A DNA stretch of 64,000 nt, taken from positions 15,081 through 79,080 of the IMG/VR virus record IMGVR_UViG_3300047552_000481; one strand, given 5' to 3'. Shown here piece after piece: positions 1 through 64,000 of this stretch. Within the stretch, counting starts at the first letter, position 1. Each line of letters starts with the position of its first letter. Below the pieces are notes generated by a model. That model saw only the letters and a program-made list of their open reading frames with translations, was not told the origin of the DNA and searched no databases. This stretch comes from a virus. The position numbers and the translations under genes were made by a program.

Positions 1-1413
1 TACTGTAATGGAGAATTATTAAACCAAGATGCTTCTAATAAAGATTATCAACAATATCTAGAAAACAATATTCTCCGAGTCAGTTATAAATCATTTACAA
101 ATGTTGTTATTCTTGGTTCGGCCAGATATAAACCATTCATGCAAATGCCTGCAGCAGATCGTAGAGAAATTATTGAAGATTTGCTCGATATCCAAGTTTT
201 TTCAGTTATGAATGAATTGGCCAAAAGTAAATTATCAACACTAAAAATTAATCTGTCCGAATTGGATTATTCAACATCACTACTAAAGGAAAAAATAATC
301 CTTCAAAAGAAACATATTAAAGAACAAAATAAATCAATAAAAACTCAACTAAATGAGAGTCAATCTCAAATAGACAAATATAATGAAGAAAATGCGAAAC
401 TGGAGAAAGATATATTTTTGATTCAGAAACATGTAGATGTTCTTAATAATAAGATTTCTGACAGAACGAAATTGCAGAGTAAAGAACAAAAATTGATATC
501 CATGGAAAGTAAGATGGAATCAGCATTAAAGAAATTGAAAAAGGACATGGACTTTTATAAAACAAATGATACCTGTCCAACATGTTATCAAGGCATTGAT
601 CAGGAATTTAAAGAAACTCGACTAGAGAAAGCTGAACTTAAGCAAAATGAATTTGCAGATGGGTTTGTCAAATTGGAAGAATCCATTGCAGATATTAAAA
701 ATAAATTAGAAGTGATGGATACAATTTATAATGATGTAATTAAACACCAAAATGAAATAATTAGGTTAAATTCGGTCTTGACAACCAACAAGAACCATGT
801 TATAATGATCCAAAATTCAATGGCAAATGTGAAAGAAAATTCTACATCTGTGGGCAATTTACAACAACTTGATGATGAATTAGAGGATTTAACAGGTCAA
901 ATAAATAGGTTAAATGAAGAAAAGGAATATCTTGATACTGCCTTGACTTATCTGAAAGATTCTGGTATAAAGGCAAAAATTATAAAAAAGTATGTTCCAC
1001 TCTTGAATGCAACGATAAATAAGTATTTACAGAAGTTAAAATTATACTTTACGTTTCAGATTGACGAGAATTTTAAGGAGAAATTAAAAGCCAGACATCG
1101 AGATGAATTCTCATATGAAAATATGAGTGAAGGTGAAAAATTAAGATTAGATTTAGCAATATTATTTTCATTTCGAGAAATATCGAAAATCAAGAATTCT
1201 GTAAATTGTAATATATTGATTATGGATGAAATTATGGATTCAAGTTTAGATGATATGGGACAGGTTGAATTGATTGATATATTATCCGAATTTATTAATC
1301 AGAACATTTTCATTATATCTCATAAAACAGATAACATATTAGATTCATTTGAAAGAGTCTTGGAATTTGAAAAGAAAGGTAATTTTGCTAAACTATGTGA
1401 AGTTGTATTATAA
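1..1413 (+). CDS. 46: Recombination endonuclease subunit gp46 (SbcC/Rad50-like ATPase), 5'-truncated by window edge
   Basis: Frame open from base 1; coiled coil with CPTC zinc hook, signature MSEGEK, Walker B LIMDE, IISH. Confidence 0.95.
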   Translation, partial: YCNGELLNQDASNKDYQQYLENNILRVSYKSFTNVVILGSARYKPFMQMPAADRREIIEDLLDIQVFSVMNELAKSKLSTLKINLSELDYSTSLLKEKIILQKKHIKEQNKSIKTQLNESQSQIDKYNEENAKLEKDIFLIQKHVDVLNNKISDRTKLQSKEQKLISMESKMESALKKLKKDMDFYKTNDTCPTCYQGIDQEFKETRLEKAELKQNEFADGFVKLEESIADIKNKLEVMDTIYNDVIKHQNEIIRLNSVLTTNKNHVIMIQNSMANVKENSTSVGNLQQLDDELEDLTGQINRLNEEKEYLDTALTYLKDSGIKAKIIKKYVPLLNATINKYLQKLKLYFTFQIDENFKEKLKARHRDEFSYENMSEGEKLRLDLAILFSFREISKIKNSVNCNILIMDEIMDSSLDDMGQVELIDILSEFINQNIFIISHKTDNILDSFERVLEFEKKGNFAKLCEVVL

Positions 1414-1430
1414 ATTCATTGGAGATTTTA

Positions 1431-1772
1431 ATGGCCACCGAAGATAAAATGTCAGTTGAAGAATTAGATAATAAATTTGATTATTTTGATAATATATCTG
1501 ATCAACATTTGTTCAAAACAATTTGGTCGGTATATGAGGTTGAAGACATTAATGATTTGGCGTTTACTGGAACCGACTTAATTTTAAGATATTCCCATCA
1601 TTGGGGGGAAGAAACTTTGACAAGGGCTTTGCCATCATACCCAACATGGTTAGATATGTGGAAGGCTGCGAATTCATTAATTAACGAATCGGGTGATGAT
1701 CACCATATTTTTATAGAAGATTTTGTTTTAGATCCAGAAACAAAATTAATAGAATTATATACTGGATCATAA
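1431..1772 (+). CDS. Hypothetical phage protein
   Basis: ORF with GGAG RBS before ATG 1431; C-terminal DDHHIFIEDF motif. Confidence 0.7.
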   Translation: MATEDKMSVEELDNKFDYFDNISDQHLFKTIWSVYEVEDINDLAFTGTDLILRYSHHWGEETLTRALPSYPTWLDMWKAANSLINESGDDHHIFIEDFVLDPETKLIELYTGS

Positions 1773-1791
1773 TTAAACGAGGTCGCGCATT

Positions 1792-2019
1792 ATGAAATTT
1801 GTTAAGTTATGTAAAATGTTGTGGAACACCGATGATTGGGAAATTGAAAATTATCACACATTATTGGTTTATAACCATAAATCTGGGTATCACACATATG
1901 TTGGGTATTGTTATTTTAAGGATGGGAGTTGTTATGAACCCCCAATGATTTTGGATACAGTTATAGAATTGTTATTTTGTAGATTACAAAACAAACTTGA
2001 GAATAGGATGGTAGCATGA
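1792..2019 (+). CDS. Hypothetical protein
   Basis: GAGG RBS, ATGA overlap with next gene. Confidence 0.55.
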   Translation: MKFVKLCKMLWNTDDWEIENYHTLLVYNHKSGYHTYVGYCYFKDGSCYEPPMILDTVIELLFCRLQNKLENRMVA

Positions 2020-2369
2020 AAATTTATTTTGGTAGAGTTCCAGAAGGTTATTCAACAAGAAATATGGATGAATTCTTTAAAGATGTTCTTGTTAAGGCCA
2101 ATTATAGTTATGACGAGGCCGTTAAAAGTGTATTTGAATTGTATGATAAAGTTGAAATTGATATTAAAAGAATTAATAGTGAAATCGTATTTTGGACTTG
2201 TAATCCAATGATTCTACAATATCTAGACGAAGAACATAGGAATCTTGTTTATTTCATTGATCAAGATAATAACGAGATTCATTTCATGTCCGATCCAATT
2301 TGTCAGGAAAAATACGAGTGGATGGATGTTGGTGAAGCATTAATAGATGATTCGAGGGTTCTGAACTAA
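2016..2369 (+). CDS. Hypothetical protein
   Basis: ORF coupled to neighbours by ATGA/TAATG overlaps. Confidence 0.65.
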   Translation: MKIYFGRVPEGYSTRNMDEFFKDVLVKANYSYDEAVKSVFELYDKVEIDIKRINSEIVFWTCNPMILQYLDEEHRNLVYFIDQDNNEIHFMSDPICQEKYEWMDVGEALIDDSRVLN

Positions 2370-2950
2370 TGGAAGAAAAATTAATATTTGATACAGAAAG
2401 TAAAAAGTTAAAGATTACACAAGAATATGAAATTCTTAAATTGGTTCCAGAAACAGATCCAATCTTAAGTAAAGTAATGCCTAAATACGTGTTTGGGGAT
2501 GCAGTTAAAACTGATAAGTTACTTGGAGATTTAATTACAACATGTAAACATTATAATGGATTTGGTTTAGCTGCAAATCAGTGCGGAATCGAAACATCTA
2601 TTATTGTTGTGGGATTTGCGGAAAATTATTGGTGTTTAATTAATCCAGAAATTGTTTACCAATCAACGGAAACTTCCATGAATATGGAGGGATGTTTAAG
2701 TTTTCCTGGTCTAGTATTATCGGTTGACCGACCCAAAGAAATTATTGTCAAATATCAAAATTCATTAGGAGAAGAAAAGAAAGAAACCTATGTTGGATTA
2801 ACAGCAAGAATTATTCAACATGAAATTAATCATTTAAATGGAATAACCTTTATAGATAAAGTTAAACCACTAGCATTAAAAATGGGTTTAAAGAAACGAG
2901 ATAAGAATTTTAAGAAAGCCGCAAGAGAAATTGTAAATCAAATAAGGTGA
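2369..2950 (+). CDS. def: Peptide deformylase
   Basis: Motifs GFGLAANQ, EGCLS, QHEINHLNG. Confidence 0.95.
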   Translation: MEEKLIFDTESKKLKITQEYEILKLVPETDPILSKVMPKYVFGDAVKTDKLLGDLITTCKHYNGFGLAANQCGIETSIIVVGFAENYWCLINPEIVYQSTETSMNMEGCLSFPGLVLSVDRPKEIIVKYQNSLGEEKKETYVGLTARIIQHEINHLNGITFIDKVKPLALKMGLKKRDKNFKKAAREIVNQIR

Positions 2951-2954
2951 AGTT

Positions 2955-4268
2955 ATGAAAAGTGTAGTTGATATTATTAAAACATTAGAATCGGATAATT
3001 CCCGATTATTCAAAGAAAAGGTTCTTTCAGATGAAATGAAATTAGATAATGGAGATCTCTTCTATGGTCTAAAATTGGCATTATCAAAGTTTTACACATT
3101 CGGTGTAAAACAAGTTCCTGTTAAAGAAGATGAAAATACGTTACATGTGTTAAGTCCAGACGTAACATGGACAAAATTTCTCGATTTATCCAATAAATTA
3201 ATGACGAGAGAATTATCTGGTAATGCTGCTAAAATAGAAATTCAACGACTAATGATTTATACAGATATGGATATATGGAATTATTGGTATCGAAGAATCT
3301 TGACTAAGGATATGAAATGTGGGATCGATGAAAAGACCGTAAACAAGTGTGCAAAAACATTTGGCAAATTTGCAATTCCAACATTTTCGTGTCAGTTAGC
3401 AAAGGATTCAAGAGAACACGAAAATAAAATGAAAGGAATCAAATTATGTGACATGAAAATGGATGGCTCTAGAGTTTTATCTATTGTTTATCCAAATGGT
3501 ATTGTTGAACAATTTTCTAGAAATGGTAAAGCAATTGTCAATTTCCCACATATCAAAACTCAATTTGAAATGGTTGCTCAATCATTAACGGAGCCAACAG
3601 TATTTGATGGAGAAATTATGGCTTCATCTTTTCAAGATTTAATGTCACAGTTATATCGAAAAGATAATATCAACACTTCAGATACGAATCTATTTCTATT
3701 TGATATGATTCCGCTGAAATTTTTCCAAGAAGGTGTTGATAAAACCAAACAAATTATTAGGTCAGAAAAACTTCATAAGTGGTATTCAGAAGTAGAACCT
3801 CAATTATCAAATGTTAAAGTTTTAACTTATAAACTTATCAATCTTGATACAGAAGAAGGTCAAACACAATTTAAAGAACTTAATAGTAAAGCACTTCTGG
3901 AAGGAAAAGAAGGTATCATGATTAAAGATCCTAATGCACCATATGAGTGCAAACGATCTGCATCATGGTTGAAGTTGAAACCTTTCATTACTGTTGATTT
4001 AGATATTATAGATATTGAAGAAGGAACCGGTAAAAATGAGGGGGCATTAGGTGCATTTATTTGTAAAGGATTTGACGAAGAAGGAAGACTAATTGAAACA
4101 AATGTTGGTGGAGGATTTACTGAAAGTCAACGATCAGAAATTTGGGAAGATAAGGAGTCATATATTGGTAAAGTAGTAGAAGTAAAGGGTGATGGAATTA
4201 CTCAAAATAAAAATGGAACATATTCAGTCAGATTTCCAGTTTTCATGAGATTCAGAGACGATAAGTGA
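2955..4268 (+). CDS. 30: ATP-dependent DNA ligase (gp30-like)
   Basis: KMDGSR motif I, FDGE, EGIMIK, WLKLK, RFPVF. Confidence 0.95.
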   Translation: MKSVVDIIKTLESDNSRLFKEKVLSDEMKLDNGDLFYGLKLALSKFYTFGVKQVPVKEDENTLHVLSPDVTWTKFLDLSNKLMTRELSGNAAKIEIQRLMIYTDMDIWNYWYRRILTKDMKCGIDEKTVNKCAKTFGKFAIPTFSCQLAKDSREHENKMKGIKLCDMKMDGSRVLSIVYPNGIVEQFSRNGKAIVNFPHIKTQFEMVAQSLTEPTVFDGEIMASSFQDLMSQLYRKDNINTSDTNLFLFDMIPLKFFQEGVDKTKQIIRSEKLHKWYSEVEPQLSNVKVLTYKLINLDTEEGQTQFKELNSKALLEGKEGIMIKDPNAPYECKRSASWLKLKPFITVDLDIIDIEEGTGKNEGALGAFICKGFDEEGRLIETNVGGGFTESQRSEIWEDKESYIGKVVEVKGDGITQNKNGTYSVRFPVFMRFRDDK

Positions 4269-4275
4269 GGTTATA

Positions 4276-4506
4276 ATGAAAAATTTTTGGTGGAAACAAC
4301 CCAAATATAAAAGGTTTGAAGACAAAATTCATTTTAGATTTTTATTCAATAAGTCTAGAATGAACTATATTGGATTAATACCTGAATATATTCCGGGTTA
4401 TATTGGAGATCCAAACTTAGCATTTGGGTTGTTTGAACGTTGGGTAAATAGAAGTAGAAAGGCTAAGAAAATATATTGGTTGTCTCACAAAGAATGTATT
4501 AGATAA
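4276..4506 (+). CDS. Hypothetical protein
   Basis: ORF with GAGG RBS. Confidence 0.55.
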   Translation: MKNFWWKQPKYKRFEDKIHFRFLFNKSRMNYIGLIPEYIPGYIGDPNLAFGLFERWVNRSRKAKKIYWLSHKECIR

Positions 4507-4521
4507 TATAGGATTAAAATT

Positions 4522-5601
4522 ATGCAGTGGAATAAAACAGATTGTATTAATGAATTTAAAAAGATAGTTTCGGAATATCCTGATAAATCTATTACCAGAG
4601 ATTTCTTTAGAAAAGTATCAGAATTGCCAGAATCAATTTATCAACGATTCTTTGGCACATTTTCTGAATTTAAAGTTCAATCTGGATTTGATTTAACTTC
4701 ACATCAGGATAAATATCTATCTAATACCGCTAAACATGCATCAGTAGATATTCTTAAAAATTTGAATAAAGAGAAATCTCAATATGAAGGTAAATATGAA
4801 CGACCATGTTATAATCGATATCAGACTATTGTAACAATTACCGATACCCATGATATCAATTTCGATCTTTTTACTAGACGTGTTTACCTGGATACCCTAA
4901 AACGTGTCCAACCAGAAACTATCGTTTTTGGGGGAGATCATTTCGACCTCCCCGAATTTTCAAAATATTTTAATGACCCAAGATCTTATAACCTAATTGA
5001 ACGGGTAAATAATGTTCACCAATTCTTAAAGGAAATTCGTGAAATTTTACCAGATGCAGAATTTAATTGGATCAGTGGTAATCATTGCCATAGAATATTA
5101 AAACATCTTGCTCATTCATCACCCAATATGATTTCTTTACTAAATGATCTACACAAATTCACAGTTTCATCATTACTAGGATTAGATCAATTTGAAATCA
5201 ATTATATCTCAAGGGATGATCTTTGCGTATTCAATGAATCAGATTTCAAATCCGAAATGAAGAAGAATTACCTCGTTAAATTTGATTCTGTGCTATTTCA
5301 TCATTATCCAGAAGGAAAGAAATATGGACTGCCAGGAGTAAATGGACATCACCATTCCCATAAATCTGAACACCTATATAATTATACTTATGGACCATAT
5401 GAATGGCACCAACTTGGTGCAGGACATGTCCGTAGAGCATCTTTTACTGATGGTTCAAAATGGACTAATGGATTTATGATTTCTCACCATGATATTCAGA
5501 ATAAACGAACAGTATTCGAATATGTTGATACAACACAAAATTTTGCTATCGTCGGTGGCAAATTTTATGAAAGAACAGAATCTGAATTAATACAGGAGTA
5601 A
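4522..5601 (+). CDS. Calcineurin-like metallophosphoesterase with N-terminal helical domain
   Basis: DTH, GGDHFD, GNH, HH, GHHH motifs. Confidence 0.85.
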   Translation: MQWNKTDCINEFKKIVSEYPDKSITRDFFRKVSELPESIYQRFFGTFSEFKVQSGFDLTSHQDKYLSNTAKHASVDILKNLNKEKSQYEGKYERPCYNRYQTIVTITDTHDINFDLFTRRVYLDTLKRVQPETIVFGGDHFDLPEFSKYFNDPRSYNLIERVNNVHQFLKEIREILPDAEFNWISGNHCHRILKHLAHSSPNMISLLNDLHKFTVSSLLGLDQFEINYISRDDLCVFNESDFKSEMKKNYLVKFDSVLFHHYPEGKKYGLPGVNGHHHSHKSEHLYNYTYGPYEWHQLGAGHVRRASFTDGSKWTNGFMISHHDIQNKRTVFEYVDTTQNFAIVGGKFYERTESELIQE

Positions 5602-5604
5602 TTT

Positions 5605-5832
5605 ATGCAAAAACAACCAATCTCAACTAAACAAGCTTTCACTGTAATTGCAGATTCAGTTAAAAATGATACTGATTATGGTCACGCTTGGCACCGAAAT
5701 ATCGTAGAATCAGTCCTAGAAATCGAAGAAAATTATGATCTGGCTAACCAAATCGCAGAATCATTTATGCAACGTGTATTTGATGTGAATACCGATTTCT
5801 CAGAATACTTCAAAAACCGAGTGAAAAACTAA
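5605..5832 (+). CDS. Hypothetical phage protein
   Basis: GGAG RBS; DYGHAWHRNI motif. Confidence 0.65.
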   Translation: MQKQPISTKQAFTVIADSVKNDTDYGHAWHRNIVESVLEIEENYDLANQIAESFMQRVFDVNTDFSEYFKNRVKN

Positions 5833-6275
5833 TGAATATATATTTGGCTGGCCCACTATTTTCAATCGCCCAAAAACGATTTAATAAGAAACTGAAAAAA
5901 CATCTTCTTAAAATTGACCCAACCCTGGAAATTAATCTACCACAAGATTATGTCGATGACGATATGTATAAGATATATCTCAACTGTATCAACTCCATTC
6001 TAGATGCAGATGTAATTATTGCAATCTTAGATGGATCTGATGCAGACTCCGGTACAGCCATGGAAGTTGGTTACGCTAGAGGTAATAATAAAAATATTAT
6101 TGGAGTAAGAACAGATGTAAGACAACTTGAACAAAATGGCACAAATCTTATGCTATATAATGCCTGTGATAAATATATCGTGTCCACAGTAGATGTCCAA
6201 GTCGTCGCCAAGAAAATTTATGCTGCCATACAAGAAGATTATGCCTGGAAGGGTGATAAACCTAATTTATCCTAA
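5832..6275 (+). CDS. Nucleoside 2-deoxyribosyltransferase / nucleotide N-hydrolase family protein
   Basis: IYLAGPLFS, DSGTAMEVGYA, RTD, NLML motifs. Confidence 0.9.
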   Translation: MNIYLAGPLFSIAQKRFNKKLKKHLLKIDPTLEINLPQDYVDDDMYKIYLNCINSILDADVIIAILDGSDADSGTAMEVGYARGNNKNIIGVRTDVRQLEQNGTNLMLYNACDKYIVSTVDVQVVAKKIYAAIQEDYAWKGDKPNLS

Positions 6276-6988
6276 TGATATATACGATTTATAAAGCAAC
6301 AAATTTGGTTAATGGTAAGGTTTATATTGGATTTGATTCAAATTGGCCGAATAGAATTAAAGAACACAAGAAGGATCATAAAAGAAAGGATAAACAGTGT
6401 AGATTTTATTCGGCCATTAAAAAATACGGATTTGATAATTTTTCGTGGGATGTGTTATATCAATCAAAAGACCAATGTTATACGTTAACTGAAATGGAAA
6501 ATTACTTTATCAGTGAATATAGAAGTTATATCGGATTTGATGATTGCAATGGATATAACATGACTTTGGGTGGTGGAGGAACAATAGGAAAATCTCATAC
6601 TCAAGAATGGAAAGAAAATCATTCATTAATAATGACAGGGAGGAAATTTACCACAGAACACAAACAAAATATATCATCATCATTAAAAGGAAGAACATTT
6701 TCAGATGAAACCAAACAAAAAATAAAAATAGCAAATTCTGGTATAAATAATTGGCAAACGAAAAAATTAGGATCATTACATCCAAAATCTAAAAAGTATA
6801 TTGGAATATCTCCTAATAATGAAATTATAATTATTCATGGTATGAGAGATTTCTGTAGAAAAAATAATTTGAATCAAGGTGTTGCAATTCAATCTGTCAA
6901 AAAATCTTCTACCCATAAAGGATGGAAATTTTATAATTATGACGAAACTTTATTAATAAAACTAACCGAGGAACTATATGAAAATTGA
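6275..6988 (+). CDS. GIY-YIG homing endonuclease with NUMOD3 repeats
   Basis: TIY..NGKVYIG..R..EH, GYNMTLGG, HTQEWK/FSDETKQKI repeats. Confidence 0.9.
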   Translation: MIYTIYKATNLVNGKVYIGFDSNWPNRIKEHKKDHKRKDKQCRFYSAIKKYGFDNFSWDVLYQSKDQCYTLTEMENYFISEYRSYIGFDDCNGYNMTLGGGGTIGKSHTQEWKENHSLIMTGRKFTTEHKQNISSSLKGRTFSDETKQKIKIANSGINNWQTKKLGSLHPKSKKYIGISPNNEIIIIHGMRDFCRKNNLNQGVAIQSVKKSSTHKGWKFYNYDETLLIKLTEELYEN

Positions 6989-7772
6989 AGTATCTGTTGC
7001 CGAACTTAGAAAATCTAAAATCTTTATCGCTATGCCAACTTACGGGGGTCAAGTCTATACAATGACAATGAAAAGCCTCCTTGACCAAGTATCATTATTC
7101 AATAAGTACGATATCGAATTTACCCATTCATTTCTCATGAATGAATCTCTGATCCAACGTGCCAGAAATTATCTGGCAGACGAATTCTTAAACCGAACGG
7201 ATTGTACCCATCTGATGTTTATTGATTCTGATATCGTTTTTAATCCACAAGACATCCTAGCCATGCTCGCTCTTGATAAAGAAATAGTTGGTGGAGGCTA
7301 TTCGAAGAAGTCAATAAATTGGGATCGGATCAAAAAAGCCACAGAAAAAAATCCGACTCTCCCAACTTCTGAATATGAAAAAATTGCTGGTGATATCGTT
7401 TTTAATCCGGTTGCTGGTATGGAAAAATTTTCAGTTTCAGAACCAATCGAAGTTATGGAAGTTGGTACCGGTTTTATGCTTGTAAAACGTGAAGTATTTG
7501 AAAAATATCAAGCGGCCTATCCACAATATATGTATAGGCCGGATCACCAGAGCGAGCACTTCAATTCTAGTAGACAGATTTGTTCCTTTTTTAATGTTTT
7601 TATTGATCCAGAATCGAATCGGCTTTTGTCGGAAGATTATATGTGGTGTCAAGAATGTCGGGCCATAGGAATTCAAGTTTGGATGGCACCATTTGTCACA
7701 CTTAATCATTGTGGATATTACATGTATCAAGGATCGTTACCGGCCATTGCTGCTCATGTTGGGGAAATGTAA
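6978..7772 (+). CDS. GT-A fold glycosyltransferase-like protein
   Basis: IAMPTYGG, ESLIQRARN, FIDSDI (DxD), GTGFMLVKR, LSEDY. Confidence 0.8.
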   Translation: MKIEVSVAELRKSKIFIAMPTYGGQVYTMTMKSLLDQVSLFNKYDIEFTHSFLMNESLIQRARNYLADEFLNRTDCTHLMFIDSDIVFNPQDILAMLALDKEIVGGGYSKKSINWDRIKKATEKNPTLPTSEYEKIAGDIVFNPVAGMEKFSVSEPIEVMEVGTGFMLVKREVFEKYQAAYPQYMYRPDHQSEHFNSSRQICSFFNVFIDPESNRLLSEDYMWCQECRAIGIQVWMAPFVTLNHCGYYMYQGSLPAIAAHVGEM

Positions 7773-7787
7773 AAGGAAATGGACTGG

Positions 7788-8720
7788 TTATAATCTGTAG
7801 CCGGTCCAACCTTTATGTTGTGGTTTATTACCATTTAATACATGAATAATACATTGATAATATAGATCATGTTCTTTACAGAAATCTTTTAGTTGGAATA
7901 CAGTATGTTCAGTTTTATCTGGATCAATAAGGATTGCTAGTGGTTTTGGTATCAATTTACATTTATAATTTCTATGATTGGATCTTTTTCCTGAAGCAAC
8001 TTCTGACATACCACTAATATTCAAATCGTTTTCCTTGCAAAATTTAGATAGATTATTTACAATAAAGGTTTCGCCAGTAGGAGTTGTAATTTCATATTCT
8101 TTTGTTCTACCAGGAACATTTGTTCTATGATGATTTTCACCAGTTTTATTTTTCAATTTTGTTTTAAATTCTTCGGAGTGTGATTTATTTTTAAACCCAG
8201 ATTCTTTGCCGAACATTGGATTTCCTTCACCGACCATAGTTGTTCGTTGGATTTCGGCTTTTTTATCTAGGAAATCTCTACCTTCTTCAGAAGAATAATA
8301 TTCTGTCATGAATTTGGAGGCGCGTTCACGGGATTCGTCAGTTTTAGCATAACTATAATTAGTTAGAAATTTTTTAGCAGTTTTATAAGTTCTTGAGTTT
8401 ACTGTATTATTCATTAATTTTGCAATTGCGGAGGTAAGACGGAAGCCATAATTTTTATCTATTATCATTTTTGGTAATAGCATATGAACAATGAAGTGTT
8501 GTCGTAATGATAATTTTACAATATTTTCTGGGTCATTTGGATTATCGTCAACAAATCCTGGTGGACCTTTGCGAGTACGGTTTATAAATAAACAATCAGG
8601 GACGATGTGGTGATTTTCGGTTTTATCTGATAAATCAGGATTGTTTATAATATTGATGTACCATTTAGTATATTTGTTTGGGTGTGAAATTTCTTGGATG
8701 ATTTTAATAAATTTATTCAT
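7788..8720 (-). CDS. HNH homing endonuclease (Mob-like) with NUMOD-type DNA-binding repeats
   Basis: HHIVP...N.PENIVKL..RQHFIVHMLL, GEGNPMFGK, HSEE, HKGW; only long minus-strand ORF. Confidence 0.88.
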   Translation of the reverse strand: MNKFIKIIQEISHPNKYTKWYINIINNPDLSDKTENHHIVPDCLFINRTRKGPPGFVDDNPNDPENIVKLSLRQHFIVHMLLPKMIIDKNYGFRLTSAIAKLMNNTVNSRTYKTAKKFLTNYSYAKTDESRERASKFMTEYYSSEEGRDFLDKKAEIQRTTMVGEGNPMFGKESGFKNKSHSEEFKTKLKNKTGENHHRTNVPGRTKEYEITTPTGETFIVNNLSKFCKENDLNISGMSEVASGKRSNHRNYKCKLIPKPLAILIDPDKTEHTVFQLKDFCKEHDLYYQCIIHVLNGNKPQHKGWTGYRL

Positions 8721-8724
8721 GGTG

Positions 8725-8753
8725 TTGACAACTTAAAGATGATGTGATATAAT
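8725..8753 (+). promoter_or_regulatory. Sigma70-type promoter driving the tRNA pair
   Basis: TTGACA-17-TATAAT with TGn extended -10. Confidence 0.85.
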
Positions 8754-8774
8754 ATTTAGCAACAGTAGAATTAT

Positions 8775-8845
8775 GCCCCTGTAGTGTAACGGATGCACAT
8801 GAGATTTCTACTCTCATAGTCCGGGTTCAATTCCTGGTGGGGGTG
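8775..8845 (+). tRNA. tRNA-Arg(TCT)
   Basis: Cloverleaf; anticodon arm TGAGA-TTTCTAC-TCTCA, T-arm CCGGG-TTCAATT-CCTGG; acceptor stem has several G-U pairs, no encoded CCA. Confidence 0.85.
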
Positions 8846-8853
8846 CAAAATAT

Positions 8854-8930
8854 GCCCCGATAGCTCAGTTGGTTAGAGCAGCCGACTCATAATCGGCAGG
8901 TCGGGAGTTCAAATCTCTCTCGGGGCACCA
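8854..8930 (+). tRNA. tRNA with CAT anticodon, probably Ile2 (lysidine) rather than Met
   Basis: GCCGA-CTCATAA-TCGGC arm, CCA end; resembles enterobacterial tRNA-Ile2. Confidence 0.88.
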
Positions 8931-8962
8931 AAATGGGTGAATATAAACCAAAATAGTATGGT

Positions 8963-9304
8963 GAAGTAAATGAGTAGAGAAAATGAAATAAATATTGAAG
9001 AATTATATGAAGAATTGAAATATTGTTCCTTACTTAAGGTTAGAATTATAAATTATAGTATATACAATACTGCTTCCTTACACGATTATGTGGAAAATGT
9101 TTTATCAGAAGACCGAGTTTGGTTTAATTATGATGATAATGGTAATGAAAATGTGGATTGTTTATTAACTAAGGAAGAATATGAAAAGCTTCCAACATAT
9201 TATTCGGGATTATATACTCATATAATTGATTATGAAAATCTTAAATTTTATAAGTGGCCATTGAAATATTATTATAATTAGGAGAAGTAAATGAGTAGAG
9301 AAAA
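8963..9304 (+). repeat. 21-bp direct repeat GAAGTAAATGAGTAGAGAAAA at 8963-8983 and 9284-9304
   Basis: Exact match spanning the starts of two adjacent ORFs (both MSRE). Confidence 0.9.
8970..9281 (+). CDS. Hypothetical protein
   Basis: Tyr-rich 103-aa ORF between the repeats. Confidence 0.6.
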   Translation: MSRENEINIEELYEELKYCSLLKVRIINYSIYNTASLHDYVENVLSEDRVWFNYDDNGNENVDCLLTKEEYEKLPTYYSGLYTHIIDYENLKFYKWPLKYYYN

Positions 9305-9755
9305 GTATCCACATTATTATAAGCATTGTCCATATGAATATATTGATGTATATCGAGTATTAGATTTATTTGGAGTATCTGATCAAGCGATTGGTCATGC
9401 AATTAAGAAGTTATTGGTTGCTGGTGGGAGAGGACATAAGGATATTGAAAAGGATATTAAGGAAGCGATTGTTACATTAGAAAGACGAGTTGAAATGTGG
9501 GAAGAGAATAAACCCACAGAAACATTATGGAGTAAATGTACAGTAGATGATATTTATGCAAAAGCAGATTGGGGCGAAGGTGTTGATTTCACCGAAGATA
9601 AACAAGGATATTTTAATTTTAATTTTAATAAACCAACAGATTCTTTAGGACCATTACCAAAAGTGGTTGAAAAAGTTCCAGAGTTGACAAAAGAAGAGAA
9701 ACGTGTTATAATGGAACGGTACAAATATTTAGGAGACTTGTATGAAATTAAGTAA
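9291..9755 (+). CDS. DUF3310/SaV-like protein
   Basis: PHYY..IDVY..GHAIKKLL.AG.RG.KD..KDIKEA. Confidence 0.7.
   Translation: MSREKYPHYYKHCPYEYIDVYRVLDLFGVSDQAIGHAIKKLLVAGGRGHKDIEKDIKEAIVTLERRVEMWEENKPTETLWSKCTVDDIYAKADWGEGVDFTEDKQGYFNFNFNKPTDSLGPLPKVVEKVPELTKEEKRVIMERYKYLGDLYEIK
9684..9712 (+). promoter_or_regulatory. Sigma70-type promoter for gp45 operon
   Basis: TTGACA-17-TATAAT, extended -10. Confidence 0.85.
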
Positions 9756-10410
9756 TGAAACTTTGGCTATTCTCAAGAATTTTGCAACGATTAATCAAGG
9801 ATTATACTTCACAGAAGGAAATGAATTATCAACAAAATCGTTACAAGGTAATATTTTAGCCGTAGCAAAGATTGAAGAATCGATTCCAGTTAATTTTGGT
9901 ATTTATGATTTAAACAATCTGTTATCAGTTATTTCCTTATATAAGACTGGAGCAGAATTAGAATTTGACTCCAAACATATTCTGATTAAAGGTTTGGGCG
10001 GAAGGTCAACAATTAAGTATCGAATGACAGATCCGAGTATGTTAGTAATTCCTGGTGATAAGCGACCAAAATTACCATCAGTTGATGTTGAGTTAAATTT
10101 GACTATTGACGATTTAAACTGGATCATGCGTTCTGCGAATGTATTGAATTCTACACACATTTCTGTTGAATCAGATGGTGAAAATGTTGTGATGAACACG
10201 TTTGATGCCAAGAATGATTCTGCACATACAAATTCCGTAAAGATGAATGTTGTGTCTGATAAGAAGTTCAAGTTAGTTTTCAAGACCGAAAATTTGAAGA
10301 TGATACCTTCTGATTATAACGTTCAAATTTGTGCCAAGGGAATTGCAAAGTTTGAAAATACAAATTTAACATATTGGATCAGCTTGGAGACTAATTCTAC
10401 CTATGAATAA
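9742..10410 (+). CDS. 45: Sliding clamp gp45
   Basis: MKLSNETLAILKNFATINQ, FGIYDLNNLL, YWISLE. Confidence 0.95.
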   Translation: MKLSNETLAILKNFATINQGLYFTEGNELSTKSLQGNILAVAKIEESIPVNFGIYDLNNLLSVISLYKTGAELEFDSKHILIKGLGGRSTIKYRMTDPSMLVIPGDKRPKLPSVDVELNLTIDDLNWIMRSANVLNSTHISVESDGENVVMNTFDAKNDSAHTNSVKMNVVSDKKFKLVFKTENLKMIPSDYNVQICAKGIAKFENTNLTYWISLETNSTYE

Positions 10411-10576
10411 ATATATCAGCACATTTATCTTTGTAATGGTAGTATTTGTTATTGTATATGCTATGTTAATGGTTGGATTTCATATTGGCAGATACAATAT
10501 TTTATATAATTGTGATCATGCACAAGAGTTTAGAGTTGGGGAAAGTTATTTTATTTGTGAGAGGGTAAAGAAATGA
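10403..10576 (+). CDS. Small membrane protein (57 aa, not in ORF track)
   Basis: GGAG RBS, N-terminal hydrophobic helix, ATGA overlap with next gene. Confidence 0.55.
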   Translation: MNKYISTFIFVMVVFVIVYAMLMVGFHIGRYNILYNCDHAQEFRVGESYFICERVKK

Positions 10577-10851
10577 GTAAAACAATTGCGTCAGTATTTG
10601 GAACACTTTCAGATGAAGAAATTACAAAGCTAAAGACAGGTATCCGTGAAATGTCGGACCTCATGACCATTATGGATAGTCAAAAGTCCGCTATGAAAGA
10701 GACACTTGACTCATTATTTGAAGACATTAAGATTCCCAAGAAGATTCTTAGGAAATTGGCGAAGTCTTATCATCAAAATAATTACTCTGAAGTTGTGCTT
10801 GAGAATTCAGAATTCCAAACATTATATGAAGGAGTATTTGATGAAGTTTGA
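10573..10851 (+). CDS. dsbA: T4 DsbA-like dsDNA-binding protein
   Basis: IREMSD..IPKKILRKLAKSYH..F.TLYE pattern of the Phage_DsbA family. Confidence 0.75.
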   Translation: MSKTIASVFGTLSDEEITKLKTGIREMSDLMTIMDSQKSAMKETLDSLFEDIKIPKKILRKLAKSYHQNNYSEVVLENSEFQTLYEGVFDEV

Positions 10852-11257
10852 TGAAATATCAGGTTATCAAAAAAACATCTATGAAGATGATAAGATGTGT
10901 TGTAAATATCTGGTTACAACTGTAGTAGGAGATACAGTTGAAAGAAGGTTGGATAGGAAAGAATTAGTAGAAGATGATTTCATTTATGAAAAAGATGAAG
11001 TTATCGATATTCTACAAAGTGTAATTAAGCATAATTTAGATCATGTTAAATGTGACAACGATATCCTTAAATTATCCTTGATGAATAAGTATTCAAAATT
11101 AGTCGGTGGAGCAGTTAAACCACGATATGATAATGTGTATTTTCATAAGTCAGGAAATATTGATGCTCCGGTGTTTGTCATGAAACATGATGATAAATAT
11201 GCAATTTTTATGCATCCACAAATCAAACATTATGGGTTTATTATTGATGAACAATAA
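10841..11257 (+). CDS. Hypothetical protein
   Basis: GGAG RBS before ATG 10841. Confidence 0.6.
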   Translation: MKFDEISGYQKNIYEDDKMCCKYLVTTVVGDTVERRLDRKELVEDDFIYEKDEVIDILQSVIKHNLDHVKCDNDILKLSLMNKYSKLVGGAVKPRYDNVYFHKSGNIDAPVFVMKHDDKYAIFMHPQIKHYGFIIDEQ

Positions 11258-12188
11258 AGAGTTTTTATGGGTTGAAAAGTATAGACCAACAACAATTGAC
11301 GAATGTATTTTGCCAGAAGCACTAAAAAATACGTTCAAAACATATGTTGAGAAAAAGGAAATTCCAAACATAATTCTTCATGGTGGGCCAGGAACAGGGA
11401 AGACCACAACATTATTAGCATTGTGTGAAGAAATTGGTTGTGATCACATTTTTATTAATGGAAGTTCTGAAAATGGAATTGATGTGTTCAGAAATAAAAT
11501 TACTAATTATGCATCTGCGGTATCTTTAAGTGGTGGGAGAAAAGCAGTTATAATCGATGAAAGCGATTATATGAATTCTCAATCTCTACAGCCAGCACTT
11601 CGCAGCGGAATTGAGGAATTTAGTCAGACCACATCATTTTTGATGACATGTAATTTTCCTAACAAGATTATTGGACCGATCCATTCTCGGTGTGCAGTAT
11701 TTGATTTCAAGATTCCGAAAGAAGAAAAACGGGGTCTGATGAATCAGTTTTACAAGAGAGTTTGTTCAATTTTAACGGCTGAAGGAGTTGAATATAACAA
11801 GGAAGTTATTGTATCATTAATCACCAAATATTTTCCAGATTACCGAAAGATATTAAATGAGTTGCAACGATATTCGGTTAATGGTAACATTGATGTGGGG
11901 ATTTTGACTCAGATTGGAAATCTGCAATTAAAGGATTTGATTGATTCCTTAAAGGATAAGAATTATGCCAAGGTTCGAGAATGGGTGAACAATAATTTTG
12001 ATAATGATATCGAGTCTGTCTATAGGAAGATATATGATGGATTGGTAGAATTTCTAAAACCAACATCAATTCCAACGGCAGTTTTGATTATTGCAAAGTA
12101 TCAATATCAGTCGAGTTTTGTTGCTGATCCTTCAATTCAATTATTGGCGTTTTTCACTGAAATGATGATTGAGGTTGAATTTAAATAA
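11247..12188 (+). CDS. 44: Clamp loader large subunit gp44
   Basis: LWVEKYRP, GGPGTGKT, IIDESD, SRC. Confidence 0.96.
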   Translation: MNNKEFLWVEKYRPTTIDECILPEALKNTFKTYVEKKEIPNIILHGGPGTGKTTTLLALCEEIGCDHIFINGSSENGIDVFRNKITNYASAVSLSGGRKAVIIDESDYMNSQSLQPALRSGIEEFSQTTSFLMTCNFPNKIIGPIHSRCAVFDFKIPKEEKRGLMNQFYKRVCSILTAEGVEYNKEVIVSLITKYFPDYRKILNELQRYSVNGNIDVGILTQIGNLQLKDLIDSLKDKNYAKVREWVNNNFDNDIESVYRKIYDGLVEFLKPTSIPTAVLIIAKYQYQSSFVADPSIQLLAFFTEMMIEVEFK

Positions 12189-12571
12189 TGGATATATTTA
12201 AAGACACGATACCATCATTATTATCCAATAATAATTATAAACTAGAAAGCGAATTAGAAGAAAAGGAGTACAAAGCATTTCTTATTAACAAGGCGTTATC
12301 CGCACAAATGGATGTAATATTTTATGTTGATGAAATGAATAGAAATCATCAATTAGATAACAAATTGCAATATGATTTTTATTTTTATTCCATTAAGAAA
12401 TATAAGCGTCCGTTTCAGAAATGGTTAAAGACGACTGAGATAGAGGATATTGAGATTATAAAGGAATATTATGGGTATTCTAATCAAAAGGCCAAGGAAG
12501 TGATTAAACTATTATCAAAAGAAGATTTGCAGTATATTCGAGACAAAGTAGAAAAAGGTGGACAAATATAA
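12188..12571 (+). CDS. 62: Clamp loader small subunit gp62
   Basis: FLINKALS, QYDF, EYYGYSNQKAK; follows gene 44. Confidence 0.93.
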   Translation: MDIFKDTIPSLLSNNNYKLESELEEKEYKAFLINKALSAQMDVIFYVDEMNRNHQLDNKLQYDFYFYSIKKYKRPFQKWLKTTEIEDIEIIKEYYGYSNQKAKEVIKLLSKEDLQYIRDKVEKGGQI

Positions 12572-12574
12572 ACT

Positions 12575-12582
12575 TATAAATA
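12575..12582 (+). promoter_or_regulatory. T4-type late promoter upstream of regA
   Basis: Intergenic TATAAATA. Confidence 0.6.
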
Positions 12583-12623
12583 ATAATGTGTGACTTTACA
12601 CATGTAATTTTTGGAGAACTATA

Positions 12624-13046
12624 ATGACAGATGATTTCATGATTCAGAACGATATTGGTGTAGAAGTGGTTTTAGAAGAAGAGGATGATTTCCTTAAGGT
12701 CCGAGAAACATTAGAACGGATCGGAATTGCATCTTTTAAGGACAAGAAGTTTTTTCCTTCTTGTAATATTCTTCATAAGCGCAATAAGTATTATATTTGC
12801 CATTACAAATCACTTTTCATTTTAGATAAGAAACCTTCAACAATTTCAGAATCGGATATTCAGCGTAGAAACGCAATTGCTCTATTACTAGAGGATTGGG
12901 GATTACTAAAAGTTCTGAACCGAAAAGACTACGAAGAAAATAAGGTTGATGTTTCTCAACTAAGAATTTTAAAATACGGCGACAAAAATAATTGGGAAAT
13001 TTGTCCTAAATATAATATTGGAAACAAGCGAAAGACGTATAAATAA
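12624..13046 (+). CDS. regA: Translational repressor RegA
   Basis: DDFLKVRETLERIGIAS, RRNAIALLLEDWGL, PKYNIG. Confidence 0.96.
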   Translation: MTDDFMIQNDIGVEVVLEEEDDFLKVRETLERIGIASFKDKKFFPSCNILHKRNKYYICHYKSLFILDKKPSTISESDIQRRNAIALLLEDWGLLKVLNRKDYEENKVDVSQLRILKYGDKNNWEICPKYNIGNKRKTYK

Positions 13047-13138
13047 TTATATAGTCCTGAATCATGACTAAAAACTGATTCAACCCTATGCCTTCGGGAT
13101 AGGAAATAACTTTAACTCGCTTAACAGGAGATAAAACT
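13038..13138 (+). promoter_or_regulatory. Late promoter plus structured 5' leader of hsp20
   Basis: TATAAATA 13038-13045; stems TGAATCA/TGATTCA and CCTAT..CC-TTCG-GG..ATAGG; AGGAG SD. Confidence 0.65.
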
Positions 13139-13588
13139 ATGACTACTTTACCACAATTAAAATCAGTCAACACCGTCACATTACCATCACTTTATTCCGA
13201 TCCATTCCTAGTAGGATTCGATAGGATTTTTGATGAACTGATGAAATTCTCTTCATCAGATAGGAAAAGTGTGGCATATCCACCATATAACATTATTAAA
13301 ATTGATGAAAATAACTATGAAATTCAAATTGCCGTGGCTGGATTTGAAAAATCTGAATTGGATGTTTCAGTTGAAAATGCTCATTTGACCATCAAAGGGT
13401 CAAAAATTAAAGATGATGAAACAACCTATATTCATCAAGGAATTGCTGCCAGAGATTTCATTCGTGAATTTACACTGGCAGAAACCGTAGAAATTGAGGA
13501 CGTATCACTAAAATCAGGAATGTTGTTTATTAAACTTAAAAACAATATTCCAGAACATAAACTCGCTCGGCAAATTCCAATTAAATAA
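13139..13588 (+). CDS. Small heat-shock protein (Hsp20/IbpA-like)
   Basis: GFDRIF, YPPYNI, AVAGF, YIHQGIAARDF. Confidence 0.95.
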   Translation: MTTLPQLKSVNTVTLPSLYSDPFLVGFDRIFDELMKFSSSDRKSVAYPPYNIIKIDENNYEIQIAVAGFEKSELDVSVENAHLTIKGSKIKDDETTYIHQGIAARDFIREFTLAETVEIEDVSLKSGMLFIKLKNNIPEHKLARQIPIK

Positions 13589-13597
13589 CCTGTGACC

Positions 13598-13627
13598 AGG
13601 GGGGAGTAAAATCCCCCCTTTACTTTT
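13598..13627 (+). terminator. Rho-independent terminator
   Basis: AGGGGGGA-GTAAAA-TCCCCCCT stem followed by T-rich tract. Confidence 0.85.
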
Positions 13628-13647
13628 GTGTGTAGATGTGGTATAAT
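13619..13647 (+). promoter_or_regulatory. Sigma70-type promoter overlapping the terminator
   Basis: TTTACT-17-TATAAT with extended -10. Confidence 0.7.
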
Positions 13648-13673
13648 GAGCTTCCATTTCAAAGGAGGATTTT

Positions 13674-13859
13674 ATGAAGCCAAAGAAAATTAAGCAACTC
13701 TATAAAGTAGTTGAATCGCTTGTAAATAAAGATCAATATTACACAGCAGATAGCTTTCCAACAAAAACAATTGATGGAAAGATTTATATTACTGTGAAAA
13801 AGAACCCAGGAGACAGACAGACATTTTGGATGTTAAAAGAAAATATGAAATATGTATAG
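13674..13859 (+). CDS. Hypothetical protein
   Basis: AGGAGG RBS. Confidence 0.7.
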   Translation: MKPKKIKQLYKVVESLVNKDQYYTADSFPTKTIDGKIYITVKKNPGDRQTFWMLKENMKYV

Positions 13860-13869
13860 GAGAACCAAA

Positions 13870-14259
13870 ATGAACGTAAAATATTTTTATCTACGTAATG
13901 ACTATAATAATCGTGATGTAACAATTGTAACGTCAGTAGTTCCAGAAAACAATAAATATCGAGTCGATTTCGCATGGGCATTTCGATCAAATCATGATCA
14001 ATTTGTCAAGAAACTTGGTCGCGGAGTTGTTGATGTTCGTCTACAACTAAATGATCCAAATTATTCAGATACCATTTGGGTAGACGAAAAGAAGTCTCGA
14101 AAAATTAAATTCGAAATTCTCAAGAGACTTCTGACAAAAGAATCAACACCACAAAAGTATATTGAAGATATTTCTTGGTCTGCATACGAATTGGCTGCAC
14201 AAAAACCAGAAGTTGATCCATGGAAGAAAGAATGTAAAGCAGAGATTTTGAGCTTATGA
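13870..14259 (+). CDS. Hypothetical phage protein
   Basis: AGGAG RBS; DQFVKKLGR motif. Confidence 0.65.
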   Translation: MNVKYFYLRNDYNNRDVTIVTSVVPENNKYRVDFAWAFRSNHDQFVKKLGRGVVDVRLQLNDPNYSDTIWVDEKKSRKIKFEILKRLLTKESTPQKYIEDISWSAYELAAQKPEVDPWKKECKAEILSL

Positions 14260-14750
14260 AAAAGAAAATGATGGATTTTTACATGGATGTGGCCATTCGA
14301 ACTTCGGCATTATCATCAGCTAAGAGATTAAAGGTTGGTTCTGTTTTAGTTAAAAATGATAACATAATCTCATTTAGTTGGAATGGTAATGCCAGAGGTC
14401 TTGATAATGAATGTGAATATAAGTTATATAAACCAGAAAATGAAATTATAACTGATTGGTTTGACTTAAATGATAAGTATCCATATTCAGATCAAAATGG
14501 AAGATATACATTAAAAACGAAAGAAACTGTTACTCATGCTGAAGAAGCTATGTTAATGAAAATGGCTTCTTCACATGAATCTGCCGAAGGTGCCACATTA
14601 TTTTGTACTCATGCGTGTTGTATGCAATGTGCCAAATTAATATTCGGTGCGAAGATTAAACAGTTCATCTATATGAATGAATATAGAAGTTCAGATGGAC
14701 CTAATTTTTTAGAACAAATGGGAATAGAGGTTATAAGATATGTCAAATAA
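14256..14750 (+). CDS. cd: dCMP deaminase
   Basis: KVGSVLVK, WNG, HAE, C.QCAK zinc motifs. Confidence 0.92.
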   Translation: MKKKMMDFYMDVAIRTSALSSAKRLKVGSVLVKNDNIISFSWNGNARGLDNECEYKLYKPENEIITDWFDLNDKYPYSDQNGRYTLKTKETVTHAEEAMLMKMASSHESAEGATLFCTHACCMQCAKLIFGAKIKQFIYMNEYRSSDGPNFLEQMGIEVIRYVK

Positions 14751-15132
14751 TTGTGAAGTAGAATTCAATAGATTATCATTAAAGCCGGGTGATGATCTTG
14801 TCATTAAAGTAAATACCGATGGCTTAACAGAAGAACAAGCAGTAAATAGATTACAAGATATCGCAGATGATCCATTTGTAGAATATATTAGAGATAAGGG
14901 TCATAAAGTATACATTTCATATACTGGTGTTGATATCTCAATCTTAAGATTGGAAGAAAATGATAAAGTAATTGTTAATGCTGATGTAACAGGAATGAAT
15001 GAACAGGAAATTAAGAAATATATTGATTATGTTGAATTTAAATTATCATCAAATATTGATAAAGAAAGATTGGTCATTGTTCCAAAGCATAAACAAACAG
15101 ATGTTAAAGTTTTGAAGGAGGATAAGAAATGA
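14740..15132 (+). CDS. Hypothetical protein with two internal repeats
   Basis: L.L...D.LV/VI...D/TG..EQ unit occurs twice. Confidence 0.65.
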   Translation: MSNNCEVEFNRLSLKPGDDLVIKVNTDGLTEEQAVNRLQDIADDPFVEYIRDKGHKVYISYTGVDISILRLEENDKVIVNADVTGMNEQEIKKYIDYVEFKLSSNIDKERLVIVPKHKQTDVKVLKEDKK

Positions 15133-15425
15133 GTATTGTTGGTCTAAAATTAGTTACTGGTGAAGATATCGTTGCTGAAAGTATGGAAACCCTAAATTAT
15201 TATAAAAATCCAGTTCAGGTTGCAATTGTTCCAAATCGAACTGGACAAACACAAGCAATGTTTGTGCCATTTCCACAATTAGCAAAATCTTCATCGAGTC
15301 GAGAAATATTTCTTCATGATTCTTTTGTTATTTGTAAATATGATGTTGACTTGGAGGTAGAAAACCAGTATAATTCAATGTTTGGATCTGGTCTAGTTGT
15401 TCCTCCAAAGGGGTCATTTATCTAG
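15129..15425 (+). CDS. Conserved T4-like small protein upstream of gene 43
   Basis: LKLVTGEDIVA..YNSMFGSGLVVP. Confidence 0.75.
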   Translation: MSIVGLKLVTGEDIVAESMETLNYYKNPVQVAIVPNRTGQTQAMFVPFPQLAKSSSSREIFLHDSFVICKYDVDLEVENQYNSMFGSGLVVPPKGSFI

Positions 15426-15433
15426 GAGACGAA

Positions 15434-17995
15434 ATGAATTTTTACATCAATGCGAGAGTTTATGGTAATAATATTCTTTACACAGGAATAGAAAACTCAA
15501 AGAAGATTCGGGCTAAAATTCCATATAGGCCGAAATTATACATTCCTTCCAAAACGACATCCCCGTATCAGACGATTTATGGGGATTATCTTCAAGAACT
15601 AGAACCGGGCGATATTAAAGAAACCCGAGATTTTATTCGACAATATGAGAATGTCGAGAATTTCAAAATCTATGGAAACACCAAATTCGAATATTGTTAT
15701 ATTTCCGATCAATTTCCAAATGATATTGAATATGATATTGGAAACATTAGAATAGCGATTGTTGATATCGAAGTTAATTCTGATCCAGAAACAGGTGGTT
15801 TTTCATCACCAGAAAATCCATTTCAACCAATTACAGCAATTACATTAAAATTCCTAAATGAACCCAAGTATCATGTATTTTCATGTGGTCATTTTGATGC
15901 TCCAGATAATGTAATTTATTATAATTGTAATTCAGAAGAACATTTGGCTTCCAAATTTATTCAAATCTGGTCCGAAAACCACCCTGATATCGTCTCCGGT
16001 TGGATGTCATCAAATTTTGATATCAATTATATTGTAAACCGATTTAATCGAATTTTAGATTCGTCAGAAGTAAATAAGTTATCTCCTTGGCATATTGTTA
16101 AACAAACTAATAGAAAGGAATTTAATGAGAAATTCAGTAGATATGAAGAAACTCTGAAAACAGAAATCTTTGGTATATCCCAATTGGATTATCTTGAATT
16201 ATACAAGAAACATTTTCCAGGAGGAAATTCTAGAGAATCACATAAATTAGATTTCATCTGTGAATTAGAAATCAATGAAAAGAAAGTTGAATATGACGGA
16301 TCACTTCATAAATTATATACCGAAGATTTCGACAAATTTATTAGATATAATATTAAAGACGTTGAACTCGTTGAAAATCTAGATAAGAAATGTAAACTAT
16401 TTGAACTGGCTTTAATGCTTGCATACATTTCAAAATCAAATTATGAAGATGTATTCAAACAAACTAGAATGTGGGATTCATTAATTTATGGATTTCTAAA
16501 ACAAAAAGGTATTCAAGTTCCACAGACGGAACATGATAATGATGGATCATATGAAGGAGCATTTGTTAAAGATCCGATTTTAGGTATGCATAGGTGGGTT
16601 GTTTCATTAGACGCAACTTCACTATACCCATCTATTATTATGGGCAAGAATATTAGTCCAGAAACATTGGTAACATCCTATAATTCTGATCTTAATAAAA
16701 TCAAATCTCAAAACGCAAATGTTAATTCATTATTGAATAAAACTGTAGATTTGTCAGCATTGAAAGATAACAACGTTGGGATCGCAGCAAATGGTCATTT
16801 TTTCAAAAATGATAAGAAAGGATTTCTCCCAGAAATTGTAGAAAAGTATTTTAATCAAAGGGTTATCTTCAAGAAGGAAAAGTTAAGACTAGAAGCTGAA
16901 TGTGAGAAATTAAAGAAATCGAAAACTAATAAAGCAAAGGTGGAAGAATTGAAATATCAGATTGCCAAATTTGATACCATGCAATGGGCAATCAAGATCT
17001 TCTTGAATTCGCTATACGGCTCAATAGCAAACAAGTATTTTAGGTTTTTTGATTTAAGGTTGGCCGAAGCAATTACATTAGAAGGACAACTTTCGATTCA
17101 ATGGGCAGAAAAGTATTTAAATCAATATCTTAACAATTTACTCAAGACGGATAAAGATTATGTTATCGCATGTGACACAGATTCATTATTATTTTATCTC
17201 TCTGATTTAGTTAATAAGTTTTATCCCCCGGAAGCTCAACAGGATAAGAGCAAGATTATTGAATTTCTAATTAAGGTTATTGATAAGAAGATTCAGCCAT
17301 ATGTAAATTTTATATGTGAAGATTTGTGTTCATATGTAAATTCATATGAGAATAAGATTAATTTTAAGGTTGAGAAGATTTGTTCTGCAGGTATTTGGAC
17401 AGCCAAGAAAAGATATGCATTAAGTGTTTATTCTAATGAAGGAGTTATTTATTCTGAACCAAAAACCAAAGTAACCGGATTAGAAGTTATCAAGTCTTCT
17501 ACGCCAAAAGTTATCAGGGATAAGATTAAGAAATGTATTGAGATTATGCTCAACTCAACTGAACCGGAATTGATTGATTATATTGCAACAGTTGATAAGG
17601 AATTCAAATCTTTTCCTGTAGAAATGATTGCATTCCCAAGGGGCGTTAATGGGGTGTCTAAATATTATGACTCAACGACATTGTATAAGAAAGGCACTCC
17701 ACTACATGTTCGTGGAGCATTATTACATAATAAGTTTGTCAAGGATAACAAATTATCACAATATGAATTGATTAAAGATGGAGACAAAATTAAGTATTGT
17801 TATCTGAAAATGCCCAATAAGTTAAAGGAAAATGTAATTGCATTTGTTGATAAGCTGCCTGTTGAATTTGACTTGACAACGTATGTTGACTATGATATAA
17901 TGTTTGAGAAGGTATTCAAAGAACCAGTCAAAACATTGTCCAATGTGATTGGGTGGAAAATTGAAAAGAGTTTTAATATAGAAGATTTTATCTGA
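15434..17995 (+). CDS. 43: Family B DNA polymerase gp43
   Basis: DIEV exonuclease, DATSLYPS, KIFLNSLYG, CDTDS, KKRY; uninterrupted. Confidence 0.97.
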   Translation: MNFYINARVYGNNILYTGIENSKKIRAKIPYRPKLYIPSKTTSPYQTIYGDYLQELEPGDIKETRDFIRQYENVENFKIYGNTKFEYCYISDQFPNDIEYDIGNIRIAIVDIEVNSDPETGGFSSPENPFQPITAITLKFLNEPKYHVFSCGHFDAPDNVIYYNCNSEEHLASKFIQIWSENHPDIVSGWMSSNFDINYIVNRFNRILDSSEVNKLSPWHIVKQTNRKEFNEKFSRYEETLKTEIFGISQLDYLELYKKHFPGGNSRESHKLDFICELEINEKKVEYDGSLHKLYTEDFDKFIRYNIKDVELVENLDKKCKLFELALMLAYISKSNYEDVFKQTRMWDSLIYGFLKQKGIQVPQTEHDNDGSYEGAFVKDPILGMHRWVVSLDATSLYPSIIMGKNISPETLVTSYNSDLNKIKSQNANVNSLLNKTVDLSALKDNNVGIAANGHFFKNDKKGFLPEIVEKYFNQRVIFKKEKLRLEAECEKLKKSKTNKAKVEELKYQIAKFDTMQWAIKIFLNSLYGSIANKYFRFFDLRLAEAITLEGQLSIQWAEKYLNQYLNNLLKTDKDYVIACDTDSLLFYLSDLVNKFYPPEAQQDKSKIIEFLIKVIDKKIQPYVNFICEDLCSYVNSYENKINFKVEKICSAGIWTAKKRYALSVYSNEGVIYSEPKTKVTGLEVIKSSTPKVIRDKIKKCIEIMLNSTEPELIDYIATVDKEFKSFPVEMIAFPRGVNGVSKYYDSTTLYKKGTPLHVRGALLHNKFVKDNKLSQYELIKDGDKIKYCYLKMPNKLKENVIAFVDKLPVEFDLTTYVDYDIMFEKVFKEPVKTLSNVIGWKIEKSFNIEDFI

Positions 17996-18002
17996 GGTAA
18001 AT

Positions 18003-18437
18003 ATGGAAACAACTAAACCAAAAAAGAGAACTAAAAAGGTTGATGACTCGATCAAGAATTTTAGTTTCGTTGAAATTGAAGCAATTATTATTGAGATCCA
18101 TGCCATAGAAGATATGGAAGATGAAGATTCTGATGAAATTATGTACAATTCACATCTAATTATGAATCTAGATGATTATTCTGGAACCAAAAAGATTTTG
18201 GTCACACCAACAGAAATTTTTGATTCGTGTCCGTCATGTTGCACGTTACAAACAATTCTAACAGTTAAGAATATGTTTAGTTGTATTCATAATACCGCAT
18301 ATGTGTATGATTCGGATCATGAACTTATTGAAGAATATGATTTAGATGATTTGCTAAAATCATATTTTGAAAATCATATGGATAATGAAATGGAGGAAAT
18401 TGAAAACTCACCATCACAACATCGTGTACTTCACTGA
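18003..18437 (+). CDS. Acidic hypothetical protein
   Basis: GAGG RBS; CPSC motif. Confidence 0.65.
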   Translation: METTKPKKRTKKVDDSIKNFSFVEIEAIIIEIHAIEDMEDEDSDEIMYNSHLIMNLDDYSGTKKILVTPTEIFDSCPSCCTLQTILTVKNMFSCIHNTAYVYDSDHELIEEYDLDDLLKSYFENHMDNEMEEIENSPSQHRVLH

Positions 18438-18467
18438 GGAATACTATGAGTAAGTTACTTTGTAAAT

Positions 18468-18526
18468 TTCGTGTATAAATATTGACGTGGGGTAACTCCC
18501 CACATTAAAACAATCAGTACACGGAG
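18468..18526 (+). promoter_or_regulatory. Late promoter with RBS-occluding hairpin for endonuclease gene
   Basis: TATAAATA 18474-18481; TTCGTGTA (18468-75) complementary to TACACGGA (18518-25), which overlaps the GGAG SD. Confidence 0.75.
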
Positions 18527-18532
18527 ATACAC

Positions 18533-19372
18533 ATGAAAAACAAAGTAACTTACAAATTAATGATAAAAATACACAGAAAAACAAAATTGAAATATCTGTG
18601 TATGACCAAGAAAAATGATTATAAGAAATATACCGGATCTGGTAAATATTGGAAACTACATTTAAAAGTTCACGGAAAGGATATTAAAACAATTTTAATA
18701 TTTGAAACTGAAAGTGAAGAAGAATTGGCTAAAGTGGGATTATACTTTTCCAAAAAATACAATATTGTAGAATCTGATGATTGGGCAAATTTAAAATTTG
18801 AGTGTGGGTATGATGGTGATCCAGATGTAGGATATCGAATAGGTAGATCTAATTATCATAGAAAAATTGGAATACATGATCCAAAATATAAACACCTTAA
18901 AGTAATTTGGTCAAAAAAGGGTGGTGTAATCGGTGGAAAGAAAACCCGTGAGAATAAAAGTGGGATATTTTCTGGTGATTGGGACAGATCAGCACAATCA
19001 ATTAAAAATTATGAGAATGGTATAGGATTCTCATCGATTCCATTGGAAGACAAAAGAAAAAATGGTAGAATAGGTGGAAGTATAAGTAGAGATATGAAAT
19101 TGGGCATTTTTGGAGCTTCAAAAGAAGATAAAACCAGATGGGCAAAAGAAAACGGAAGTTTGGGTGGAATACGTTGTAGGGATGAAAAATTAGGAATGTT
19201 TAAAAGGACCAGAGAAAATTTTTTAAAAGATTGTAGTGATGCTGGAAAAATTGGAGGAAAGGTTGTTGGTAGTATGTTGTGGTGGAATAATGGACAAATC
19301 AATAAGAAAAGTAATGAATGTCCAGGCGAAGGATTTGTTCGTGGTCAACTTAAAAAGTCAAAAGGTAAATAA
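18533..19372 (+). CDS. Seg-like (GIY-YIG-related) free-standing endonuclease with Gly-rich repeats
   Basis: KYLCMT..YTGSGKYW..HL..HG..WANL..E; repeated G..GG...K.GIF; WWNNG. Confidence 0.8.
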   Translation: MKNKVTYKLMIKIHRKTKLKYLCMTKKNDYKKYTGSGKYWKLHLKVHGKDIKTILIFETESEEELAKVGLYFSKKYNIVESDDWANLKFECGYDGDPDVGYRIGRSNYHRKIGIHDPKYKHLKVIWSKKGGVIGGKKTRENKSGIFSGDWDRSAQSIKNYENGIGFSSIPLEDKRKNGRIGGSISRDMKLGIFGASKEDKTRWAKENGSLGGIRCRDEKLGMFKRTRENFLKDCSDAGKIGGKVVGSMLWWNNGQINKKSNECPGEGFVRGQLKKSKGK

Positions 19373-19373
19373 T

Positions 19374-20417
19374 ATGGGTAACTTATTAGATAAAATAATG
19401 AAAGCTGGTACAATAAAACACGCTGAAATTTTGTCAGAATCTTCTTTCTTTAATACTAAAGATGTAATTAAAACTAATTTGCCAATATTAAATTTGGCGT
19501 TTTCAGGTAATCTTGATGGTGGAATTGTTCCAGGTATAACCGTATTTGCTGGAATATCAAAATCATTTAAAACCTTATTAGGTTTATACTGTATGAAAGC
19601 CTATTTTGATAAGTATCCAGATGCAATTGCACTAGTTTATGATTCTGAATTTGGAATTACTCCTGAATATTTGGTATCAAATGAAATTGATACCAACAGA
19701 GTAATCCATATTCCAGTAGAACACGTTGAACAACTAAAATTTGACATTGTTAAAAGATTGGAACAAATTTCTCGTGGTGATAAAGTTTTTATTTTAATAG
19801 ATTCTTTGGGGGCAGTACCATCTAAAAAGGAATTGGATGATGCCATAGACGAAAAATCTGTAGCAGATTTAAGTAGAGCAAAATCGATCCGCAGCCTAAT
19901 TCGTATTATTACGCCCCATATCACCATGAAAGATATTCCATTGATTATTGTTAATCACGTTTATCAATCAATGGAATTATACTCTAAACCTGTTGTTGGA
20001 GGAGGAACATCAGTTATTTATGCTGCTAATCAGGTGTTTATTATAACAAAGGCACAAGAAAAGGACGGCACCGAATTAACGGGATTTAATTTTACAATTA
20101 ACATAGAAAAGTCTCGCTTTGTAAAAGAAAAATCAAAATTTCCGTTTTTAGTTTCATTCGAATCTGGCATTTCAAAATGGTCTGGTTTGATGGATATCGC
20201 ATTAGAATTGAATTTTTGCACCAAACCGGTGCAAGGGTGGTATTCTAGAGTTAACGTCAAGACTGGAGAAATTGAAGAAAAAAGATATCGTTTAAAAGAC
20301 ACCAATAATTCTGAATTCTGGACACCCATTTTAAATTCCCAAGAATTCAAAGATGCTGTCTATAATAAATATGCTCTTTCAGCACACAAATTAATGGAGG
20401 TAGAAAATGACGTATGA
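19374..20417 (+). CDS. uvsX: RecA-like recombinase UvsX
   Basis: SKSFKT, YDSEFG, IDSLG, NHVY, GGG, KSRFVKEK. Confidence 0.96.
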   Translation: MGNLLDKIMKAGTIKHAEILSESSFFNTKDVIKTNLPILNLAFSGNLDGGIVPGITVFAGISKSFKTLLGLYCMKAYFDKYPDAIALVYDSEFGITPEYLVSNEIDTNRVIHIPVEHVEQLKFDIVKRLEQISRGDKVFILIDSLGAVPSKKELDDAIDEKSVADLSRAKSIRSLIRIITPHITMKDIPLIIVNHVYQSMELYSKPVVGGGTSVIYAANQVFIITKAQEKDGTELTGFNFTINIEKSRFVKEKSKFPFLVSFESGISKWSGLMDIALELNFCTKPVQGWYSRVNVKTGEIEEKRYRLKDTNNSEFWTPILNSQEFKDAVYNKYALSAHKLMEVENDV

Positions 20418-20730
20418 AGATATTCAAGAAAATATTGATTTTAAGTTTATCGTGGACGATTCAATTGTTACAATAGAACTTTTAGATGAAAAGTATTCTG
20501 GAGTTAAATATCAGTATGGAAAGGTTGAATTTGATGAAGATGAAGAAAACGACCAATGTTATTTAAATTTCAATTATGATGTTGTCGATTCCAACGGATT
20601 AGAACTGGATAATGACGACGAATTTAAAAATTATATTGGTACTATTTTAGTCTCATGTGTATCAAAATATGCAACTGGAGTTCTGAATGAAAATAGAACA
20701 GACGATTCTAAAGAATCTAATTTACAATGA
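20407..20730 (+). CDS. Probable gp40-like head vertex assembly chaperone
   Basis: Acidic small gene between uvsX and 41; KYQYGKV..LNFNY..F...IG.IL. Confidence 0.65.
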   Translation: MTYEDIQENIDFKFIVDDSIVTIELLDEKYSGVKYQYGKVEFDEDEENDQCYLNFNYDVVDSNGLELDNDDEFKNYIGTILVSCVSKYATGVLNENRTDDSKESNLQ

Positions 20731-22066
20731 AGAATATGTTAAAAAGGTTCTCCCATTCCTTAAAGATGAATACTTTTTAGACAATACTGAAAAATTATTA
20801 TTTACAAACATTATTGACTTTATAACAGCATATAACACAACACCAACATATGAAACGATCCTAATTCAGTTAAATGATTCCAATATCACAGAAAATGAAT
20901 ATGAACATTCAATTGAATTATTAAATGCCATCAATGAATCGAAAAACGAAGAAGTAAAGATAGATTGGCTTATTACCAAAACAGAAGATTTCTGTAAAAA
21001 CCAAGCCATCTATAATGCTATTAAAGAATCCATTCATATCATTGATGGTAAATCTAAAACATTAGAAAAAGGAGCAATACCTAAAATTTTATCAGATGCA
21101 TTATCAATAAGTTTTGATACTAATATCGGTCACGATTTCATTGAGAATTGGGAAGATCGATATGAGTATTATCATAGACAAGAAGAAAAGATCCCATTCG
21201 ATCTCTCCTTCTTTAATAAAATAACTAAAAATGGATTCGGTCGCAAAAGTTTAAACCTGTTTATCGGTGCACCACATTCTGGTAAAACACTTTTCGGAAT
21301 CCATTTTACGGCAAATTATTTGGTAAGAGGAAAAAACGTTCTGTATATTACTCTAGAAATGTCTGAAGAAGAAATTGCCAAAAGAATTGATGCAAACATT
21401 TCTAATATGACAATTGATGAAATCGAAAATCTCGATAAAACGCCATTCGAAAAGTATATCCAGAAACTAAAAATCAAGACTGTTGGGAAATTAATTATTA
21501 AACAATTTCCAACTGGTCAAGGTCATGTTGGACATTTCAATGCTTTGATAAATGAATTACGATTGAAAAAGAATTTTGTGGCAGATGTTATTGTTGTTGA
21601 TTATCTAGGTATTTGTGCATCTATAAGATATAAAAGTGCCACAAATGTGAACTCGTATAATTATGTTAAAGCAATCTCAGAAGAATTGCGCGGTCTAGCA
21701 ATTGAACATGATGTTCCATTAATTTCTATGGGACAATTAAATCGGTCTGGTGCTGGTAATTCTGATCCAGAAATGGGAGACGTATCAGAATCTTTTGGCT
21801 TAAACTTTACCGGAGATAGCATTTTTGGTATTATTAGATCTAATGAATTGAAAGAGTTGGGCCAGGTATTAGTTAAGCAATTTAAGAATAGATACCGAGA
21901 TATGAGTCTTAATAATAAGTTTTTGTTAGGAGTAGACACATCGCGCATGAAACTTTATGATTTGGAAACATCTGCTCAAAATGAAATAGTACAGGATATT
22001 GAGTATAAACCGACGGAACCAAAAAATAAGTTTAACACCAATTTTGATGATTTTAAGTTTGAATAA
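20687..22066 (+). CDS. 41: Replicative helicase gp41
   Basis: GAPHSGKT, YITLEM, VVDYL, QLNR, SESFG, KNRY. Confidence 0.96.
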   Translation: MKIEQTILKNLIYNEEYVKKVLPFLKDEYFLDNTEKLLFTNIIDFITAYNTTPTYETILIQLNDSNITENEYEHSIELLNAINESKNEEVKIDWLITKTEDFCKNQAIYNAIKESIHIIDGKSKTLEKGAIPKILSDALSISFDTNIGHDFIENWEDRYEYYHRQEEKIPFDLSFFNKITKNGFGRKSLNLFIGAPHSGKTLFGIHFTANYLVRGKNVLYITLEMSEEEIAKRIDANISNMTIDEIENLDKTPFEKYIQKLKIKTVGKLIIKQFPTGQGHVGHFNALINELRLKKNFVADVIVVDYLGICASIRYKSATNVNSYNYVKAISEELRGLAIEHDVPLISMGQLNRSGAGNSDPEMGDVSESFGLNFTGDSIFGIIRSNELKELGQVLVKQFKNRYRDMSLNNKFLLGVDTSRMKLYDLETSAQNEIVQDIEYKPTEPKNKFNTNFDDFKFE

Positions 22067-23179
22067 TGAAAAAATTAAGTTTAGAGGATTTTAATAATAG
22101 ATTAAAAGAGAAAGGTATAAAATATACGTGTTTAGTATATTATAATACTCGTGAAATTACAGAATTTTCCTGTCCAGAACTGGATCATCCTAATTTTTAT
22201 GCTAGACCAGATGATATTTTATATGAAAAGAAGAAGTGTCCATGCTGCACAGGCAAAATTACAAAACACACTTTGGAATCTTTTAATATTAAATTAGAAG
22301 AAGTTGGAATAAAATATCGATGTGTGGATTATGTTGCTGCAAAAAAATTATCATCGTTTGCTTGTCCAGAATCATGTCATCCTAATTTTTATGCATATCC
22401 TGATGATATATTTAGAGGAAAAAAGAGTTGCCCATGTTGTACAAGTGATAGAGAATCTTGGATGAATTTTAGATTAAAATCTAAAAATATAGCATACACT
22501 TGTGAAACATATAATGGGTCTGATAAAAAGTCCGAATTTTCCTGTCCAGAACCAGATCATCCTAATTTTTGGTGTGATCCAGATGATGTTTTTAAAGAGT
22601 TGAGAGGGTGTCCAATTTGTACTAATTATGTTGAGCGTAATAATTGGGATACCGAATCATATGATAAATTATTATTGAGTAAAAATATTGTTGCATATGG
22701 GTTTGTTGGGAGTAATATAAAAATTAAACACGAGTGTCTTGTGTGTGAATATGGAAAAGATGGTGAGTGGTACACAAAACCGATATACCTTATATATCAT
22801 GATTCTGGTTGTCCAAATTGTGCAGACTATACATTTGATTTGAATAAAAATGCAATATTATATTACATCAAAATATATCATAATGATAACATACTTTATA
22901 AAATTGGAATAACAACGAGAACAATAAAGAAGCGGTTGGTTGGAGAACGTATAAAATATGATGTTTTATTTTCAAAAAAATATGAAATTGGTAGAGATGC
23001 CAAACGTGTTGAAACTTTAATTTTGGAAAAATATAATCATCACAAATATGACGGAGATAAAATATTAAGATATACTGGAAATACTGAAATTTTTATATGT
23101 GATATTTTTGGCGGCACTTATGATTTGACTGAGCTTGAAGAATGTGATATAATGGGTGTTGATGATTTTAAGTTTGAAT
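22044..23179 (+). repeat. 21-bp direct repeat TTGATGATTTTAAGTTTGAAT at 22044-22064 and 23159-23179
   Basis: Exact match; gp41 and the endonuclease both end DDFKFE*. Confidence 0.92.
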
Positions 23180-23181
23180 GA
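22066..23181 (+). CDS. Zinc-ribbon-repeat putative homing endonuclease (C-terminal GIY-YIG/T5orf172-like domain)
   Basis: Three F.CPE..HPNF...PDD..CP.C repeats, then LYYIK..YKIGIT..R..E..GNTEIF. Confidence 0.8.
   Translation: MKKLSLEDFNNRLKEKGIKYTCLVYYNTREITEFSCPELDHPNFYARPDDILYEKKKCPCCTGKITKHTLESFNIKLEEVGIKYRCVDYVAAKKLSSFACPESCHPNFYAYPDDIFRGKKSCPCCTSDRESWMNFRLKSKNIAYTCETYNGSDKKSEFSCPEPDHPNFWCDPDDVFKELRGCPICTNYVERNNWDTESYDKLLLSKNIVAYGFVGSNIKIKHECLVCEYGKDGEWYTKPIYLIYHDSGCPNCADYTFDLNKNAILYYIKIYHNDNILYKIGITTRTIKKRLVGERIKYDVLFSKKYEIGRDAKRVETLILEKYNHHKYDGDKILRYTGNTEIFICDIFGGTYDLTELEECDIMGVDDFKFE
23125..23153 (+). promoter_or_regulatory. Sigma70-type promoter inside 3' end of endonuclease gene
   Basis: TTGACT-17-TATAAT, extended -10. 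Confidence 0.8.
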
Positions 23182-23188
23182 GGGAATT

Positions 23189-23353
23189 ATGAAATACTGT
23201 AAAGATTGTAAGCATTATGATATAGATTATTGTTATCGAGATTGGGATGAAAAGGAGGTTAGATATTTGTGTAAGTATGAACGATATAATGATAATAAAA
23301 TCGCATGTGGAAGAGATGCTAAATATTTTGAACCATATAAGGAAGAAAACTGA
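23189..23353 (+). CDS. Small Cys-rich protein, paralog 1
   Basis: KYCKDCK..CYR..C..ERY..CGRDAKYFEP. Confidence 0.7.
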   Translation: MKYCKDCKHYDIDYCYRDWDEKEVRYLCKYERYNDNKIACGRDAKYFEPYKEEN

Positions 23354-23395
23354 TGTAAATAACATCTAATTGTGTTTAATCTGGGGGGGCCGGAA

Positions 23396-23626
23396 ATGAG
23401 CAAATATTGTAAAGATTGTAAATATTCGAAAAATTGTGGTGATCAATTATATTTTTGTTATAGAAAAGATGAAAAGGAAATTAATCTTGTGACTGGAACC
23501 ATAATGGTCAAAGTTGTATCTTGTCGTGATGAAAGGTATAGTAAAGATAAATTATCATGTGGTGCAGATGCAAAATTTTTCGAACCAAAGGTTGAACTGA
23601 AGGTTGAAATAAAGGTAAAGAAATGA
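23396..23626 (+). CDS. Small Cys-rich protein, paralog 2
   Basis: KYCKDCK..CYR..C..ERY..CGADAKFFEP. Confidence 0.7.
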   Translation: MSKYCKDCKYSKNCGDQLYFCYRKDEKEINLVTGTIMVKVVSCRDERYSKDKLSCGADAKFFEPKVELKVEIKVKK

Positions 23627-24111
23627 ATTATAATGATATACCACAAAGAATTAAGAGCTATTATAAGGTTGATTCTGATTGGGAATATTTCCAAGATTGG
23701 CTAACGAAACATGGTGTGATATTAAATCCAGATTTCCAGCGGGGTGTAGTTTGGGATGAGAATAAGCAAATAAAATATATTGAATACGTTTTATCTGGTG
23801 GAGAATCTGGCAGAGATATTTATTTTAATCATCCCGGTTGGATGTCTTCATTTGAAGGTGAAATGGTTTGTGTTGATGGATTACAACGAATTACTGCGGT
23901 TCAAAGATTTTTAAATAATGAAATTCCAGCATATAATACGTTTCATAAAGATTTTGAAGGGAGAACAAACAATAAACAATTTGTTATTTTTGTTGGTAAA
24001 TTGCAAACAAAAAAGGATGTTTTGAAATGGTATTTGGAAATGAATGAGGGAAGAACCGCCCATACTGAGGAAGATTTGAATAAAGTTAGAAATATGTTAA
24101 ATTCAATATAG
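23623..24111 (+). CDS. Stand-alone DUF262 (ParB/GmrS-like) domain protein
   Basis: PDFQRGVVW and VDGLQRITA motifs, MNEG. Confidence 0.85.
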   Translation: MNYNDIPQRIKSYYKVDSDWEYFQDWLTKHGVILNPDFQRGVVWDENKQIKYIEYVLSGGESGRDIYFNHPGWMSSFEGEMVCVDGLQRITAVQRFLNNEIPAYNTFHKDFEGRTNNKQFVIFVGKLQTKKDVLKWYLEMNEGRTAHTEEDLNKVRNMLNSI

Positions 24112-24119
24112 GAAAAATT

Positions 24120-24875
24120 ATGTCAGAATTAGTAACTATTGTAACAGCAACTACTGCAACAGATTATTTAAAGAGAAATATTGAATCTGTTCAGAAGCAA
24201 ACATACACAAATTTTCAACATTTAATTTTTATTGATGGGATTATTGGTGGTCCAAAGAACTTATCAAGAGTTCAAGAAATGATTTCGAATATGGCATTAA
24301 AAAATGTAGATTTTATTCCTCTTCCATATTCAGTAGGTCATTCAGGGTGGAATGGTCATAGAATGTATATGGCAGCATTAGCCCTGGCATCCGATAAAGC
24401 AGAATATATTTGTTTTCTAGATGAAGATAACTACATTGATGAAGATCATATTGAATCATTATATAAAGTAATAAAGAACGGTAATGAATATGCATTTTCA
24501 CTGAGAAAAATTGTTGATAAGGATGGAAACTTCGTTGTAAATGATGATTGTGAAAGTCTAGGATTATGGCATAGTATTTTACATCCAGAAGATTATTTTA
24601 TTGATTTGAATTGTTTCTTTCTCAAGAGATTATTAGCAAATCAATTGGCACCAATATTTTATAGGAAAGCGCGTGATCCTAATATGCAACCAGAAATTGA
24701 TCGAGCTTTATCACAAGTGTTGAGACAGAATAATCTCAAATATGATACTAATTATAAGTATACACTAAATTATACAGCAGGAAATACACAGAAGTCGGTA
24801 CAGAAAGAATTTTTCCTAAATGGAAATCAACAGATGTTGGTGAAATATAATGGATCATTACCATGGGTAAAATAA
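24120..24875 (+). CDS. Glycosyltransferase family 2
   Basis: VTIVT..IESVQKQTY..IFIDG..CFLDEDN. Confidence 0.85.
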   Translation: MSELVTIVTATTATDYLKRNIESVQKQTYTNFQHLIFIDGIIGGPKNLSRVQEMISNMALKNVDFIPLPYSVGHSGWNGHRMYMAALALASDKAEYICFLDEDNYIDEDHIESLYKVIKNGNEYAFSLRKIVDKDGNFVVNDDCESLGLWHSILHPEDYFIDLNCFFLKRLLANQLAPIFYRKARDPNMQPEIDRALSQVLRQNNLKYDTNYKYTLNYTAGNTQKSVQKEFFLNGNQQMLVKYNGSLPWVK

Positions 24876-25193
24876 ATGAATATTGTAAGTTATAAAATTG
24901 CATATAAATTATTAAATAAAAGAAAGGATAATTCGTTGGGACCATTATTTATTAATAAGAAACAACGGATACCAATTGGAATTTTATTAAAGGCAGAACC
25001 ACACAAAACGAAAGGATTTGCATTTAGACCGGGCTGGCATTGCACATCAAATCCTATTGCTCCTCATTTAAAAATGAATAATAGAGTTTGGACTAAAGTT
25101 ATAATCTCAGATTTTGAAGAAATTAAACGACCACAAAATCAAGGAGGAATTTGGTACATTGCTAATTACATGCAAATATTAGAAATTTTATAA
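24876..25193 (+). CDS. Hypothetical phage protein
   Basis: GFAFRPGWH, QGGIWY motifs. Confidence 0.65.
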   Translation: MNIVSYKIAYKLLNKRKDNSLGPLFINKKQRIPIGILLKAEPHKTKGFAFRPGWHCTSNPIAPHLKMNNRVWTKVIISDFEEIKRPQNQGGIWYIANYMQILEIL

Positions 25194-25380
25194 GGAAGTT
25201 AAATGGACACGATTCCGCTCAAATGTTTAATTTGTATAGAAGAGATATTGAATATTAGATATAATACGAGTTTGGAAGATAGTATCAAAAGACAATATTT
25301 TGCCTCGGAGCATTTTCGAATGATATTTGAAATAGCTTTGAAAGAAGCTTGTAAGAAAATTTATGAAGTGGTACCAAAAG

Positions 25381-25725
25381 ATGATTATAGTATCTGAAGA
25401 TGAATTCGTTAAGAATTTAAAATTAAAATTGAAAGGTGTTTCAGTAAAATCTGTTACAGGACCGGGGAGAAGTGGTGCCGTCGCATCTGTATTTTCATCA
25501 CATATTCTGAGGATTCCTTTCATTCCATACGGGCAAACATGTCCTGATAATTTACGACCACTATTGGTTGTTGATACCGCTAAACAATCTGGTGTAACAT
25601 TAAGGAAAGCACAAAAGAAATATGGTCCAAATTCTGTTGTCATAAATATTTACGACGAACCTCCACGGGTTAAATTCTGGTACGAATTTTTGGGTGAACA
25701 ATATGAAAGTAGCAATTCTCAATAA
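25381..25725 (+). CDS. Small phosphoribosyltransferase-like protein
   Basis: GPGRSG and LLVVDTAKQSGVTL resembling a PRPP-binding loop. Confidence 0.55.
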   Translation: MIIVSEDEFVKNLKLKLKGVSVKSVTGPGRSGAVASVFSSHILRIPFIPYGQTCPDNLRPLLVVDTAKQSGVTLRKAQKKYGPNSVVINIYDEPPRVKFWYEFLGEQYESSNSQ

Positions 25726-26635
25726 CTGGTGTAATGACGAACAATTCTTCATTTACAAACTTCTCAAACAACTATTCCCCGTTGAATTAACGAATGATCC
25801 AATCAATTGTGACATTCTAATTCATTCTGTATTTGGGTTTGATGAATCCTATAAACACACAAAAGCAAAATTTAAAATCTTAACCTCTTGGGAAACCAGA
25901 TTTTACATTGATATATTCAATGAACGTCTCCCATATTCTGATATAGTAATTTCATATCACCCAACTAAAAATAATTTCTATAGATTACCACTTTGGTATC
26001 AATGGATCGATTGGTGGAATGAAAATTCATCTGATCAAGTGACAACGGTTTGTGGTCAATCACATCATTATATTGGTGGAAATACTCTTCCGAATCATCT
26101 TGTCCCAACACCCTTAAATATAAGGAAAAATATTTATACTGCTCCCTCGGTCAGAAAAAGACCAAACTTTTGTGCGATGTTAGTTGGTAACATGGAACCA
26201 GAATGTGTTGCTCCCAGACAAGAAATTTATAATGAATTATCCAAGAATATTGATGTTGTATCTGGGTTTGGTCTAGCATTTCAAAACAGATTTGAAGGAA
26301 ATAAGATTGAATTATTAACCAGATTCAAAGCAAACTGCTGTTATGAAAATTCTATACATCGTGGGTATACGACAGAAAAAATTCTAGATGCCATATTCGC
26401 TGGATGTTTACCTATATATTCTGGTGATCCAGAATATTCTAAAATCGACTTTAACCAAAAACGATTTTTAAATAGACAAGATTATTCTTCCACAGCAGAA
26501 TTTGTTAAAGAAGTAAAATCAGTCATGGAAGATAAATTTGAATTTGATGATATAATCAATCAACCAATGTTCACAGATAACCAAATTCCAAACCTAGACG
26601 GTATATATCAATTTTTAGAGGATAAAATAAAATGA
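25703..26635 (+). CDS. Glycosyltransferase family 10 (alpha-1,3-fucosyltransferase-like)
   Basis: FKANCCYENS..GYTTEKILDA..AGCLPIYSG; RLPLW. Confidence 0.85.
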   Translation: MKVAILNNWCNDEQFFIYKLLKQLFPVELTNDPINCDILIHSVFGFDESYKHTKAKFKILTSWETRFYIDIFNERLPYSDIVISYHPTKNNFYRLPLWYQWIDWWNENSSDQVTTVCGQSHHYIGGNTLPNHLVPTPLNIRKNIYTAPSVRKRPNFCAMLVGNMEPECVAPRQEIYNELSKNIDVVSGFGLAFQNRFEGNKIELLTRFKANCCYENSIHRGYTTEKILDAIFAGCLPIYSGDPEYSKIDFNQKRFLNRQDYSSTAEFVKEVKSVMEDKFEFDDIINQPMFTDNQIPNLDGIYQFLEDKIK

Positions 26636-27609
26636 AAATTTGTTTCCATGTTAATAACTTGTCAATCAGGGGTACCACAACCGCCATTATAGATTACGGG
26701 ACATATAATGAAACGTTACTGAACAATACTTCAATTATCGCATATCACAAAAATCTATTGGATGAACTTCGTGATGAAAATTTTGTTATGCGGGAAGAAG
26801 TGGCAAAAATGTTCAAAGACAAATTTGATGTGATTGAATACACCGATAAAGGTAATCTATTAAATGAATTAAAGAAACGTGAATGTGAATATATCCATTA
26901 TCTGAAAGCCGGATTCAAAGATGATGATTTCTTGTTTGGTGTAAAGAATCTGATCCAGTGTGTATTCTCACATTTGGAGCCACACGGGCACAAATATTGT
27001 TACATTTCAGAATGGTTATCTAACGAAGCTTCTGGTGGCGAATATCCATTTGTTCCCCATATTGTTACATTACCTACAGAACAAACTGAAAATTGGCGAT
27101 TAAAATTAGGAATTCCAAATGATAAGATTGTTGTGGGTCGTCATGGTGGATTTCATCAATTCAGTATACCCTTTGTAAAAGACATTATCAATTTTGTGGC
27201 ACATTCAGATGAAAAATTTAGATTTGTTTTCGTTAATACTGAAAAATTTACAGATCATCCTAATGTTATCTTTTGTGATCCTATTATTAGTCCGCAAGAT
27301 AAGACCAATTTTATTTTAGCATCCGATGCGATGATACACGCCAGACCGGATGGTGAATCATTCGGGCTTAGTATAGCGGAAGGATTATTTCACAATAAGC
27401 CAGTTTTCACTTGTGGATTAGGAAGAGACAAAAATAACATAGAGCTTGTAAAAGGCTACGATCTGTGTTATAATAACCAGTACGAGTTGTTGGATATGAT
27501 TTTCAGGCTAAAATATGGGCATCATAAATATCAATATAATTATGCTGTGAAGGAATTTAGCCCAGAAAATGTGATGAAGAAATTTGAAGAGGTATTTTTA
27601 AATGAATAA
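26632..27609 (+). CDS. GT-B (GT4-like) glycosyltransferase
   Basis: RGTT.A..DY, GRHGG, HARPDGESFGLSIAE. Confidence 0.85.
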   Translation: MKICFHVNNLSIRGTTTAIIDYGTYNETLLNNTSIIAYHKNLLDELRDENFVMREEVAKMFKDKFDVIEYTDKGNLLNELKKRECEYIHYLKAGFKDDDFLFGVKNLIQCVFSHLEPHGHKYCYISEWLSNEASGGEYPFVPHIVTLPTEQTENWRLKLGIPNDKIVVGRHGGFHQFSIPFVKDIINFVAHSDEKFRFVFVNTEKFTDHPNVIFCDPIISPQDKTNFILASDAMIHARPDGESFGLSIAEGLFHNKPVFTCGLGRDKNNIELVKGYDLCYNNQYELLDMIFRLKYGHHKYQYNYAVKEFSPENVMKKFEEVFLNE

Positions 27610-28336
27610 AGATTATGATATTTACGTAATGCATTATACTCCGCATGAGTCTAGACGAAAACTCATGTATAATATTTTACAGAAAGAAAACTGTGATAAA
27701 GAAGTGATTTTCATTGAATCTTATGATGGCGAAGAAGTTACTTATGAAGATTACTTAAAGCATTTCAAAGCAGATACATTAGAATGGCAGAATCGCGGTT
27801 ATAAAAAATTTTGGCCACATTACCCATTAAAGAAACAAGAAGTATCGTTAGCCTTAAAACATGTTACTGCTATGCGGATATTTTTGGAATCGGATAAGGA
27901 TATTGCATTATTTCTAGAAGATGATGCAATTCTGGATGAAGGGTTCTTTACTAAATTAGATAAGCATCTTGATACATTAAATACTTATTTTGATGTGGCA
28001 TTTATTGGTCGGGGGTGTAAACCAAGTATAAGTAATGTAGAAGGTTGGCATTTTAACCTGGAAGATAGAAATACTGATTCAATGATAATGAGTCGAAAAT
28101 TTGTAACTAAATTTTTAGACTATGTTGACACAATTCGCATGTGTTTTCCCATTGATCACGAGTTGAATTATTTTATTGGGTATTGTAGATGTAATGTTTA
28201 TTGGTTAGAACCACCAATTGTAACACAAGGAAGTCATCTTGGAATTTTTGATTCGTTTCAAGATGCACATTCTAAATTTAATGATAAAACATTACCAGTT
28301 CGATCTGATCTAAATGAATTGATGGAGCAAATATGA
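27602..28336 (+). CDS. Glycosyltransferase family 25-like
   Basis: RR..M, SLALKH, FLEDDA, PIDHEL, VTQGS. Confidence 0.8.
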   Translation: MNKDYDIYVMHYTPHESRRKLMYNILQKENCDKEVIFIESYDGEEVTYEDYLKHFKADTLEWQNRGYKKFWPHYPLKKQEVSLALKHVTAMRIFLESDKDIALFLEDDAILDEGFFTKLDKHLDTLNTYFDVAFIGRGCKPSISNVEGWHFNLEDRNTDSMIMSRKFVTKFLDYVDTIRMCFPIDHELNYFIGYCRCNVYWLEPPIVTQGSHLGIFDSFQDAHSKFNDKTLPVRSDLNELMEQI

Positions 28337-29079
28337 AATATGCAATTTGTTATCGAGGTATCTCGTTTATTGAGAATTATTCTCATAAAGATGATATTCC
28401 TTCATACACGATAGATTTCGCTAATACAATTCCATTCAACAGGAAATATTTAATTGATCCTTTATTGGAACGTGGGGATGAAGTAGATATCTTTTTCAAC
28501 ACATATGATTCAGAGAAATTTGATTATTTTGAAAAAGAAATGAATCCTGTTGCGGTTAGAACAAGTGTATTTGACAATAATATCAAATATTGTAATTGGC
28601 CTAACATCTGGCAAATTTCAATTGATACTATGGAAATGGTTGATAGTCATCAAAAAGTATCAGGAAAGTGGTATGATTATATCATTTTGTTTAGATATGA
28701 TCTAATCCCATATATGGATTTTTCAAAGATCTTTATTCCAATGGATGCTGTTTCGTGTCCAAGTCCACAAGATGATATGTTTACTGTTATCCCTGGCTAT
28801 CTACTAAGTGATGTATTACATTTATTCAAAGAGTTCAAGTATTCTGGCATGATACATAATTATACAGCCATATTAAGTCATTTTGGAATTAAATGTCATA
28901 CCATGTTTACGAAAGATTTTGACAGAGATTCATATCCATTTTTTAGGAATACTAGACATATCTTTGTTCCAGAAGATCATCCATATTATGAACACAAAAT
29001 TGAAGACATTTTTGATCCTAACCATAAAAAATATGGACTGAAATATGAGGCACACGATAAATTCGTCTCTTGTGTATAA
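28333..29079 (+). CDS. Putative glycosyltransferase (paralog of 32050 and 33419)
   Basis: K.AI...G, D.F..TY, YD.II..R.DL, DD.F. Confidence 0.55.
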   Translation: MKYAICYRGISFIENYSHKDDIPSYTIDFANTIPFNRKYLIDPLLERGDEVDIFFNTYDSEKFDYFEKEMNPVAVRTSVFDNNIKYCNWPNIWQISIDTMEMVDSHQKVSGKWYDYIILFRYDLIPYMDFSKIFIPMDAVSCPSPQDDMFTVIPGYLLSDVLHLFKEFKYSGMIHNYTAILSHFGIKCHTMFTKDFDRDSYPFFRNTRHIFVPEDHPYYEHKIEDIFDPNHKKYGLKYEAHDKFVSCV

Positions 29080-29088
29080 GGAGAACAT

Positions 29089-30465
29089 ATGAATAAACTT
29101 ATTATATTCGATTTGGATGGTGTTTTGGTAGAATCGAAAGAGTGGCATTTCTACAGTTTAAATGATGCATTAGAGAAGGTTGATCCAAAGTATATGATAT
29201 CGTATGATGAACATTTATCAACATATGATGGATTGAACACAACCAAGAAACTAAAAATTCTAACACAGAACAAAGGTTTAGATCCAAAATATTATGATCA
29301 AGTTTGGCAAGACAAGCAGACTGCAACATTTGAAATTTTAAAAACAATTAAACCAAATCAAAAGAACATATCTATTTTCAAGGAATTGCGAAGTCGAGGA
29401 TACAAAATTGCTGTCGCATCCAATTCAATTAGAGAATCATTAAAGTTAATGATTTTAAATATGGGATTGATGGAATATACCGATTTGTGTATTTCCAATG
29501 AAGATGTTTCCAGAACAAAACCTTATCCAGAAATGTATTGGAAATGTATGACATTATTGAATGCATTACCCAAGAATACAATTATCATAGAAGATTCCCA
29601 TCTGGGCAGACAAGGTGCATTAGATTCTGGTGCCCATTTATTGGCAATTGAAAATGTTGACGATTTAAGTTTAAGCAAGATTTTACGAAAAATAGGTGAG
29701 GTTGAGAATATGGATCATAAAGATGTACCTTGGATTGATAATAAATTAAATGTATTAATTCCTATGGCCGGGAGAGGATCTAGATTTGAGCAGGCAGGAT
29801 ATACATTTCCCAAACCATTAATTGATGTTCGTGGAAAACCAATGATCAAAATGGTTGTTGATAACCTTAACATTCAAGCTAATTATATTTTCTTGGTATT
29901 AAAGGAACATATTGAGAAATATAATGTTGATTATATGTTACGATTGATGGTTCCTAATTGTAAGATTGTTGTTGTAGACCAAGTAACAGAAGGTTCCGCT
30001 TGTACAGTTTTATTAGCAAAAGATCTAATTGATAATGATAATCCTTTACTAATGGCAAATTCAGATCAGTTTTTGGTCTGGAATTCTAATGAAATACTTT
30101 ACGCTTTCAAGAATGATTCCATCGATGGTGGTATGGTAACATTTGAGAATTCAAGTCCAAAATGGTCATTTGCTAAATTAGATGAAAAGGGTTTCATTTC
30201 AGAAGTAGCAGAAAAGCGACCAATCTCAGATCACGCCAATACTGGCGTGATGTATTATAGAAAGGGGTCAGATTTTGTAAAATATGCAGAACAGATGATT
30301 GAAAAGAATATTCGTGTGAATGGTGAATTTTACACAACACCAGTAATGAATGAAGCTATCGCCGATGGTAAACTATTCAAAATCAAGCATATTGAACAAT
30401 TTTGGGGAACTGGAACACCAGAAGATTTAGATTCATTCTTAAGAGATTATAAAGGTAAGGTATGA
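29089..30465 (+). CDS. HAD phosphatase fused to sugar-phosphate nucleotidyltransferase
   Basis: FDLDGVL, KPYPE, IEDS; then PMAGRGSRF..PKPLI, NSDQ, AEK, GTPEDL. Confidence 0.9.
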   Translation: MNKLIIFDLDGVLVESKEWHFYSLNDALEKVDPKYMISYDEHLSTYDGLNTTKKLKILTQNKGLDPKYYDQVWQDKQTATFEILKTIKPNQKNISIFKELRSRGYKIAVASNSIRESLKLMILNMGLMEYTDLCISNEDVSRTKPYPEMYWKCMTLLNALPKNTIIIEDSHLGRQGALDSGAHLLAIENVDDLSLSKILRKIGEVENMDHKDVPWIDNKLNVLIPMAGRGSRFEQAGYTFPKPLIDVRGKPMIKMVVDNLNIQANYIFLVLKEHIEKYNVDYMLRLMVPNCKIVVVDQVTEGSACTVLLAKDLIDNDNPLLMANSDQFLVWNSNEILYAFKNDSIDGGMVTFENSSPKWSFAKLDEKGFISEVAEKRPISDHANTGVMYYRKGSDFVKYAEQMIEKNIRVNGEFYTTPVMNEAIADGKLFKIKHIEQFWGTGTPEDLDSFLRDYKGKV

Positions 30466-31262
30466 TCACATTAGTAACAATTTTTTATGACATAGGTAGA
30501 AAGGATTGGGGCAATTTTACTAGGAGTGTTGAAGAATATTTAACTGCCTTTACATTTTTCTTACATTATGATTATAAGATGATTGTTTTCATTGATGACA
30601 GATATCACGATAAGTTCATTGATTATTGTGGTGGAAGATTACACGAGAACATTAAAGTAATTAGAATCAATAGAGATTGGTTAAATAATAACATTTGGGC
30701 ATGGTCTAAATATAAAAAAGAAAAGGAGATTATGGGGTCTGAAACATATAGAAAAATCATTCCAGAACGAATTGCATTAAATTATCCAGAGAACACTAGA
30801 CCAGAATATACTATTTTAACTCATTCTAAAATTGATCTGGTTAATTATGTCATTGATAATAATCTAACAGAAGATGAATATGTTGGGTTTGTTGATTTTG
30901 GGTATTTTCATGACAAGACTGATCAGAGATATGTTCCCAGAGATACATTAGATATTAATAAGTTTGATTTGGATCGTGTAAATGTTTGCGCTGTTAATCC
31001 TATTAACAAGCAGGATAAGAATATTACTTGGACATTAATTAACGCACCAGAAAAGTTAGCAGCATATTTTTTCCTTGGTAATAGAGAAAATCTTAAGAAG
31101 TTTCAAGAGTTGGCACACAAATGGTTAGAAATCTTCCAGAATAAAAATATTGCCGACGATGAACAACATTTATGGTTACAATGTTATTTTGAGAATCCGG
31201 AATTATTTAGAGTATGGGCATTTGGTTATTGGCATCAAGCATTGAGGCATTTTAGTAAATGA
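30462..31262 (+). CDS. HtrL/YibB (WlaTC)-like glycosyltransferase
   Basis: TLVT.FYDIGR..W, HSK, VDFG, DDEQ. Confidence 0.75.
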   Translation: MITLVTIFYDIGRKDWGNFTRSVEEYLTAFTFFLHYDYKMIVFIDDRYHDKFIDYCGGRLHENIKVIRINRDWLNNNIWAWSKYKKEKEIMGSETYRKIIPERIALNYPENTRPEYTILTHSKIDLVNYVIDNNLTEDEYVGFVDFGYFHDKTDQRYVPRDTLDINKFDLDRVNVCAVNPINKQDKNITWTLINAPEKLAAYFFLGNRENLKKFQELAHKWLEIFQNKNIADDEQHLWLQCYFENPELFRVWAFGYWHQALRHFSK

Positions 31263-32065
31263 ACATTACATTTTTCATAACCCATAAAACGTTAGGTGTA
31301 GAGCATCTTGATTGTTGTTTTAAAAGTTTATCTAACCAATCATTATTATCAGCACCTATTTTTGATAAGTTATATATTTATAATACTCATGAAGACGAAT
31401 TATCTAATGAATTGATATTAGAGTATTATTACTTATATTGTTTAGATCGAATGTTTGGTGGTGTTGAGATATTTCCTTATGACAGCAATACTCATAAATC
31501 ATTGGGAGCAGATGTTAATGCCATCAAAGAATTTTGTCTAAATAACTTTGATGGACAAGATAGGGTTCTGATTTTAAAGTCCGATTGTCTTTTATCTAAA
31601 AATTACTTTAAAACGATTTTATCAACAAATCAAAGGGTTAGGGGAAATGTATATTTTGTGGCACCATTTATTTGTGCGAAACAGCGAGTTCCTAATGATG
31701 AAATATTTCAGTATTTGAATCGAGACAAAGTAGTATTTTCTGACGATATTACATTTTTTGTGGAAGATCAGTATCAGAGTATTAATACTGATTTCAACAA
31801 CAGAGACATTGATATTCTAAGTGAACAAATCAAATTTACATCTTGTTATGTAATTAGAGATTTCTCATGCCACTATTTCAATGTTGGTTTATTTCCTAAT
31901 ATAACTATTCAATATCAAAGTTGGGGTGGTGTTAATTTTTCAGAATTGATTCCTCATTTTGTTAGGACCGAAGATTGTTTTGTTATTCACAAATATCATT
32001 CTATCTTATCGGAAAATAGAAATACTGATAGAGAAGGACCGGTTAAGGCGTGGTTAGAAAGTTGA
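31259..32065 (+). CDS. Putative GT-A-like protein
   Basis: Island context; N-terminal beta strand FFITH, LKSD, HKYH. Confidence 0.45.
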   Translation: MNITFFITHKTLGVEHLDCCFKSLSNQSLLSAPIFDKLYIYNTHEDELSNELILEYYYLYCLDRMFGGVEIFPYDSNTHKSLGADVNAIKEFCLNNFDGQDRVLILKSDCLLSKNYFKTILSTNQRVRGNVYFVAPFICAKQRVPNDEIFQYLNRDKVVFSDDITFFVEDQYQSINTDFNNRDIDILSEQIKFTSCYVIRDFSCHYFNVGLFPNITIQYQSWGGVNFSELIPHFVRTEDCFVIHKYHSILSENRNTDREGPVKAWLES

Positions 32066-32706
32066 AAATAGCAGTATTATTGCCGGGTCATATCAGAGCC
32101 TGGGATTATTGTAAGCAAAATTTTATGGATACAATCTATGATAATACTCATCAAATAGATGTTTTCATTGATACTTATAATGATATATTTAGGAATGATT
32201 ATCAATTACATAAAGAAAATGAGATGGGTATAATTAAGGATGATTCTGAGGTATTATCATTATTTGAAGGAATTAATGTTGTTGATTTTAAGATTGAGAA
32301 TCAAATTCCTGGTGATGCTGAACAGATGCAGATTAGGAAGATATTAAAGAACGTCGAGACATATGAAAATTATGAACAAATGAATGGATTATATGATTTA
32401 GTTATAAAGAGTAGATGTGATATATTATTGGATGAGAAATTGGATTATGAAGAGATTCATAGGAATTGTGTAGAATCGAGGTTGATATATATTGGTACTG
32501 GTGCTGTACATATGCGAGAAAACGATATGTTTGCAATATGTAATAGTGAAACATTTAAATTTTATGGTAAAAGATTTTTAGATTTTCCAACGATTCATAG
32601 GAGTATGAATGAAATAGAATTGAAATATAATGTTTCATATTCACAAACAATTGGAATATCTATTGTACGATTAGATGGTAACAAAAACTATACGGTGTTC
32701 AAATGA
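32050..32706 (+). CDS. Putative glycosyltransferase (paralog family)
   Basis: KIAVLLPGHIR, DVFIDTY, YDLVIKSRCD, NDMF. Confidence 0.6.
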   Translation: MVRKLKIAVLLPGHIRAWDYCKQNFMDTIYDNTHQIDVFIDTYNDIFRNDYQLHKENEMGIIKDDSEVLSLFEGINVVDFKIENQIPGDAEQMQIRKILKNVETYENYEQMNGLYDLVIKSRCDILLDEKLDYEEIHRNCVESRLIYIGTGAVHMRENDMFAICNSETFKFYGKRFLDFPTIHRSMNEIELKYNVSYSQTIGISIVRLDGNKNYTVFK

Positions 32707-33422
32707 CAAATTTATATAACAGTAGTGGAAAAATTGATAGAGATCAAGACATTTATGATGCATTTAATGATTTTATATTTTCCACAGACAGGAACATATT
32801 TAATAAGATGTGGGCAAAAATGTATTTCTATGAAATGACAAAAGATTTACATGGAGATATAGTTGAATGTGGAGTATTTAAAGGTTCTGGCATGTCGGTT
32901 TGGTTGAAATTATTAGATATGTATGAACCTAATAGTATAAAAAAAGTAATTGGGTTTGATATGTTTGATCCTGGGTTTGTTGATAATTTAGAAGATATAG
33001 AAAAACATACGATGCAACAGGTATTTGATAGATGCAATATTGATTATGATGATGTATCATTGGAAACCATTAACAATAGATTATTAAATGCGGAATTTAA
33101 ACATGATAAATTTGAATTAGTAAAGGGCGATGTTTCATTTACAACTGAAGAATTTGTTGTTTCTCGTCCTGGTGCAAAAATTAGTATTTTATATCTTGAT
33201 TTAGATTTAGAAGAACCAACATATAATGTATTATATAATTTGTGGGATCGAGTTGTTCCGGGTGGTGTAATTGTATTTGATGAATATTGTTATCACAAAT
33301 GGACAGAAACGGCAGCAGCAGATAATTTTTTATCATATTTAGATTTCAAATATATAAAGGAAAATGGTTTTAAATTAAGCAAATTAAATATTAAATCACC
33401 AACAGCGTATATAATCAAATGA
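32703..33422 (+). CDS. TylF/MycF-family sugar O-methyltransferase
   Basis: GDIVECGVFKG, GFDMF, LVKGD, LDLD, GGVIVFDEY. Confidence 0.9.
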   Translation: MTNLYNSSGKIDRDQDIYDAFNDFIFSTDRNIFNKMWAKMYFYEMTKDLHGDIVECGVFKGSGMSVWLKLLDMYEPNSIKKVIGFDMFDPGFVDNLEDIEKHTMQQVFDRCNIDYDDVSLETINNRLLNAEFKHDKFELVKGDVSFTTEEFVVSRPGAKISILYLDLDLEEPTYNVLYNLWDRVVPGGVIVFDEYCYHKWTETAAADNFLSYLDFKYIKENGFKLSKLNIKSPTAYIIK

Positions 33423-34099
33423 AAGTAGCAATCATATATAACGGAAATGTAAGAACATTAGAACAAACGATAGATAACAATATCGAGAAATTTGAATTTT
33501 TGAATCCTGATTATTTTGCTTCAACATATCTCCACAAATATGGTTATCATCCTGCCGTCCAAACTTCAACAGGATTCTTTACAGATGAAGAATTAACAAT
33601 AGAACAGGTATATGCCCAATATGAAAAATTAAATACGAAAGACATTTTAATTGATAGAATTCAGGACATGACAACATTTTATGAATCTGAACAACATAAG
33701 ATCAACCCAAATATGAATCATGTGTCATCATATCTTCAATATGTCAAACTTAAGACTGGTCTAAAGATGATTAAAAATTATGATGTCATTATTAAAACCA
33801 GATGTGATTTGTTATTAAATAATATATCTCACATTAATTTCGATAATATTGATAACAAGTTAATTGTTGATAAGGGCAACATATTTCCTAATGATTGTAT
33901 TTTCATGACATCTACTGAAAAGATGTATAAACTAGCCGATTTCATGGTTAATGAATTTTATAATTTAACAGATGTTGAAAGTTCAACTAATCCTCCACAC
34001 GGTTTATTATGTTCTGCTTGTAGACATCTAAATTTAGAGATTGAACAACATCACATCATTGATTGTGTTATTCGAGCCAATACGAGGATATATCTATGA
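33419..34099 (+). CDS. Putative glycosyltransferase (paralog family)
   Basis: KVAIIYNGNVR, DYFASTY, YDVIIKTRCD, PND. Confidence 0.6.
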   Translation: MKVAIIYNGNVRTLEQTIDNNIEKFEFLNPDYFASTYLHKYGYHPAVQTSTGFFTDEELTIEQVYAQYEKLNTKDILIDRIQDMTTFYESEQHKINPNMNHVSSYLQYVKLKTGLKMIKNYDVIIKTRCDLLLNNISHINFDNIDNKLIVDKGNIFPNDCIFMTSTEKMYKLADFMVNEFYNLTDVESSTNPPHGLLCSACRHLNLEIEQHHIIDCVIRANTRIYL

Positions 34100-34761
34100 A
34101 ATATTACAGTCAATATGATCAAGATAAAATTGTGAATGAACATTTCTTCCATAATAATAAGAATGGAATCTTTGTTGATATTGGCGCACACGATGGTAAA
34201 TTCTTAAGTAACACATATTTCTTTGAAAAATATCTAGATTGGACCGGAATTTGCGTAGAACCAAATCCAGAGGTATATCAAACACTCATTGAAAATAGAA
34301 AATCTAAATGTTATAATATTGGATTAAATGATGTCCCAGGAAAGGTTTTGTTTCAACAAAATTCTGGTTATACAGAAACATTAAGCGGTATTGTTAATCA
34401 ATTTGAAGAAGAACATGTTCAGCGAATAGAAAATGAAAATCTAGAACACAATTTAATCCCAAATTACATAGAAATTGAATGCGATACTCTCAATAATATA
34501 TTAGAATATTGTAATATAAATACTATTGATTACATGAGTATAGATACAGAAGGCTCCGAATATAACATATTAAAGAACTTTGATTTTGACAAGTATCACG
34601 TAAACGTATTAGATGTTGAGATAAATTACTTTATGTCCGAAAAGGCACAGAACATTTTTGAATTATTGAAAAACAGGTTTGGTCGTATTATACGGGTAAG
34701 ACAAGATATCATTTTTATAAACAACGATTTGAGATATTCATATGAAACTAATTGCACATAG
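34096..34761 (+). CDS. FkbM-family methyltransferase
   Basis: YSQYDQD, FVDIGAHDG..SNT, VEPNP, IDTEGSE. Confidence 0.9.
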   Translation: MKYYSQYDQDKIVNEHFFHNNKNGIFVDIGAHDGKFLSNTYFFEKYLDWTGICVEPNPEVYQTLIENRKSKCYNIGLNDVPGKVLFQQNSGYTETLSGIVNQFEEEHVQRIENENLEHNLIPNYIEIECDTLNNILEYCNINTIDYMSIDTEGSEYNILKNFDFDKYHVNVLDVEINYFMSEKAQNIFELLKNRFGRIIRVRQDIIFINNDLRYSYETNCT

Positions 34762-35200
34762 AGGAAATGTATCTGGAGCAAATCCAGAATTAGAGAATTC
34801 TCCACAACAAATTGATTATTGTATCATGAAAGGTTTTGATGTTGAAATTGACGTTTGGTATATAGATAGAAAGTTTTATCTTGGCCATGATACATATCAA
34901 TATGAAGTATCACTTTCATATTTAAGTGAAAGATCAAAATATCTATGGATGCATTGTAAGAATTTATTGGCGTTACGAGAGTTTCAACACACATGGTTTA
35001 ATTATTTTTGGCACCAAAAAGATGATTACACATTAACTTCTCTGGGATATATCTGGACATATCCTGGGCTAAATTATTTTACTAATTCAAGACAAGTATT
35101 ATTAGATTTTTCTGAAATGTCAGATAAAAAACTAGAATATTATGAAAGTCTTGGTGTTTATGGTTTATGTTCAGATTATGTAAATTATAAATACTTATAA
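34742..35200 (+). CDS. Glycerophosphodiester phosphodiesterase-like protein (short form)
   Basis: IAHRGN, EN.P, VEIDV, LGHD, HCKN, CSD. Confidence 0.8.
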   Translation: MKLIAHRGNVSGANPELENSPQQIDYCIMKGFDVEIDVWYIDRKFYLGHDTYQYEVSLSYLSERSKYLWMHCKNLLALREFQHTWFNYFWHQKDDYTLTSLGYIWTYPGLNYFTNSRQVLLDFSEMSDKKLEYYESLGVYGLCSDYVNYKYL

Positions 35201-35203
35201 ATA
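35186..35203 (+). promoter_or_regulatory. Tandem T4 late promoters starting the late block
   Basis: TATAAATA twice (35186, 35196). Confidence 0.75.
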
Positions 35204-35220
35204 CTTAATTTACAACAAAC

Positions 35221-35976
35221 ATGTTAAATTCAATTTTTTTAGTAGGTGGGCCTGGGTCTGGTAAAAATATATTACTAGATACCATTAAAAAATATAATTT
35301 TAAAGAAATTACATTAGATAGTATCAATTCTAACTTAGATAAGTTAACTGAGAATTATATTATCAATTGTAATGCATATGCTTATGATAAAATTATAGAA
35401 ACCAATAATATATTATTAGATAATAACTATAACACATCAATGATTTTTGTTGATGTGAATGAGAATACAGTTAAAAACAGAACTTTCGGTAGATTGATAT
35501 CTGAAGATATTTATCAGAAAAAATATATTCAATCTAAAGAAAACTTATATAAATTTTATGATTTGTTTGAGAATTTTATCAGATATGATAATAATAATGA
35601 TTTATCTGAACAGGACTTTTCTGATGTAGAAAAATTTATTATTGAAGTATTATCATTAAGTAATATAAAAGCTTTTGTTAAGAAATTGAAAGCTAAAGGG
35701 GAAAACATTAGACCATCTAAAATTAATTATAGATCTTCAAATACTACTAGATCTAAATTAAATAAGACGGTTCAACCAGATGAAGATTTAATCAATAATG
35801 TTAAGCAAAGTATAAAAGTATCAGAAAATGCTGAACCATCGGTTTCAAATGTATCTATGATTGGTGTAGAAGGCGGCGGATTTAAACAAGAAGAACCTAT
35901 TCAATCTAAGAGTTATAGTTGTAAACCAACAAGAAAAACTTGGAAACGTGCCAAGAAAATCTTATTCAAAGGGTAA
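35221..35976 (+). CDS. P-loop NTPase/kinase-like late protein
   Basis: FLVGGPGSGK Walker A, MIFVD..R. Confidence 0.65.
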   Translation: MLNSIFLVGGPGSGKNILLDTIKKYNFKEITLDSINSNLDKLTENYIINCNAYAYDKIIETNNILLDNNYNTSMIFVDVNENTVKNRTFGRLISEDIYQKKYIQSKENLYKFYDLFENFIRYDNNNDLSEQDFSDVEKFIIEVLSLSNIKAFVKKLKAKGENIRPSKINYRSSNTTRSKLNKTVQPDEDLINNVKQSIKVSENAEPSVSNVSMIGVEGGGFKQEEPIQSKSYSCKPTRKTWKRAKKILFKG

Positions 35977-35983
35977 TAAGAGA

Positions 35984-36949
35984 ATGCTAAAAGAAAAATT
36001 ACTATCAATATATAATGAATATGGTGAAGAAGATGAATTATTAGAATATCGGATTACTCCACTCCGTAGATTTATACGTCTTATAGGAATGGACCCAGAA
36101 AAGATGTCTCAAAAGCAAATTGACAAGATTTCATCTGGTTCCAGATATAAACAATGGTTATCAACCAAACGAATTCTTCATCGTGCCTCAGAATCTAATA
36201 AACACAATCCAAATCTAAAAGAAGATTTATTAGATGAAAATCGATTTGCTGGATGGACTGCCAAGAAATTTCATAGACATCTATTAGATAATGGATTTGA
36301 ATTAGAAGGCGGCTCAAAACATTTTGGATACGTTCACAAGAAAACTGGACGTAAAATTAAACCAATTCCAAATCATAAGGGTGACATCCCACCAGGAACA
36401 GCCAAAGGAATATTAAATTCTATTGAAAACATTGTTAATGGAATTAATGAAGCAGATTCATATCAACCAAAAGATTATGAAATTGGAAAAGGTATTAAAT
36501 CTCCATCTGGAGCATTTAAGATTTATAAACGTAAATCGACCAGAGTAAATAAGAATACCACCAATTTACTTCCAACAGCAACATTAAAATCTGAATTAGT
36601 TAACAAAGGTTTTGATGTTCATACAACAACAAATATTACTACAAAAGGATTGAAGAAAGGTTTTCGTGCAACACCCAAAGAAAAACTTAAAGCCACTAAA
36701 GGAAAAGAGCATTATCTGATTCGTATGAAACAATCTGGAACAGCTTTCAAAGGTCAAACCGCACAAAGACTTAAATCATTATATCAAAAAGAAGATATTG
36801 AACATTTTACAGAAACAAAGGTTGAAAAACTGTTAAAAAAGAACAAACAGATTAAGAAAACCATGACTGGCAAACAATCTTCCGAAACGGATCTTATTCA
36901 AGTTAATCCAGAATTAACAACGAATAAACCAGAAAACTCTAATGATTAG
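35984..36949 (+). CDS. Probable internal head polyprotein containing a HicA-like domain
   Basis: HicA-like GF..GGSKH..H..PIPNHKGDIPPGT..GIL at about 36254-36424, flanked by LLE/LDE/INE motifs. Confidence 0.65.
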   Translation: MLKEKLLSIYNEYGEEDELLEYRITPLRRFIRLIGMDPEKMSQKQIDKISSGSRYKQWLSTKRILHRASESNKHNPNLKEDLLDENRFAGWTAKKFHRHLLDNGFELEGGSKHFGYVHKKTGRKIKPIPNHKGDIPPGTAKGILNSIENIVNGINEADSYQPKDYEIGKGIKSPSGAFKIYKRKSTRVNKNTTNLLPTATLKSELVNKGFDVHTTTNITTKGLKKGFRATPKEKLKATKGKEHYLIRMKQSGTAFKGQTAQRLKSLYQKEDIEHFTETKVEKLLKKNKQIKKTMTGKQSSETDLIQVNPELTTNKPENSND

Positions 36950-36953
36950 GATT

Positions 36954-36961
36954 TATAAATA
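36954..36961 (+). promoter_or_regulatory. T4 late promoter
   Basis: Intergenic TATAAATA. Confidence 0.75.
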
Positions 36962-36994
36962 GTAATATATCAACCACTTTTATAGGACACGACA

Positions 36995-37783
36995 ATGGCA
37001 ACATGGGGCAGACGAGATTTCGCAAATAACAAACCAACATTTCCTGTAGAACGGGAAGTTCGAACCACAATTAAAATAGCAACCAACAGAGCAGCAAACG
37101 TTGCAACTTCTAACGTAACAATATTTTTTGCTAATACCGCAAATTTAGTAGCAGGAATGTTTGTTTCTGGCAACAATGTTCCAACCACAGCAAATGCAGG
37201 ATTCTTTAAGAGTAATGTATCTATTGTAACTGTTAATTTATCAAATGTTGTTATTTCAAGAGCATTAACAGCTAATACTTCTGTTGGTGATGTTTTTACA
37301 TTTGACACATTAATTCCATATAAAGCTAATACTGTTGCAACATCTTACAATGCAAATACATATCTTGTAACTAAAACTCGTATTGCTAATACCCAAGGAA
37401 TTGGAAATAAAGTTGCTACAGATGGTTGGGTTCATGTTGAACAAGGTAAAGGGCATATTGCCAATTTATCAGTATCAAATGTAGTATCAACATTAACCTA
37501 TTCTAATGCTTATTTAGCATTTTCAACCACAGGCGAAGTTGCGGCTAATGCTCAAATTAGGGTAAGTGGAACATCAAATGTTTCTATCCAAATCAATTAT
37601 CAGGGTAGAGGATATGTTAATATTCCAACGGTTTCTGCAACTGGCGCAAATAATGGTAACTTAATTTTCACTGTAACTCCTGGTGGACGTTTAGGTAGAA
37701 CTCAATGTGAAACATTAGTAGCACTTTCTAATGCTGTAGCACTTTCTGCAACATCTGGTGGGCCATATTTCCCAGGATTATAA
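36995..37783 (+). CDS. Probable virion structural protein, Asn/Thr/Ser/Ala-rich
   Basis: Late promoter; MATWG..D start, GWV, R...ETLVAL typical of T4-like structural proteins. Confidence 0.7.
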   Translation: MATWGRRDFANNKPTFPVEREVRTTIKIATNRAANVATSNVTIFFANTANLVAGMFVSGNNVPTTANAGFFKSNVSIVTVNLSNVVISRALTANTSVGDVFTFDTLIPYKANTVATSYNANTYLVTKTRIANTQGIGNKVATDGWVHVEQGKGHIANLSVSNVVSTLTYSNAYLAFSTTGEVAANAQIRVSGTSNVSIQINYQGRGYVNIPTVSATGANNGNLIFTVTPGGRLGRTQCETLVALSNAVALSATSGGPYFPGL

Positions 37784-38163
37784 TGAAAACATATAAACAA
37801 TTGTTATCTGAATTACATAATATTCAACCTATTCATAATGATACTAATAAATCAGATACCATTTCAGAAATGAATAAGAACTTGCATCTTTCATTAGATG
37901 CAAGTTTCCAACACGTTTCAGAAGCCTTGATTAAAGTAAAGAAAACATTATCTATGTATGGTATTCAATTACCACAATTAGATATTAATGAAGGCTCAAG
38001 TGGTTCTACTAGTGTGGTTGTGTCTAAATTTGATTCGTCTGGGGAAAATCACAAAAATGTGACTGCCCCCGGAGAAGAAAAAGCAAATAAACTTAAATTT
38101 AGTTTTTCTTATAAACTAACAGACGGACATTATAACTGTAGGGCATCTATTACTAAAGCATAA
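37783..38163 (+). CDS. Late protein with capsid-targeting-like N-terminus
   Basis: MKTYKQLLSE resembles T4 internal-protein leader MKTYQEFIAE. Confidence 0.6.
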   Translation: MKTYKQLLSELHNIQPIHNDTNKSDTISEMNKNLHLSLDASFQHVSEALIKVKKTLSMYGIQLPQLDINEGSSGSTSVVVSKFDSSGENHKNVTAPGEEKANKLKFSFSYKLTDGHYNCRASITKA

Positions 38164-38549
38164 TGTTGAACAATTTAACCCATGAGAATTTTATTTTGTT
38201 TGCGGCAAATAACTATATTTCGCCCCATTATATCGAAAGTGAATTTTTTACTGACTTAAAGAAATTTAAGTATATTAAAAGATTGATAAATAAGTATAAT
38301 ACAACAGGTGATTTGAAATGTAGATTGCTACTGAACCATATTATTATGGTGTACAATGTCTTCAATACCGAAGCATGTACAAAAATGCTTTTTTTAAAGA
38401 ATAATGAAATAGATTATGTTATATTGAAAACATTTTTAGTATATTTGAATTATATGCCAGATCTTATAAAAGGTGTAAACGGGAAAGATATAATATCATC
38501 TGATATAGGTTTAGATTTCAACGTAGTTAACATATTAAGAGAAATATGA
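38163..38549 (+). CDS. Conserved T4-like hypothetical protein
   Basis: NFILFA..Y..P..EF..DLK.FKYIKRL..RLLLNH. Confidence 0.8.
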   Translation: MLNNLTHENFILFAANNYISPHYIESEFFTDLKKFKYIKRLINKYNTTGDLKCRLLLNHIIMVYNVFNTEACTKMLFLKNNEIDYVILKTFLVYLNYMPDLIKGVNGKDIISSDIGLDFNVVNILREI

Positions 38550-38713
38550 TATTCAAAGATTTTAGAAAAAAACTTAAAGAAGATTTTGCTGGAACCGGAG
38601 TTTCTGGTGTCGCTGGCATTGGTGTTCCTGTAAATGGGGATAAAGCCCAAGCCGAACCAGGAGGTAAAGCAGCAAAAATGACTTTATTAAAAAGAAAAAA
38701 GAGGATCAAATGA
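38546..38713 (+). CDS. Small conserved late protein (55 aa, not in ORF track)
   Basis: MIFKDFRKKLKE|DFAGTGVSGVAGIG..EPGG..KRKK; ATGA overlaps at both ends. Confidence 0.7.
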   Translation: MIFKDFRKKLKEDFAGTGVSGVAGIGVPVNGDKAQAEPGGKAAKMTLLKRKKRIK

Positions 38714-39126
38714 TTACGTTCAAAGATTTATTAGAACAGTTGCAACCACAGCAACAGAACCCTGCCAAAATTAAAGCCGCAGAATTATTTAGTAGAGTTT
38801 ATGCTGCAATTAAAGCTGGGCATACCGCACATCTAATGGCACAAAGTTTTGCTCAACATGACGCATTAAATGATTTTTATACTGGTCTAGCACCAATCTT
38901 AGATAAAGTCATGGAAAATTTCATTGGTCGTATGGGTAGATTAGAATCTGCTCCACCAAATGTAAATGAAAAATCTTTAATGCCAATAGAAATTGTTGGT
39001 AACTTAACAGCTTGGTTAGATAGTAATAGACAATTCCTTGGAGAATTTTCTGAAATTCAAAATTTAATTGATGAAATGTTATCACTTTGTAATTCAACGG
39101 CATATAAGTTACGCGAACTAAACTAA
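38710..39126 (+). CDS. Ferritin/Dps-like four-helix protein (DUF5856-like)
   Basis: H..HL..SFAQHDALNDFY..D...E..G; NLIDEM..TAYKL. Confidence 0.75.
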   Translation: MITFKDLLEQLQPQQQNPAKIKAAELFSRVYAAIKAGHTAHLMAQSFAQHDALNDFYTGLAPILDKVMENFIGRMGRLESAPPNVNEKSLMPIEIVGNLTAWLDSNRQFLGEFSEIQNLIDEMLSLCNSTAYKLRELN

Positions 39127-39794
39127 TGGATTTTCCATTATTTACTGCTAAAATAGAACCAATACAGATGAGTTATAGTTTCAATTTTACATTAGATAAG
39201 TTTAATAAGGTAATAGTTAATAAGAATTCAAAGGAATGGTTTGATATTTTATATAATATTTTACCAAAATTTGAAATAAATACAAAAGAAAGAGTTGCTG
39301 GATTTCTTGCACAAACTAGTCATGAATCATCTGATTATAATACTGTTGTTGAAAATCTAAATTACTCGGCCATGGGATTGATGAAAACGTGGCCTAAAAG
39401 ATTTCCAACACAAAAAATAGCAACACAATATGCAAGAAATCCCACAAAAATTGCAAATAAAGTTTATGCAGATAGGATGGGGAATGGACCAGAATCAACT
39501 GGTGATGGATGGAAATATCGGGGGAGAGGAATAATTCAATGTACTGGAAAATCGAATTATTCTTTAGCATCCAAAGAACTTTATAATGATAACAGATTAA
39601 TTGATAATCCAGATTTAGTTTTAACAGATAAAACTATTTGTATTGAAGTTGCGTGTTGGTTTTGGAAACGAAATAATTTGAATCATATTGCAGATACTAA
39701 AGATATTGTTTTAATGACAAAACGAATTAATGGTGGAACTGTAGGATTACAAGATAGAACAAATAGGTATAATAAAGCATTAAAGGTATTATAA
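39126..39794 (+). CDS. Endolysin, glycoside hydrolase family 19
   Basis: FLAQTSHES, ENLNYS, YRGRGIIQ.TG, TKRINGG..GL.DR. Confidence 0.93.
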   Translation: MDFPLFTAKIEPIQMSYSFNFTLDKFNKVIVNKNSKEWFDILYNILPKFEINTKERVAGFLAQTSHESSDYNTVVENLNYSAMGLMKTWPKRFPTQKIATQYARNPTKIANKVYADRMGNGPESTGDGWKYRGRGIIQCTGKSNYSLASKELYNDNRLIDNPDLVLTDKTICIEVACWFWKRNNLNHIADTKDIVLMTKRINGGTVGLQDRTNRYNKALKVL

Positions 39795-40078
39795 TGCAAG
39801 ACACCAGAAAGGTAGTTCTGCCCAGAAGAATAATAAACGAAAAGATTATTTCGGTTTTTCATCAGTTTGGAAAATTTGTTTTAGTTTCAATTCAAGAATG
39901 TGACGATGCCGGAAATTTCTTAAACATCGCAAAGACAGTTGAAATTTCTGATGATTATTATAAAGAATTGTTGTCTAACTCACCAGAATGGGCCAAGGAT
40001 AAACCAGAAGGAGATTTTAGAACAGAAGACCTTTGGGTTTTAGTCGATAAGATTAGAAATGAATCAGGAGAACGATAA
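39794..40078 (+). CDS. Hypothetical protein
   Basis: Translationally coupled ORF. Confidence 0.6.
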   Translation: MQDTRKVVLPRRIINEKIISVFHQFGKFVLVSIQECDDAGNFLNIAKTVEISDDYYKELLSNSPEWAKDKPEGDFRTEDLWVLVDKIRNESGER

Positions 40079-40335
40079 TGGAAGAACAGTTAGAACCAAA
40101 AAAAGCTCCACGAATACCTAGAATCCACAAGAAAAAGGAAAAAGAACCACATCTAATTCATGAAGCCAAAAAGGTTTTGTGTTCAAAAGTTATATGGGTT
40201 AACTTTCTAGCATTATTAGCATTTGTTCTTCAGAAACATTATGGGTTCGTTATGAATGAAGAATTACAAATGCAAATATTAACCATCATCAATATCATAT
40301 TAAGGTTTTGGACACATAAACCTATCAAATGGTAA
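40078..40335 (+). CDS. Holin-like protein (2 TM)
   Basis: SKVIWVN..hydrophobic..NIILRFWT..PI, near endolysin. Confidence 0.6.
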   Translation: MEEQLEPKKAPRIPRIHKKKEKEPHLIHEAKKVLCSKVIWVNFLALLAFVLQKHYGFVMNEELQMQILTIINIILRFWTHKPIKW

Positions 40336-40748
40336 ACCTTATATTATCTTGGATACCACAGCAGTACATTTACATTGCTGTGGTATTTTTTGTTCTTTTA
40401 TTGATAACAATATTTTATGTGTTGTCCAGATTGATTAGACCATACATTTTATTATGTACATTCATTACTGTTGGAACAATACTCTTTGCCAATTATAAAA
40501 TAACCAAATTGGTTAATGAATGCCAATATAATATAAAAACTGTAACAGAGCAATTACTTCAATTAGAAAATAAATCTACAGAAGTCACAGAAAGAATTGT
40601 TGTAAAGTATAAGGATAGAATCAAATATATACAACAGAAACAAAAGGAAATTAAAGCTGATATTAAACAAAACATAACCGAAAAAGAGGATAATGAGTGC
40701 AAGATTCCAGAGTCGTTTATAGAGTTACATAATAGGGGGGCGAAATGA
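40329..40748 (+). CDS. Inner-membrane spanin (Rz-like)
   Basis: N-terminal TM, coiled coil, V.Y.DR, ECKIPESFIELHN. Confidence 0.75.
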   Translation: MVNLILSWIPQQYIYIAVVFFVLLLITIFYVLSRLIRPYILLCTFITVGTILFANYKITKLVNECQYNIKTVTEQLLQLENKSTEVTERIVVKYKDRIKYIQQKQKEIKADIKQNITEKEDNECKIPESFIELHNRGAK

Positions 40749-41785
40749 AAGTTAAGGTACTATTTATTTTAAAGAAAAGGGTTCCAAATCTGGAAGACCC
40801 AAATGCATGGAATTACATATATTCCAATTGCCAATCAAGTGGGTTATACAATTCGGTTTCATTCATTAAACAAATGTTATTAGATTGTAATATTGATTGT
40901 GAAATGGTAGAAGCCATTGATAATAATGAAATTAATAGATTTGTTACATTATATAAACCTAATCTTGTAGTAATTGAAGCACTTTGGGTAGTTCCTAGTA
41001 AATTTGAAGTTTTAAAGAAATTGCACCCAAATGTAACTTGGATGATTAGATTACATTCTGAAATCCCATTTTTAGCATTAGAAGGTATTGCGTTAGAATG
41101 GTTAAAAGAATACGATAGAAAAGGTGTATTGGTATCTTCTAATAGTGAACGAGTTGTTGAAGCACTCAAAAACGTATTAAATAACCCAGTATTATACGCA
41201 CCAAACTTTTATCATATCAAATCAGTTGATACTGTAAAATTACCACCTATTAAAAAGGAATTAAACGTTTCTTGTTTTGGATCAATTCGACCACTAAAGA
41301 ATCATTTATCACAAGCCATTGCTGCTATCAAAGTTGCTAATTATAATAAACAAAAACTTAATTTTCACATAAATGCAACTAGAAAAGAGCAACAAGGTCA
41401 GAATGTATATAAAAATCTAAAAGCACTATTTACTGATACAAAACATGAGTTAATTGAAGTTGAGTGGTTATGCCACGACCAATTTTTAAATTATATAAAA
41501 GAAAACATTGATATCGGTATGCAAGTTTCATTTACAGAAACATTTTGTATTGTTGCAGCAGATCATATTACTTGTAATGTTCCAATATTAACAAGTCCTG
41601 AAGTTAAATTTGTAACGTCTTTTTATCATGCCGATCCAACTGATATTGATGATATCGCATCAAAACTAAACAGAATCAATTGTTTTAATTTCTTTGGAAA
41701 GATTTTAAATAAAGAAAGGCTGATCATAAATAACAATATGGTAAGAAAGGTCTGGGTAAAATTATTACGAAGCCTAGATGTATAA
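40745..41785 (+). CDS. GT-B glycosyltransferase
   Basis: SSGL.NS, IEALWV, RLHSE, FGSIRPLKN, SFTETF.IVAAD. Confidence 0.8.
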   Translation: MKVKVLFILKKRVPNLEDPNAWNYIYSNCQSSGLYNSVSFIKQMLLDCNIDCEMVEAIDNNEINRFVTLYKPNLVVIEALWVVPSKFEVLKKLHPNVTWMIRLHSEIPFLALEGIALEWLKEYDRKGVLVSSNSERVVEALKNVLNNPVLYAPNFYHIKSVDTVKLPPIKKELNVSCFGSIRPLKNHLSQAIAAIKVANYNKQKLNFHINATRKEQQGQNVYKNLKALFTDTKHELIEVEWLCHDQFLNYIKENIDIGMQVSFTETFCIVAADHITCNVPILTSPEVKFVTSFYHADPTDIDDIASKLNRINCFNFFGKILNKERLIINNNMVRKVWVKLLRSLDV

Positions 41786-42023
41786 ATTTTTAATTCTGTT
41801 ATTGTTAACGGCTTGTACAAATACTAAAGTTGTTAATATCATTCCAGAACCACCTAAAGAATTGATGGTTCCACCAGAATCATTGCAGTTAATTGGTAAT
41901 GAGAGGAAGTTGTCTGAAATCACATATGTAATTATAAATAACTATATGACTTATCATAAAGAGTCAGAAAAATTACAAAAACTACAAGAATGGATTAAAG
42001 AACAGAAAAATGTTAAGTTTTAG
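41778..42023 (+). CDS. Outer-membrane spanin lipoprotein (Rz1-like)
   Basis: Lipobox LLTAC, Pro-rich PEPPKELMVPP, NY..Y..WI.EQK. Confidence 0.8.
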   Translation: MYKFLILLLLTACTNTKVVNIIPEPPKELMVPPESLQLIGNERKLSEITYVIINNYMTYHKESEKLQKLQEWIKEQKNVKF

Positions 42024-44121
42024 AGATTACCTTTTACTACTAGAAGATAGGATTGATTTCTTAAAGAATCAATATAAGGATAGGTTAAATACCAATCATG
42101 ATGCATTGGCGCAACATCATGATTCTGATGCAGTAATTGATCATTTTAGTCAACATGCCGATCCATCTGGTACAAAACAACATACTGATTGGATATTAAA
42201 ACAATATCAAAAGGGAAAGATTCGACAGGAAGATCATCCTAGAATTCATACAGCATTATCTAATTTTGAAAAATATAAACCAAGATTACTTAGAAAAGAT
42301 ATCAATCAATACCGGTCATTAAATGATTTAGAAGATTCTGTTCAACCACATTTGGGGAAAGCAAGTTCTGGTAAAGATCAAAAAGCATTAGATAAATCGG
42401 ATGCTGAAAAATTACATGATGAAAATGGATTTAAGGTTTACCATTTAAAATCTAGAAATGCAGCTTGTCATTATGGAAAAGGAACAAAATGGTGTACTGC
42501 TGCCGAAAACAATAATATGTTCGATCATTATAATTCTGATGGTCCAGTATATTATATTGAAGGTAAAGATAATAATGGTGAAAAAAAGAAATTTCAGTTT
42601 CATTTTGAATCAAATCAATTTATGAATGATAAAGATGAAGAAATTAATCTTGGAGAATTTATTAGGAACAACCCCGAAGTTAGAAATGTAAAAGAATTTA
42701 AAGATAAACATTTTGCATTAAAGGATATATCTAAATCTGAATTACACCATATGATTGCTACTATGCCTAGTATTGGTGATGATTTTCTTAAACATCCAAA
42801 TATTGATTCTAGACATCTTCAAAATATTATAAAACGTGGTCATCCTCCATGGTCAATATTTAATCATCCTCAGTTAACTAAAGACCAATTAATGGGATTA
42901 TATCATTCTGATCCAGAACAACATAATCACACATTAAGTCACAAATTATTTGATACCGATGTGTTGCAGAATGTGTATAATAAAGATCCTAGTAATTATT
43001 ATAATATATCTGGTATATCTATGAATCCAAATATTCCAGAAGATATAAAACGCGGTATTATGAAATCTCATCCAAATGTTATAGCGGGAGCAAATAACCC
43101 AACATTAAATTCTGATGATATTCATGATTTGTTAAATGACTCAAATACATCAATTGAAAGTATTGTTAACCTATCATACCATCCAAATTTTAATCATTCG
43201 CATGTTCAAAGATTTATAGATGGTAAACACGATCCTAATGATTTTTATCCTGATGATTATGCTACAATACTTAAAAAAGCTTCCAAAGAACAGGTTGATG
43301 ATATAATTGATAATAAGCCGCATTTAATTAATTATTTGTCTGACAAGAAATTATCAAAAGATCAATATCATAAAATAATTGATAAGTATCATAATAAGCA
43401 TTCTATTATAGAAGCTCTATTATTTTCTCCGCATTTGGATGGGACACATTTAGATAAGATAATAGATCATGGGGAATTAATACGTCCTGTATTACAACAT
43501 AACAATATAACTCCACAACATGTTATGAAAATAATTGATAATACTCCAAAATCAACGAATGACGATGTACCTTGGCATTATGATATGCCAACTCATACTA
43601 AATTACCAGAAGTTTTTGATAAATTAATTAAAAATGAAAACATAAATCCAAATGTTAAAAGACAAATAATTAAAAGAGAACCAAATGTTTCGAGAGATAC
43701 GTTATTAGATGTAATTTCTGATCCTGAATTGGCAGGTGAAGTTATGAATAAGACCGATAAACTGGAAAAAGAACATTATAGGAAATATTTTGATTTGCAC
43801 CACAAAAAGATTGGATATAATGGATTAAATATTGTTGCCGATTATGTTCATAAACACCCAGAAACAGCCAAAGAACAATTACATTTAAATCCTCATCTTG
43901 ATACAGAACTTATAGCAAAAGGACATTTATCTAATGATGAATTATACAACTATATTAATTCGGAACATAAACTCGATGATGATGGTCCAGATCCAAAAAT
44001 TCATGCTGTTCACGCATTACATGATCCAGAAAAATTAAAAGCCTTGTCAAATAATCATCCAGACGAAAAAATTAGAGCAGTAGCAAATCATTTTTCAAAA
44101 TTTTATGAAGAAAATAATTAG
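42010..44121 (+). CDS. Large His-rich probable internal head protein with helical repeats
   Basis: MLSFRDYLLLLE leader; YGKGTKWCTAA domain; many HP/NP repeats. Confidence 0.65.
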   Translation: MLSFRDYLLLLEDRIDFLKNQYKDRLNTNHDALAQHHDSDAVIDHFSQHADPSGTKQHTDWILKQYQKGKIRQEDHPRIHTALSNFEKYKPRLLRKDINQYRSLNDLEDSVQPHLGKASSGKDQKALDKSDAEKLHDENGFKVYHLKSRNAACHYGKGTKWCTAAENNNMFDHYNSDGPVYYIEGKDNNGEKKKFQFHFESNQFMNDKDEEINLGEFIRNNPEVRNVKEFKDKHFALKDISKSELHHMIATMPSIGDDFLKHPNIDSRHLQNIIKRGHPPWSIFNHPQLTKDQLMGLYHSDPEQHNHTLSHKLFDTDVLQNVYNKDPSNYYNISGISMNPNIPEDIKRGIMKSHPNVIAGANNPTLNSDDIHDLLNDSNTSIESIVNLSYHPNFNHSHVQRFIDGKHDPNDFYPDDYATILKKASKEQVDDIIDNKPHLINYLSDKKLSKDQYHKIIDKYHNKHSIIEALLFSPHLDGTHLDKIIDHGELIRPVLQHNNITPQHVMKIIDNTPKSTNDDVPWHYDMPTHTKLPEVFDKLIKNENINPNVKRQIIKREPNVSRDTLLDVISDPELAGEVMNKTDKLEKEHYRKYFDLHHKKIGYNGLNIVADYVHKHPETAKEQLHLNPHLDTELIAKGHLSNDELYNYINSEHKLDDDGPDPKIHAVHALHDPEKLKALSNNHPDEKIRAVANHFSKFYEENN

Positions 44122-44458
44122 TTTACTATTTTTATTAACCTCCTGTTCATTTACCAATGTTCAATATGATAATAATGCTTATGATAAAATCAATCATATT
44201 AGAACAGTTGCCCAATTAGGCACCAATTTCTGTGATAATATTGCACCAATAAAAAATGAATTGTGGAGGGATGTATACGAATTTGATAATTATCAGGAAC
44301 TAAATAATCCAGATTTATATGCAATGTCCAAAAAGCTTTTAATAATGAGTAATGAATTTTACTACTCTAAACCATCCGAGGAATATTGTAAATTAAAATT
44401 AAAGGAAATTGAAGACTCCGCATATATCATTCAGACAACTATTGGTATGATGAAATGA
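44105..44458 (+). CDS. Lipoprotein
   Basis: MKK-hydrophobic-LTSC lipobox. Confidence 0.75.
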   Translation: MKKIISLLFLLTSCSFTNVQYDNNAYDKINHIRTVAQLGTNFCDNIAPIKNELWRDVYEFDNYQELNNPDLYAMSKKLLIMSNEFYYSKPSEEYCKLKLKEIEDSAYIIQTTIGMMK

Positions 44459-44715
44459 ATATATTTGAAATGGTAAATAATGTACCAGAGTTTAAAGATA
44501 AATCTCTAAATAACATAAAGCATAAATATTTAGACATCGTAATAAAATATAAAGCGAATAAAATATCGAAAGAGGAATTTTTAGAATTACTTAAGAATTT
44601 AAAGTTAGAAATAGAACTGCTTGATATCTCAGCAGAACTACAAAACAAAAAAACTCTTTATGATTTTATAATTACGACAATCACAATACTTAAAACTATT
44701 GCCGTATTAAAATAA
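44455..44715 (+). CDS. Hypothetical protein
   Basis: ATGA-coupled ORF. Confidence 0.6.
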   Translation: MNIFEMVNNVPEFKDKSLNNIKHKYLDIVIKYKANKISKEEFLELLKNLKLEIELLDISAELQNKKTLYDFIITTITILKTIAVLK

Positions 44716-44729
44716 TAAGGAATCTAATA

Positions 44730-45125
44730 GTGGACACTAGTAGAGAACAAGCAGAACTTTTAGCACGAATAATTGTTATAGAAAAGCAATTAACCGAAAA
44801 TGAAAAGATACAAGATAAAGTGAACGATCAATTTTCACATATAGCCAAACAATTGGATGCTATTAAAGATGATATTCGTCATCAAAAAGATATTCCAACA
44901 ATTCAAGTTAAATTGGATAATATCGAACGGGATATGACAGATTTGAAAATTAATATAACAGAAATGGTACCAATTAAAAAAATGTTTTTTGGATTAGTTG
45001 GATTCATTTTATTGGCGTTTTTTACATTGATATGGAATTCGTTGGTTCTAAATAAACCAACAGTTGATATGAATGATATCACAAAAAAAATAATCTCAGA
45101 ATACAACAAAACAGAGAAAAAATAA
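44730..45125 (+). CDS. Coiled-coil membrane protein (holin/XhlA-like)
   Basis: Coiled coil plus a single C-terminal TM. Confidence 0.5.
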   Translation: MDTSREQAELLARIIVIEKQLTENEKIQDKVNDQFSHIAKQLDAIKDDIRHQKDIPTIQVKLDNIERDMTDLKINITEMVPIKKMFFGLVGFILLAFFTLIWNSLVLNKPTVDMNDITKKIISEYNKTEKK

Positions 45126-45598
45126 TGAAAAACAATATGCTATATTTCATATTAGGAATATTGATGGGGTCTATTATAACTTATTTAATATGCACCATAA
45201 AATCAAATTCCCAATTATCTTATAATGCTAATATCGAAACATTACGTAACGATACCAATCAAAGACTAATAGATTATATTGACGGAAGATGGATATCTGC
45301 AATTGGTGATGTTGTAGTTAACATTTCTTTAAATACAGATTTAAAAGATATAACTGTAACATCTTCCAAAATTGAAAAAACATATAAAATAACTAATATT
45401 GAATATGTTGATGGGTTTTTTGGGTATACAAAACTAATAGTATGTGATGTAAAGTGTGATAAAAACAATTCACATACTCTTCAAATTAATAAGATTTTTG
45501 GTGTTGATAATACAATAGTTATTACTTATGATCACCAAATGGCAGATTGTATTGAACCGAAAAACTTTTGTTCTAGAGCATTTAAACTTGTAGATTAA
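45125..45598 (+). CDS. Membrane-anchored periplasmic protein
   Basis: N-terminal TM, paired Cys. Confidence 0.55.
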   Translation: MKNNMLYFILGILMGSIITYLICTIKSNSQLSYNANIETLRNDTNQRLIDYIDGRWISAIGDVVVNISLNTDLKDITVTSSKIEKTYKITNIEYVDGFFGYTKLIVCDVKCDKNNSHTLQINKIFGVDNTIVITYDHQMADCIEPKNFCSRAFKLVD

Positions 45599-45628
45599 TT
45601 CTTTTTATCATCAAAAGCCGACGTACTC

Positions 45629-45657
45629 ATTATACAGCCTAAATTTCTGCTTGTCAA
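45629..45657 (-). promoter_or_regulatory. Perfect sigma70 promoter facing leftward (antisense)
   Basis: Minus strand TTGACA-17-TATAAT. Confidence 0.75.
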
Positions 45658-45660
45658 GTC

Positions 45661-45689
45661 TTGACATCAAAAAAGTTCTGTGATACAAT
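45661..45689 (+). promoter_or_regulatory. Sigma70-type promoter for primase region
   Basis: TTGACA-17-TACAAT, extended -10. Confidence 0.8.
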
Positions 45690-45714
45690 ATTTTCTCTTT
45701 TGTGGAGAACTGAC

Positions 45715-45975
45715 ATGAGCAACAGATTTAAAAAACATAGTGGTGTCTTTAATTGTAGGATTTGTGGTAGATCAACCCGTGATACAAATGGCGAAAATGG
45801 AGATCTACGATTGTGCGAAGATTGTTTTGAAGGTTCAATGTATGAAAATGGATGGGATGATAATGAAGGATACGACGATTTATATTCAGAACAATGTAGA
45901 GTGAAAATGGAAGAATGTTATCAAAATGCCGTTAACAAAGGCGGCAAAATCAAAGGATATACCAAAAACAATTGA
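45715..45975 (+). CDS. Small zinc-finger protein
   Basis: GGAG RBS; CRIC..TR..LCEDC. Confidence 0.7.
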   Translation: MSNRFKKHSGVFNCRICGRSTRDTNGENGDLRLCEDCFEGSMYENGWDDNEGYDDLYSEQCRVKMEECYQNAVNKGGKIKGYTKNN

Positions 45976-45987
45976 TTAGGAATAGTT

Positions 45988-46995
45988 ATGAGTTTACATA
46001 TTGATAAAAAATTCTTATCTCTTGTTGCACCAAAACTACAACAATTCAAACAAAAAAAGTCTGACCTATGGAATTTCCGGTGTCCATATTGTCTAGATTC
46101 ACAGAAAAACAAATTTAAAACAAGAGGTTATGTCTATAGAAAGAATAACGATCTGTTCTTCAAATGTTTTAATTGTGAAGAATCTCATACATTCTATAAC
46201 TTCTTAAATTACCTTGATCCGTTATTGTGCAAGGAATACGCAGTAGAAAGATTTATGAATGGGGATCAAGGAAATCACAATTATCCAAAACCCGTTATAT
46301 CTTCTAAACCAGTCTTTAATACTAAAGAGAAATTAAATTTACCAACAATATTAGAATTGGATGATAATCATTCAACAAAACAATATTGTATAGATAGGAA
46401 ATTTCCGCAAGAGTCATTAAAGGATTTATATTACACTTCTGACTTTGCAAATTTTGTCAAAGAGTATTATCCAGAATATGATAAATACATACCTGAGAAC
46501 GATGAAAGATTAGTCATTCCGTTTAGAAATGATAGAAGTAAAATCTTTTGTGTGCAGGGTCGAACATTACAAAATTCAAACATGCGGTATATTACAATTA
46601 AACCAAATGAAGAAGTTAAATTATTTGGTATGGATCGGCTTAAACCATTTGATACTGTTTATGTTGTTGAAGCACCATTAGATTCATTATTTCTTGATAA
46701 TTGTATTGCAACAGCAGATTCGAATCTGGAAATATCATGTAGACATCTTAAAAGTAAAAACATTATTCTTATTCCAGACCGAGAACCAAGAAATAAATCT
46801 ATTGTAAGAAATATCCAAAAGTGGATAAAAAACAACAGAAAGGTGTGTTTATTGCCAGATAGTTTAGAAGGTAAGGATATTAATGAATTTGTTATTAATG
46901 GGTTGACAAAGGAAGATCTTCAGAGTATAATACTCCAGAACACTTTTGTTGGTATTAGGGCAGAATTAGAATTTTCAAATTGGAAAAAAATATGA
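45988..46995 (+). CDS. 61: DNA primase gp61
   Basis: RCPYCLDS, CFNC, RLVIPF, QGR, VEAPLDS, D.EPRN, KDINE. Confidence 0.96.
   Translation: MSLHIDKKFLSLVAPKLQQFKQKKSDLWNFRCPYCLDSQKNKFKTRGYVYRKNNDLFFKCFNCEESHTFYNFLNYLDPLLCKEYAVERFMNGDQGNHNYPKPVISSKPVFNTKEKLNLPTILELDDNHSTKQYCIDRKFPQESLKDLYYTSDFANFVKEYYPEYDKYIPENDERLVIPFRNDRSKIFCVQGRTLQNSNMRYITIKPNEEVKLFGMDRLKPFDTVYVVEAPLDSLFLDNCIATADSNLEISCRHLKSKNIILIPDREPRNKSIVRNIQKWIKNNRKVCLLPDSLEGKDINEFVINGLTKEDLQSIILQNTFVGIRAELEFSNWKKI
46903..46931 (+). promoter_or_regulatory. Sigma70-type promoter in 3' end of primase
   Basis: TTGACA-17-TATAAT. Confidence 0.75.
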
Positions 46996-47201
46996 AATAC
47001 AAATTTTGGAGAGAAGTTTGGAGGCTTTGTGTCAGAATCAGGAGATATATGAATGGAATCTTAATCTATCTTATTTATACTAAATACAAAGATCAGGATT
47101 GTATTGATAAATGGGATTTTGTCTTGGTAAGACAAATTGTCAATCTGACACGGAAAATTTCAGATTTCGCTGGTCAACATTCAATTAATAGAACTTTGTG
47201 A
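46992..47201 (+). CDS. Hypothetical protein
   Basis: ATGA overlap with primase stop. Confidence 0.5.
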
Positions 47202-47208
47202 GGTTATT

Positions 47209-47571
47209 ATGGCTAATTTTTCAGAATTAAAAGGCAAAACATTAACTAATATTGAAAAGATAGATAATCAAGAATTAATATTTTATTGTGATGATGGAAC
47301 AAAATATAAAATGGATCATTGGCAAGATTGTTGTGAAAGTGTAACAATTGAAGATATTTGTGGGGATCTAAATGATTTAATTGGTTCAAAAATTTTATTT
47401 GCTGAAGAAAGCAGTTATAACAACACTGAAGCTTATAATGAATATAGTGATGATTACTCATTCACATGGACATTCTATAAATTGGCAACAATAAAGGGAT
47501 GGGTTGATATTAGATGGTATGGGTCATCTAATGGATATTATTCTGAATCAGTTAATTTTGGTATAATGTAA
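47209..47571 (+). CDS. Conserved phage protein
   Basis: [40 protein letters not shown]. Confidence 0.8.
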
Positions 47572-47584
47572 AAGGTATAATATA

Positions 47585-48235
47585 ATGAATGTACAATTAG
47601 TAAGTTATACAAAATCAGTCATTGATCCAGAAATGGATTTGTTGGATCAAATTGCATATGTTGCAAGAGTTTCTAATCCATCTAATCAGATGAATACCGA
47701 AACCGCTGAAAAACTAATCAATTATCTATTACTCCACAAACACTGGAGTCCACTAGAAATGGTGGATTGTACAGTAGAAATTGAATGTACAAGAGATATT
47801 GGTAGACAAATACTTAGGCATCGTGCAGTTTTCCAAGAGTGGAGTGGACGATACACTCAAATGAGTTTGGGTCACGAATTTAAAGAAGCCAGACTTCAAG
47901 ATTCTAAAAATCGTCAGAATTCAATTGAAATTGAAGATGAAAAGCTTCAAAATTGGTGGCTAGAGGCTCAATCAGTAAATTTCCAAGAAGCATATGATAT
48001 ATATGAAGAAGCCCTTAAGAAAGGTATTGCAAAAGAAGTTGCTCGTTCAGTTCTTCCAGAAGGAAATATCTTAACTCGGATGTATATGAAAAACAGTATT
48101 AGAAACTGGATTCATTACATTGATGTCAGAACTTCACAAGAAACACAAAAAGAACATAGAGAAGTTGCATTAGCAATCTCCAAGGTTATTGAACCAATTT
48201 TCCCAATGATCAAACAATTTACACATGGTACATGA
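47585..48235 (+). CDS. thyX: Flavin-dependent thymidylate synthase
   Basis: HWSPLE, RQILRHR..QE.S.RY, EVARSVLP, TQKEHR. Confidence 0.95.
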   Translation: MNVQLVSYTKSVIDPEMDLLDQIAYVARVSNPSNQMNTETAEKLINYLLLHKHWSPLEMVDCTVEIECTRDIGRQILRHRAVFQEWSGRYTQMSLGHEFKEARLQDSKNRQNSIEIEDEKLQNWWLEAQSVNFQEAYDIYEEALKKGIAKEVARSVLPEGNILTRMYMKNSIRNWIHYIDVRTSQETQKEHREVALAISKVIEPIFPMIKQFTHGT

Positions 48236-48424
48236 GGAAATTTTAATGAATTTTAATAATAGTCTTCTAGATTTTAATATCATGTTTTTGGCAGTATTAG
48301 GTGGAATAAAATATAGTGGATTGATTGATGTTCCAACAATAAAATTTTGGATACCAACAGTTATCGTATTATCAATTATGGGTGTTGTGGAAATTATAAC
48401 ACATTTACTTGAAAGGAAATAAAA

Positions 48425-48937
48425 ATGAATACAATTGAATTAAAGATTTTAGATAAAGAATTTTACAAAGAATTCTCATTACCAGAATATGCAACTACTG
48501 GTTCAGCCGGATTAGATTTACGTGCAAACCTAAATACTACACCCAAGCCTAGTGTAAATTTTGGTGGATATAATTCATATTTTAACGCAGCAACGAATAA
48601 ATATTACCTGTATCCAAACGAAAATATATTATTCTCAACGGGTATTGCTATAAATATTGGTAATCCTGGTATTGCTGCAATTATAAGCCCAAGATCTGGT
48701 TTAGGTCATAAATATGGAATTAACCTTGGAAATACAATTGGATTGATTGATTCTGATTATCAAGGTGAACTATTTGTCTCATTGGTAAATAGATCAGCCG
48801 AAAATTATGTTATTCAACATGGTGATAAAATTGCTCAAATGTTCTTTGTCCCAATTATACAAGTAGAATTTAATGTTGTTGAAACATTTCATGAATCAGA
48901 AAGAGGCATTGGTGGATTTGGCTCAACGGGGAAATAA
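48425..48937 (+). CDS. dut: dUTPase
   Basis: GSAGLDL, PRSGLG, GLIDSDYQG, RGIGGFGSTG. Confidence 0.96.
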   Translation: MNTIELKILDKEFYKEFSLPEYATTGSAGLDLRANLNTTPKPSVNFGGYNSYFNAATNKYYLYPNENILFSTGIAINIGNPGIAAIISPRSGLGHKYGINLGNTIGLIDSDYQGELFVSLVNRSAENYVIQHGDKIAQMFFVPIIQVEFNVVETFHESERGIGGFGSTGK

Positions 48938-49025
48938 TGTTCAATAAGATTTGTTTATTCTTATTAGTAGTATTGGGATCACTTAACTTAATAATAAATA
49001 TTCTTACTCACCCAGGAATTTTCAA

Positions 49026-49445
49026 ATGAATACTGTGAAAATATCTGATGTTGTTTTGTACAAAACATATTATGAAAATTGCCAACACTATTTTACATAT
49101 CTATACTATAAAAATGCTTGGGAAATCATACCATCATATGATAGTAATTTTAAGTTATATGAAACACTTGGAATGTTATTAGATGAATATCAAGATTTGT
49201 TATATGATGGGTATACAATAAGAATATGTTATTATACACCAAAACAAAAACGATTCATATTAAAAAACTTTCATTATTATACTCGTTTACTTGAAGTGTA
49301 TATAGATAATCTTATAAACTTTGATGATTTTGAAAATGAAAAATATGTAATAACAGATTGTTTGAATTTTGTTAATTATGAAAATAAAGTTATGAACGCA
49401 ATAGAAATTCGATCCGTTTGTTTTCGGGGCACAAATAAAATATGA
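49026..49445 (+). CDS. Hypothetical protein, possibly truncated by the TnpB insertion
   Basis: Tyr-rich ORF; a same-frame Tyr/Trp-rich open stretch resumes at 50676-50783. Confidence 0.55.
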   Translation: MNTVKISDVVLYKTYYENCQHYFTYLYYKNAWEIIPSYDSNFKLYETLGMLLDEYQDLLYDGYTIRICYYTPKQKRFILKNFHYYTRLLEVYIDNLINFDDFENEKYVITDCLNFVNYENKVMNAIEIRSVCFRGTNKI

Positions 49446-50680
49446 AACAAAAAAGTTACAAAATAAGAGTTTATCCAACACGATTGCAAAAAGAATACTT
49501 CGCTAAAAGCGAAGGTGCTACCAGATATGTTAGGAATCGGGTTCTTTCTGAAATGGATCATTACCATCAAGAAACTGGTGGATATAAATCTATTATTGAA
49601 ATGTCTCGTGAGGTAACTAAATGGAAAAAAGCTGAAGAAACATCTTGGTTAAAAGAAATTCCTGATGATGTTTTAAGACAAGAATTACGGGATTTAGATG
49701 CGGCTTTTAAAAATTTCTTTGCCAAAAGATCTAATTACCCAAAAAAGAAAAAGAAAACTTTTGGTTGTTCAATAAGATTTGTTTTTGATCAAAGACATTT
49801 GAGCAAGGTTAGAAATTGGTTGCAAGGTAATGTTATTTTACCAAAATTTGGAAAATTAAAATTGGGTCAGAAAAATAGATTACCAGTTGAAATGCCCAAA
49901 CAAATAACAATGTCTAGAGATTGTGCTGATAGATATTTTATATCATTTATGGTAGAACAAGAAATTCAAGAATTGCCAAAAACAGGTAATCAAGTTGGTG
50001 TTGATTTGGGTATCAAAACATTAGTTTATTGTTCAGATGGAAAGAAATATGATGGTGCTAGATCATTACGTAGAAAATTAAAACATTTAAAACGACTACA
50101 ACGGAGTTTGAGTAGAAAAGTAAAAGGGTCAAATCGATATAAAAAACAACGTTTAAAAGTTGGTAAATTACATAGAAAAATAGCTGATACTAGAAATCAT
50201 CGATTACACGAAATAACAACTGATATTGTAAGAAATAATGATAACATTTGTTTGGAAGATTTGAATGTAAAAGGTATGGTTAAAAACCACAATTTAGCAT
50301 TAAGTTTATCAGATTGTTCTTTCGGTGAAATTAGAAGACAACTAGTATATAAATCAAACTGGTATGGAAGAGAAATTTTATTATCAAATGTGTGGAATCC
50401 AACCAGTAAAATGTGTTCTGGATGTGGCCAAATTCATGAAATGAAATTATCTGATAGAATAATGCTTTGTGATTGTGGATTAGAACTTGATCGAGATTTT
50501 AATGCAGCAATCAATATATTAAATTTTAGTTTAAAAGAAAATACGGTGGAGAACACCGGAATATATGCGCGTGGAGCAGTAAACAACCCGAATCTTTTTG
50601 AATCAAATTCAGGAACGATAAGGACTGCGATGGAACCAATAGGTTCTGAGAAACGCGAACCGAATCGGATTCTAATATAA
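49442..50680 (+). mobile_element. tnpB: Solo TnpB RNA-guided endonuclease (IS200/IS605 or IS607 family, no TnpA)
   Basis: HTH KSYKIRVYP, RuvC GVDLG / LEDL / DRD.NAAINI intact, CSGC..CDC zinc finger. Confidence 0.93.
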
Positions 50681-50700
50681 TATGTGGCAACTAAATCCAT
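50540..50700 (+). ncRNA. Putative omega (re)RNA overlapping tnpB 3' end
   Basis: GC-richer structured tract (CGGTG..CACCG, GCAGT..ACTGC, GAACC..GGTTC) at the expected position; boundaries uncertain. Confidence 0.55.
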
Positions 50701-50794
50701 ATATCAGAAAATATGATGACCAAAAATTCTATAACTGGAATTACTGGTTTTTATTAGATGACTTTTATTATAAAACAAAATAAGGAAAATAAAT

Positions 50795-53452
50795 ATGACT
50801 GAAAATGTAAATTTACCAACACAATATCAACAATATATCCACAGAAGTCGTTATGCTAGATGGAATAATGAAAAAAAGCGAAGAGAAACATGGACAGAAA
50901 CAGTCACAAGATATTTAAATTTTTGGAAAAATAAATACCCTTCTGTATTAACAGATGATTTATATAAAGAATTATATGAAAATATAACTCAACTGCGAAC
51001 AATGCCATCTATGCGAGCTTTGATGACTGCTGGAAAGGCATTAGAAAAGGACAATGTTGCTGGTTTCAATTGTTCATATTCTGCAATAGATAATTTCAAA
51101 AAGTTTGATGAAATTATGTATATTTTAATGTGTGGAACTGGTGTTGGATTTTCTGTTGAAAGGCAATATGTTGTTAAATTACCAACGGTTGCTGAAGATT
51201 TTTATCCATCAGAAACTATTATTAAAGTTTCTGATTCAAAATTAGGGTGGGCATCATCTTATAGAGAACTAATCTCATTATTATATGCTGGAAAAATACC
51301 AACTTGGGATTTAACTAGTATTAGACCATCCGGTGCATTATTAAAAACTTTTGGTGGTCGGGCATCTGGACCAGCACCATTACATGACCTATTTAAATTT
51401 ACAGTAACTCTATTTAAATCTGCTGCTGGTAGAAAATTAACGTCATTAGAATGTCACGACTTGGTATGTAAAATTGCTGAGATTGTCGTCGTTGGTGGCG
51501 TGAGGCGAAGTGCATTGATTTCATTATCAAATTTATCAGATGATAGAATGCGATCTGCAAAAAATGGTGCTTGGTGGGAAGATAACGTTCAACGCGCTTT
51601 AGCAAATAATTCAGCAGCATATACCGAAAAACCAGATATCGGAATTTTCATGAAAGAATGGTTGTCTCTATATGATTCCAAATCTGGCGAAAGAGGAATT
51701 TTTAATAGAGAAGCCGCCAACAAATTATTACCAGAACGACGAAAACTTTTTGAATATACAGAACTAGGAACGAACCCATGCTGCTTTTCTGGAGATATGA
51801 AACTTTTGACGGATGCTGGATATAAAACTTTTAGTGAACTTTCAAAAATGGATGTTGTTAATATTGTCAATAATGATGGAGAAGTTACAAAAGGTAAAGT
51901 TTGGTCTTCAGGAACAAAACCCGTTGTGTCGGTGCAATTTGAAGATAAATTAGGAAAGAGTAGTATTATTTGTACAGACGACCACATTTTTATGTTAAAT
52001 GATGGCACAGAATGTCAAGCTAAAGATTTAACAAAAAAGCGGCTCATGCCTCAAATTAATATAAAAGTGCCAAAAGCAAATGATGAATTTTTGGCAGGAT
52101 TTATTTTGGGTGGACGGGGGTATCCAGAAACATTAAAGAATCTAGATAGTTTGTCTGGATTATATTCTGCTAATGGTTCTGTGATTAAAAATCAAAGAGT
52201 ATCATTGAAAGCAATTGATAAAAATCAAATTGATTTGGTTGCAGAATATTTGGCGGAATTAGGAATTGATAGTTATATAACGACCAATGGAGAATATCTA
52301 TGTAAACAATCATATGATCTTAATATTACTAGATACGAAAGCATTTTAAAATTTGCAGAATTGGTTTCTTTTGGTCAAAAATATAAAAGAGAATCACTTC
52401 AGAAAATGATTTTAGAACGTGCGCCATATGTGAAAACTGTTAAAAATTTTGGTGAATGTGAAGTATTTGATTTTACTGAACCAAAAACACATTGGGGAAT
52501 CGTTGAAGGTTGTGTTGTTCACAATTCTGAAATTATATTGAGATCGGCACAATTTTGCAATCTTTCAGAAGTTGTGGTTAGGTCTGATGATAATTTGGAG
52601 TCTTTAAAAAATAAAGTTCGGGTTGCAACGATTTTAGGAACATTACAAGCAACATTAACAAATTTCAGGTATATCTCAAAGGAATGGAAGAAAAATACTG
52701 AAGAAGAAGCGTTATTGGGTGTTAGTTTTACTGGAATTATGGATAATTCTGTAATGAATTGTAGTGAGGGTGAAGAAACATTAAAATCATGGTTAACAGA
52801 ATTAAAACAAGTTGCCATTGATACAAATGTTGAATATGCAAATAAATTGGGAATAAACCCTTCTGCGGCAATTACTTGTGTAAAACCTTCTGGTACCGTT
52901 TCACAATTAGTTGATTCTGCATCAGGAATTCATCCGAGATACAGCCCGTATTATATTAGAACAGTTAGGGCAGATGTTAAAGATCCTCTGGCACAGTTTA
53001 TGAAAAATTTGGGGTTTGTTTGTGAACCAGATGTAACAAAACCAGAAACAACAGTTGTATTTTCATTTCCACAAAAATCACCACCTAATTCAGTTTTTAG
53101 GGATGATAGACCAGCACTGGAACAACTTGAGTTGTGGAAAATATATCAACTAAACTGGTGTGAACATAAACCATCAGTTACGATTTATGTTAAAGAACAT
53201 GAGTGGTTAGAAGTTGGCGCATGGGTATATAAGCATTTTGACATTTTGTCTGGAGTAAGCTTTTTGCCACATTCAAATCATTCTTATAAGCAAGCTCCAT
53301 ATCAAGAGTGTACAGAAGAGGAATATAACGCATTATTAGAAAAGTATAAAGATTTGGATTTAAATTGGGAATCACTTTCTCAATATGAAATGGAAGATTA
53401 TACTACATCAGCAAAAGAATTAGCATGTGTTGCGGGAATATGTGAGATATAA
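50795..53452 (+). CDS. nrdJ: Class II (B12-dependent) ribonucleotide reductase with intein
   Basis: SRYARW, PSMR, FNC, GGVRRSA, NPC|SE, CNL, VKPSGT, C-terminal C..G.CE. Confidence 0.93.
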   Translation: MTENVNLPTQYQQYIHRSRYARWNNEKKRRETWTETVTRYLNFWKNKYPSVLTDDLYKELYENITQLRTMPSMRALMTAGKALEKDNVAGFNCSYSAIDNFKKFDEIMYILMCGTGVGFSVERQYVVKLPTVAEDFYPSETIIKVSDSKLGWASSYRELISLLYAGKIPTWDLTSIRPSGALLKTFGGRASGPAPLHDLFKFTVTLFKSAAGRKLTSLECHDLVCKIAEIVVVGGVRRSALISLSNLSDDRMRSAKNGAWWEDNVQRALANNSAAYTEKPDIGIFMKEWLSLYDSKSGERGIFNREAANKLLPERRKLFEYTELGTNPCCFSGDMKLLTDAGYKTFSELSKMDVVNIVNNDGEVTKGKVWSSGTKPVVSVQFEDKLGKSSIICTDDHIFMLNDGTECQAKDLTKKRLMPQINIKVPKANDEFLAGFILGGRGYPETLKNLDSLSGLYSANGSVIKNQRVSLKAIDKNQIDLVAEYLAELGIDSYITTNGEYLCKQSYDLNITRYESILKFAELVSFGQKYKRESLQKMILERAPYVKTVKNFGECEVFDFTEPKTHWGIVEGCVVHNSEIILRSAQFCNLSEVVVRSDDNLESLKNKVRVATILGTLQATLTNFRYISKEWKKNTEEEALLGVSFTGIMDNSVMNCSEGEETLKSWLTELKQVAIDTNVEYANKLGINPSAAITCVKPSGTVSQLVDSASGIHPRYSPYYIRTVRADVKDPLAQFMKNLGFVCEPDVTKPETTVVFSFPQKSPPNSVFRDDRPALEQLELWKIYQLNWCEHKPSVTIYVKEHEWLEVGAWVYKHFDILSGVSFLPHSNHSYKQAPYQECTEEEYNALLEKYKDLDLNWESLSQYEMEDYTTSAKELACVAGICEI
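51782..52525 (+). mobile_element. Intein (248 aa) in NrdJ with degenerate LAGLIDADG domain
   Basis: Starts CFSGD, ends VVHN followed by Ser; splicing restores GTNPC-SEIIL. Confidence 0.92.
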
Positions 53453-53471
53453 ATAATAAGAATTATAAATA
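53448..53471 (+). promoter_or_regulatory. Two T4 late promoters
   Basis: TATAAATA at 53448 and 53464. Confidence 0.65.
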
Positions 53472-53487
53472 TTTTTAGGGAGAGTAT

Positions 53488-53673
53488 ATGCAAAAAGTAG
53501 TAAATACAATTTGTAACAACTGTGATTCTGAATTCACATTAACTTTTAACGAGAATTTAGTGCCAGAATACGAAGAACTTATTTGTCCATTTTGTGGAAA
53601 TCCCATTGAAGATGTCAATGAAAAGGAAATTGATGACACTTATGATATGTTTGATCAAGAGGAATGGGATTAG
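53488..53673 (+). CDS. Small zinc-ribbon protein
   Basis: CNNC..CPFCG, acidic tail. Confidence 0.75.
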   Translation: MQKVVNTICNNCDSEFTLTFNENLVPEYEELICPFCGNPIEDVNEKEIDDTYDMFDQEEWD

Positions 53674-54078
53674 TTGTGGTTTTATAACAACGAAATTGTA
53701 ACCAATATAGATCCACGATATATTGGTTACGTTTATTTAATTACTAATATATTAACTTCCAAAAAGTATATTGGTAAGAAACTTTTTGTCTTTAAGAAAA
53801 CTAAAACTATTAAAGGTAAAAAGAAAAAGTATTTGGTAGAAAGTGATTGGAAAGAATATTATGGATCATCTGTGTCATTGAAAACTGACATAGATATGTA
53901 TGGTAAAGATAATTTTAAACGAGAAATTTTAATGTTTTGTACAACCAAATCTGAATGTTCTTATTTTGAAGCCAAATTTCAATTTGATTTTGATGTATTA
54001 TTAAACCCTAATGATTATTACAATGATTGGATTTCATGTAGAATACGAAGAGGACACTTATTAAAAGGAAAATTATGA
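53674..54078 (+). CDS. GIY-YIG domain nuclease (conserved T4-like)
   Basis: GYVY.ITN..KYIGKK, ESDWKEYYGSS, FKREIL, YYN. Confidence 0.85.
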   Translation: MWFYNNEIVTNIDPRYIGYVYLITNILTSKKYIGKKLFVFKKTKTIKGKKKKYLVESDWKEYYGSSVSLKTDIDMYGKDNFKREILMFCTTKSECSYFEAKFQFDFDVLLNPNDYYNDWISCRIRRGHLLKGKL

Positions 54079-54434
54079 TCAGAGAATTCTTAAATGAAAT
54101 ATTTAATAAAGATAACAGCGATGGTGTGGCGTTTGTTCCAGTAAGTGATGAAGATATGAATATCAATGGATTTCATTACAAAGATAAAGGTAAATATATT
54201 ACTGGAAATACTGGTCAATATTATCATGTTCTTTTATATAAACAAACAGAAGACATGGTTATAACCGAATGTGATCATTTTGAAGCAATTTTATTAGATC
54301 CATCTGTTTATGTTACCAATTTAATTAAATGTGGCTATTATGGCATTGTTTCTAAAGTTACAGAAGTATCCCGCCCCGAAATCACCAGAACATATGAAGA
54401 AATGTTATTAAAAATGAACCCAGAAATCACTTGA
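54075..54434 (+). CDS. Hypothetical protein
   Basis: ATGA-coupled ORF. Confidence 0.6.
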   Translation: MIREFLNEIFNKDNSDGVAFVPVSDEDMNINGFHYKDKGKYITGNTGQYYHVLLYKQTEDMVITECDHFEAILLDPSVYVTNLIKCGYYGIVSKVTEVSRPEITRTYEEMLLKMNPEIT

Positions 54435-54458
54435 CATCTGCTCAAAATGTGGTATAAT
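54431..54458 (+). promoter_or_regulatory. Sigma70-type promoter
   Basis: TTGACA-16-TATAAT with extended -10. Confidence 0.75.
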
Positions 54459-54490
54459 GATCCCACAGTTTCAATTTTCAAGCAAATCAT

Positions 54491-55564
54491 ATGAAAAAAA
54501 CAGATGTAAATGACTACTTTACAGGTGGCGAACCAAGATTTGATACAGACACTTCAATCAATGTCGCTCTGTCTTGGTACGCCAACCAAATGGAACCAAA
54601 AGATTCTAAAAAATTCACTCTGGATCACGTCAAAAAGCACGATTATTCCAAGGAAATTGTAAATTCAATCTCTACTGCTCCAGAAAACATGTTCTTAAAT
54701 CTCGGTTTTGTATGCAGAATTCTGGAAAATGGTGCAAATCTACCAGAAAAGAATCATATCTGGATCGATACTAGGATAAATCAAATTGTTCAAGCAGTAA
54801 AAGAACCAGTCGTATCAGAATTTGCCAAAAAACAAGAATTTAACATTCATGACCGAATTTATGAACAATCAAGTTCACTAATCTCTGGAATCGAAGACGA
54901 AATTGATAAATTCATTAAAACTAAAGTCATAAATTTCAATGTTTATGAATTTTTAACAAAAAATGAAGCAAAAAATCTTCATGCAAAACATGTTGTTAAC
55001 CACTTTACACCATTTTTAAATGAAATTAACATCGTTTTGGAAAAATCTGATGAACAATTGAACGAAGCATACGCAAGTTATACGAAAAAACAAGTTGTAA
55101 CATTACAATTGTTCCTCCAGTCTATTATCGATGACTGTAATAAGATCATTAATAATGCAAAAATCACCAGAAAACCAAGAAAACAAAAGAAAGTATCTCT
55201 GACGAAGTTAATTTCTAAACTAAAATATAAAAAGGATGATAATGAGTTAAAGTTAAAATCAATAAATCCACTAGACATCTTGACAGCCAAACAACTTTGG
55301 GTGTATAATACCAAACTGAGGAAATTTGGTGTCTATGTGGCAGATATAAATACTACTCTGACTGTTAAAGGAACTACAATATTGAATTATGATGATGTTT
55401 TATCAACACAAAAAACATTAAGGAAACCCGAAGAACAACTTAAATCAATTGATACAATGAAAAAGACCGACACTAACAAATTCTTTAAAGAAATCAAAAG
55501 TAAAGATGCCCCATTATCAGGTCGTATCAATGAAGATATTATCTTATTAAAGGTGTTTAAATGA
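54491..55564 (+). CDS. Conserved T4-like hypothetical protein
   Basis: LWVYNTK.RK..VKGTTI..KTLRKPEEQL..GRIN. Confidence 0.75.
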   Translation: MKKTDVNDYFTGGEPRFDTDTSINVALSWYANQMEPKDSKKFTLDHVKKHDYSKEIVNSISTAPENMFLNLGFVCRILENGANLPEKNHIWIDTRINQIVQAVKEPVVSEFAKKQEFNIHDRIYEQSSSLISGIEDEIDKFIKTKVINFNVYEFLTKNEAKNLHAKHVVNHFTPFLNEINIVLEKSDEQLNEAYASYTKKQVVTLQLFLQSIIDDCNKIINNAKITRKPRKQKKVSLTKLISKLKYKKDDNELKLKSINPLDILTAKQLWVYNTKLRKFGVYVADINTTLTVKGTTILNYDDVLSTQKTLRKPEEQLKSIDTMKKTDTNKFFKEIKSKDAPLSGRINEDIILLKVFK

Positions 55565-55767
55565 TGGAGAAATATGTTAAATCCGGTTGTGGAGCATGTG
55601 TGGAAGCAAACGATTTAGCCAAGATTAAAAATCTATTGGTCGAAGACACATATATAAATCAAGATGGAGAAATTGTAATTTTTGAAGACTCTGAACTTTT
55701 TCACATTGTTTCTGATATGTTAATCAAAAACAATCGTGGTCATACTAATTATAGGATTTACAAATGA
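55561..55767 (+). CDS. Hypothetical protein
   Basis: Coupled ORF. Confidence 0.5.
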   Translation: MMEKYVKSGCGACVEANDLAKIKNLLVEDTYINQDGEIVIFEDSELFHIVSDMLIKNNRGHTNYRIYK

Positions 55768-56618
55768 TTTTTATTGATTTCAATCAGGTTGTTATTACAG
55801 AAATTCATCGGTTCTATGCGTATAATAAAACCCAATTAACCCAAAATGATTTATTACACATTTCTTTCACAGCTTTAAAAAAGTGTACTTCTTTATTCAG
55901 AAAACACAATATCGTTATTGCATGTGATTCAAAAACATATTGGAGAAAAGATCTTTATAAACTATATAAGTTTCATCGGAAAGATCTAAGAGAAAAGTCT
56001 CCGTTAGATTGGAATTTCATCCACAAAACCCTTAATGAAGTTAAAGCTGATCTTCACGAATACTTTCCATATAAAGTATTAGAAGTAGATTCAGCAGAAG
56101 CAGATGATATTATTGGAACTCTAGTACCAAGATTCGCACCACACGGACCAGTAATCATTTGTTCAGCAGATCGAGATTTCGTTCAGTTACAACAGTACCC
56201 AAATGTAAAACAATATGATCCTAAAATCTCTGCCTATGTTACTTCTGATGATCCCGTAAAAGATCTTAAAATTAAAATCATTAAAGGTGATCGCGGCGAT
56301 TTCATCCCATCCTTTCTTTCACCAGATGACCAATTTATGACAGGTAAAAGACAAACAAGAATTACAGAGGAAAAATTACAACAATGGCTCAATGAATCAC
56401 CAGAAGTATTCTGTAATAATGATACATTACAAAATTATTACAGAAACCAAAAACTTATAGATTTTAATTTTATCCCATCAGAAGTAAAACAAAGGATTAT
56501 AGATAGATATGATGAATTAGAATTCAAAGGCAAGAACATCTTTAGATATTTTATGTCTAAAGGATTAGTAGCATTTTTAGATGACGTAGGAGAATTTCAA
56601 TGCAAACCGCAAGAGTAA
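55764..56618 (+). CDS. rnh: T4 RNase H (5'-3' exonuclease)
   Basis: IDFNQ, ACD..YWR..YK..R, EADDII, SADRDF.QL, GDRGD. Confidence 0.93.
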   Translation: MIFIDFNQVVITEIHRFYAYNKTQLTQNDLLHISFTALKKCTSLFRKHNIVIACDSKTYWRKDLYKLYKFHRKDLREKSPLDWNFIHKTLNEVKADLHEYFPYKVLEVDSAEADDIIGTLVPRFAPHGPVIICSADRDFVQLQQYPNVKQYDPKISAYVTSDDPVKDLKIKIIKGDRGDFIPSFLSPDDQFMTGKRQTRITEEKLQQWLNESPEVFCNNDTLQNYYRNQKLIDFNFIPSEVKQRIIDRYDELEFKGKNIFRYFMSKGLVAFLDDVGEFQCKPQE

Positions 56619-57022
56619 ATGAAGTATTTGATGAATTTAATAAATGTTCAAATAAAGAACAACGACTACACGTACTTCGTAAACATGACTCACAGAATTT
56701 TAGAGAATTCTTGGAATATTCATTTAACCCAAAAATCGAATTCTATTTTTCACAATTTCCAATGAATTATATTATTCCAGACACAGTTCCAGGTATCAGT
56801 TACTCAGATCTTTTGTCAGAACTAAAACGGCTCTACCTATTCACAAAAGGTAATCCGACAGCAGATTCCTTAACAGAAGAGAAAAGAAATACCCTCTTTC
56901 TCCAAGTTCTGGAAACCATGGACCCAACTGAAGCAACCTATTTCGTCAATATGATGAAAAAGAATCTGGGGGTCAAATACTTAACCATTAACTTAATCAA
57001 AGAGGCTTATAACCTAAACTAA
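56600..57022 (+). CDS. Conserved T4-like protein downstream of rnh
   Basis: LRK..F.P.I.F..L..E.KRLYLF..KR..LF.Q.LE..DP.EA. Confidence 0.75.
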   Translation: MQTARVNEVFDEFNKCSNKEQRLHVLRKHDSQNFREFLEYSFNPKIEFYFSQFPMNYIIPDTVPGISYSDLLSELKRLYLFTKGNPTADSLTEEKRNTLFLQVLETMDPTEATYFVNMMKKNLGVKYLTINLIKEAYNLN

Positions 57023-57091
57023 TATGAAAAAGAAACAAAACTACCGAGACTTAGATCCAATCGAATCCAAAAGAAATAAAAAAGCGAATCG

Positions 57092-57099
57092 TATAAATA
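57092..57099 (+). promoter_or_regulatory. T4 late promoter upstream of gp13 unit
   Basis: TATAAATA. Confidence 0.6.
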
Positions 57100-57168
57100 A
57101 TAAACACGATCCGCTAAGAAAAAATAAAAAGTATTACCTGCAAAACCAAAACCCAGGAGATTAATCCT

Positions 57169-57366
57169 ATGAAAACTTATGTAAAACGTGTCCCCCTAGA
57201 CTGGACTGTATTAGAATCATTAACTCAACCACAACTTAGGTTCGTTACCGCTCTCATGCAACGTATGGAATATAAGGAAAAACAAGTTAATAATATTAAT
57301 TCAGTCCTAGAAATGCTCGAACCTAAACTTAATGAAACCCTAGTATCACCTAATAATAAAGCATAA
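57169..57366 (+). CDS. Hypothetical late protein
   Basis: AGGAG RBS. Confidence 0.55.
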   Translation: MKTYVKRVPLDWTVLESLTQPQLRFVTALMQRMEYKEKQVNNINSVLEMLEPKLNETLVSPNNKA

Positions 57367-57507
57367 TGGATGTAATAATAAAAAATTATATCGCATTTGA
57401 CCGTCAGTACGGTGATATCAAATTAACTCTGCCTCTACCCGAGGCAGAGAACCTTTTTCAACAACTAAAAGAATTTTTTGATAATCAACCAAATAAGGAT
57501 AACCCAA

Positions 57508-58251
57508 ATGGCTAAACTAAACTCTAGAGAAGAATTTAAACAATATTGCCTCAGACGCCTGGGTGAACCCCTTATCTCCATTAATGTCTCCGATGAACAA
57601 ACTGAAGATAGACTCGATGACGCCCTAAACTATTACCAACTGCACCACTATAATGCAGTCAAAATGATATACCTTAAACACCAATTAACTCAACTCGATA
57701 TCTCCAATGGCTATATCGATGTCCCAGATGAAGTTAAATCTGTTACCAAAATATTTCCGATAGATACGCTCATAAGTCAAGATTATATGTTCGATGTGCA
57801 GTTCCAAATTATTGCGAACAATCTATCGGACTTTTCTTCTGTCCAGCTTATGAACTATGAAGTTGCTATGCAGCACTTAAGAAATGTGCAAATGATATTA
57901 GTTGGACAACAAGGAATCCGGTTTACTGAGCATGAGAAAAAACTTTACATTGACGATAATTTACAGAAAAAAATGTATGTTGGAGCTTATGTTATTGCAG
58001 AATGTTATGCAGCATTAAATCCAGAAACGTTTCCAGATATTTGGGGCGACTATTGGCTACGCAAATACGCCACCGCATTAATAAAGAAGCAATGGGGATC
58101 AAACCTATCAAAATACAGTTCGATGCCGTTACCAGGAGGATTAGTTCTGAATGGGCCACAAATTTGCATGGAAGCAGAACAAGAAATTGCTCAGATTGAA
58201 AATGAGTGTAAAACAGAATACGAGTTACCAGTTGGATTTTTTGTTGGTTAA
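57508..58251 (+). CDS. 13: Neck protein gp13
   Basis: YCLRRLG.P.I.INV..EQ.EDR.DDAL, WLRKYATALIKKQWG.NL.KY..LPGG..LNG. Confidence 0.95.
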   Translation: MAKLNSREEFKQYCLRRLGEPLISINVSDEQTEDRLDDALNYYQLHHYNAVKMIYLKHQLTQLDISNGYIDVPDEVKSVTKIFPIDTLISQDYMFDVQFQIIANNLSDFSSVQLMNYEVAMQHLRNVQMILVGQQGIRFTEHEKKLYIDDNLQKKMYVGAYVIAECYAALNPETFPDIWGDYWLRKYATALIKKQWGSNLSKYSSMPLPGGLVLNGPQICMEAEQEIAQIENECKTEYELPVGFFVG

Positions 58252-59339
58252 TGAAAAAATTAAATAAAGATGATGTTAATAATAGATTAACAGAAAGTGG
58301 TAGAACAGTTAGATTAGTTGGAGAATATGTAAATGGACATACACATTCTGAATTTTTGTGTTTAGTTTGTGATTGGGAATGGAATGCACAACCATATAGT
58401 GTTTTAAGTGGGAAAGGTTGTCCTTGTTGTGGTGGAACACAAAAATTAACATTTGAAGATGTCAATAAAAGATTAGAAGATGATAATCGTACAGTCAGAT
58501 TGATTGGAGAATATACAAATGTTTCTACCCCAACAGATTTCTTGTGTTTGGACTGTGACTATGTTTGGACATCAACAGTTAGATCAGTTTTACTTCTTAA
58601 ATGTGGGTGTTTACGGTGTTCCAATATGGTGCGGTTGACAAAAGATATTGTTAATGATAGATTGATCGAATCTGGTAGATCAATCAGACTGGTTGGTGAA
58701 TTTAAAAATAATAAACATGATACTGAATTTTTGTGTTTAGAATGTGATTTTGTATTTTCTGCTAGACCAGATAATGTATTACATAATTGCTCTGGTTGTC
58801 CAAAATGCGCTAAATTATTACCATTAACATTTGAAGAAATTAATAATAGATTAATTGAAAGTGGCAAATCTGTCAGATTAATCAGCGAATATGTAAATGC
58901 TAGAACAAAATGTGAATTTGAATGTTTGGATTGTGGGCACCAATGGTTTACAAAATCTAATGATGTTTTAAATAAGGATTCTGGTTGTCCATGTTGTGCT
59001 AGAACGGGTTTCGATCCAACCAAACCTGCAATAGTTTATTATGTTAAATTTATAAATACAGATGCATACAAAATTGGAATAACAAATTTAACAGTTAAAG
59101 AGAGATTTGGTAAACATTTTAAAAACATAATTGTCCTGAAAGAAATATTTTTTGACAATGGCAAAGAAGCCTATGATTTTGAGCAATTTATATTAAAAGA
59201 ATATAGAGAACATAAATACACGGGTGAGCCATTATTAAAGCGTGGTAACACAGAAATTTTAACTAAAGACATTTTAAATGATGTCTTGACAATTTACGAA
59301 GACTGGTGTACAATAGAACACAATGCAGAAATGGTGTAA
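58251..59339 (+). CDS. Zinc-ribbon-repeat putative homing endonuclease (paralog of 22066)
   Basis: Four RL..GR.VRL.GEY..FLCL.C..GCP.C repeats; YYVK..YKIGIT..RF..GNTEIL. Confidence 0.82.
   Translation: MKKLNKDDVNNRLTESGRTVRLVGEYVNGHTHSEFLCLVCDWEWNAQPYSVLSGKGCPCCGGTQKLTFEDVNKRLEDDNRTVRLIGEYTNVSTPTDFLCLDCDYVWTSTVRSVLLLKCGCLRCSNMVRLTKDIVNDRLIESGRSIRLVGEFKNNKHDTEFLCLECDFVFSARPDNVLHNCSGCPKCAKLLPLTFEEINNRLIESGKSVRLISEYVNARTKCEFECLDCGHQWFTKSNDVLNKDSGCPCCARTGFDPTKPAIVYYVKFINTDAYKIGITNLTVKERFGKHFKNIIVLKEIFFDNGKEAYDFEQFILKEYREHKYTGEPLLKRGNTEILTKDILNDVLTIYEDWCTIEHNAEMV
59286..59314 (+). promoter_or_regulatory. Sigma70-type promoter for tRNA-Gly/Pro, inside endonuclease ORF
   Basis: TTGACA-17-TACAAT. 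Confidence 0.8.
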
Positions 59340-59398
59340 TGTAGCATCCTGGTGTTCCATACCGGGGGTGTAGGTTCAAGTCCTACTTTTCTGCTCCA
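59325..59398 (+). tRNA. tRNA-Gly(TCC)
   Basis: GCAGAAA/TTTCTGC acceptor, CTGGT-GTTCCAT-ACCGG arm, GTAGG-TTCAAGT-CCTAC, TCCA end; one extra T between T-stem and acceptor. Confidence 0.8.
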
Positions 59399-59411
59399 AT
59401 TTTGAGGAAAT

Positions 59412-59585
59412 ATGATGGAAGTTCGCAAGATAAGATTAGACAATGATAAATATTTGATACAGGTAAGACATTTATCAGAAGCAAATTGGGTAAGTGTTGA
59501 CACAGTAAAATCTTATATTGCGGCATATGAGAGAGAAAAGGAATTGCGAGAGAAAGATAAATCGGGGTGTAGCTCAGCTTGGTAG
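59412..59585 (+). CDS. Small hypothetical protein (57 aa) ending inside tRNA-Pro
   Basis: GAGG RBS; open frame to TAG at 59583-85. Confidence 0.5.
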   Translation: MMEVRKIRLDNDKYLIQVRHLSEANWVSVDTVKSYIAAYEREKELREKDKSGCSSAW

Positions 59586-59640
59586 AGCGCATGTTTTGGG
59601 AGCATGAGGTCGTTAGGTTCGATTCCTACCATCCCGACCA
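59563..59640 (+). tRNA. tRNA-Pro(TGG)
   Basis: CGGGGTG/CATCCCG acceptor, CATGT-TTTGGGA-GCATG arm, CCA end. Confidence 0.9.
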
Positions 59641-59658
59641 ATTTAGTAGGTTATTAAA

Positions 59659-59856
59659 ATGAAAACTATTGAAATTTCCGAATATTTATTTAATGAATTG
59701 ATGAAAGATAAGAAGCGATTAGATTGGTTAGAAACACAGGATTGTTGGATTGATATAGATGGGGAGTATGATATAAAGCCAAAATATGCTTGTGGTGATG
59801 GATATAAAGATACTGTTAGAGAAATTTGTGATAAACATATTGGAGAAGTGAAATGA
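59659..59856 (+). CDS. Hypothetical phage protein
   Basis: DKKRLDWLE motif. Confidence 0.65.
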   Translation: MKTIEISEYLFNELMKDKKRLDWLETQDCWIDIDGEYDIKPKYACGDGYKDTVREICDKHIGEVK

Positions 59857-60059
59857 ATGTAAAAGAATTGATTGAAGAGTTGAACAAATATCCAGATAAT
59901 ATGACGGTTGTTGTTAATGGAATGGATGATGGATATAATAATCTAACAATAATAAAATCAGTGAACTTAAGATTAGTGGAAGATGACTGGTATGATTATT
60001 TAGATGTTTCTAGTGGTATTGTAGCAGATCTCAAGGCATTATATCTTGGTTTGGAATAA
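59853..60059 (+). CDS. Hypothetical phage protein
   Basis: MNVKELIEELNKYPDNM.V motif. Confidence 0.7.
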   Translation: MNVKELIEELNKYPDNMTVVVNGMDDGYNNLTIIKSVNLRLVEDDWYDYLDVSSGIVADLKALYLGLE

Positions 60060-60249
60060 ACGTGTATAAATTTATTATTGCAATATTATTGTTTGCATTA
60101 GGGGTGTTGATATTATCGGGTGTAATAGATAATATTATTGAGTTGTCTGGGGTTAAATAATGTATAGATATGCGATTGTTTTTTTATTATTTTTTGTAAC
60201 AGTATTTGTGGTTGCAGTTACATTAGTCAATCTATTTTAGGAGATTAAA

Positions 60250-60564
60250 GTGAAAGTGTTATTTGTTTTGATTCTAATGGTTATTACATTTAATGTATTA
60301 GCAGAAAATCGTAAGGTTTGGATCATTAATTACACATCAAGAAATGTTGTTGGACTTTATGCTTCAAATGTATCAGAAGAAGATTGGCAAGAAAACATTC
60401 TTTCTGGATATGTATTAGAACCGAATCATAAAGTACGAGTTAATATTGATGATGGAACTCGTCATTGTGAATATGATATTAAAGCCGTATTAGAAGATGG
60501 TGATATGGCAATAGAAGAAAATGTGAATGTATGTAAAATTGAAACTTGGAGAGTATTGGAGTAA
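60250..60564 (+). CDS. Secreted/periplasmic protein
   Basis: Signal peptide; N.T..LYAS..W.ENIL..C.YDIKA..DG..NVC. Confidence 0.7.
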   Translation: MKVLFVLILMVITFNVLAENRKVWIINYTSRNVVGLYASNVSEEDWQENILSGYVLEPNHKVRVNIDDGTRHCEYDIKAVLEDGDMAIEENVNVCKIETWRVLE

Positions 60565-60568
60565 AATA

Positions 60569-62815
60569 ATGTTTTTAGATAACGACATCAAATTAGATTT
60601 TTCGGATGTATTAATTTTACCAAAGCGATCTAAATTAGAATCAAGAGCAGATGTTTCATTGGAAAGAACCATTAAATTTCCATATGCCAAACACGAATTT
60701 ATTGGTATTCCAATCATCGCATCTAATATGATTGGTGTTGGAACATTTAATATTCATAATGCATTAGCACAATTTAAGATATTAACAGCCATATCCAAAC
60801 ATTATACCATTTCTGATTGGGTTCGAAATGAGATTGATCCTGATTATGCTATTATGTGTATTGGGATTACAGATTCAGATATTAAGAAAGCAAAAGAACT
60901 TATTGATTTCTATAATCTCAAATATCTTATGATTGATGTTGCTAATGGATATTCAGAAAAATTTATTGATTTCATTAAAAAAGTACGAGACGGAATGCCT
61001 GATATATGTATCATGGCAGGAAATGTTGTAACAAAAGAAATGACAGAAGCATTAATTTTATCTGGTGTTGATGTAGTAAAAATCGGCGTAGGGAATGGAT
61101 GTTTGGCTGGAGATTCTAAAGTGTTGTTGTCCAACGGAACATATAAAAATATAAAGGACATCAAAATTCATGATAAAGTTATCAACATGCATGGAAATCC
61201 AGTAGAAGTAATTGGTGTACAATTTTCTGGATTTAAAAAGGTAAAGAAGTATAGAAACAATTTGTTTTACTTGGACACATTAGTAACAAATGATCATTTA
61301 CATTGGGTTGGAGATTATTCTTCTACACCCAATATTTTTCTTGATGGTAATTGTGAAGTTATATTAGAACGACCACTAAAGAATGGTGGATCTAAGTTTA
61401 AATGGTCAGATTTGTCTGATAATTTAAACTTTAAAGTGTTGTGTGTGCCTAGAAAAATTAATTTTGAAATGCCAAAAACGATTGAAATTGACATGACTCA
61501 ATTTAAACTTTCTAATAGGGGGTTTGATGGACAATGTGAAATTCCTGACACCATAACACAATCATATGAACTTGGATACTTGATTGGAACATTTTTAGGA
61601 GACGGATTCTCAAGATGTACAAAATTTAAATGTAAGCGTGGAGATAAAATTACTAATAATACTTGCGGTAGTTTATTTTGGTATTTTGGTAAAAATGAAG
61701 TTGAATATGCTCAAAAAGTAACAGATTATTTAAAACTTGTTTTTGGTGCAAATGGAAAAATATTACACGAAGAAAATATGACGAAGGTTAAATGTCAATC
61801 AAATATCATCAGTAGATTTTTTCTTCAATTTTATTGTGGAGAAAAAAAGAAAACGCTGCCAGACAAATATTTAATTGATGATGCAGATTATATGAAAGGG
61901 ATATATGATGGAATGTTAGATAGTGATGGACATTATGCAAAAGATAGTAGAGTTGGATTTTCAAATACATCATCAGATTTAATTGAAAAGTTTATGATTA
62001 TATTCCATCAAGTTAATGGGTATTTTCCATCAGTTGCGGTTCCACCGCCTTGTGGATTTGCTGGTGAACAACTTTTGGAAAATCATAACTTTTCACAATT
62101 ATATACATGCAGATCTGTATCAACAAAACAAAATGATACATATTATCAAATGAACAGAGTTTTCTCGGATATAACTGAAGAAGAAATTGAAATAGCAACT
62201 TATGATATTCAGGTTGATTGTGAAACAAGTAGTTTTATTGTGAATAATTCGGTGGTCCACAATAGCGTTTGTAAAACCAGAGTTCAAACCGGAGTTGGTT
62301 TTCCACAATTATCATCAGTTATTGAGACATCTAATTATGCTCACGCATTAAATGCTAATATAATTTCTGATGGTGGTTGTACTTGCATCGGAGACATTTC
62401 TAAAGCATTTTGTGCTGGTGCAGATTTCGTTCAATTGGGAACCATGTTAGCTGGTCATAGAGAAGGTGATCAAGAAATTATAAATAAATATAAAAAGAAA
62501 GAATATATTGATTCAGAAGATGATTCGGTATATGAACTACATCAATTTGTAGAATTCTTTGGTTCTTCATCAAAGAAAGCCCAAGAAAACTATTTTGGCG
62601 GATTTAATGATTATCGTGCTTCTGAAGGTAGAGAAGTCCTGATACCATACAAAGGACCAATTGAAAATACTATTAAAGAAATCTTAGGTGGTATTAGATC
62701 AACCTGTACGTATATTGGTGCAAAGCAATTAAAAAATCTACCAAAATGTGCAACGTTCATTAGAGTCAATAACCAATTATCAAAGGTCATGGAAAAGTAT
62801 GAGAGAAGTATCTAA
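60569..62815 (+). CDS. guaC: GMP reductase with intein
   Basis: KLDFSDVLI.PKRS.L.SR, IDVANGYSE, AGNVVT, GVGNG|SVC.TR..GVGFPQLS, SDGGC, YRASEG, GGIRSTCTY. Confidence 0.92.
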   Translation: MFLDNDIKLDFSDVLILPKRSKLESRADVSLERTIKFPYAKHEFIGIPIIASNMIGVGTFNIHNALAQFKILTAISKHYTISDWVRNEIDPDYAIMCIGITDSDIKKAKELIDFYNLKYLMIDVANGYSEKFIDFIKKVRDGMPDICIMAGNVVTKEMTEALILSGVDVVKIGVGNGCLAGDSKVLLSNGTYKNIKDIKIHDKVINMHGNPVEVIGVQFSGFKKVKKYRNNLFYLDTLVTNDHLHWVGDYSSTPNIFLDGNCEVILERPLKNGGSKFKWSDLSDNLNFKVLCVPRKINFEMPKTIEIDMTQFKLSNRGFDGQCEIPDTITQSYELGYLIGTFLGDGFSRCTKFKCKRGDKITNNTCGSLFWYFGKNEVEYAQKVTDYLKLVFGANGKILHEENMTKVKCQSNIISRFFLQFYCGEKKKTLPDKYLIDDADYMKGIYDGMLDSDGHYAKDSRVGFSNTSSDLIEKFMIIFHQVNGYFPSVAVPPPCGFAGEQLLENHNFSQLYTCRSVSTKQNDTYYQMNRVFSDITEEEIEIATYDIQVDCETSSFIVNNSVVHNSVCKTRVQTGVGFPQLSSVIETSNYAHALNANIISDGGCTCIGDISKAFCAGADFVQLGTMLAGHREGDQEIINKYKKKEYIDSEDDSVYELHQFVEFFGSSSKKAQENYFGGFNDYRASEGREVLIPYKGPIENTIKEILGGIRSTCTYIGAKQLKNLPKCATFIRVNNQLSKVMEKYERSI
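61100..62263 (+). mobile_element. Intein (388 aa) with LAGLIDADG homing endonuclease in GuaC
   Basis: Starts CLAGD, LIGTFLGDG and GMLDSDG blocks, ends VVHN followed by Ser. Confidence 0.93.
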
Positions 62816-63056
62816 AACAGCACTTATATTAAACGGTATAAAAGATCAAATAGATATGAATGAATATATCTGCCATTCACAATCAAACTGTTTCCAAATG
62901 GAAAACTTTTGGATGTGGCTTGCATGGAAACTACCTAAACCACTAATCTATTGGTGTGCAATTAGATTAGGTGTAAATGCAACAGTTGATAAATACTCAT
63001 ATCAAACAGTTTCAAAACTAAATTTCATAGACGCACTAGAAAGATGGAATAGATGA
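62799..63056 (+). CDS. Hypothetical phage protein (start uncertain)
   Basis: WLAWKLPK.LIYWCAIR motif. Confidence 0.55.
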   Translation: MREVSKTALILNGIKDQIDMNEYICHSQSNCFQMENFWMWLAWKLPKPLIYWCAIRLGVNATVDKYSYQTVSKLNFIDALERWNR

Positions 63057-63229
63057 AAAAATATACTTTCCAAATTACAATAGATGAAGGTTATGATGAA
63101 TGGTGGGAAGCCATAAATAATAATGAATCCACCGGATGTAATGAACTTCTAGAAGAACTAAAAGAAGTAATGCATTTCTCCGGGTTTTATGGAGCAGATG
63201 TTAAATTAATAGAGTATAAAGATGAATAA
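63053..63229 (+). CDS. Small hypothetical protein (not in ORF track)
   Basis: ATGA overlap; EGYDEWWE. Confidence 0.55.
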   Translation: MKKYTFQITIDEGYDEWWEAINNNESTGCNELLEELKEVMHFSGFYGADVKLIEYKDE

Positions 63230-63384
63230 ATATATCCCAACAAAAGAAGATAAAGAAAGAGATTTAGAAGAAATCCGTCGTGTTGCAAAATTACTTAATG
63301 TAAAACCTCTTCATCAAGGCTCTAATCAAGATGTGGATAAACTTAATAAGGATGGAATAAAAAATAACTCCAAATGAGGTTACA

Positions 63385-63561
63385 ATGTCTAAAGCTGAAA
63401 AAATATTAAAAAAATCTGAATCCCACCCAAATGTCCTTCAACTAATAGAATCTGAAGGTGGTAAACCAATCGATCTGCCAAACTATTATATGTTCCCAGA
63501 TTATAGCGTTATCCTATTAGAAGATAATAAGGTAACAATCAAAACTCTACTGGAGGATTGA
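63385..63561 (+). CDS. 58-aa protein, tandem paralog 1
   Basis: GAGG RBS; MSKAE..FPDYS.ILL. Confidence 0.65.
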   Translation: MSKAEKILKKSESHPNVLQLIESEGGKPIDLPNYYMFPDYSVILLEDNKVTIKTLLED

Positions 63562-63562
63562 A

Positions 63563-63739
63563 ATGTCTAAAGCTGAAACCGTTCTGTCAAAATTAACAAA
63601 AACATTCTCTTATGGTGAAACCCTTTATTGGATTATTCAAGAAAAAGGTGTCCCACTTACAAAGATGCCCAATGAAGAATTTGAATTTCCAGACAAGAGC
63701 AAGTTATTATTAACTCCAAAGGAAGTCAAATTGATGTGA
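63563..63739 (+). CDS. 58-aa protein, tandem paralog 2
   Basis: GGAGG RBS; MSKAE..FPDKS.LLL. Confidence 0.65.
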   Translation: MSKAETVLSKLTKTFSYGETLYWIIQEKGVPLTKMPNEEFEFPDKSKLLLTPKEVKLM

Positions 63740-64000
63740 TATACCAACACATATTAAGTTATTATCACACGATAAACAATGTTATAATACCTTACAAGAC
63801 ATTTAAGATTATATTATGTGGCACCCATTACGAGGTATATGCATTATTACCATCATGTAAAGGTGTGTCACATAATATATACGAATTAACACATTGTCCG
63901 GTCTGTTCACACTAACAGACAATAACTCTCACATTTCATTTATTTTCAATTATCCACAAATAATCCCCATATAATTCAATACTTTACACTCCCAAATAAT

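Follow-up and report, generated by a model that had tools for sequence, protein, structure and literature searches.

A putative glycan-building gene island beside the gp41 helicase gene of an uncultured T4-like lake phage

Gene content and borders of the island

The DNA analysed here, a stretch of 64,000 nucleotides hereafter called the window, stems from an uncultured lake phage. It encodes a gp43 polymerase and a gp41 helicase and relatives encode gp23, in agreement with an earlier assignment to the T4-like phages. Judged from spanin-like ORFs with a lipoprotein signal, the host is probably Gram-negative. For comparison we used five complete relatives (G002-G006), two incomplete contigs (G000 and G001) and a set of 80 related loci containing the HAD/nucleotidyltransferase (HAD-NT) gene described below.

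Positions 24120-35200 form a tightly packed block of about 11 kb with 17 ORFs, all on the plus strand, neighbours overlapping by 4-37 nt or lying 0-9 nt apart, and as such the translationally coupled block of glycan genes proposed in the preliminary description is borne out. Seven to eight glycosyltransferases (GTs: GT2, GT10, GT4-like, GT25, HtrL and two or three copies of a new GT-A family) are accompanied by two sugar O-methyltransferases, the HAD-NT fusion and a small GDPD-type phosphodiesterase. A hydrophobicity scan detected no membrane segment in any island ORF (highest window at most 1.21). The upstream neighbour is the gp41 gene, which places the island in the replication module, 5' of the late promoters; in G001, G003 and G005 it likewise lies directly 3' of gp41. 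The T4-type late-promoter box TATAAATA was not found 5' of the island, either in the window or in G001. Late boxes start directly at its 3' border, where, as previously noted, two occur in tandem (35186-35203; boxes at 35186 and 35196) just 5' of an ATG at 35221, and G001 has a single box at the corresponding place (120714). Counted over the entire window, the box shows no enrichment (20 versus 15.6 expected).

The first gene (24120-24875) encodes a GT2-family enzyme (PF00535, E 1.1e-8) with 56% identity to its G001 ortholog and homologues in 41 of the 80 related loci. Three small ORFs of uncertain coding status follow (24876-25193, 25203-25397 and 25363-25725; together 24876-25725). They lack Pfam matches and are missing from G001 and from all 80 loci, and no family could be assigned to 24876 and 25363. 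The accessory gene at 25694-26635 is GT10-like (alpha-1,3/4-fucosyltransferase family; PF00852, E 2.2e-12, covering the C-terminal domain), with 60% identity to its G001 ortholog and absent from the 80 HAD-NT loci. For 26632-27609, a GT-B or GT4-like enzyme, the preliminary GT4 call can be kept as a tentative one: its profile A4 has weak PDB matches (E 0.01-0.06) to WbaZ-1, chlorovirus B736L and TreT across the EX7E-type motif GESFGLAICEG. A GT25-family gene (27602-28336; PF01755, E 1.3e-5, 25.6 bits versus a cut-off of 24) precedes a probable third member of the new GT-A family (28333-29079), discussed below.

The HAD-NT gene (29089-30465), part of the conserved core, joins a HAD domain of the beta-phosphoglucomutase family (HAD_2, E 1e-27) to a sugar-1-phosphate nucleotidyltransferase (NTP_transf_3, E 3e-5). 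Further matches comprise TIGR02009, bPGM, Arch_glmU and RmlA as well as PDB entries 4evw and 1lvh, and the protein may supply an activated sugar donor. It is followed by an HtrL/YibB-family gene (30462-31262; PF09612, E 2.7e-30; TIGR02192, E 7.6e-32 but under the equivalog cut-off), a family that occurs in the LPS-core locus, and by a conserved gene (31259-32065) with orthologs at 53-60% identity in six relatives, to which no family could be assigned: it has neither Pfam nor PDB match and is unrelated to A2, the alignment introduced below, in a profile comparison. A TylF-type O-methyltransferase (32703-33422; PF05711, E 2.8e-13; Methyltransf_24, E 2.8e-9) and an FkbM-family methyltransferase (34063-34761; PF05050, E 8.5e-24) lie further downstream. 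The latter has no counterpart in G001 and probably starts at an ATG near 34096 rather than at 34063. The last gene (34742-35200; phrog_34507), also conserved core, encodes a GDPD-superfamily protein with invariant H6, R7, E35, D37 and H49, a weak match to 7e0v (E 0.009) and homologues in 68 of the 80 loci, consistent with the phosphodiesterase-like protein reported earlier. The earlier calls of GT2, GT10, GT25, HtrL, TylF, FkbM and HAD-nucleotidyltransferase all correspond to Pfam matches over cut-off; for the two further GTs placed at 6978 and 40745, the matches are sub-threshold.

The new GT-A family comprises the genes at 32050-32706 and 33419-34099, which are paralogs (BLASTP, 25% identity, E 6e-6) and align together in A2. 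At the sequence level 32050 has no PDB match; the AF2 model of the family (pLDDT 94.6) shows a GT-A fold, with Foldseek matches (E 1e-5) among GT-A enzymes, GT6 included, and VIA Z of 12.9 (BoGT6a) and 12.3. The 28333 protein, without Pfam or PDB match, shares the motif YDxxIxxRxDL with A2 (hhalign, 88% probability, E 3e-6), hence the earlier notion of three paralogous GTs holds.

Relatives and bacterial counterparts

The HAD-NT gene was found in 435 viral stretches; for the island core the number of viral contigs exceeds 435. Synteny of the core extends through a deep clade, and accessory GTs and methyltransferases vary. Identity of the HAD-NT gene is 63-69%, versus 44-55% for DNA polymerase, which makes it the better conserved of the two; in cyanophages S-CAM9 and S-PRM1 it amounts to 58-60%. 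The hosts of phages with related clusters differ widely (cyanobacteria and the hosts of psbA-free phages), an observation that speaks against a role at the host surface.

The island is also homologous to surface-glycan loci of aquatic bacteria. Homologues of the GDPD-like gene occur in 57 bacterial loci from Pelagibacter, SAR86, CPR and Bacteroidota, with the HAD-NT gene adjoining in 49, at 38-49% (GDPD-like) and 44-60% (HAD-NT) identity to the island. Among them are nBUS_30, a complete Pelagibacter chromosome, and isolate HTCC9565, and no phage hallmark genes were found near the bacterial pairs. In Pelagibacter the pair is accompanied by GT4 and GT2 genes and RmlC, and flanked by the housekeeping genes recJ, glpX and hom; no O-antigen locus is obvious there. 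On a 286-kb Magasanikbacteria scaffold it occurs with a Wzy_C ligase-like gene, Wzm, WavE, DegT, an epimerase, GT10 and a Wzt carrying the cap-binding domain Wzt_C. A Crocinitomicaceae contig repeats almost the entire gene set of the G001 type.

Late genes and the context of asparagine

Downstream of the tandem boxes, outside the island proper, a plus-strand gene (35221-35976) encodes a P-loop (Zeta/kinase-like) protein with a GGPGSGKN motif and a low-complexity tail; its Pfam matches are faint and its family is syntenic in relatives. The gene at 36995-37783 (plus strand; TATAAATA at 36954) encodes the 262-aa protein that had been proposed as glycosylation target, and which is probably virion-associated. 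The beta-barrel at its N-terminus is similar in structure (Z 9.2) to decoration or insertion domains found in the tail-tube, baseplate and capsid proteins of phages. Syntenic homologues, long or short, exist in G001 and G003-G005, and none is detectable in cultured cluster-bearing phages.

The asparagine bias of this protein is real: 22 of its 30 Asn lie in [ASG]N versus 8.2 expected (z about 6; none of 20000 shuffles reached 22), making it the sole outlier among 84 ORFs, and the excess is directional. Its family shows z of 2-6. In a genome-wide ranking for G001 and G003, the major head protein, tail fibres and baseplate wedge come out on top. Capsid z ranges from 1.7 to 3.9 in six clade members and from -1.9 to 2.5 in six controls, and the excess does not extend to sheath, tube and portal. 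Part of the signal stems from D-to-N change at [ASG]D, and the N-x-S/T sequon is not enriched. A single phylogenetically independent contrast was available, and in it the proposed co-variation between island and motif fails: capsid z of five cyanophages with the cluster is 0.9-1.8, equal to that of cluster-free cyanophages, which identifies the excess as a lineage trait confounded by phylogeny.

Possible acceptors and known systems

The enzyme families, the tight coupling and the lack of membrane segments support the earlier idea of cytoplasmic assembly of a fucose-containing, O-methylated oligosaccharide. As to where it goes, our preferred if tentative reading is that the island is host-derived and makes a surface glycan with methyl caps, relying on the host's machinery for carrier and export; judged from sequence, the infected cell's sugar coat is more likely remodelled than the phage particle coated. 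GT25, HtrL, GT10, GT2, GT4, TylF and FkbM are families of LPS, LOS and O-polysaccharide loci, and the island copies are all soluble. Since LPS-core extension and ABC-transporter-dependent O-polysaccharide assembly, ending in a methyl cap, likewise employ soluble or peripheral GTs only, the missing flippase, polymerase and priming enzyme, from which the preliminary description argued, are not decisive. Similar clusters in pelagimyophages and cyanomyophages have been interpreted as host-surface modification (PMC7029224, PMC12801897). The island would be transcribed alongside the replication genes and ahead of the late genes. The HAD-NT protein would then yield an activated sugar, the GDPD-like enzyme probably supplies or processes a phosphodiester-linked component, and the GTs, working on the cytoplasmic side of the membrane, would assemble a branched oligosaccharide that contains fucose, to be capped by the TylF and FkbM methyltransferases. 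As the phage lacks priming enzyme, exporter and ligase genes, the acceptor (undecaprenyl-linked or LPS-core-type) and the export route (a Wzm/Wzt- or MsbA-type exporter, then a ligase) are most likely the host's. Priming transferase, GT9, exporter and ligase were absent from the five complete relatives and from G000 and G001, so remodelling of the host surface would depend wholly on host parts. An altered surface glycan could block superinfection or keep progeny off infected cells and debris.

Alternatively, proteins of the virion (capsid, fibre or decoration) could be glycosylated in the cytoplasm by the soluble GTs, with the 262-aa protein as one acceptor, a reading that we regard as less likely but as a serious competitor. 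Solubility of all enzymes, absence of lipid-carrier and export genes, adjoining late genes and a syntenic core with variable GTs and methyltransferases, reminiscent of chlorovirus core-plus-decoration glycans, would agree with it, as would the [ASG]N excess in the 262-aa family, in clade capsids and in the top-ranking virion proteins. The unexplained excess in the clade's capsid and fibre proteins also counts against a host-surface role, and deep-clade synteny together with a HAD-NT more conserved than the polymerase is out of the ordinary for dispensable genes of surface remodelling; an acceptor intrinsic to the phage would fit it. Virion attachment, as originally proposed, is nevertheless left without support by the island's position outside the structural module without late promoter, by the cyanophage contrast and by the lack of 262-aa homologues in cultured cluster-bearing phages; in addition, the cultured cyanophage cluster sits amid metabolic genes, sheath, tube and portal are unaffected, D-to-N change makes up part of the signal, no known initiator of protein glycosylation was found (GT41 is absent, N-x-S/T not enriched), and the nearest cellular loci are exporter-linked polysaccharide loci.

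Removal of DNA as a target would also favour the virion: no ThyA/dCMP-hydroxymethylase family gene, and hence no route to hydroxymethyl bases, was found in G000-G006, and a search without positive control found no TET/JBP gene in G002-G006. Glycan hypermodification of phage DNA, of the T-even glucosylation or TET-linked type, is accordingly very improbable, the more so as the families and O-methylation are typical of surface glycans and the homologous bacterial loci are polysaccharide loci, although the island adjoins gp41 in the replication module and, according to PMC12619734 citing Pyle et al. 2024, phage GTs can place multi-sugar glycans on DNA. A non-exported polymethylated oligosaccharide, glycoside or glycolipid altering host physiology during infection is improbable to a lesser degree. 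Soluble GTs, O-methyltransferases, a HAD phosphatase/mutase-type domain, a GDPD-like enzyme as potential source of glycerol phosphate, absent export genes and the Pelagibacter pair between recJ, glpX and hom would fit such a product, but GT10, GT25 and HtrL are surface-glycan families and other bacterial homologues adjoin Wzm, Wzt and ligase-like genes. Comparable products are mycobacterial methylglucose or methylmannose polysaccharides and those of compatible-solute pathways; we know of no precedent in phages.

For the preferred host-surface glycan, the E. coli O8/O9a type offers a model: soluble GTs assemble the chain in the cytoplasm without Wzx/Wzy, WbdD adds a methyl cap and Wzm/Wzt export it. 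The Magasanikbacteria locus likewise has Wzm and a Wzt_C-bearing Wzt, whereas the phage lacks primer, exporter and ligase genes and its TylF/FkbM caps are putative. Virion glycosylation in chloroviruses (PBCV-1 Vp54) and mimivirus has in common with the island that soluble GTs and methyltransferases are encoded by the virus, that the chemistry is of the fucose type and that a conserved core carries variable decoration. PBCV-1 A64R (Z 9.6) and Mimivirus R699 (Z 11.1) also match the GT-A model structurally, in a way that is generic for the GT-A fold; no further homology was detected, the link to the motif did not hold in the independent contrast and the host is bacterial. According to PMC12619734, citing Freeman et al. 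2023, mycobacteriophages Che8, Corndog and Myrna glycosylate their virions by phage-encoded GTs that act, as would those of the island, in the cytoplasm; their GT genes are described in the structural operon, modifying capsid and tail-tube C-termini, whereas the replication module is where the island lies, and a search for an acceptor tract found none.

Closest are the clusters of about 10 kb in the cultured Kyanoviridae-type T4-like phages S-CAM9 (NC_031922, 146.5-156.3 kb) and S-PRM1 (MH629685, 67.6-77.3 kb), alongside those of further cyanomyoviruses (B3, B23, S-8S53/55/56, DSL-LC03). They share the HAD-NT fusion, next to which lie an epimerase, several GTs and hypothetical proteins; no GT10, GT25, HtrL or 262-aa protein was detected in them, and they lie among the host-like metabolic genes talC, hli, petE and psbA instead of behind gp41. 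Their function, like the island's, is putative. The 'LPS' or 'cell-wall modification' clusters of P-SSM2, S-SCSM1, S-SCSM2R and pelagimyophages, also read as host-surface modification (PMC12801897, PMC7029224), resemble the island in their many soluble GTs (GT10, GT25, GT2, GT4) and their occurrence in aquatic T4-like phages, and also hold sugar-nucleotide enzymes; they are described as hypervariable and sporadic, whereas the island core is syntenic throughout its clade.

Gene content of the glycan island

The glycan-gene island (24120-35200) comprises 17 ORFs on one strand, which overlap by 4-37 nt or are separated by gaps of at most 9 nt. Pfam domains were identified for GT2 (24120), GT10 (25694), GT25 (27602), HAD_2 plus NTP_transf_3 (29089), HtrL_YibB (30462), TylF (32703) and FkbM (34063), the latter two marking putative capping methyltransferases. 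The profile of the 26632 family gave weak matches to GT4-type enzymes across an EX7E-like motif. The protein encoded at 29089-30465 (hereafter HAD-NT) consists of a beta-phosphoglucomutase-family HAD domain joined to a GlmU/RmlA-like sugar-1-phosphate nucleotidyltransferase. The last gene (34742-35200) encodes a 152-aa protein of the GDPD superfamily, whose catalytic residues (His, Arg, Glu, Asp and His) do not vary among 29 homologues. Together, this GDPD-like protein and HAD-NT probably make an unusual activated donor. Membrane-like segments are lacking from the island proteins, the hydrophobic window being at most 1.21 in every ORF.

The genes at 32050-32706 and 33419-34099 are paralogs and their signature motif is also found at 28333-29079, in agreement with the three paralogous glycosyltransferases of the preliminary description. 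The alignment of this family (A2) is characterized by the motifs GHxRxW, YDxVIRxRxDL, ND and PH. The family model of 32050 and 33419 has a predicted GT-A fold (pLDDT 94.6), with Z-scores of 12.9 to BoGT6a and 12.3 to GnT-I. No sequence match was found in Pfam or PDB, including a profile search of PDB sequences, and hhalign indicated no relation to HtrL or to the 31259 family, which itself gave no match in a profile search of PDB sequences. By predicted fold the two paralogs, probably joined by 28333, form a new GT-A family, present in two or three copies per phage.

The T4-type late-promoter box TATAAATA occurs at 35186 and 35196, directly ahead of the next gene, and a third time at 36954, ahead of the gene for a 262-aa late protein (36995-37783). 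From gp41 to the island end no such box is present, neither in the window nor in the collinear contig G001, and late boxes begin directly after the island. Since a scan for consensus sigma-70 promoters and terminators gave nothing above shuffles, early timing of the island rests on its position and the missing late boxes. ORF layout, domain matches, absent membrane segments and late boxes agree, and thereby confirm the gene content (by Pfam, profiles and fold model), the membrane-free character and the end at a tandem late promoter that had been described. The two additional glycosyltransferases that had been placed at 6978 and 40745 retain sub-threshold matches only.

The phage clade, its host and its relatives

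The source contig from IMG/VR is 79 kb, estimated by CheckV as 44% complete, and its bases 15081-79080 form the window, which has a GC content of approximately 30%. The window encodes a T4-type gp43 polymerase with 43% identity to cyanomyophage polymerases, as well as a gp41-type helicase, a DNA ligase and a ribonucleotide reductase; the gp23 of the clade is 57-64% identical to cyanophage gp23. As judged from the gp43, gp41 and gp23 sequences, the backbone is that of a T4-like aquatic myovirus. The lysis block (39126-44458) contains a GH19-type endolysin, membrane proteins at 40078 and 40329, and lipoprotein-signal ORFs at 41778 (LLLTAC) and 44105 (LLTSC). Because these lipoproteins are spanin-like, the host is judged to be Gram-negative. 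A cyanobacterial host is unlikely since psbA was found neither in G001, which is incomplete, nor in four complete relatives. The GC content of 30% and the bacterial homologues suggest SAR11/Fonsibacter as a candidate host.

Several further genes were observed. Three late proteins (37783-38163, 38710-39126 and 42010-44121) have the N-termini MKTYKQLLSE, MITFKDLLEQLQ and MLSFRDYLLLLE, respectively. Since the leaders that target T4 internal proteins to the capsid are similar, the three proteins may be packaged or injected. A basic late protein of 333 aa (35948-36949) has a HicA toxin-like domain (PF07927, E 1e-6) with no HicB gene nearby. Two paralogous HNH-type endonuclease genes are found at 22066-23181 and 58251-59339; the former, situated between gp41 and the island, is missing in the collinear G001 and therefore resembles a homing insertion. 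Finally, 49442-50680 is a TnpB-like transposase gene within the phage genome (phrog_506, E 4e-112).

G001 is a 135.7-kb contig in which 11 island genes have syntenic orthologs with 44-69% identity. The small ORFs, 28333 and FkbM have no counterpart there; additional genes are a GDP-mannose dehydratase, an epimerase, a DegT aminotransferase and a GT2. HAD-NT was identified in at least 435 IMG/VR stretches with at least 62% identity. Among 80 fetched loci it is accompanied by the GDPD-like gene in 68, and by GT2, the HtrL-like gene and the GT-A family in 41-49; GT10, GT25 and FkbM were detected in none by tblastn. A distant FkbM-like ORF was found by blastp in the complete relative G005. The two complete relatives inspected, G003 and G005, show the order polymerase, gp41, island, P-loop late protein, followed by large proteins, a short homologue of the 262-aa protein, DUF7207 and the lysis genes. 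Given these orthologs, locus counts and gene orders, the island appears as a clade-wide core with variable accessory glycosyltransferases and methyltransferases. Among relatives HAD-NT (29089-30465) is 63-69% identical, as compared to 44-55% for the polymerase (15434-17995), which suggests that the module is either strongly constrained or was exchanged recently. Megablast of the island against cultured phages gave no match. HAD-NT itself has 58-60% identity in S-CAM9, S-PRM1 and B3, and in S-CAM9 and S-PRM1 a cluster of approximately 10 kb surrounds the same fusion gene, among talC, hli, petE and psbA.

Bacterial counterparts and the target of the glycan

A scan with the GDPD-like profile, using one genome per prokaryotic species, identified 57 bacterial loci, 49 of which have HAD-NT directly adjoining. 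Pelagibacteraceae contribute most of the 57, among them HTCC9565, HIMB123 and the complete chromosome of nBUS_30; the others are from Fonsibacter lacus, SAR86, CPR, Bacteroidota and Nitrospiraceae. No phage hallmark genes were found near these loci. In Pelagibacter the pair is located between recJ and an integrase gene, together with a double GT4-type enzyme, GT2 genes and RmlC. These small variable glyco-islands of SAR11 span, for instance, L158:7829-12513 in nBUS_30 and L154:6444-13439 in HTCC9565. A 286-kb Magasanikbacteria scaffold combines the pair with Wzm and Wzt, the latter carrying the Wzt_C cap-binding domain, as well as a Wzy_C ligase-like protein, WavE, DegT, GT10 and an epimerase. 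A Crocinitomicaceae contig again combines the pair with Gmd, DegT, an epimerase, GT25, GT10 and a GT4-like gene. The bacterial counterparts belong to the ABC-transporter type of surface-glycopolymer loci, a pathway in which soluble glycosyltransferases make the entire chain and a methyl cap ends it.

The proposed target protein of 262 aa has 22 of its 30 Asn residues preceded by Ala, Ser or Gly ([ASG]N), where 8.2 are expected, and none of 20000 shuffles reached that number; it is the only such outlier among the 84 ORFs of the contig. The motif is directional: neither N[ASG] nor N-x-S/T is enriched, and the former rules out regional clustering of small residues as its cause. The N- and C-termini of the family are conserved. 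Alignment A1 was too divergent for a pattern scan. An AF2 model (pLDDT 70) consists of two predicted beta domains, the first of which is similar (Z 9.2) to barrels that serve as insertion or decoration domains in tail-tube, baseplate and capsid proteins of phages. Foldseek against PDB gave nothing at E <= 0.001, matches in BFVD and Atlas were uncharacterised or had a TM below 0.5, and tblastn against cultured phages gave no match. The late promoter and modelled fold make a virion role plausible. An exclusive link of this protein to enlarged islands was dropped, since its long forms are confined to a single subclade (G000, G001, L098-L100), which provides no independent contrasts. Giant tail-fibre-like proteins of 1679-1864 aa (G001 41442-46481, 57738-63092 and 63129-68723; loci L007 and L008) consist of 13-20% Asn and show [ASG]N far above expectation (z 3.1-5.7).

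We tentatively favour a host-derived island, the enzymes of which would assemble a methyl-capped surface glycan while carrier and export functions would be supplied by the host. Glycosylation of the virion is the second-placed reading and rather doubtful. It had been derived from the lack of a flippase, a step that fails given counterpart loci of ABC-transporter type. In its favour are the strongly conserved core, the absence of export genes from the phages and an unexplained [ASG]N excess in capsid and fibres. When all ORFs of G003 and G001 were ranked by this excess, the major head protein (z 3.9 and 4.0), tail fibres (z 5.7, 3.5 and 3.1) and a baseplate wedge protein (z 3.5) came out on top; capsid values are 1.7-3.9 in six clade members versus -1.9 to 2.5 in six controls. 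However, sheath, tube and portal show no excess, D-to-N change at [ASG]D accounts for part, and only part, of it, and the family of the 262-aa protein is undetectable in cultured phages. The suggested co-variation of island and motif was not recovered in a small-scale run: capsids of five cultured cluster-bearing cyanophages have z 0.9-1.8 and do not differ from those of cluster-free cyanophages, an imperfect test as glycosyltransferase sets differ. Because of this match the [ASG]N excess is a lineage trait, with no tie to the island established.

In a specific version, which is improbable, this abundant clade of freshwater T4-like phages would use a self-encoded cytoplasmic pathway to N-glycosylate capsid, fibres and a dedicated late decoration protein at [A/S/G]-Asn; if true, bacterial viruses would have an equivalent of the capsid glycosylation of chloroviruses. 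A cytoplasmic N-glycosyltransferase of the NGT/HMW1C type is contradicted by the absence of GT41 (PF13844) from the clade contigs G000-G006; N-x-S/T is not enriched either. That the glycan is simply not exported has an equally small chance. Glycosylation of DNA is very unlikely, since the ThyA/hydroxymethylase family (PF00303) is absent from G000-G006 and TET/JBP (PF12851) from the five complete relatives G002-G006, the latter in a search without positive control.

Comparison with known systems

The island core occurs in at least 435 viral contigs and several cultured cyanophages, and has counterparts in dominant aquatic bacteria such as SAR11 and SAR86. Whether its glycan is placed on the infected cell or the phage particle matters for how superinfection is excluded, how host range evolves and how stable particles are in lakes and oceans, and with S-CAM9 and S-PRM1 in culture this question is directly testable.

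The ABC-transporter-dependent glycopolymer pathway is matched by the island in its cytoplasmic assembly by glycosyltransferases without membrane segments, but includes Wzm/Wzt, a priming transferase and a ligase, whereas primer, exporter and ligase genes (PF01061, PF02397, PF00953, PF04932) are absent from G000-G006. Virion glycosylation is given as established for mycobacteriophages in a passage of PMC12619734 that cites Freeman 2023. There, glycosyltransferase genes lie in the structural operon, whereas the island follows gp41 upstream of the late promoters and the cyanophage clusters lie among metabolic genes. As for atypical N-glycosylation of the chlorovirus type, the motif excess is real in the clade but absent from the five cyanophage capsids, whose phages have other glycosyltransferase sets. 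The LPS-like or surface-glycan clusters of Kyanoviridae-type T4-like phages share with the window phage the T4-like aquatic myovirus backbone, soluble glycosyltransferases and sugar-nucleotide enzymes of bacterial surface-glycan families, and a homologous HAD-NT fusion common to described members. Clusters of such genes in pelagimyophages and cyanomyophages have been interpreted as host-surface modification or, loosely, DNA protection (PMC7029224, PMC12801897, PMC10611076). This kind of locus is already known from cyanophage and pelagiphage genomes; new are the clade-wide core, with its conserved pair of GDPD-like and HAD/nucleotidyltransferase genes, the bacterial counterpart and the GT-A family defined here.

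Follow-up and report, generated by a model that had tools for sequence, protein, structure and literature searches.

An open reading frame (ORF) in the window, the 64,000-nt stretch of viral DNA analysed here, encodes a protein of 262 aa in which Asn follows Ala, Ser or Gly far more often than composition predicts. As judged from the sequences, the Ala/Ser-Asn dipeptide seems to be maintained by selection across the whole family, at the protein level. The family is an unannotated one of freshwater and marine T4-like myoviruses. We report here its statistics, members, synteny, promoter box and fold, and infer for the product a location on the virion and for the motif a structural rather than chemical role. 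With about even confidence, we consider the product to be a late, low-charge, all-beta virion-surface accessory protein carrying a selected loop motif.

The initial annotation had counted 30 Asn in this ORF, 22 of them directly after Ala, Ser or Gly, and our recount was identical (12 after Ala, 7 after Ser and 3 after Gly). It also matched the tally of five ANT and five SNV tripeptides, to which two each of ANL, ANA, SNA and ANN and a single ANV can be added, as well as the rarity of Asp (4 residues). In agreement with the proposal that the excess goes beyond what the abundance of Ala, Ser and Gly predicts, 22 [A/S/G]-Asn were observed against 8.25 +/- 2.30 in 100,000 protein shuffles, none of which reached 22 (maximum 18), and the longer motif [A/S/G]-Asn-[T/V/A/L] occurred 18 times against 3.40 +/- 1.71 (maximum 13). 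When the 74 plus-strand ORFs of the window with 100 aa or more were compared, this one was the sole outlier, with a z of 6.06 and a runner-up at 1.64 (mean -0.03, sd 1.04). The pooled odds of the other window ORFs were 0.90 for A-N, 1.01 for S-N and 0.84 for G-N, that is around one or below, which rules out a genome-wide dipeptide or codon bias as the cause. Small residues flank Asn 22 times on the preceding side and 6 times on the following side, and this directional bias excludes patchy regional composition as an explanation. A DNA repeat could likewise be rejected, as the initial annotation had stated, since Tandem Repeats Finder detected no repeat in the ORF; the codons of the motif are mixed (GCA/GCT/GCC, TCA/TCT/AGT or GGN, then AAT or AAC). 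The motifs are irregularly spaced along the ORF, without heptad period. Charged residues make up 10% of the product as compared to 22-35% in its neighbours.

The window encodes DNA polymerase gp43, UvsX, helicase gp41, primase gp61 and ribonucleotide reductase, which identify a T4-like phage type. We found 34 close homologues of the ORF product and 556 representatives at E<=1e-3. No family was assigned to it by Pfam and PHROGs, tblastn against 50,697 phage records gave no match, a PDB profile search with the family returned nothing and the ESM Atlas matches were unnamed clusters only. The Ala-Asn bias was positive in 73 of 73 homologues, with pooled Ala-Asn odds of 2.4 to 2.9, and the family is rich in Asn (10.4%) and poor in Asp (2.7%). 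Across 131 relatives, eight to ten of the motif positions show a conservation of 50-76%. Nevertheless, the inheritance of a small set of conserved sites was rejected as the explanation of the bias because it recurs at non-conserved alignment columns: there, 9 of the 12 Asn in the ORF are preceded by Ala, Ser or Gly (binomial p 8e-4) and, family-wide, Ala precedes 25% of Asn against about 10% of Ser, Thr, Gln and Val. The motif is not a property of the core fold either, since giant proteins with the same core domain showed no enrichment (z -3.3 to 0.5). Being family-wide, directional and recurrent at non-conserved columns, the bias looks selected.

Coordinates of the ORF, of its predicted parts and of the neighbouring features in the window
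Feature	Position	Strand	Remarks
Upstream glycan island	24120..35200	+	Pfam, PDB sequence match, six-frame searches
P-loop (GGPGSGKN) protein	35221..35976	+	conserved upstream neighbour; own TATAAATA boxes
Putative T4-type late promoter box TATAAATA	36954..36961	+	34 nt upstream of ATG, within 45-nt intergenic gap
ORF P0001	36995..37783	+	262 aa; low-charge, Thr/Ala/Asn/Val-rich; 22 [A/S/G]-Asn motifs
Conserved N-terminal peptide	36995..37045	+	residues 1-17; consensus MSxWGNTDxxNxxPKF (alignments A1, A2)
Optional beta-barrel, putative display domain	37058..37318	+	residues 22-108; AF2 model
Linker with predicted short helices	37319..37423	+	residues 109-143; conserved YNANTYLV, R-x-A-N, H-x-G-W
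Conserved beta-sandwich core (predicted)	37424..37723	+	residues 144-243; near-invariant GGRxGRxxxETLVA strands
C-terminal tail	37724..37780	+	residues 244-262; LSN...NANSGGPYFPG; unstructured in model
Conserved downstream neighbours	37783..38549	+	126-aa protein, then DUF7207

The ORF reads as a late gene with its own T4-type promoter. An exact TATAAATA box was found within 80 nt upstream of the homologue at 15 of 70 loci, compared to 2.7% of 1,388 background genes. The box is kept in 12 of the 14 closest relatives, and most others have one-off variants of it (CATAAATA, AATAAATA). In this AT-rich window the number of TATAAATA boxes is not significant (20 against 15.6 expected), so that the argument is one of position and conservation. 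The gene surroundings are also conserved: DUF7207 lies downstream of the homologue in 73 of 73 loci, one to four paralogues of the P-loop neighbour precede it in related loci, and the 126-aa downstream protein begins with MKTYKQLLSE, resembling a T4 capsid-targeting leader.

The adjacent glycosyltransferase island noted by the initial annotation is real, and a variable sugar island immediately precedes the family cassette in most of 73 related contigs, as counted among those with enough upstream sequence. In the window, the island proteins include GT2-like, GT10, GT25 and HtrL/YibB members, a fusion of HAD and nucleotidyltransferase and TylF and FkbM methyltransferases, all within 24120-34761, and unknowns, among them the ORFs at 26632-27609, 28333-29079, 31259-32065, 32050-32706 and 33419-34099. 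The product of 24120-24875 has a PDB sequence match to GalT1, the GT2 and GT25 matches came from six-frame searches, and five unknown ORFs of the island or beside it had no PDB sequence match. Glycosyltransferases are carried by all four complete relatives, which leaves none of them as the glycosyltransferase-free control that the initial annotation had suggested.

An AF2 model of the ORF product (mba1f495e933e; pLDDT 94.7, pTM 0.83) shows three compact parts and is beta-rich, with 24 helical residues. The N-terminal peptide, with invariant or almost invariant M1, W4 and P14, is retained in short family forms of ~170 aa (P0011-P0017) from which the beta-barrel domain is missing. Nine of the 22 motifs fall within this domain in the model, on the flanks of almost all its strands. 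The domain was aligned by VIA-align to the tail-tube insertion domain of phage Mystique (9n71_B) with Z 9.0 and rmsd 2.5 over 72 aa, and, with lower scores of Z 6-8, to parts of phage Bridgette, the baseplate of JBD30, the P22 I-domain (6.2) and T5 pb9 (5.5); Z 7-8 being a typical best score even for unrelated models, the match is fold-level evidence only, by which residues 22-108 would share a small beta-barrel fold with phage virion accessory domains. Like these, the barrel is predicted to be an optional, outward-facing add-on. It differs from them in having no detectable sequence relation and in lying within a free-standing small protein instead of being inserted in a capsid or tube protein. 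In the linker, N132 closes helix 127-132 and is kept in 99 of 130 sequences.

Modelled separately, the beta-sandwich core reached pLDDT 91. Its best PDB fold match was the outer domain of T4 gp18, with Z 4.5 only. Residues 153-230 recur 5-25 times within giant phage proteins of 1,000-3,500 aa, and one giant structural protein sharing the core has a Baseplate_wedge match. Neither the whole model nor the core had a Foldseek match in the PDB at E<=1e-3; the matches of the model in BFVD were baseplate-wedge and fibre proteins, plus one short-form homologue. Hoc and Soc were absent from the Pfam/PHROG results and from the fold-search lists, an absence that is compatible with a distant relation. As to the motifs, 13 of the 22 were placed in coil and 9 at an N-terminal strand edge, versus about 5 expected, so that most motif Asn are predicted to lie in loops or at strand ends. 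The possibility raised earlier that the Asn are buried as beta-helix ladders was rejected on the model, which gives a beta-barrel and a beta-sandwich, and on the lack of a sequence repeat.

The record from which the window is taken is 44% complete and is without the structural module, and capsid and tail tests were therefore run on relatives. Major capsid protein gp23 of seven relatives showed the same bias (z 2.2-3.7). Of the 31 Asn in the region that aligns with T4 residues 155-265, 25 come after Ala, Ser or Gly, and the motif Asn fall at lineage-specific columns. This region is probably the surface I-domain because it follows the 132-160 linker of that domain (PMC9546572). In contrast, the capsid proteins of T4, KVP40, 31.2 and ZZ1 were not enriched, although this contrast with T4 is in effect one deep phylogenetic split. 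A general property of T4-type virion proteins could be rejected, the T4 virion proteins having an observed/expected ratio of 1.04 (gp23, z -1.9), with A-N z about 2.5 in the fibres gp34 and gp36. To our knowledge, T4 virions are not glycosylated.

Among tail genes, of which a scan had been suggested initially, the strongest Ala-Asn enrichments of the relatives were heptad coiled-coil fibre repeats (genomes G004 and G005; spacing 7 and 14), which indicates that the dipeptide can arise from structure alone. The Asn layers of such trimeric coiled coils (heptad Q-A-N-x-A) use the same dipeptide, often as A-N-T. This is not the case of the ORF, whose product is predicted to be all-beta with short helices only and whose motifs are not heptad-spaced.

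In the reading that we favour, the protein would decorate the head or tail of a freshwater T4-like myovirus particle. The family would be modular: the N-terminal peptide and the beta-sandwich core with its C-terminal GGRxGRxxxETLVA element probably dock to the particle, and the optional beta-barrel domain would be displayed outward. Asn, not Asp, would serve as the turn or cap residue of the family, usually after a small residue, and the dipeptide would be kept by selection, with the [Ala/Ser]-Asn-[Thr/Val/Ala] motifs mainly in loops and strand ends. That the product is a structural protein is plausible in view of the late promoter, the low charge, the accessory folds and a cyanophage head protein found in the same slot; the relation of its domains to baseplate and fibre proteins (the core in giant proteins, BFVD) was also counted toward a particle location. 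This structural account does not readily explain the recurrence of Ala-Asn at non-conserved columns, and it leaves unexplained the unenriched giant core proteins as well as the difference between the unenriched T4 virion proteins and the enriched gp23 of the relatives. Even if the motif is structural, the family is a widespread and unannotated one of late proteins, with its 556 representative clusters in a cassette with capsid-targeted proteins, and a simple sequence signature allows the virion surface proteins of the clade to be told from their T4 counterparts.

The cyanophage protein just mentioned (S-RIM8 SXDG_00166 and its S-RIM50 counterpart, 'head protein / virion structural protein') shares the gene order of sugar-nucleotide genes, the gene itself, DUF7207 and primase. 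With 260-303 aa it is close in size to the ORF product, and both start with M-[SA]-x-[WF]-G-x-x-D and have a G-W motif at a corresponding place. However, an hhalign comparison with the ORF family was not significant (E 0.067, probability under 1%), and the cyanophage protein is, unlike the family, rich in Asp and poor in Asn (7.7% versus 3.1%). From its sequence it appears to end in an Ig-like domain.

The initial annotation had taken the motifs for selected acceptor sites of the adjacent island. Of this claim the apparent selection was retained, on the family-wide, directional bias at non-conserved columns, whereas NTxT, an excess of N-x-S/T and, in the scanned island ORFs, a recognisable N-glycosyltransferase were all absent. 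We regard as unlikely, though still the best of the alternatives, that Ala/Ser-Asn-x marks the acceptor sites of a cytoplasmic phage N-glycosylation by the island, giving the protein, and perhaps the capsid protein too, a glycan coat. In its broadest form, to which we give the same low credence, this aquatic T4-like clade would have its own N-glycosylation system acting on Asn after a small residue (Ala more than Ser), frequently with Thr or Val next; the accessory protein, the capsid surface domain, baseplate and fibres would be coated with glycans built by the hypervariable island, the sites turning over like a glycan shield. The island, which encodes four or more proteins of glycosyltransferase type as well as nucleotide-sugar activation and two methyltransferases of sugar type, would fit such a role, as would its recurrent position directly upstream of the cassette, where even S-RIM8 has cytidylyltransferases. 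The motif is directional and Asn-specific and turns over between lineages as sequons do, the gp23 results point in the same direction, and the motif Asn are mostly placed in loops of a fold that is predicted not to be a beta-helix. In one relative (G002), GT2 and GT25 genes lie inside the fibre/baseplate module and adjoin motif-rich proteins. Since no ThyA/hydroxymethylase family was found in the four complete relatives, the island is unlikely to serve for putting sugar on hydroxymethyl DNA.

Several observations argue against acceptor sites. The canonical N-x-S/T sequon was rejected, its counts being at expectation in the ORF (6 versus about 6 from composition) and in the family (732 versus 687). 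No GT41 (HMW1C-like) or STT3/PglB-type oligosaccharyltransferase family was detected in the scanned island and neighbour ORFs, several of which have no family or PDB match at all and could include a divergent enzyme. No late-promoter box lies at the sugar-island genes, while the ORF has one. The capsid contrast amounts to the single split mentioned above, and coiled-coil heptads account for the Ala-Asn excess seen in the fibres of this clade. Moreover, the sugar islands of T4-like cyanophages are usually read as serving host-envelope modification.

The likeness to chlorovirus Vp54 drawn by the initial annotation from the (A/G)NT contexts did not extend to the site signature. The PBCV-1 Vp54 sites are NTGT, NTET, NTAT and NIPG, with the signature N-T-x-T or N-I-P-G (PMC9614988), and the five ANT sites of the ORF read NTAN, NTSV, NTVA, NTYL and NTQG, with no NTxT among them and no NIPG. 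What the two systems share are virus-encoded glycosyltransferases and sugar methyltransferases, both found in the window island, and Asn in non-canonical contexts, often N-T, on a surface protein (a location that is probable for the ORF product). Chlorovirus glycosylation, the only well-studied case of N-glycosylation encoded by a virus, is cytoplasmic and independent of the host pathway, and its Asn-transferase is still missing (PMC9614988). However, Vp54, a double jelly-roll capsid protein of a eukaryotic virus, has 4 sites of proven glycosylation in 437 aa, while the ORF product has up to 22 in 262 aa, all of them candidates only. Among phages, mycobacteriophage virions are reportedly glycosylated by phage glycosyltransferases on capsid and tail proteins, with genes adjoining their targets; this system, which Freeman et al. 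are said to have described in 2023, is O-linked, on C-terminal Ser/Thr-rich tails of the capsid or tail-tube proteins of siphoviruses, and differs from the present case, in which the candidate residue is Asn and the phage a T4-like myovirus. We know of no phage enzymes that attach N-linked glycans to the particle of a tailed phage. If the motif were a sequon, the ORF would offer a compact, expressible substrate of 262 aa with candidate enzymes supplied next door, the hypervariable sugar islands of aquatic T4-like phages would gain an explanation, and there would be a bacterial-virus counterpart of the Vp54 system.

Somewhat less probable still is a late protein outside the virion, for instance a factor associated with assembly or lysis, or one that is secreted or binds the cell surface, in which the motif would be a by-product of the fold. 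The gene lies indeed between helicase and primase, beside endolysin, in the replication/lysis part and outside the structural module, it has no Pfam or PHROGs family and the best fold matches of the model are generic small beta domains. Nevertheless, T4 head genes are also scattered outside the structural block, as seen here for ipI and hoc; soc and other ip genes of T4 are likewise located. The capsid-targeting-like leaders of the neighbours, the composition and the domains related to those of baseplate and fibre proteins also speak for a place in the particle.

The weakest alternative, which we consider improbable, is another role of the Asn, either as a mark of hydroxylation or methylation or as part of an uncharged Asn/Thr-rich surface that binds host or mucus polysaccharide like Ig-like decoration proteins: the protein has hardly any charge and much Thr and Asn, its putative display domain is similar in the model to accessory domains found on adhesive parts of phages, and the islands of several relatives encode a 2OG-Fe(II) oxygenase and methyltransferases, but no oxygenase was found in the island of the window, its methyltransferases are of sugar-modifying types (TylF, FkbM) and a binding surface predicts no directional rule of Ala before Asn.

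Among the sequencing runs listed as carrying the ORF were two DNA runs from one freshwater sample, possibly that from which the window came, and no RNA run. A sigma-70 promoter scan of the island did not exceed shuffles (134 sites compared to 122 +/- 11); its two best plus-strand sites, at 23009 and 23125, give no more than a hint that the island could be early.

Of the 30 Asn in P0001, 22 have a small residue immediately before them (Ala 12, Ser 7, Gly 3), and there are only 4 Asp; our recount of the translation matched the figures of the initial annotation. Shuffling confirmed its claim that the [ASG]-N motif exceeds what the abundance of small residues predicts: shuffled P0001 carried 8.25 ± 2.30 such sites, and none of 100,000 shuffles attained 22. 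The [ASG]-N-[TVAL] pattern, which fits 18 Asn, was expected 3.40 ± 1.71 times and 18 was likewise never attained. Among the 74 window ORFs, P0001 had a z of 6.06 and the runner-up 1.64, with pooled dipeptide odds of 0.84-1.01 in the other ORFs. The motif codons are mixed and, as originally stated, no tandem repeat was found in P0001. The bias is directional, since small residues precede Asn 22 times and follow it only 6 times, which rules out the explanation that Asn and small residues simply share the same stretches. These four checks (outlier rank, mixed codons, lack of repeats and direction) support a protein-level signal. N-x-S/T was not in excess in P0001 (6 sites, about the number predicted by composition). 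The overlapping minus-strand ORF 36970-37308 has no support, and the other frames are full of stops. The original observation is therefore confirmed, and it turned out to be broader than reported.

Alignment of homologues indicates that the motif is a family trait and reflects more than inheritance, all family counts being taken from related sequences and hence not independent events. z was positive in 73/73 homologues from viral contigs (1.0 to 4.4) and above 2 in 56% of 180 family proteins. In the pooled small members, Ala-Asn reached 2.86 times expectation vs 1.32 for Asn-Ala, with Ser-Asn at 1.37 and Gly-Asn at 1.05; Thr was the commonest residue following Ala-Asn (29%). Eight to ten motif positions are kept in 50-76% of relatives (N11, N74, N94, N112, N132, N171, N185, N219, N246). 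At variable alignment columns (under 25% Asn), Ala precedes Asn in 25.3% of 1,232 cases; other residues have Ala in front of them less often (Ser, Thr, Gln and Val 10-11%; Asp, Lys and Glu 4-6%). Ala makes up 11.6% of the family sequences, and 113 distinct variable columns show Ala-Asn. In P0001 alone, 9 of the 12 Asn at variable columns come after Ala, Ser or Gly (p = 8e-4). No enrichment was observed in giant proteins carrying the P0001 core domain (z -3.3 to 0.5).

The window is the replication region of a T4-like myovirus (DNA polymerase gp43, UvsX, helicase gp41, primase gp61, ribonucleotide reductase, ligase and four tRNAs) with 30.8% GC, from a freshwater metagenome; it covers 64 kb of a 79-kb IMG/VR record of ~44% completeness. 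Among cultured phages, cyanophages and Methylophilales phage Melnitz come closest, at a primase identity of only ~39%. Searches of Pfam and PHROGs with P0001 returned no family, and we found 34 close homologues and 556 cluster representatives at E ≤ 1e-3. Every family form (see table) keeps the start MSxWGNTDxxNxxPKF and the end TVTPGGRLGRxQxETLVALS…SGGPYFPG. Residues 153-230 have counterparts repeated 5-25 times within giant proteins (1,000-3,500 aa), and one giant protein with the core domain has a Baseplate_wedge match. The family has not been described before; it would belong to a known kind, the accessory proteins of phage particles.

Coordinates and extents of P0001, its predicted parts and related features
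Feature	Location or size	Details
P0001 ORF	36995-37783, + strand	translates to 262 aa
TATAAATA box	34 nt ahead of P0001 ATG	within 45-nt gap
P-loop protein (GGPGSGKN), basic tail	window 35221-35976	own double TATAAATA box
P0001 beta-barrel	residues 22-108	AlphaFold2
P0001 linker with short helices	residues 109-143	AlphaFold2
P0001 beta-sandwich	residues 144-243	AlphaFold2
P0001 loose tail	C-terminal to beta-sandwich	AlphaFold2
Family form, long	~260-280 aa	
Family form, short	~170 aa	without residues ~17-118
Family form, additional copy of core domain		
S-RIM8 cassette (L076)	143209-153499	holds cytidylyltransferases, DUF7207 and primase
G005 fibre-like protein (L103-L111)	G005:102971-106225	low charge, ~1,100 aa
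G004 fibre-like protein (L112-L120)	G004:14048-17368	low charge, ~1,100 aa

An AlphaFold2 model of P0001 was built with 132 sequences (pLDDT 94.7, pTM 0.83). The initial annotation had considered that the Asn might be buried as beta-helix ladders; the model is not a beta-helix, a barrel and a sandwich being predicted instead. Accessory domains of phage particles resemble the predicted barrel, above all the tail-tube insertion of phage Mystique (Z 9.0, rmsd 2.5, 72 aa), followed by phage Bridgette, the JBD30 baseplate, the phage Chi tail tip, the P22 I-domain and T5 pb9 (Z 7.9-5.5). Foldseek gave nothing significant against the PDB; in BFVD a homologue of the short form ranked first (E 3.6e-8), ahead of baseplate-wedge and fibre proteins. 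For the core modelled separately (pLDDT 91), no close solved relative was found, the top match being the outer domain of T4 gp18 (Z 4.5). In the model, 13 of the 22 motif Asn lie in coil, 4 in strands and 5 in short helices; 9 occupy the N-terminal edge of a strand vs ~5 expected, and nearly every barrel strand is flanked by an Asn.

Gene order is kept in 73 loci: a variable sugar island, 1-4 P-loop paralogues, the P0001 homologue, a small protein beginning MKTYKQLLSE, which resembles the T4 capsid-targeting leader, and DUF7207, with endolysin and primase beyond in conserved order. The late box TATAAATA alone is not rare in the AT-rich window (20 seen vs 15.6 expected). It is nevertheless conserved at the homologue: of 70 loci, 15 have it upstream of that gene, compared with 2.7% of background genes, and most of the remaining loci carry a variant differing by one base. 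No sugar gene is preceded by it. The island of the window encodes GT10, GT25, HtrL/YibB, GT2-like, HAD plus nucleotidyltransferase, and TylF and FkbM methyltransferases; those of relatives encode NAD-epimerases/dehydratases, DegT aminotransferase, GT2, short-chain dehydrogenases, a dehydroquinate-synthase-like enzyme, methyltransferases and a 2OG oxygenase. The GT2-like protein at 24120-24875 has GalT1 (5HEA), which we take to be an enzyme of a bacterial protein O-glycosylation pathway, as its top solved relative (E 2e-6, residues 3-124).

In cyanophage S-RIM8 the same slot holds two cytidylyltransferases, a hypothetical protein, gp187, a 301-aa 'head protein' ('virion structural protein' in UniRef), DUF7207, further small genes and primase. 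The cassette adjoining sugar genes therefore predates the freshwater clade. The start of the 'head protein' (M-S-x-F-G-x-x-D) and a correspondingly placed G-W motif are shared with the P0001 family, but profile comparison was not significant (E 0.067). A 177-aa S-RIM8 protein annotated 'major head protein' lies between DUF7207 and primase.

We then consider other virion proteins, scanned for [ASG]-N excess in three complete relatives (G002, G004 and G005; 162-168 kb, terminal repeats). The top outliers among the 199 ORFs of G002 were a 216-aa protein without known function adjoining baseplate genes (z 4.3), major capsid protein gp23 (3.6), a baseplate wedge subunit (3.4), a tail protein (2.5), a 1,939-aa structural protein (2.4) and the P0001 homologue (2.3). 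By comparison, 22 pooled T4 virion proteins showed no excess (observed/expected 1.04; long fibres z 1.3, -0.7, 1.2 and 0.6). The most extreme outliers of G004 and G005 are low-charge proteins of ~1,100 aa (Ala-Asn z > 10), in which more than half of the Asn follow Ala (64/114 in G005, 69/119 in G004). Their motifs, such as QANTA, QANVG and HANGA, have the heptad spacing (7 and 14) of coiled-coil repeats and probably form Asn layers in fibres, a structural origin for the same dipeptide. T4 gp34 and gp36, to our knowledge not glycosylated, also have Ala-Asn z of 2.6 and 2.4. Ala-Asn excess alone is therefore no sign of glycosylation.

gp23 z was 2.2-3.7 in seven relatives (L078-L082, L101, L102), and enrichment was missing in T4 (-1.9), KVP40 (-0.5), Aeromonas phage 31.2 (-1.2) and Acinetobacter phage ZZ1 (-0.4); Cba120, a Campylobacter phage, S-RIM8 and phiN3 gave 1.1, 1.8, 0.9 and 2.6. 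Residues 132-160 are the linker of the I-domain, which forms surface protrusions (PMC9546572). In the region aligned to T4 155-265, presumed to be this surface domain as it follows the linker, Ala, Ser or Gly precedes 25/31 Asn of the relatives, most of them in columns specific to a lineage, compared with 0/3 in T4 and 1/5 in KVP40. The N-terminal 154 positions, cleaved propeptide included, showed no excess.

The most probable reading, with about an even chance of being right, is that P0001 is a late virion-surface accessory protein in which Asn behind a small residue is selected for as part of loops or strand caps. A live, if rather improbable, alternative is the initial suggestion that the motif Asn are acceptor sites for phage-made glycans, which would be important if true. 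It is consistent with the sugar island adjoining the cassette in most related contigs, with a rule that is directional and Asn-specific while sites turn over, with the predicted loop positions, with capsid enrichment in the P0001 clade only, within the presumed outer domain, and with GT genes inside the G002 fibre/baseplate module (67.4, 69.3 and 79.1 kb). However, P0001 has neither chlorovirus N-glycosylation form (NTxT or NIPG) nor an excess of N-x-S/T, no N-glycosyltransferase was recognised among the island ORFs scanned, late boxes are absent from the island, the T4 contrast is one deep split and fibre repeats give a structural source of the same dipeptide. Orthologues from GT-free phages had been proposed initially as a control; every complete relative has glycosyltransferases. 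Sugar on hydroxymethyl DNA, whose unlikelihood favours glycan acceptors, is disfavoured since PF00303 (thymidylate-synthase/dCMP-hydroxymethylase) was not found in four relatives 99-100% complete (G002-G005), nor in the 79-kb record.

In G002, GT2-like and GT25 genes lie on the same strand within the late tail-fibre/baseplate module (L086-L087; G002:66836-69672, 78778-79449), adjoining low-charge proteins that include a fibre homologue, a decoration-like protein and the 216-aa [ASG]-Asn-rich protein. The 1-4 P-loop copies stand immediately upstream of the homologue in 71 loci (L001-L073), and their single-linkage cluster (232 members) varies widely in protein length, from 71 to 1,431 aa. Leaders resembling that of T4 capsid targeting occur on several late ORFs of the window (MKTYKQLLSE, MIFKDFRKKLKE, MITFKDLLE and MLSFRDYLLLLE; 37783-38163, 38546-38709, 38710-39126 and 42010-44121), one of which encodes a DUF5856/Dps-like protein.
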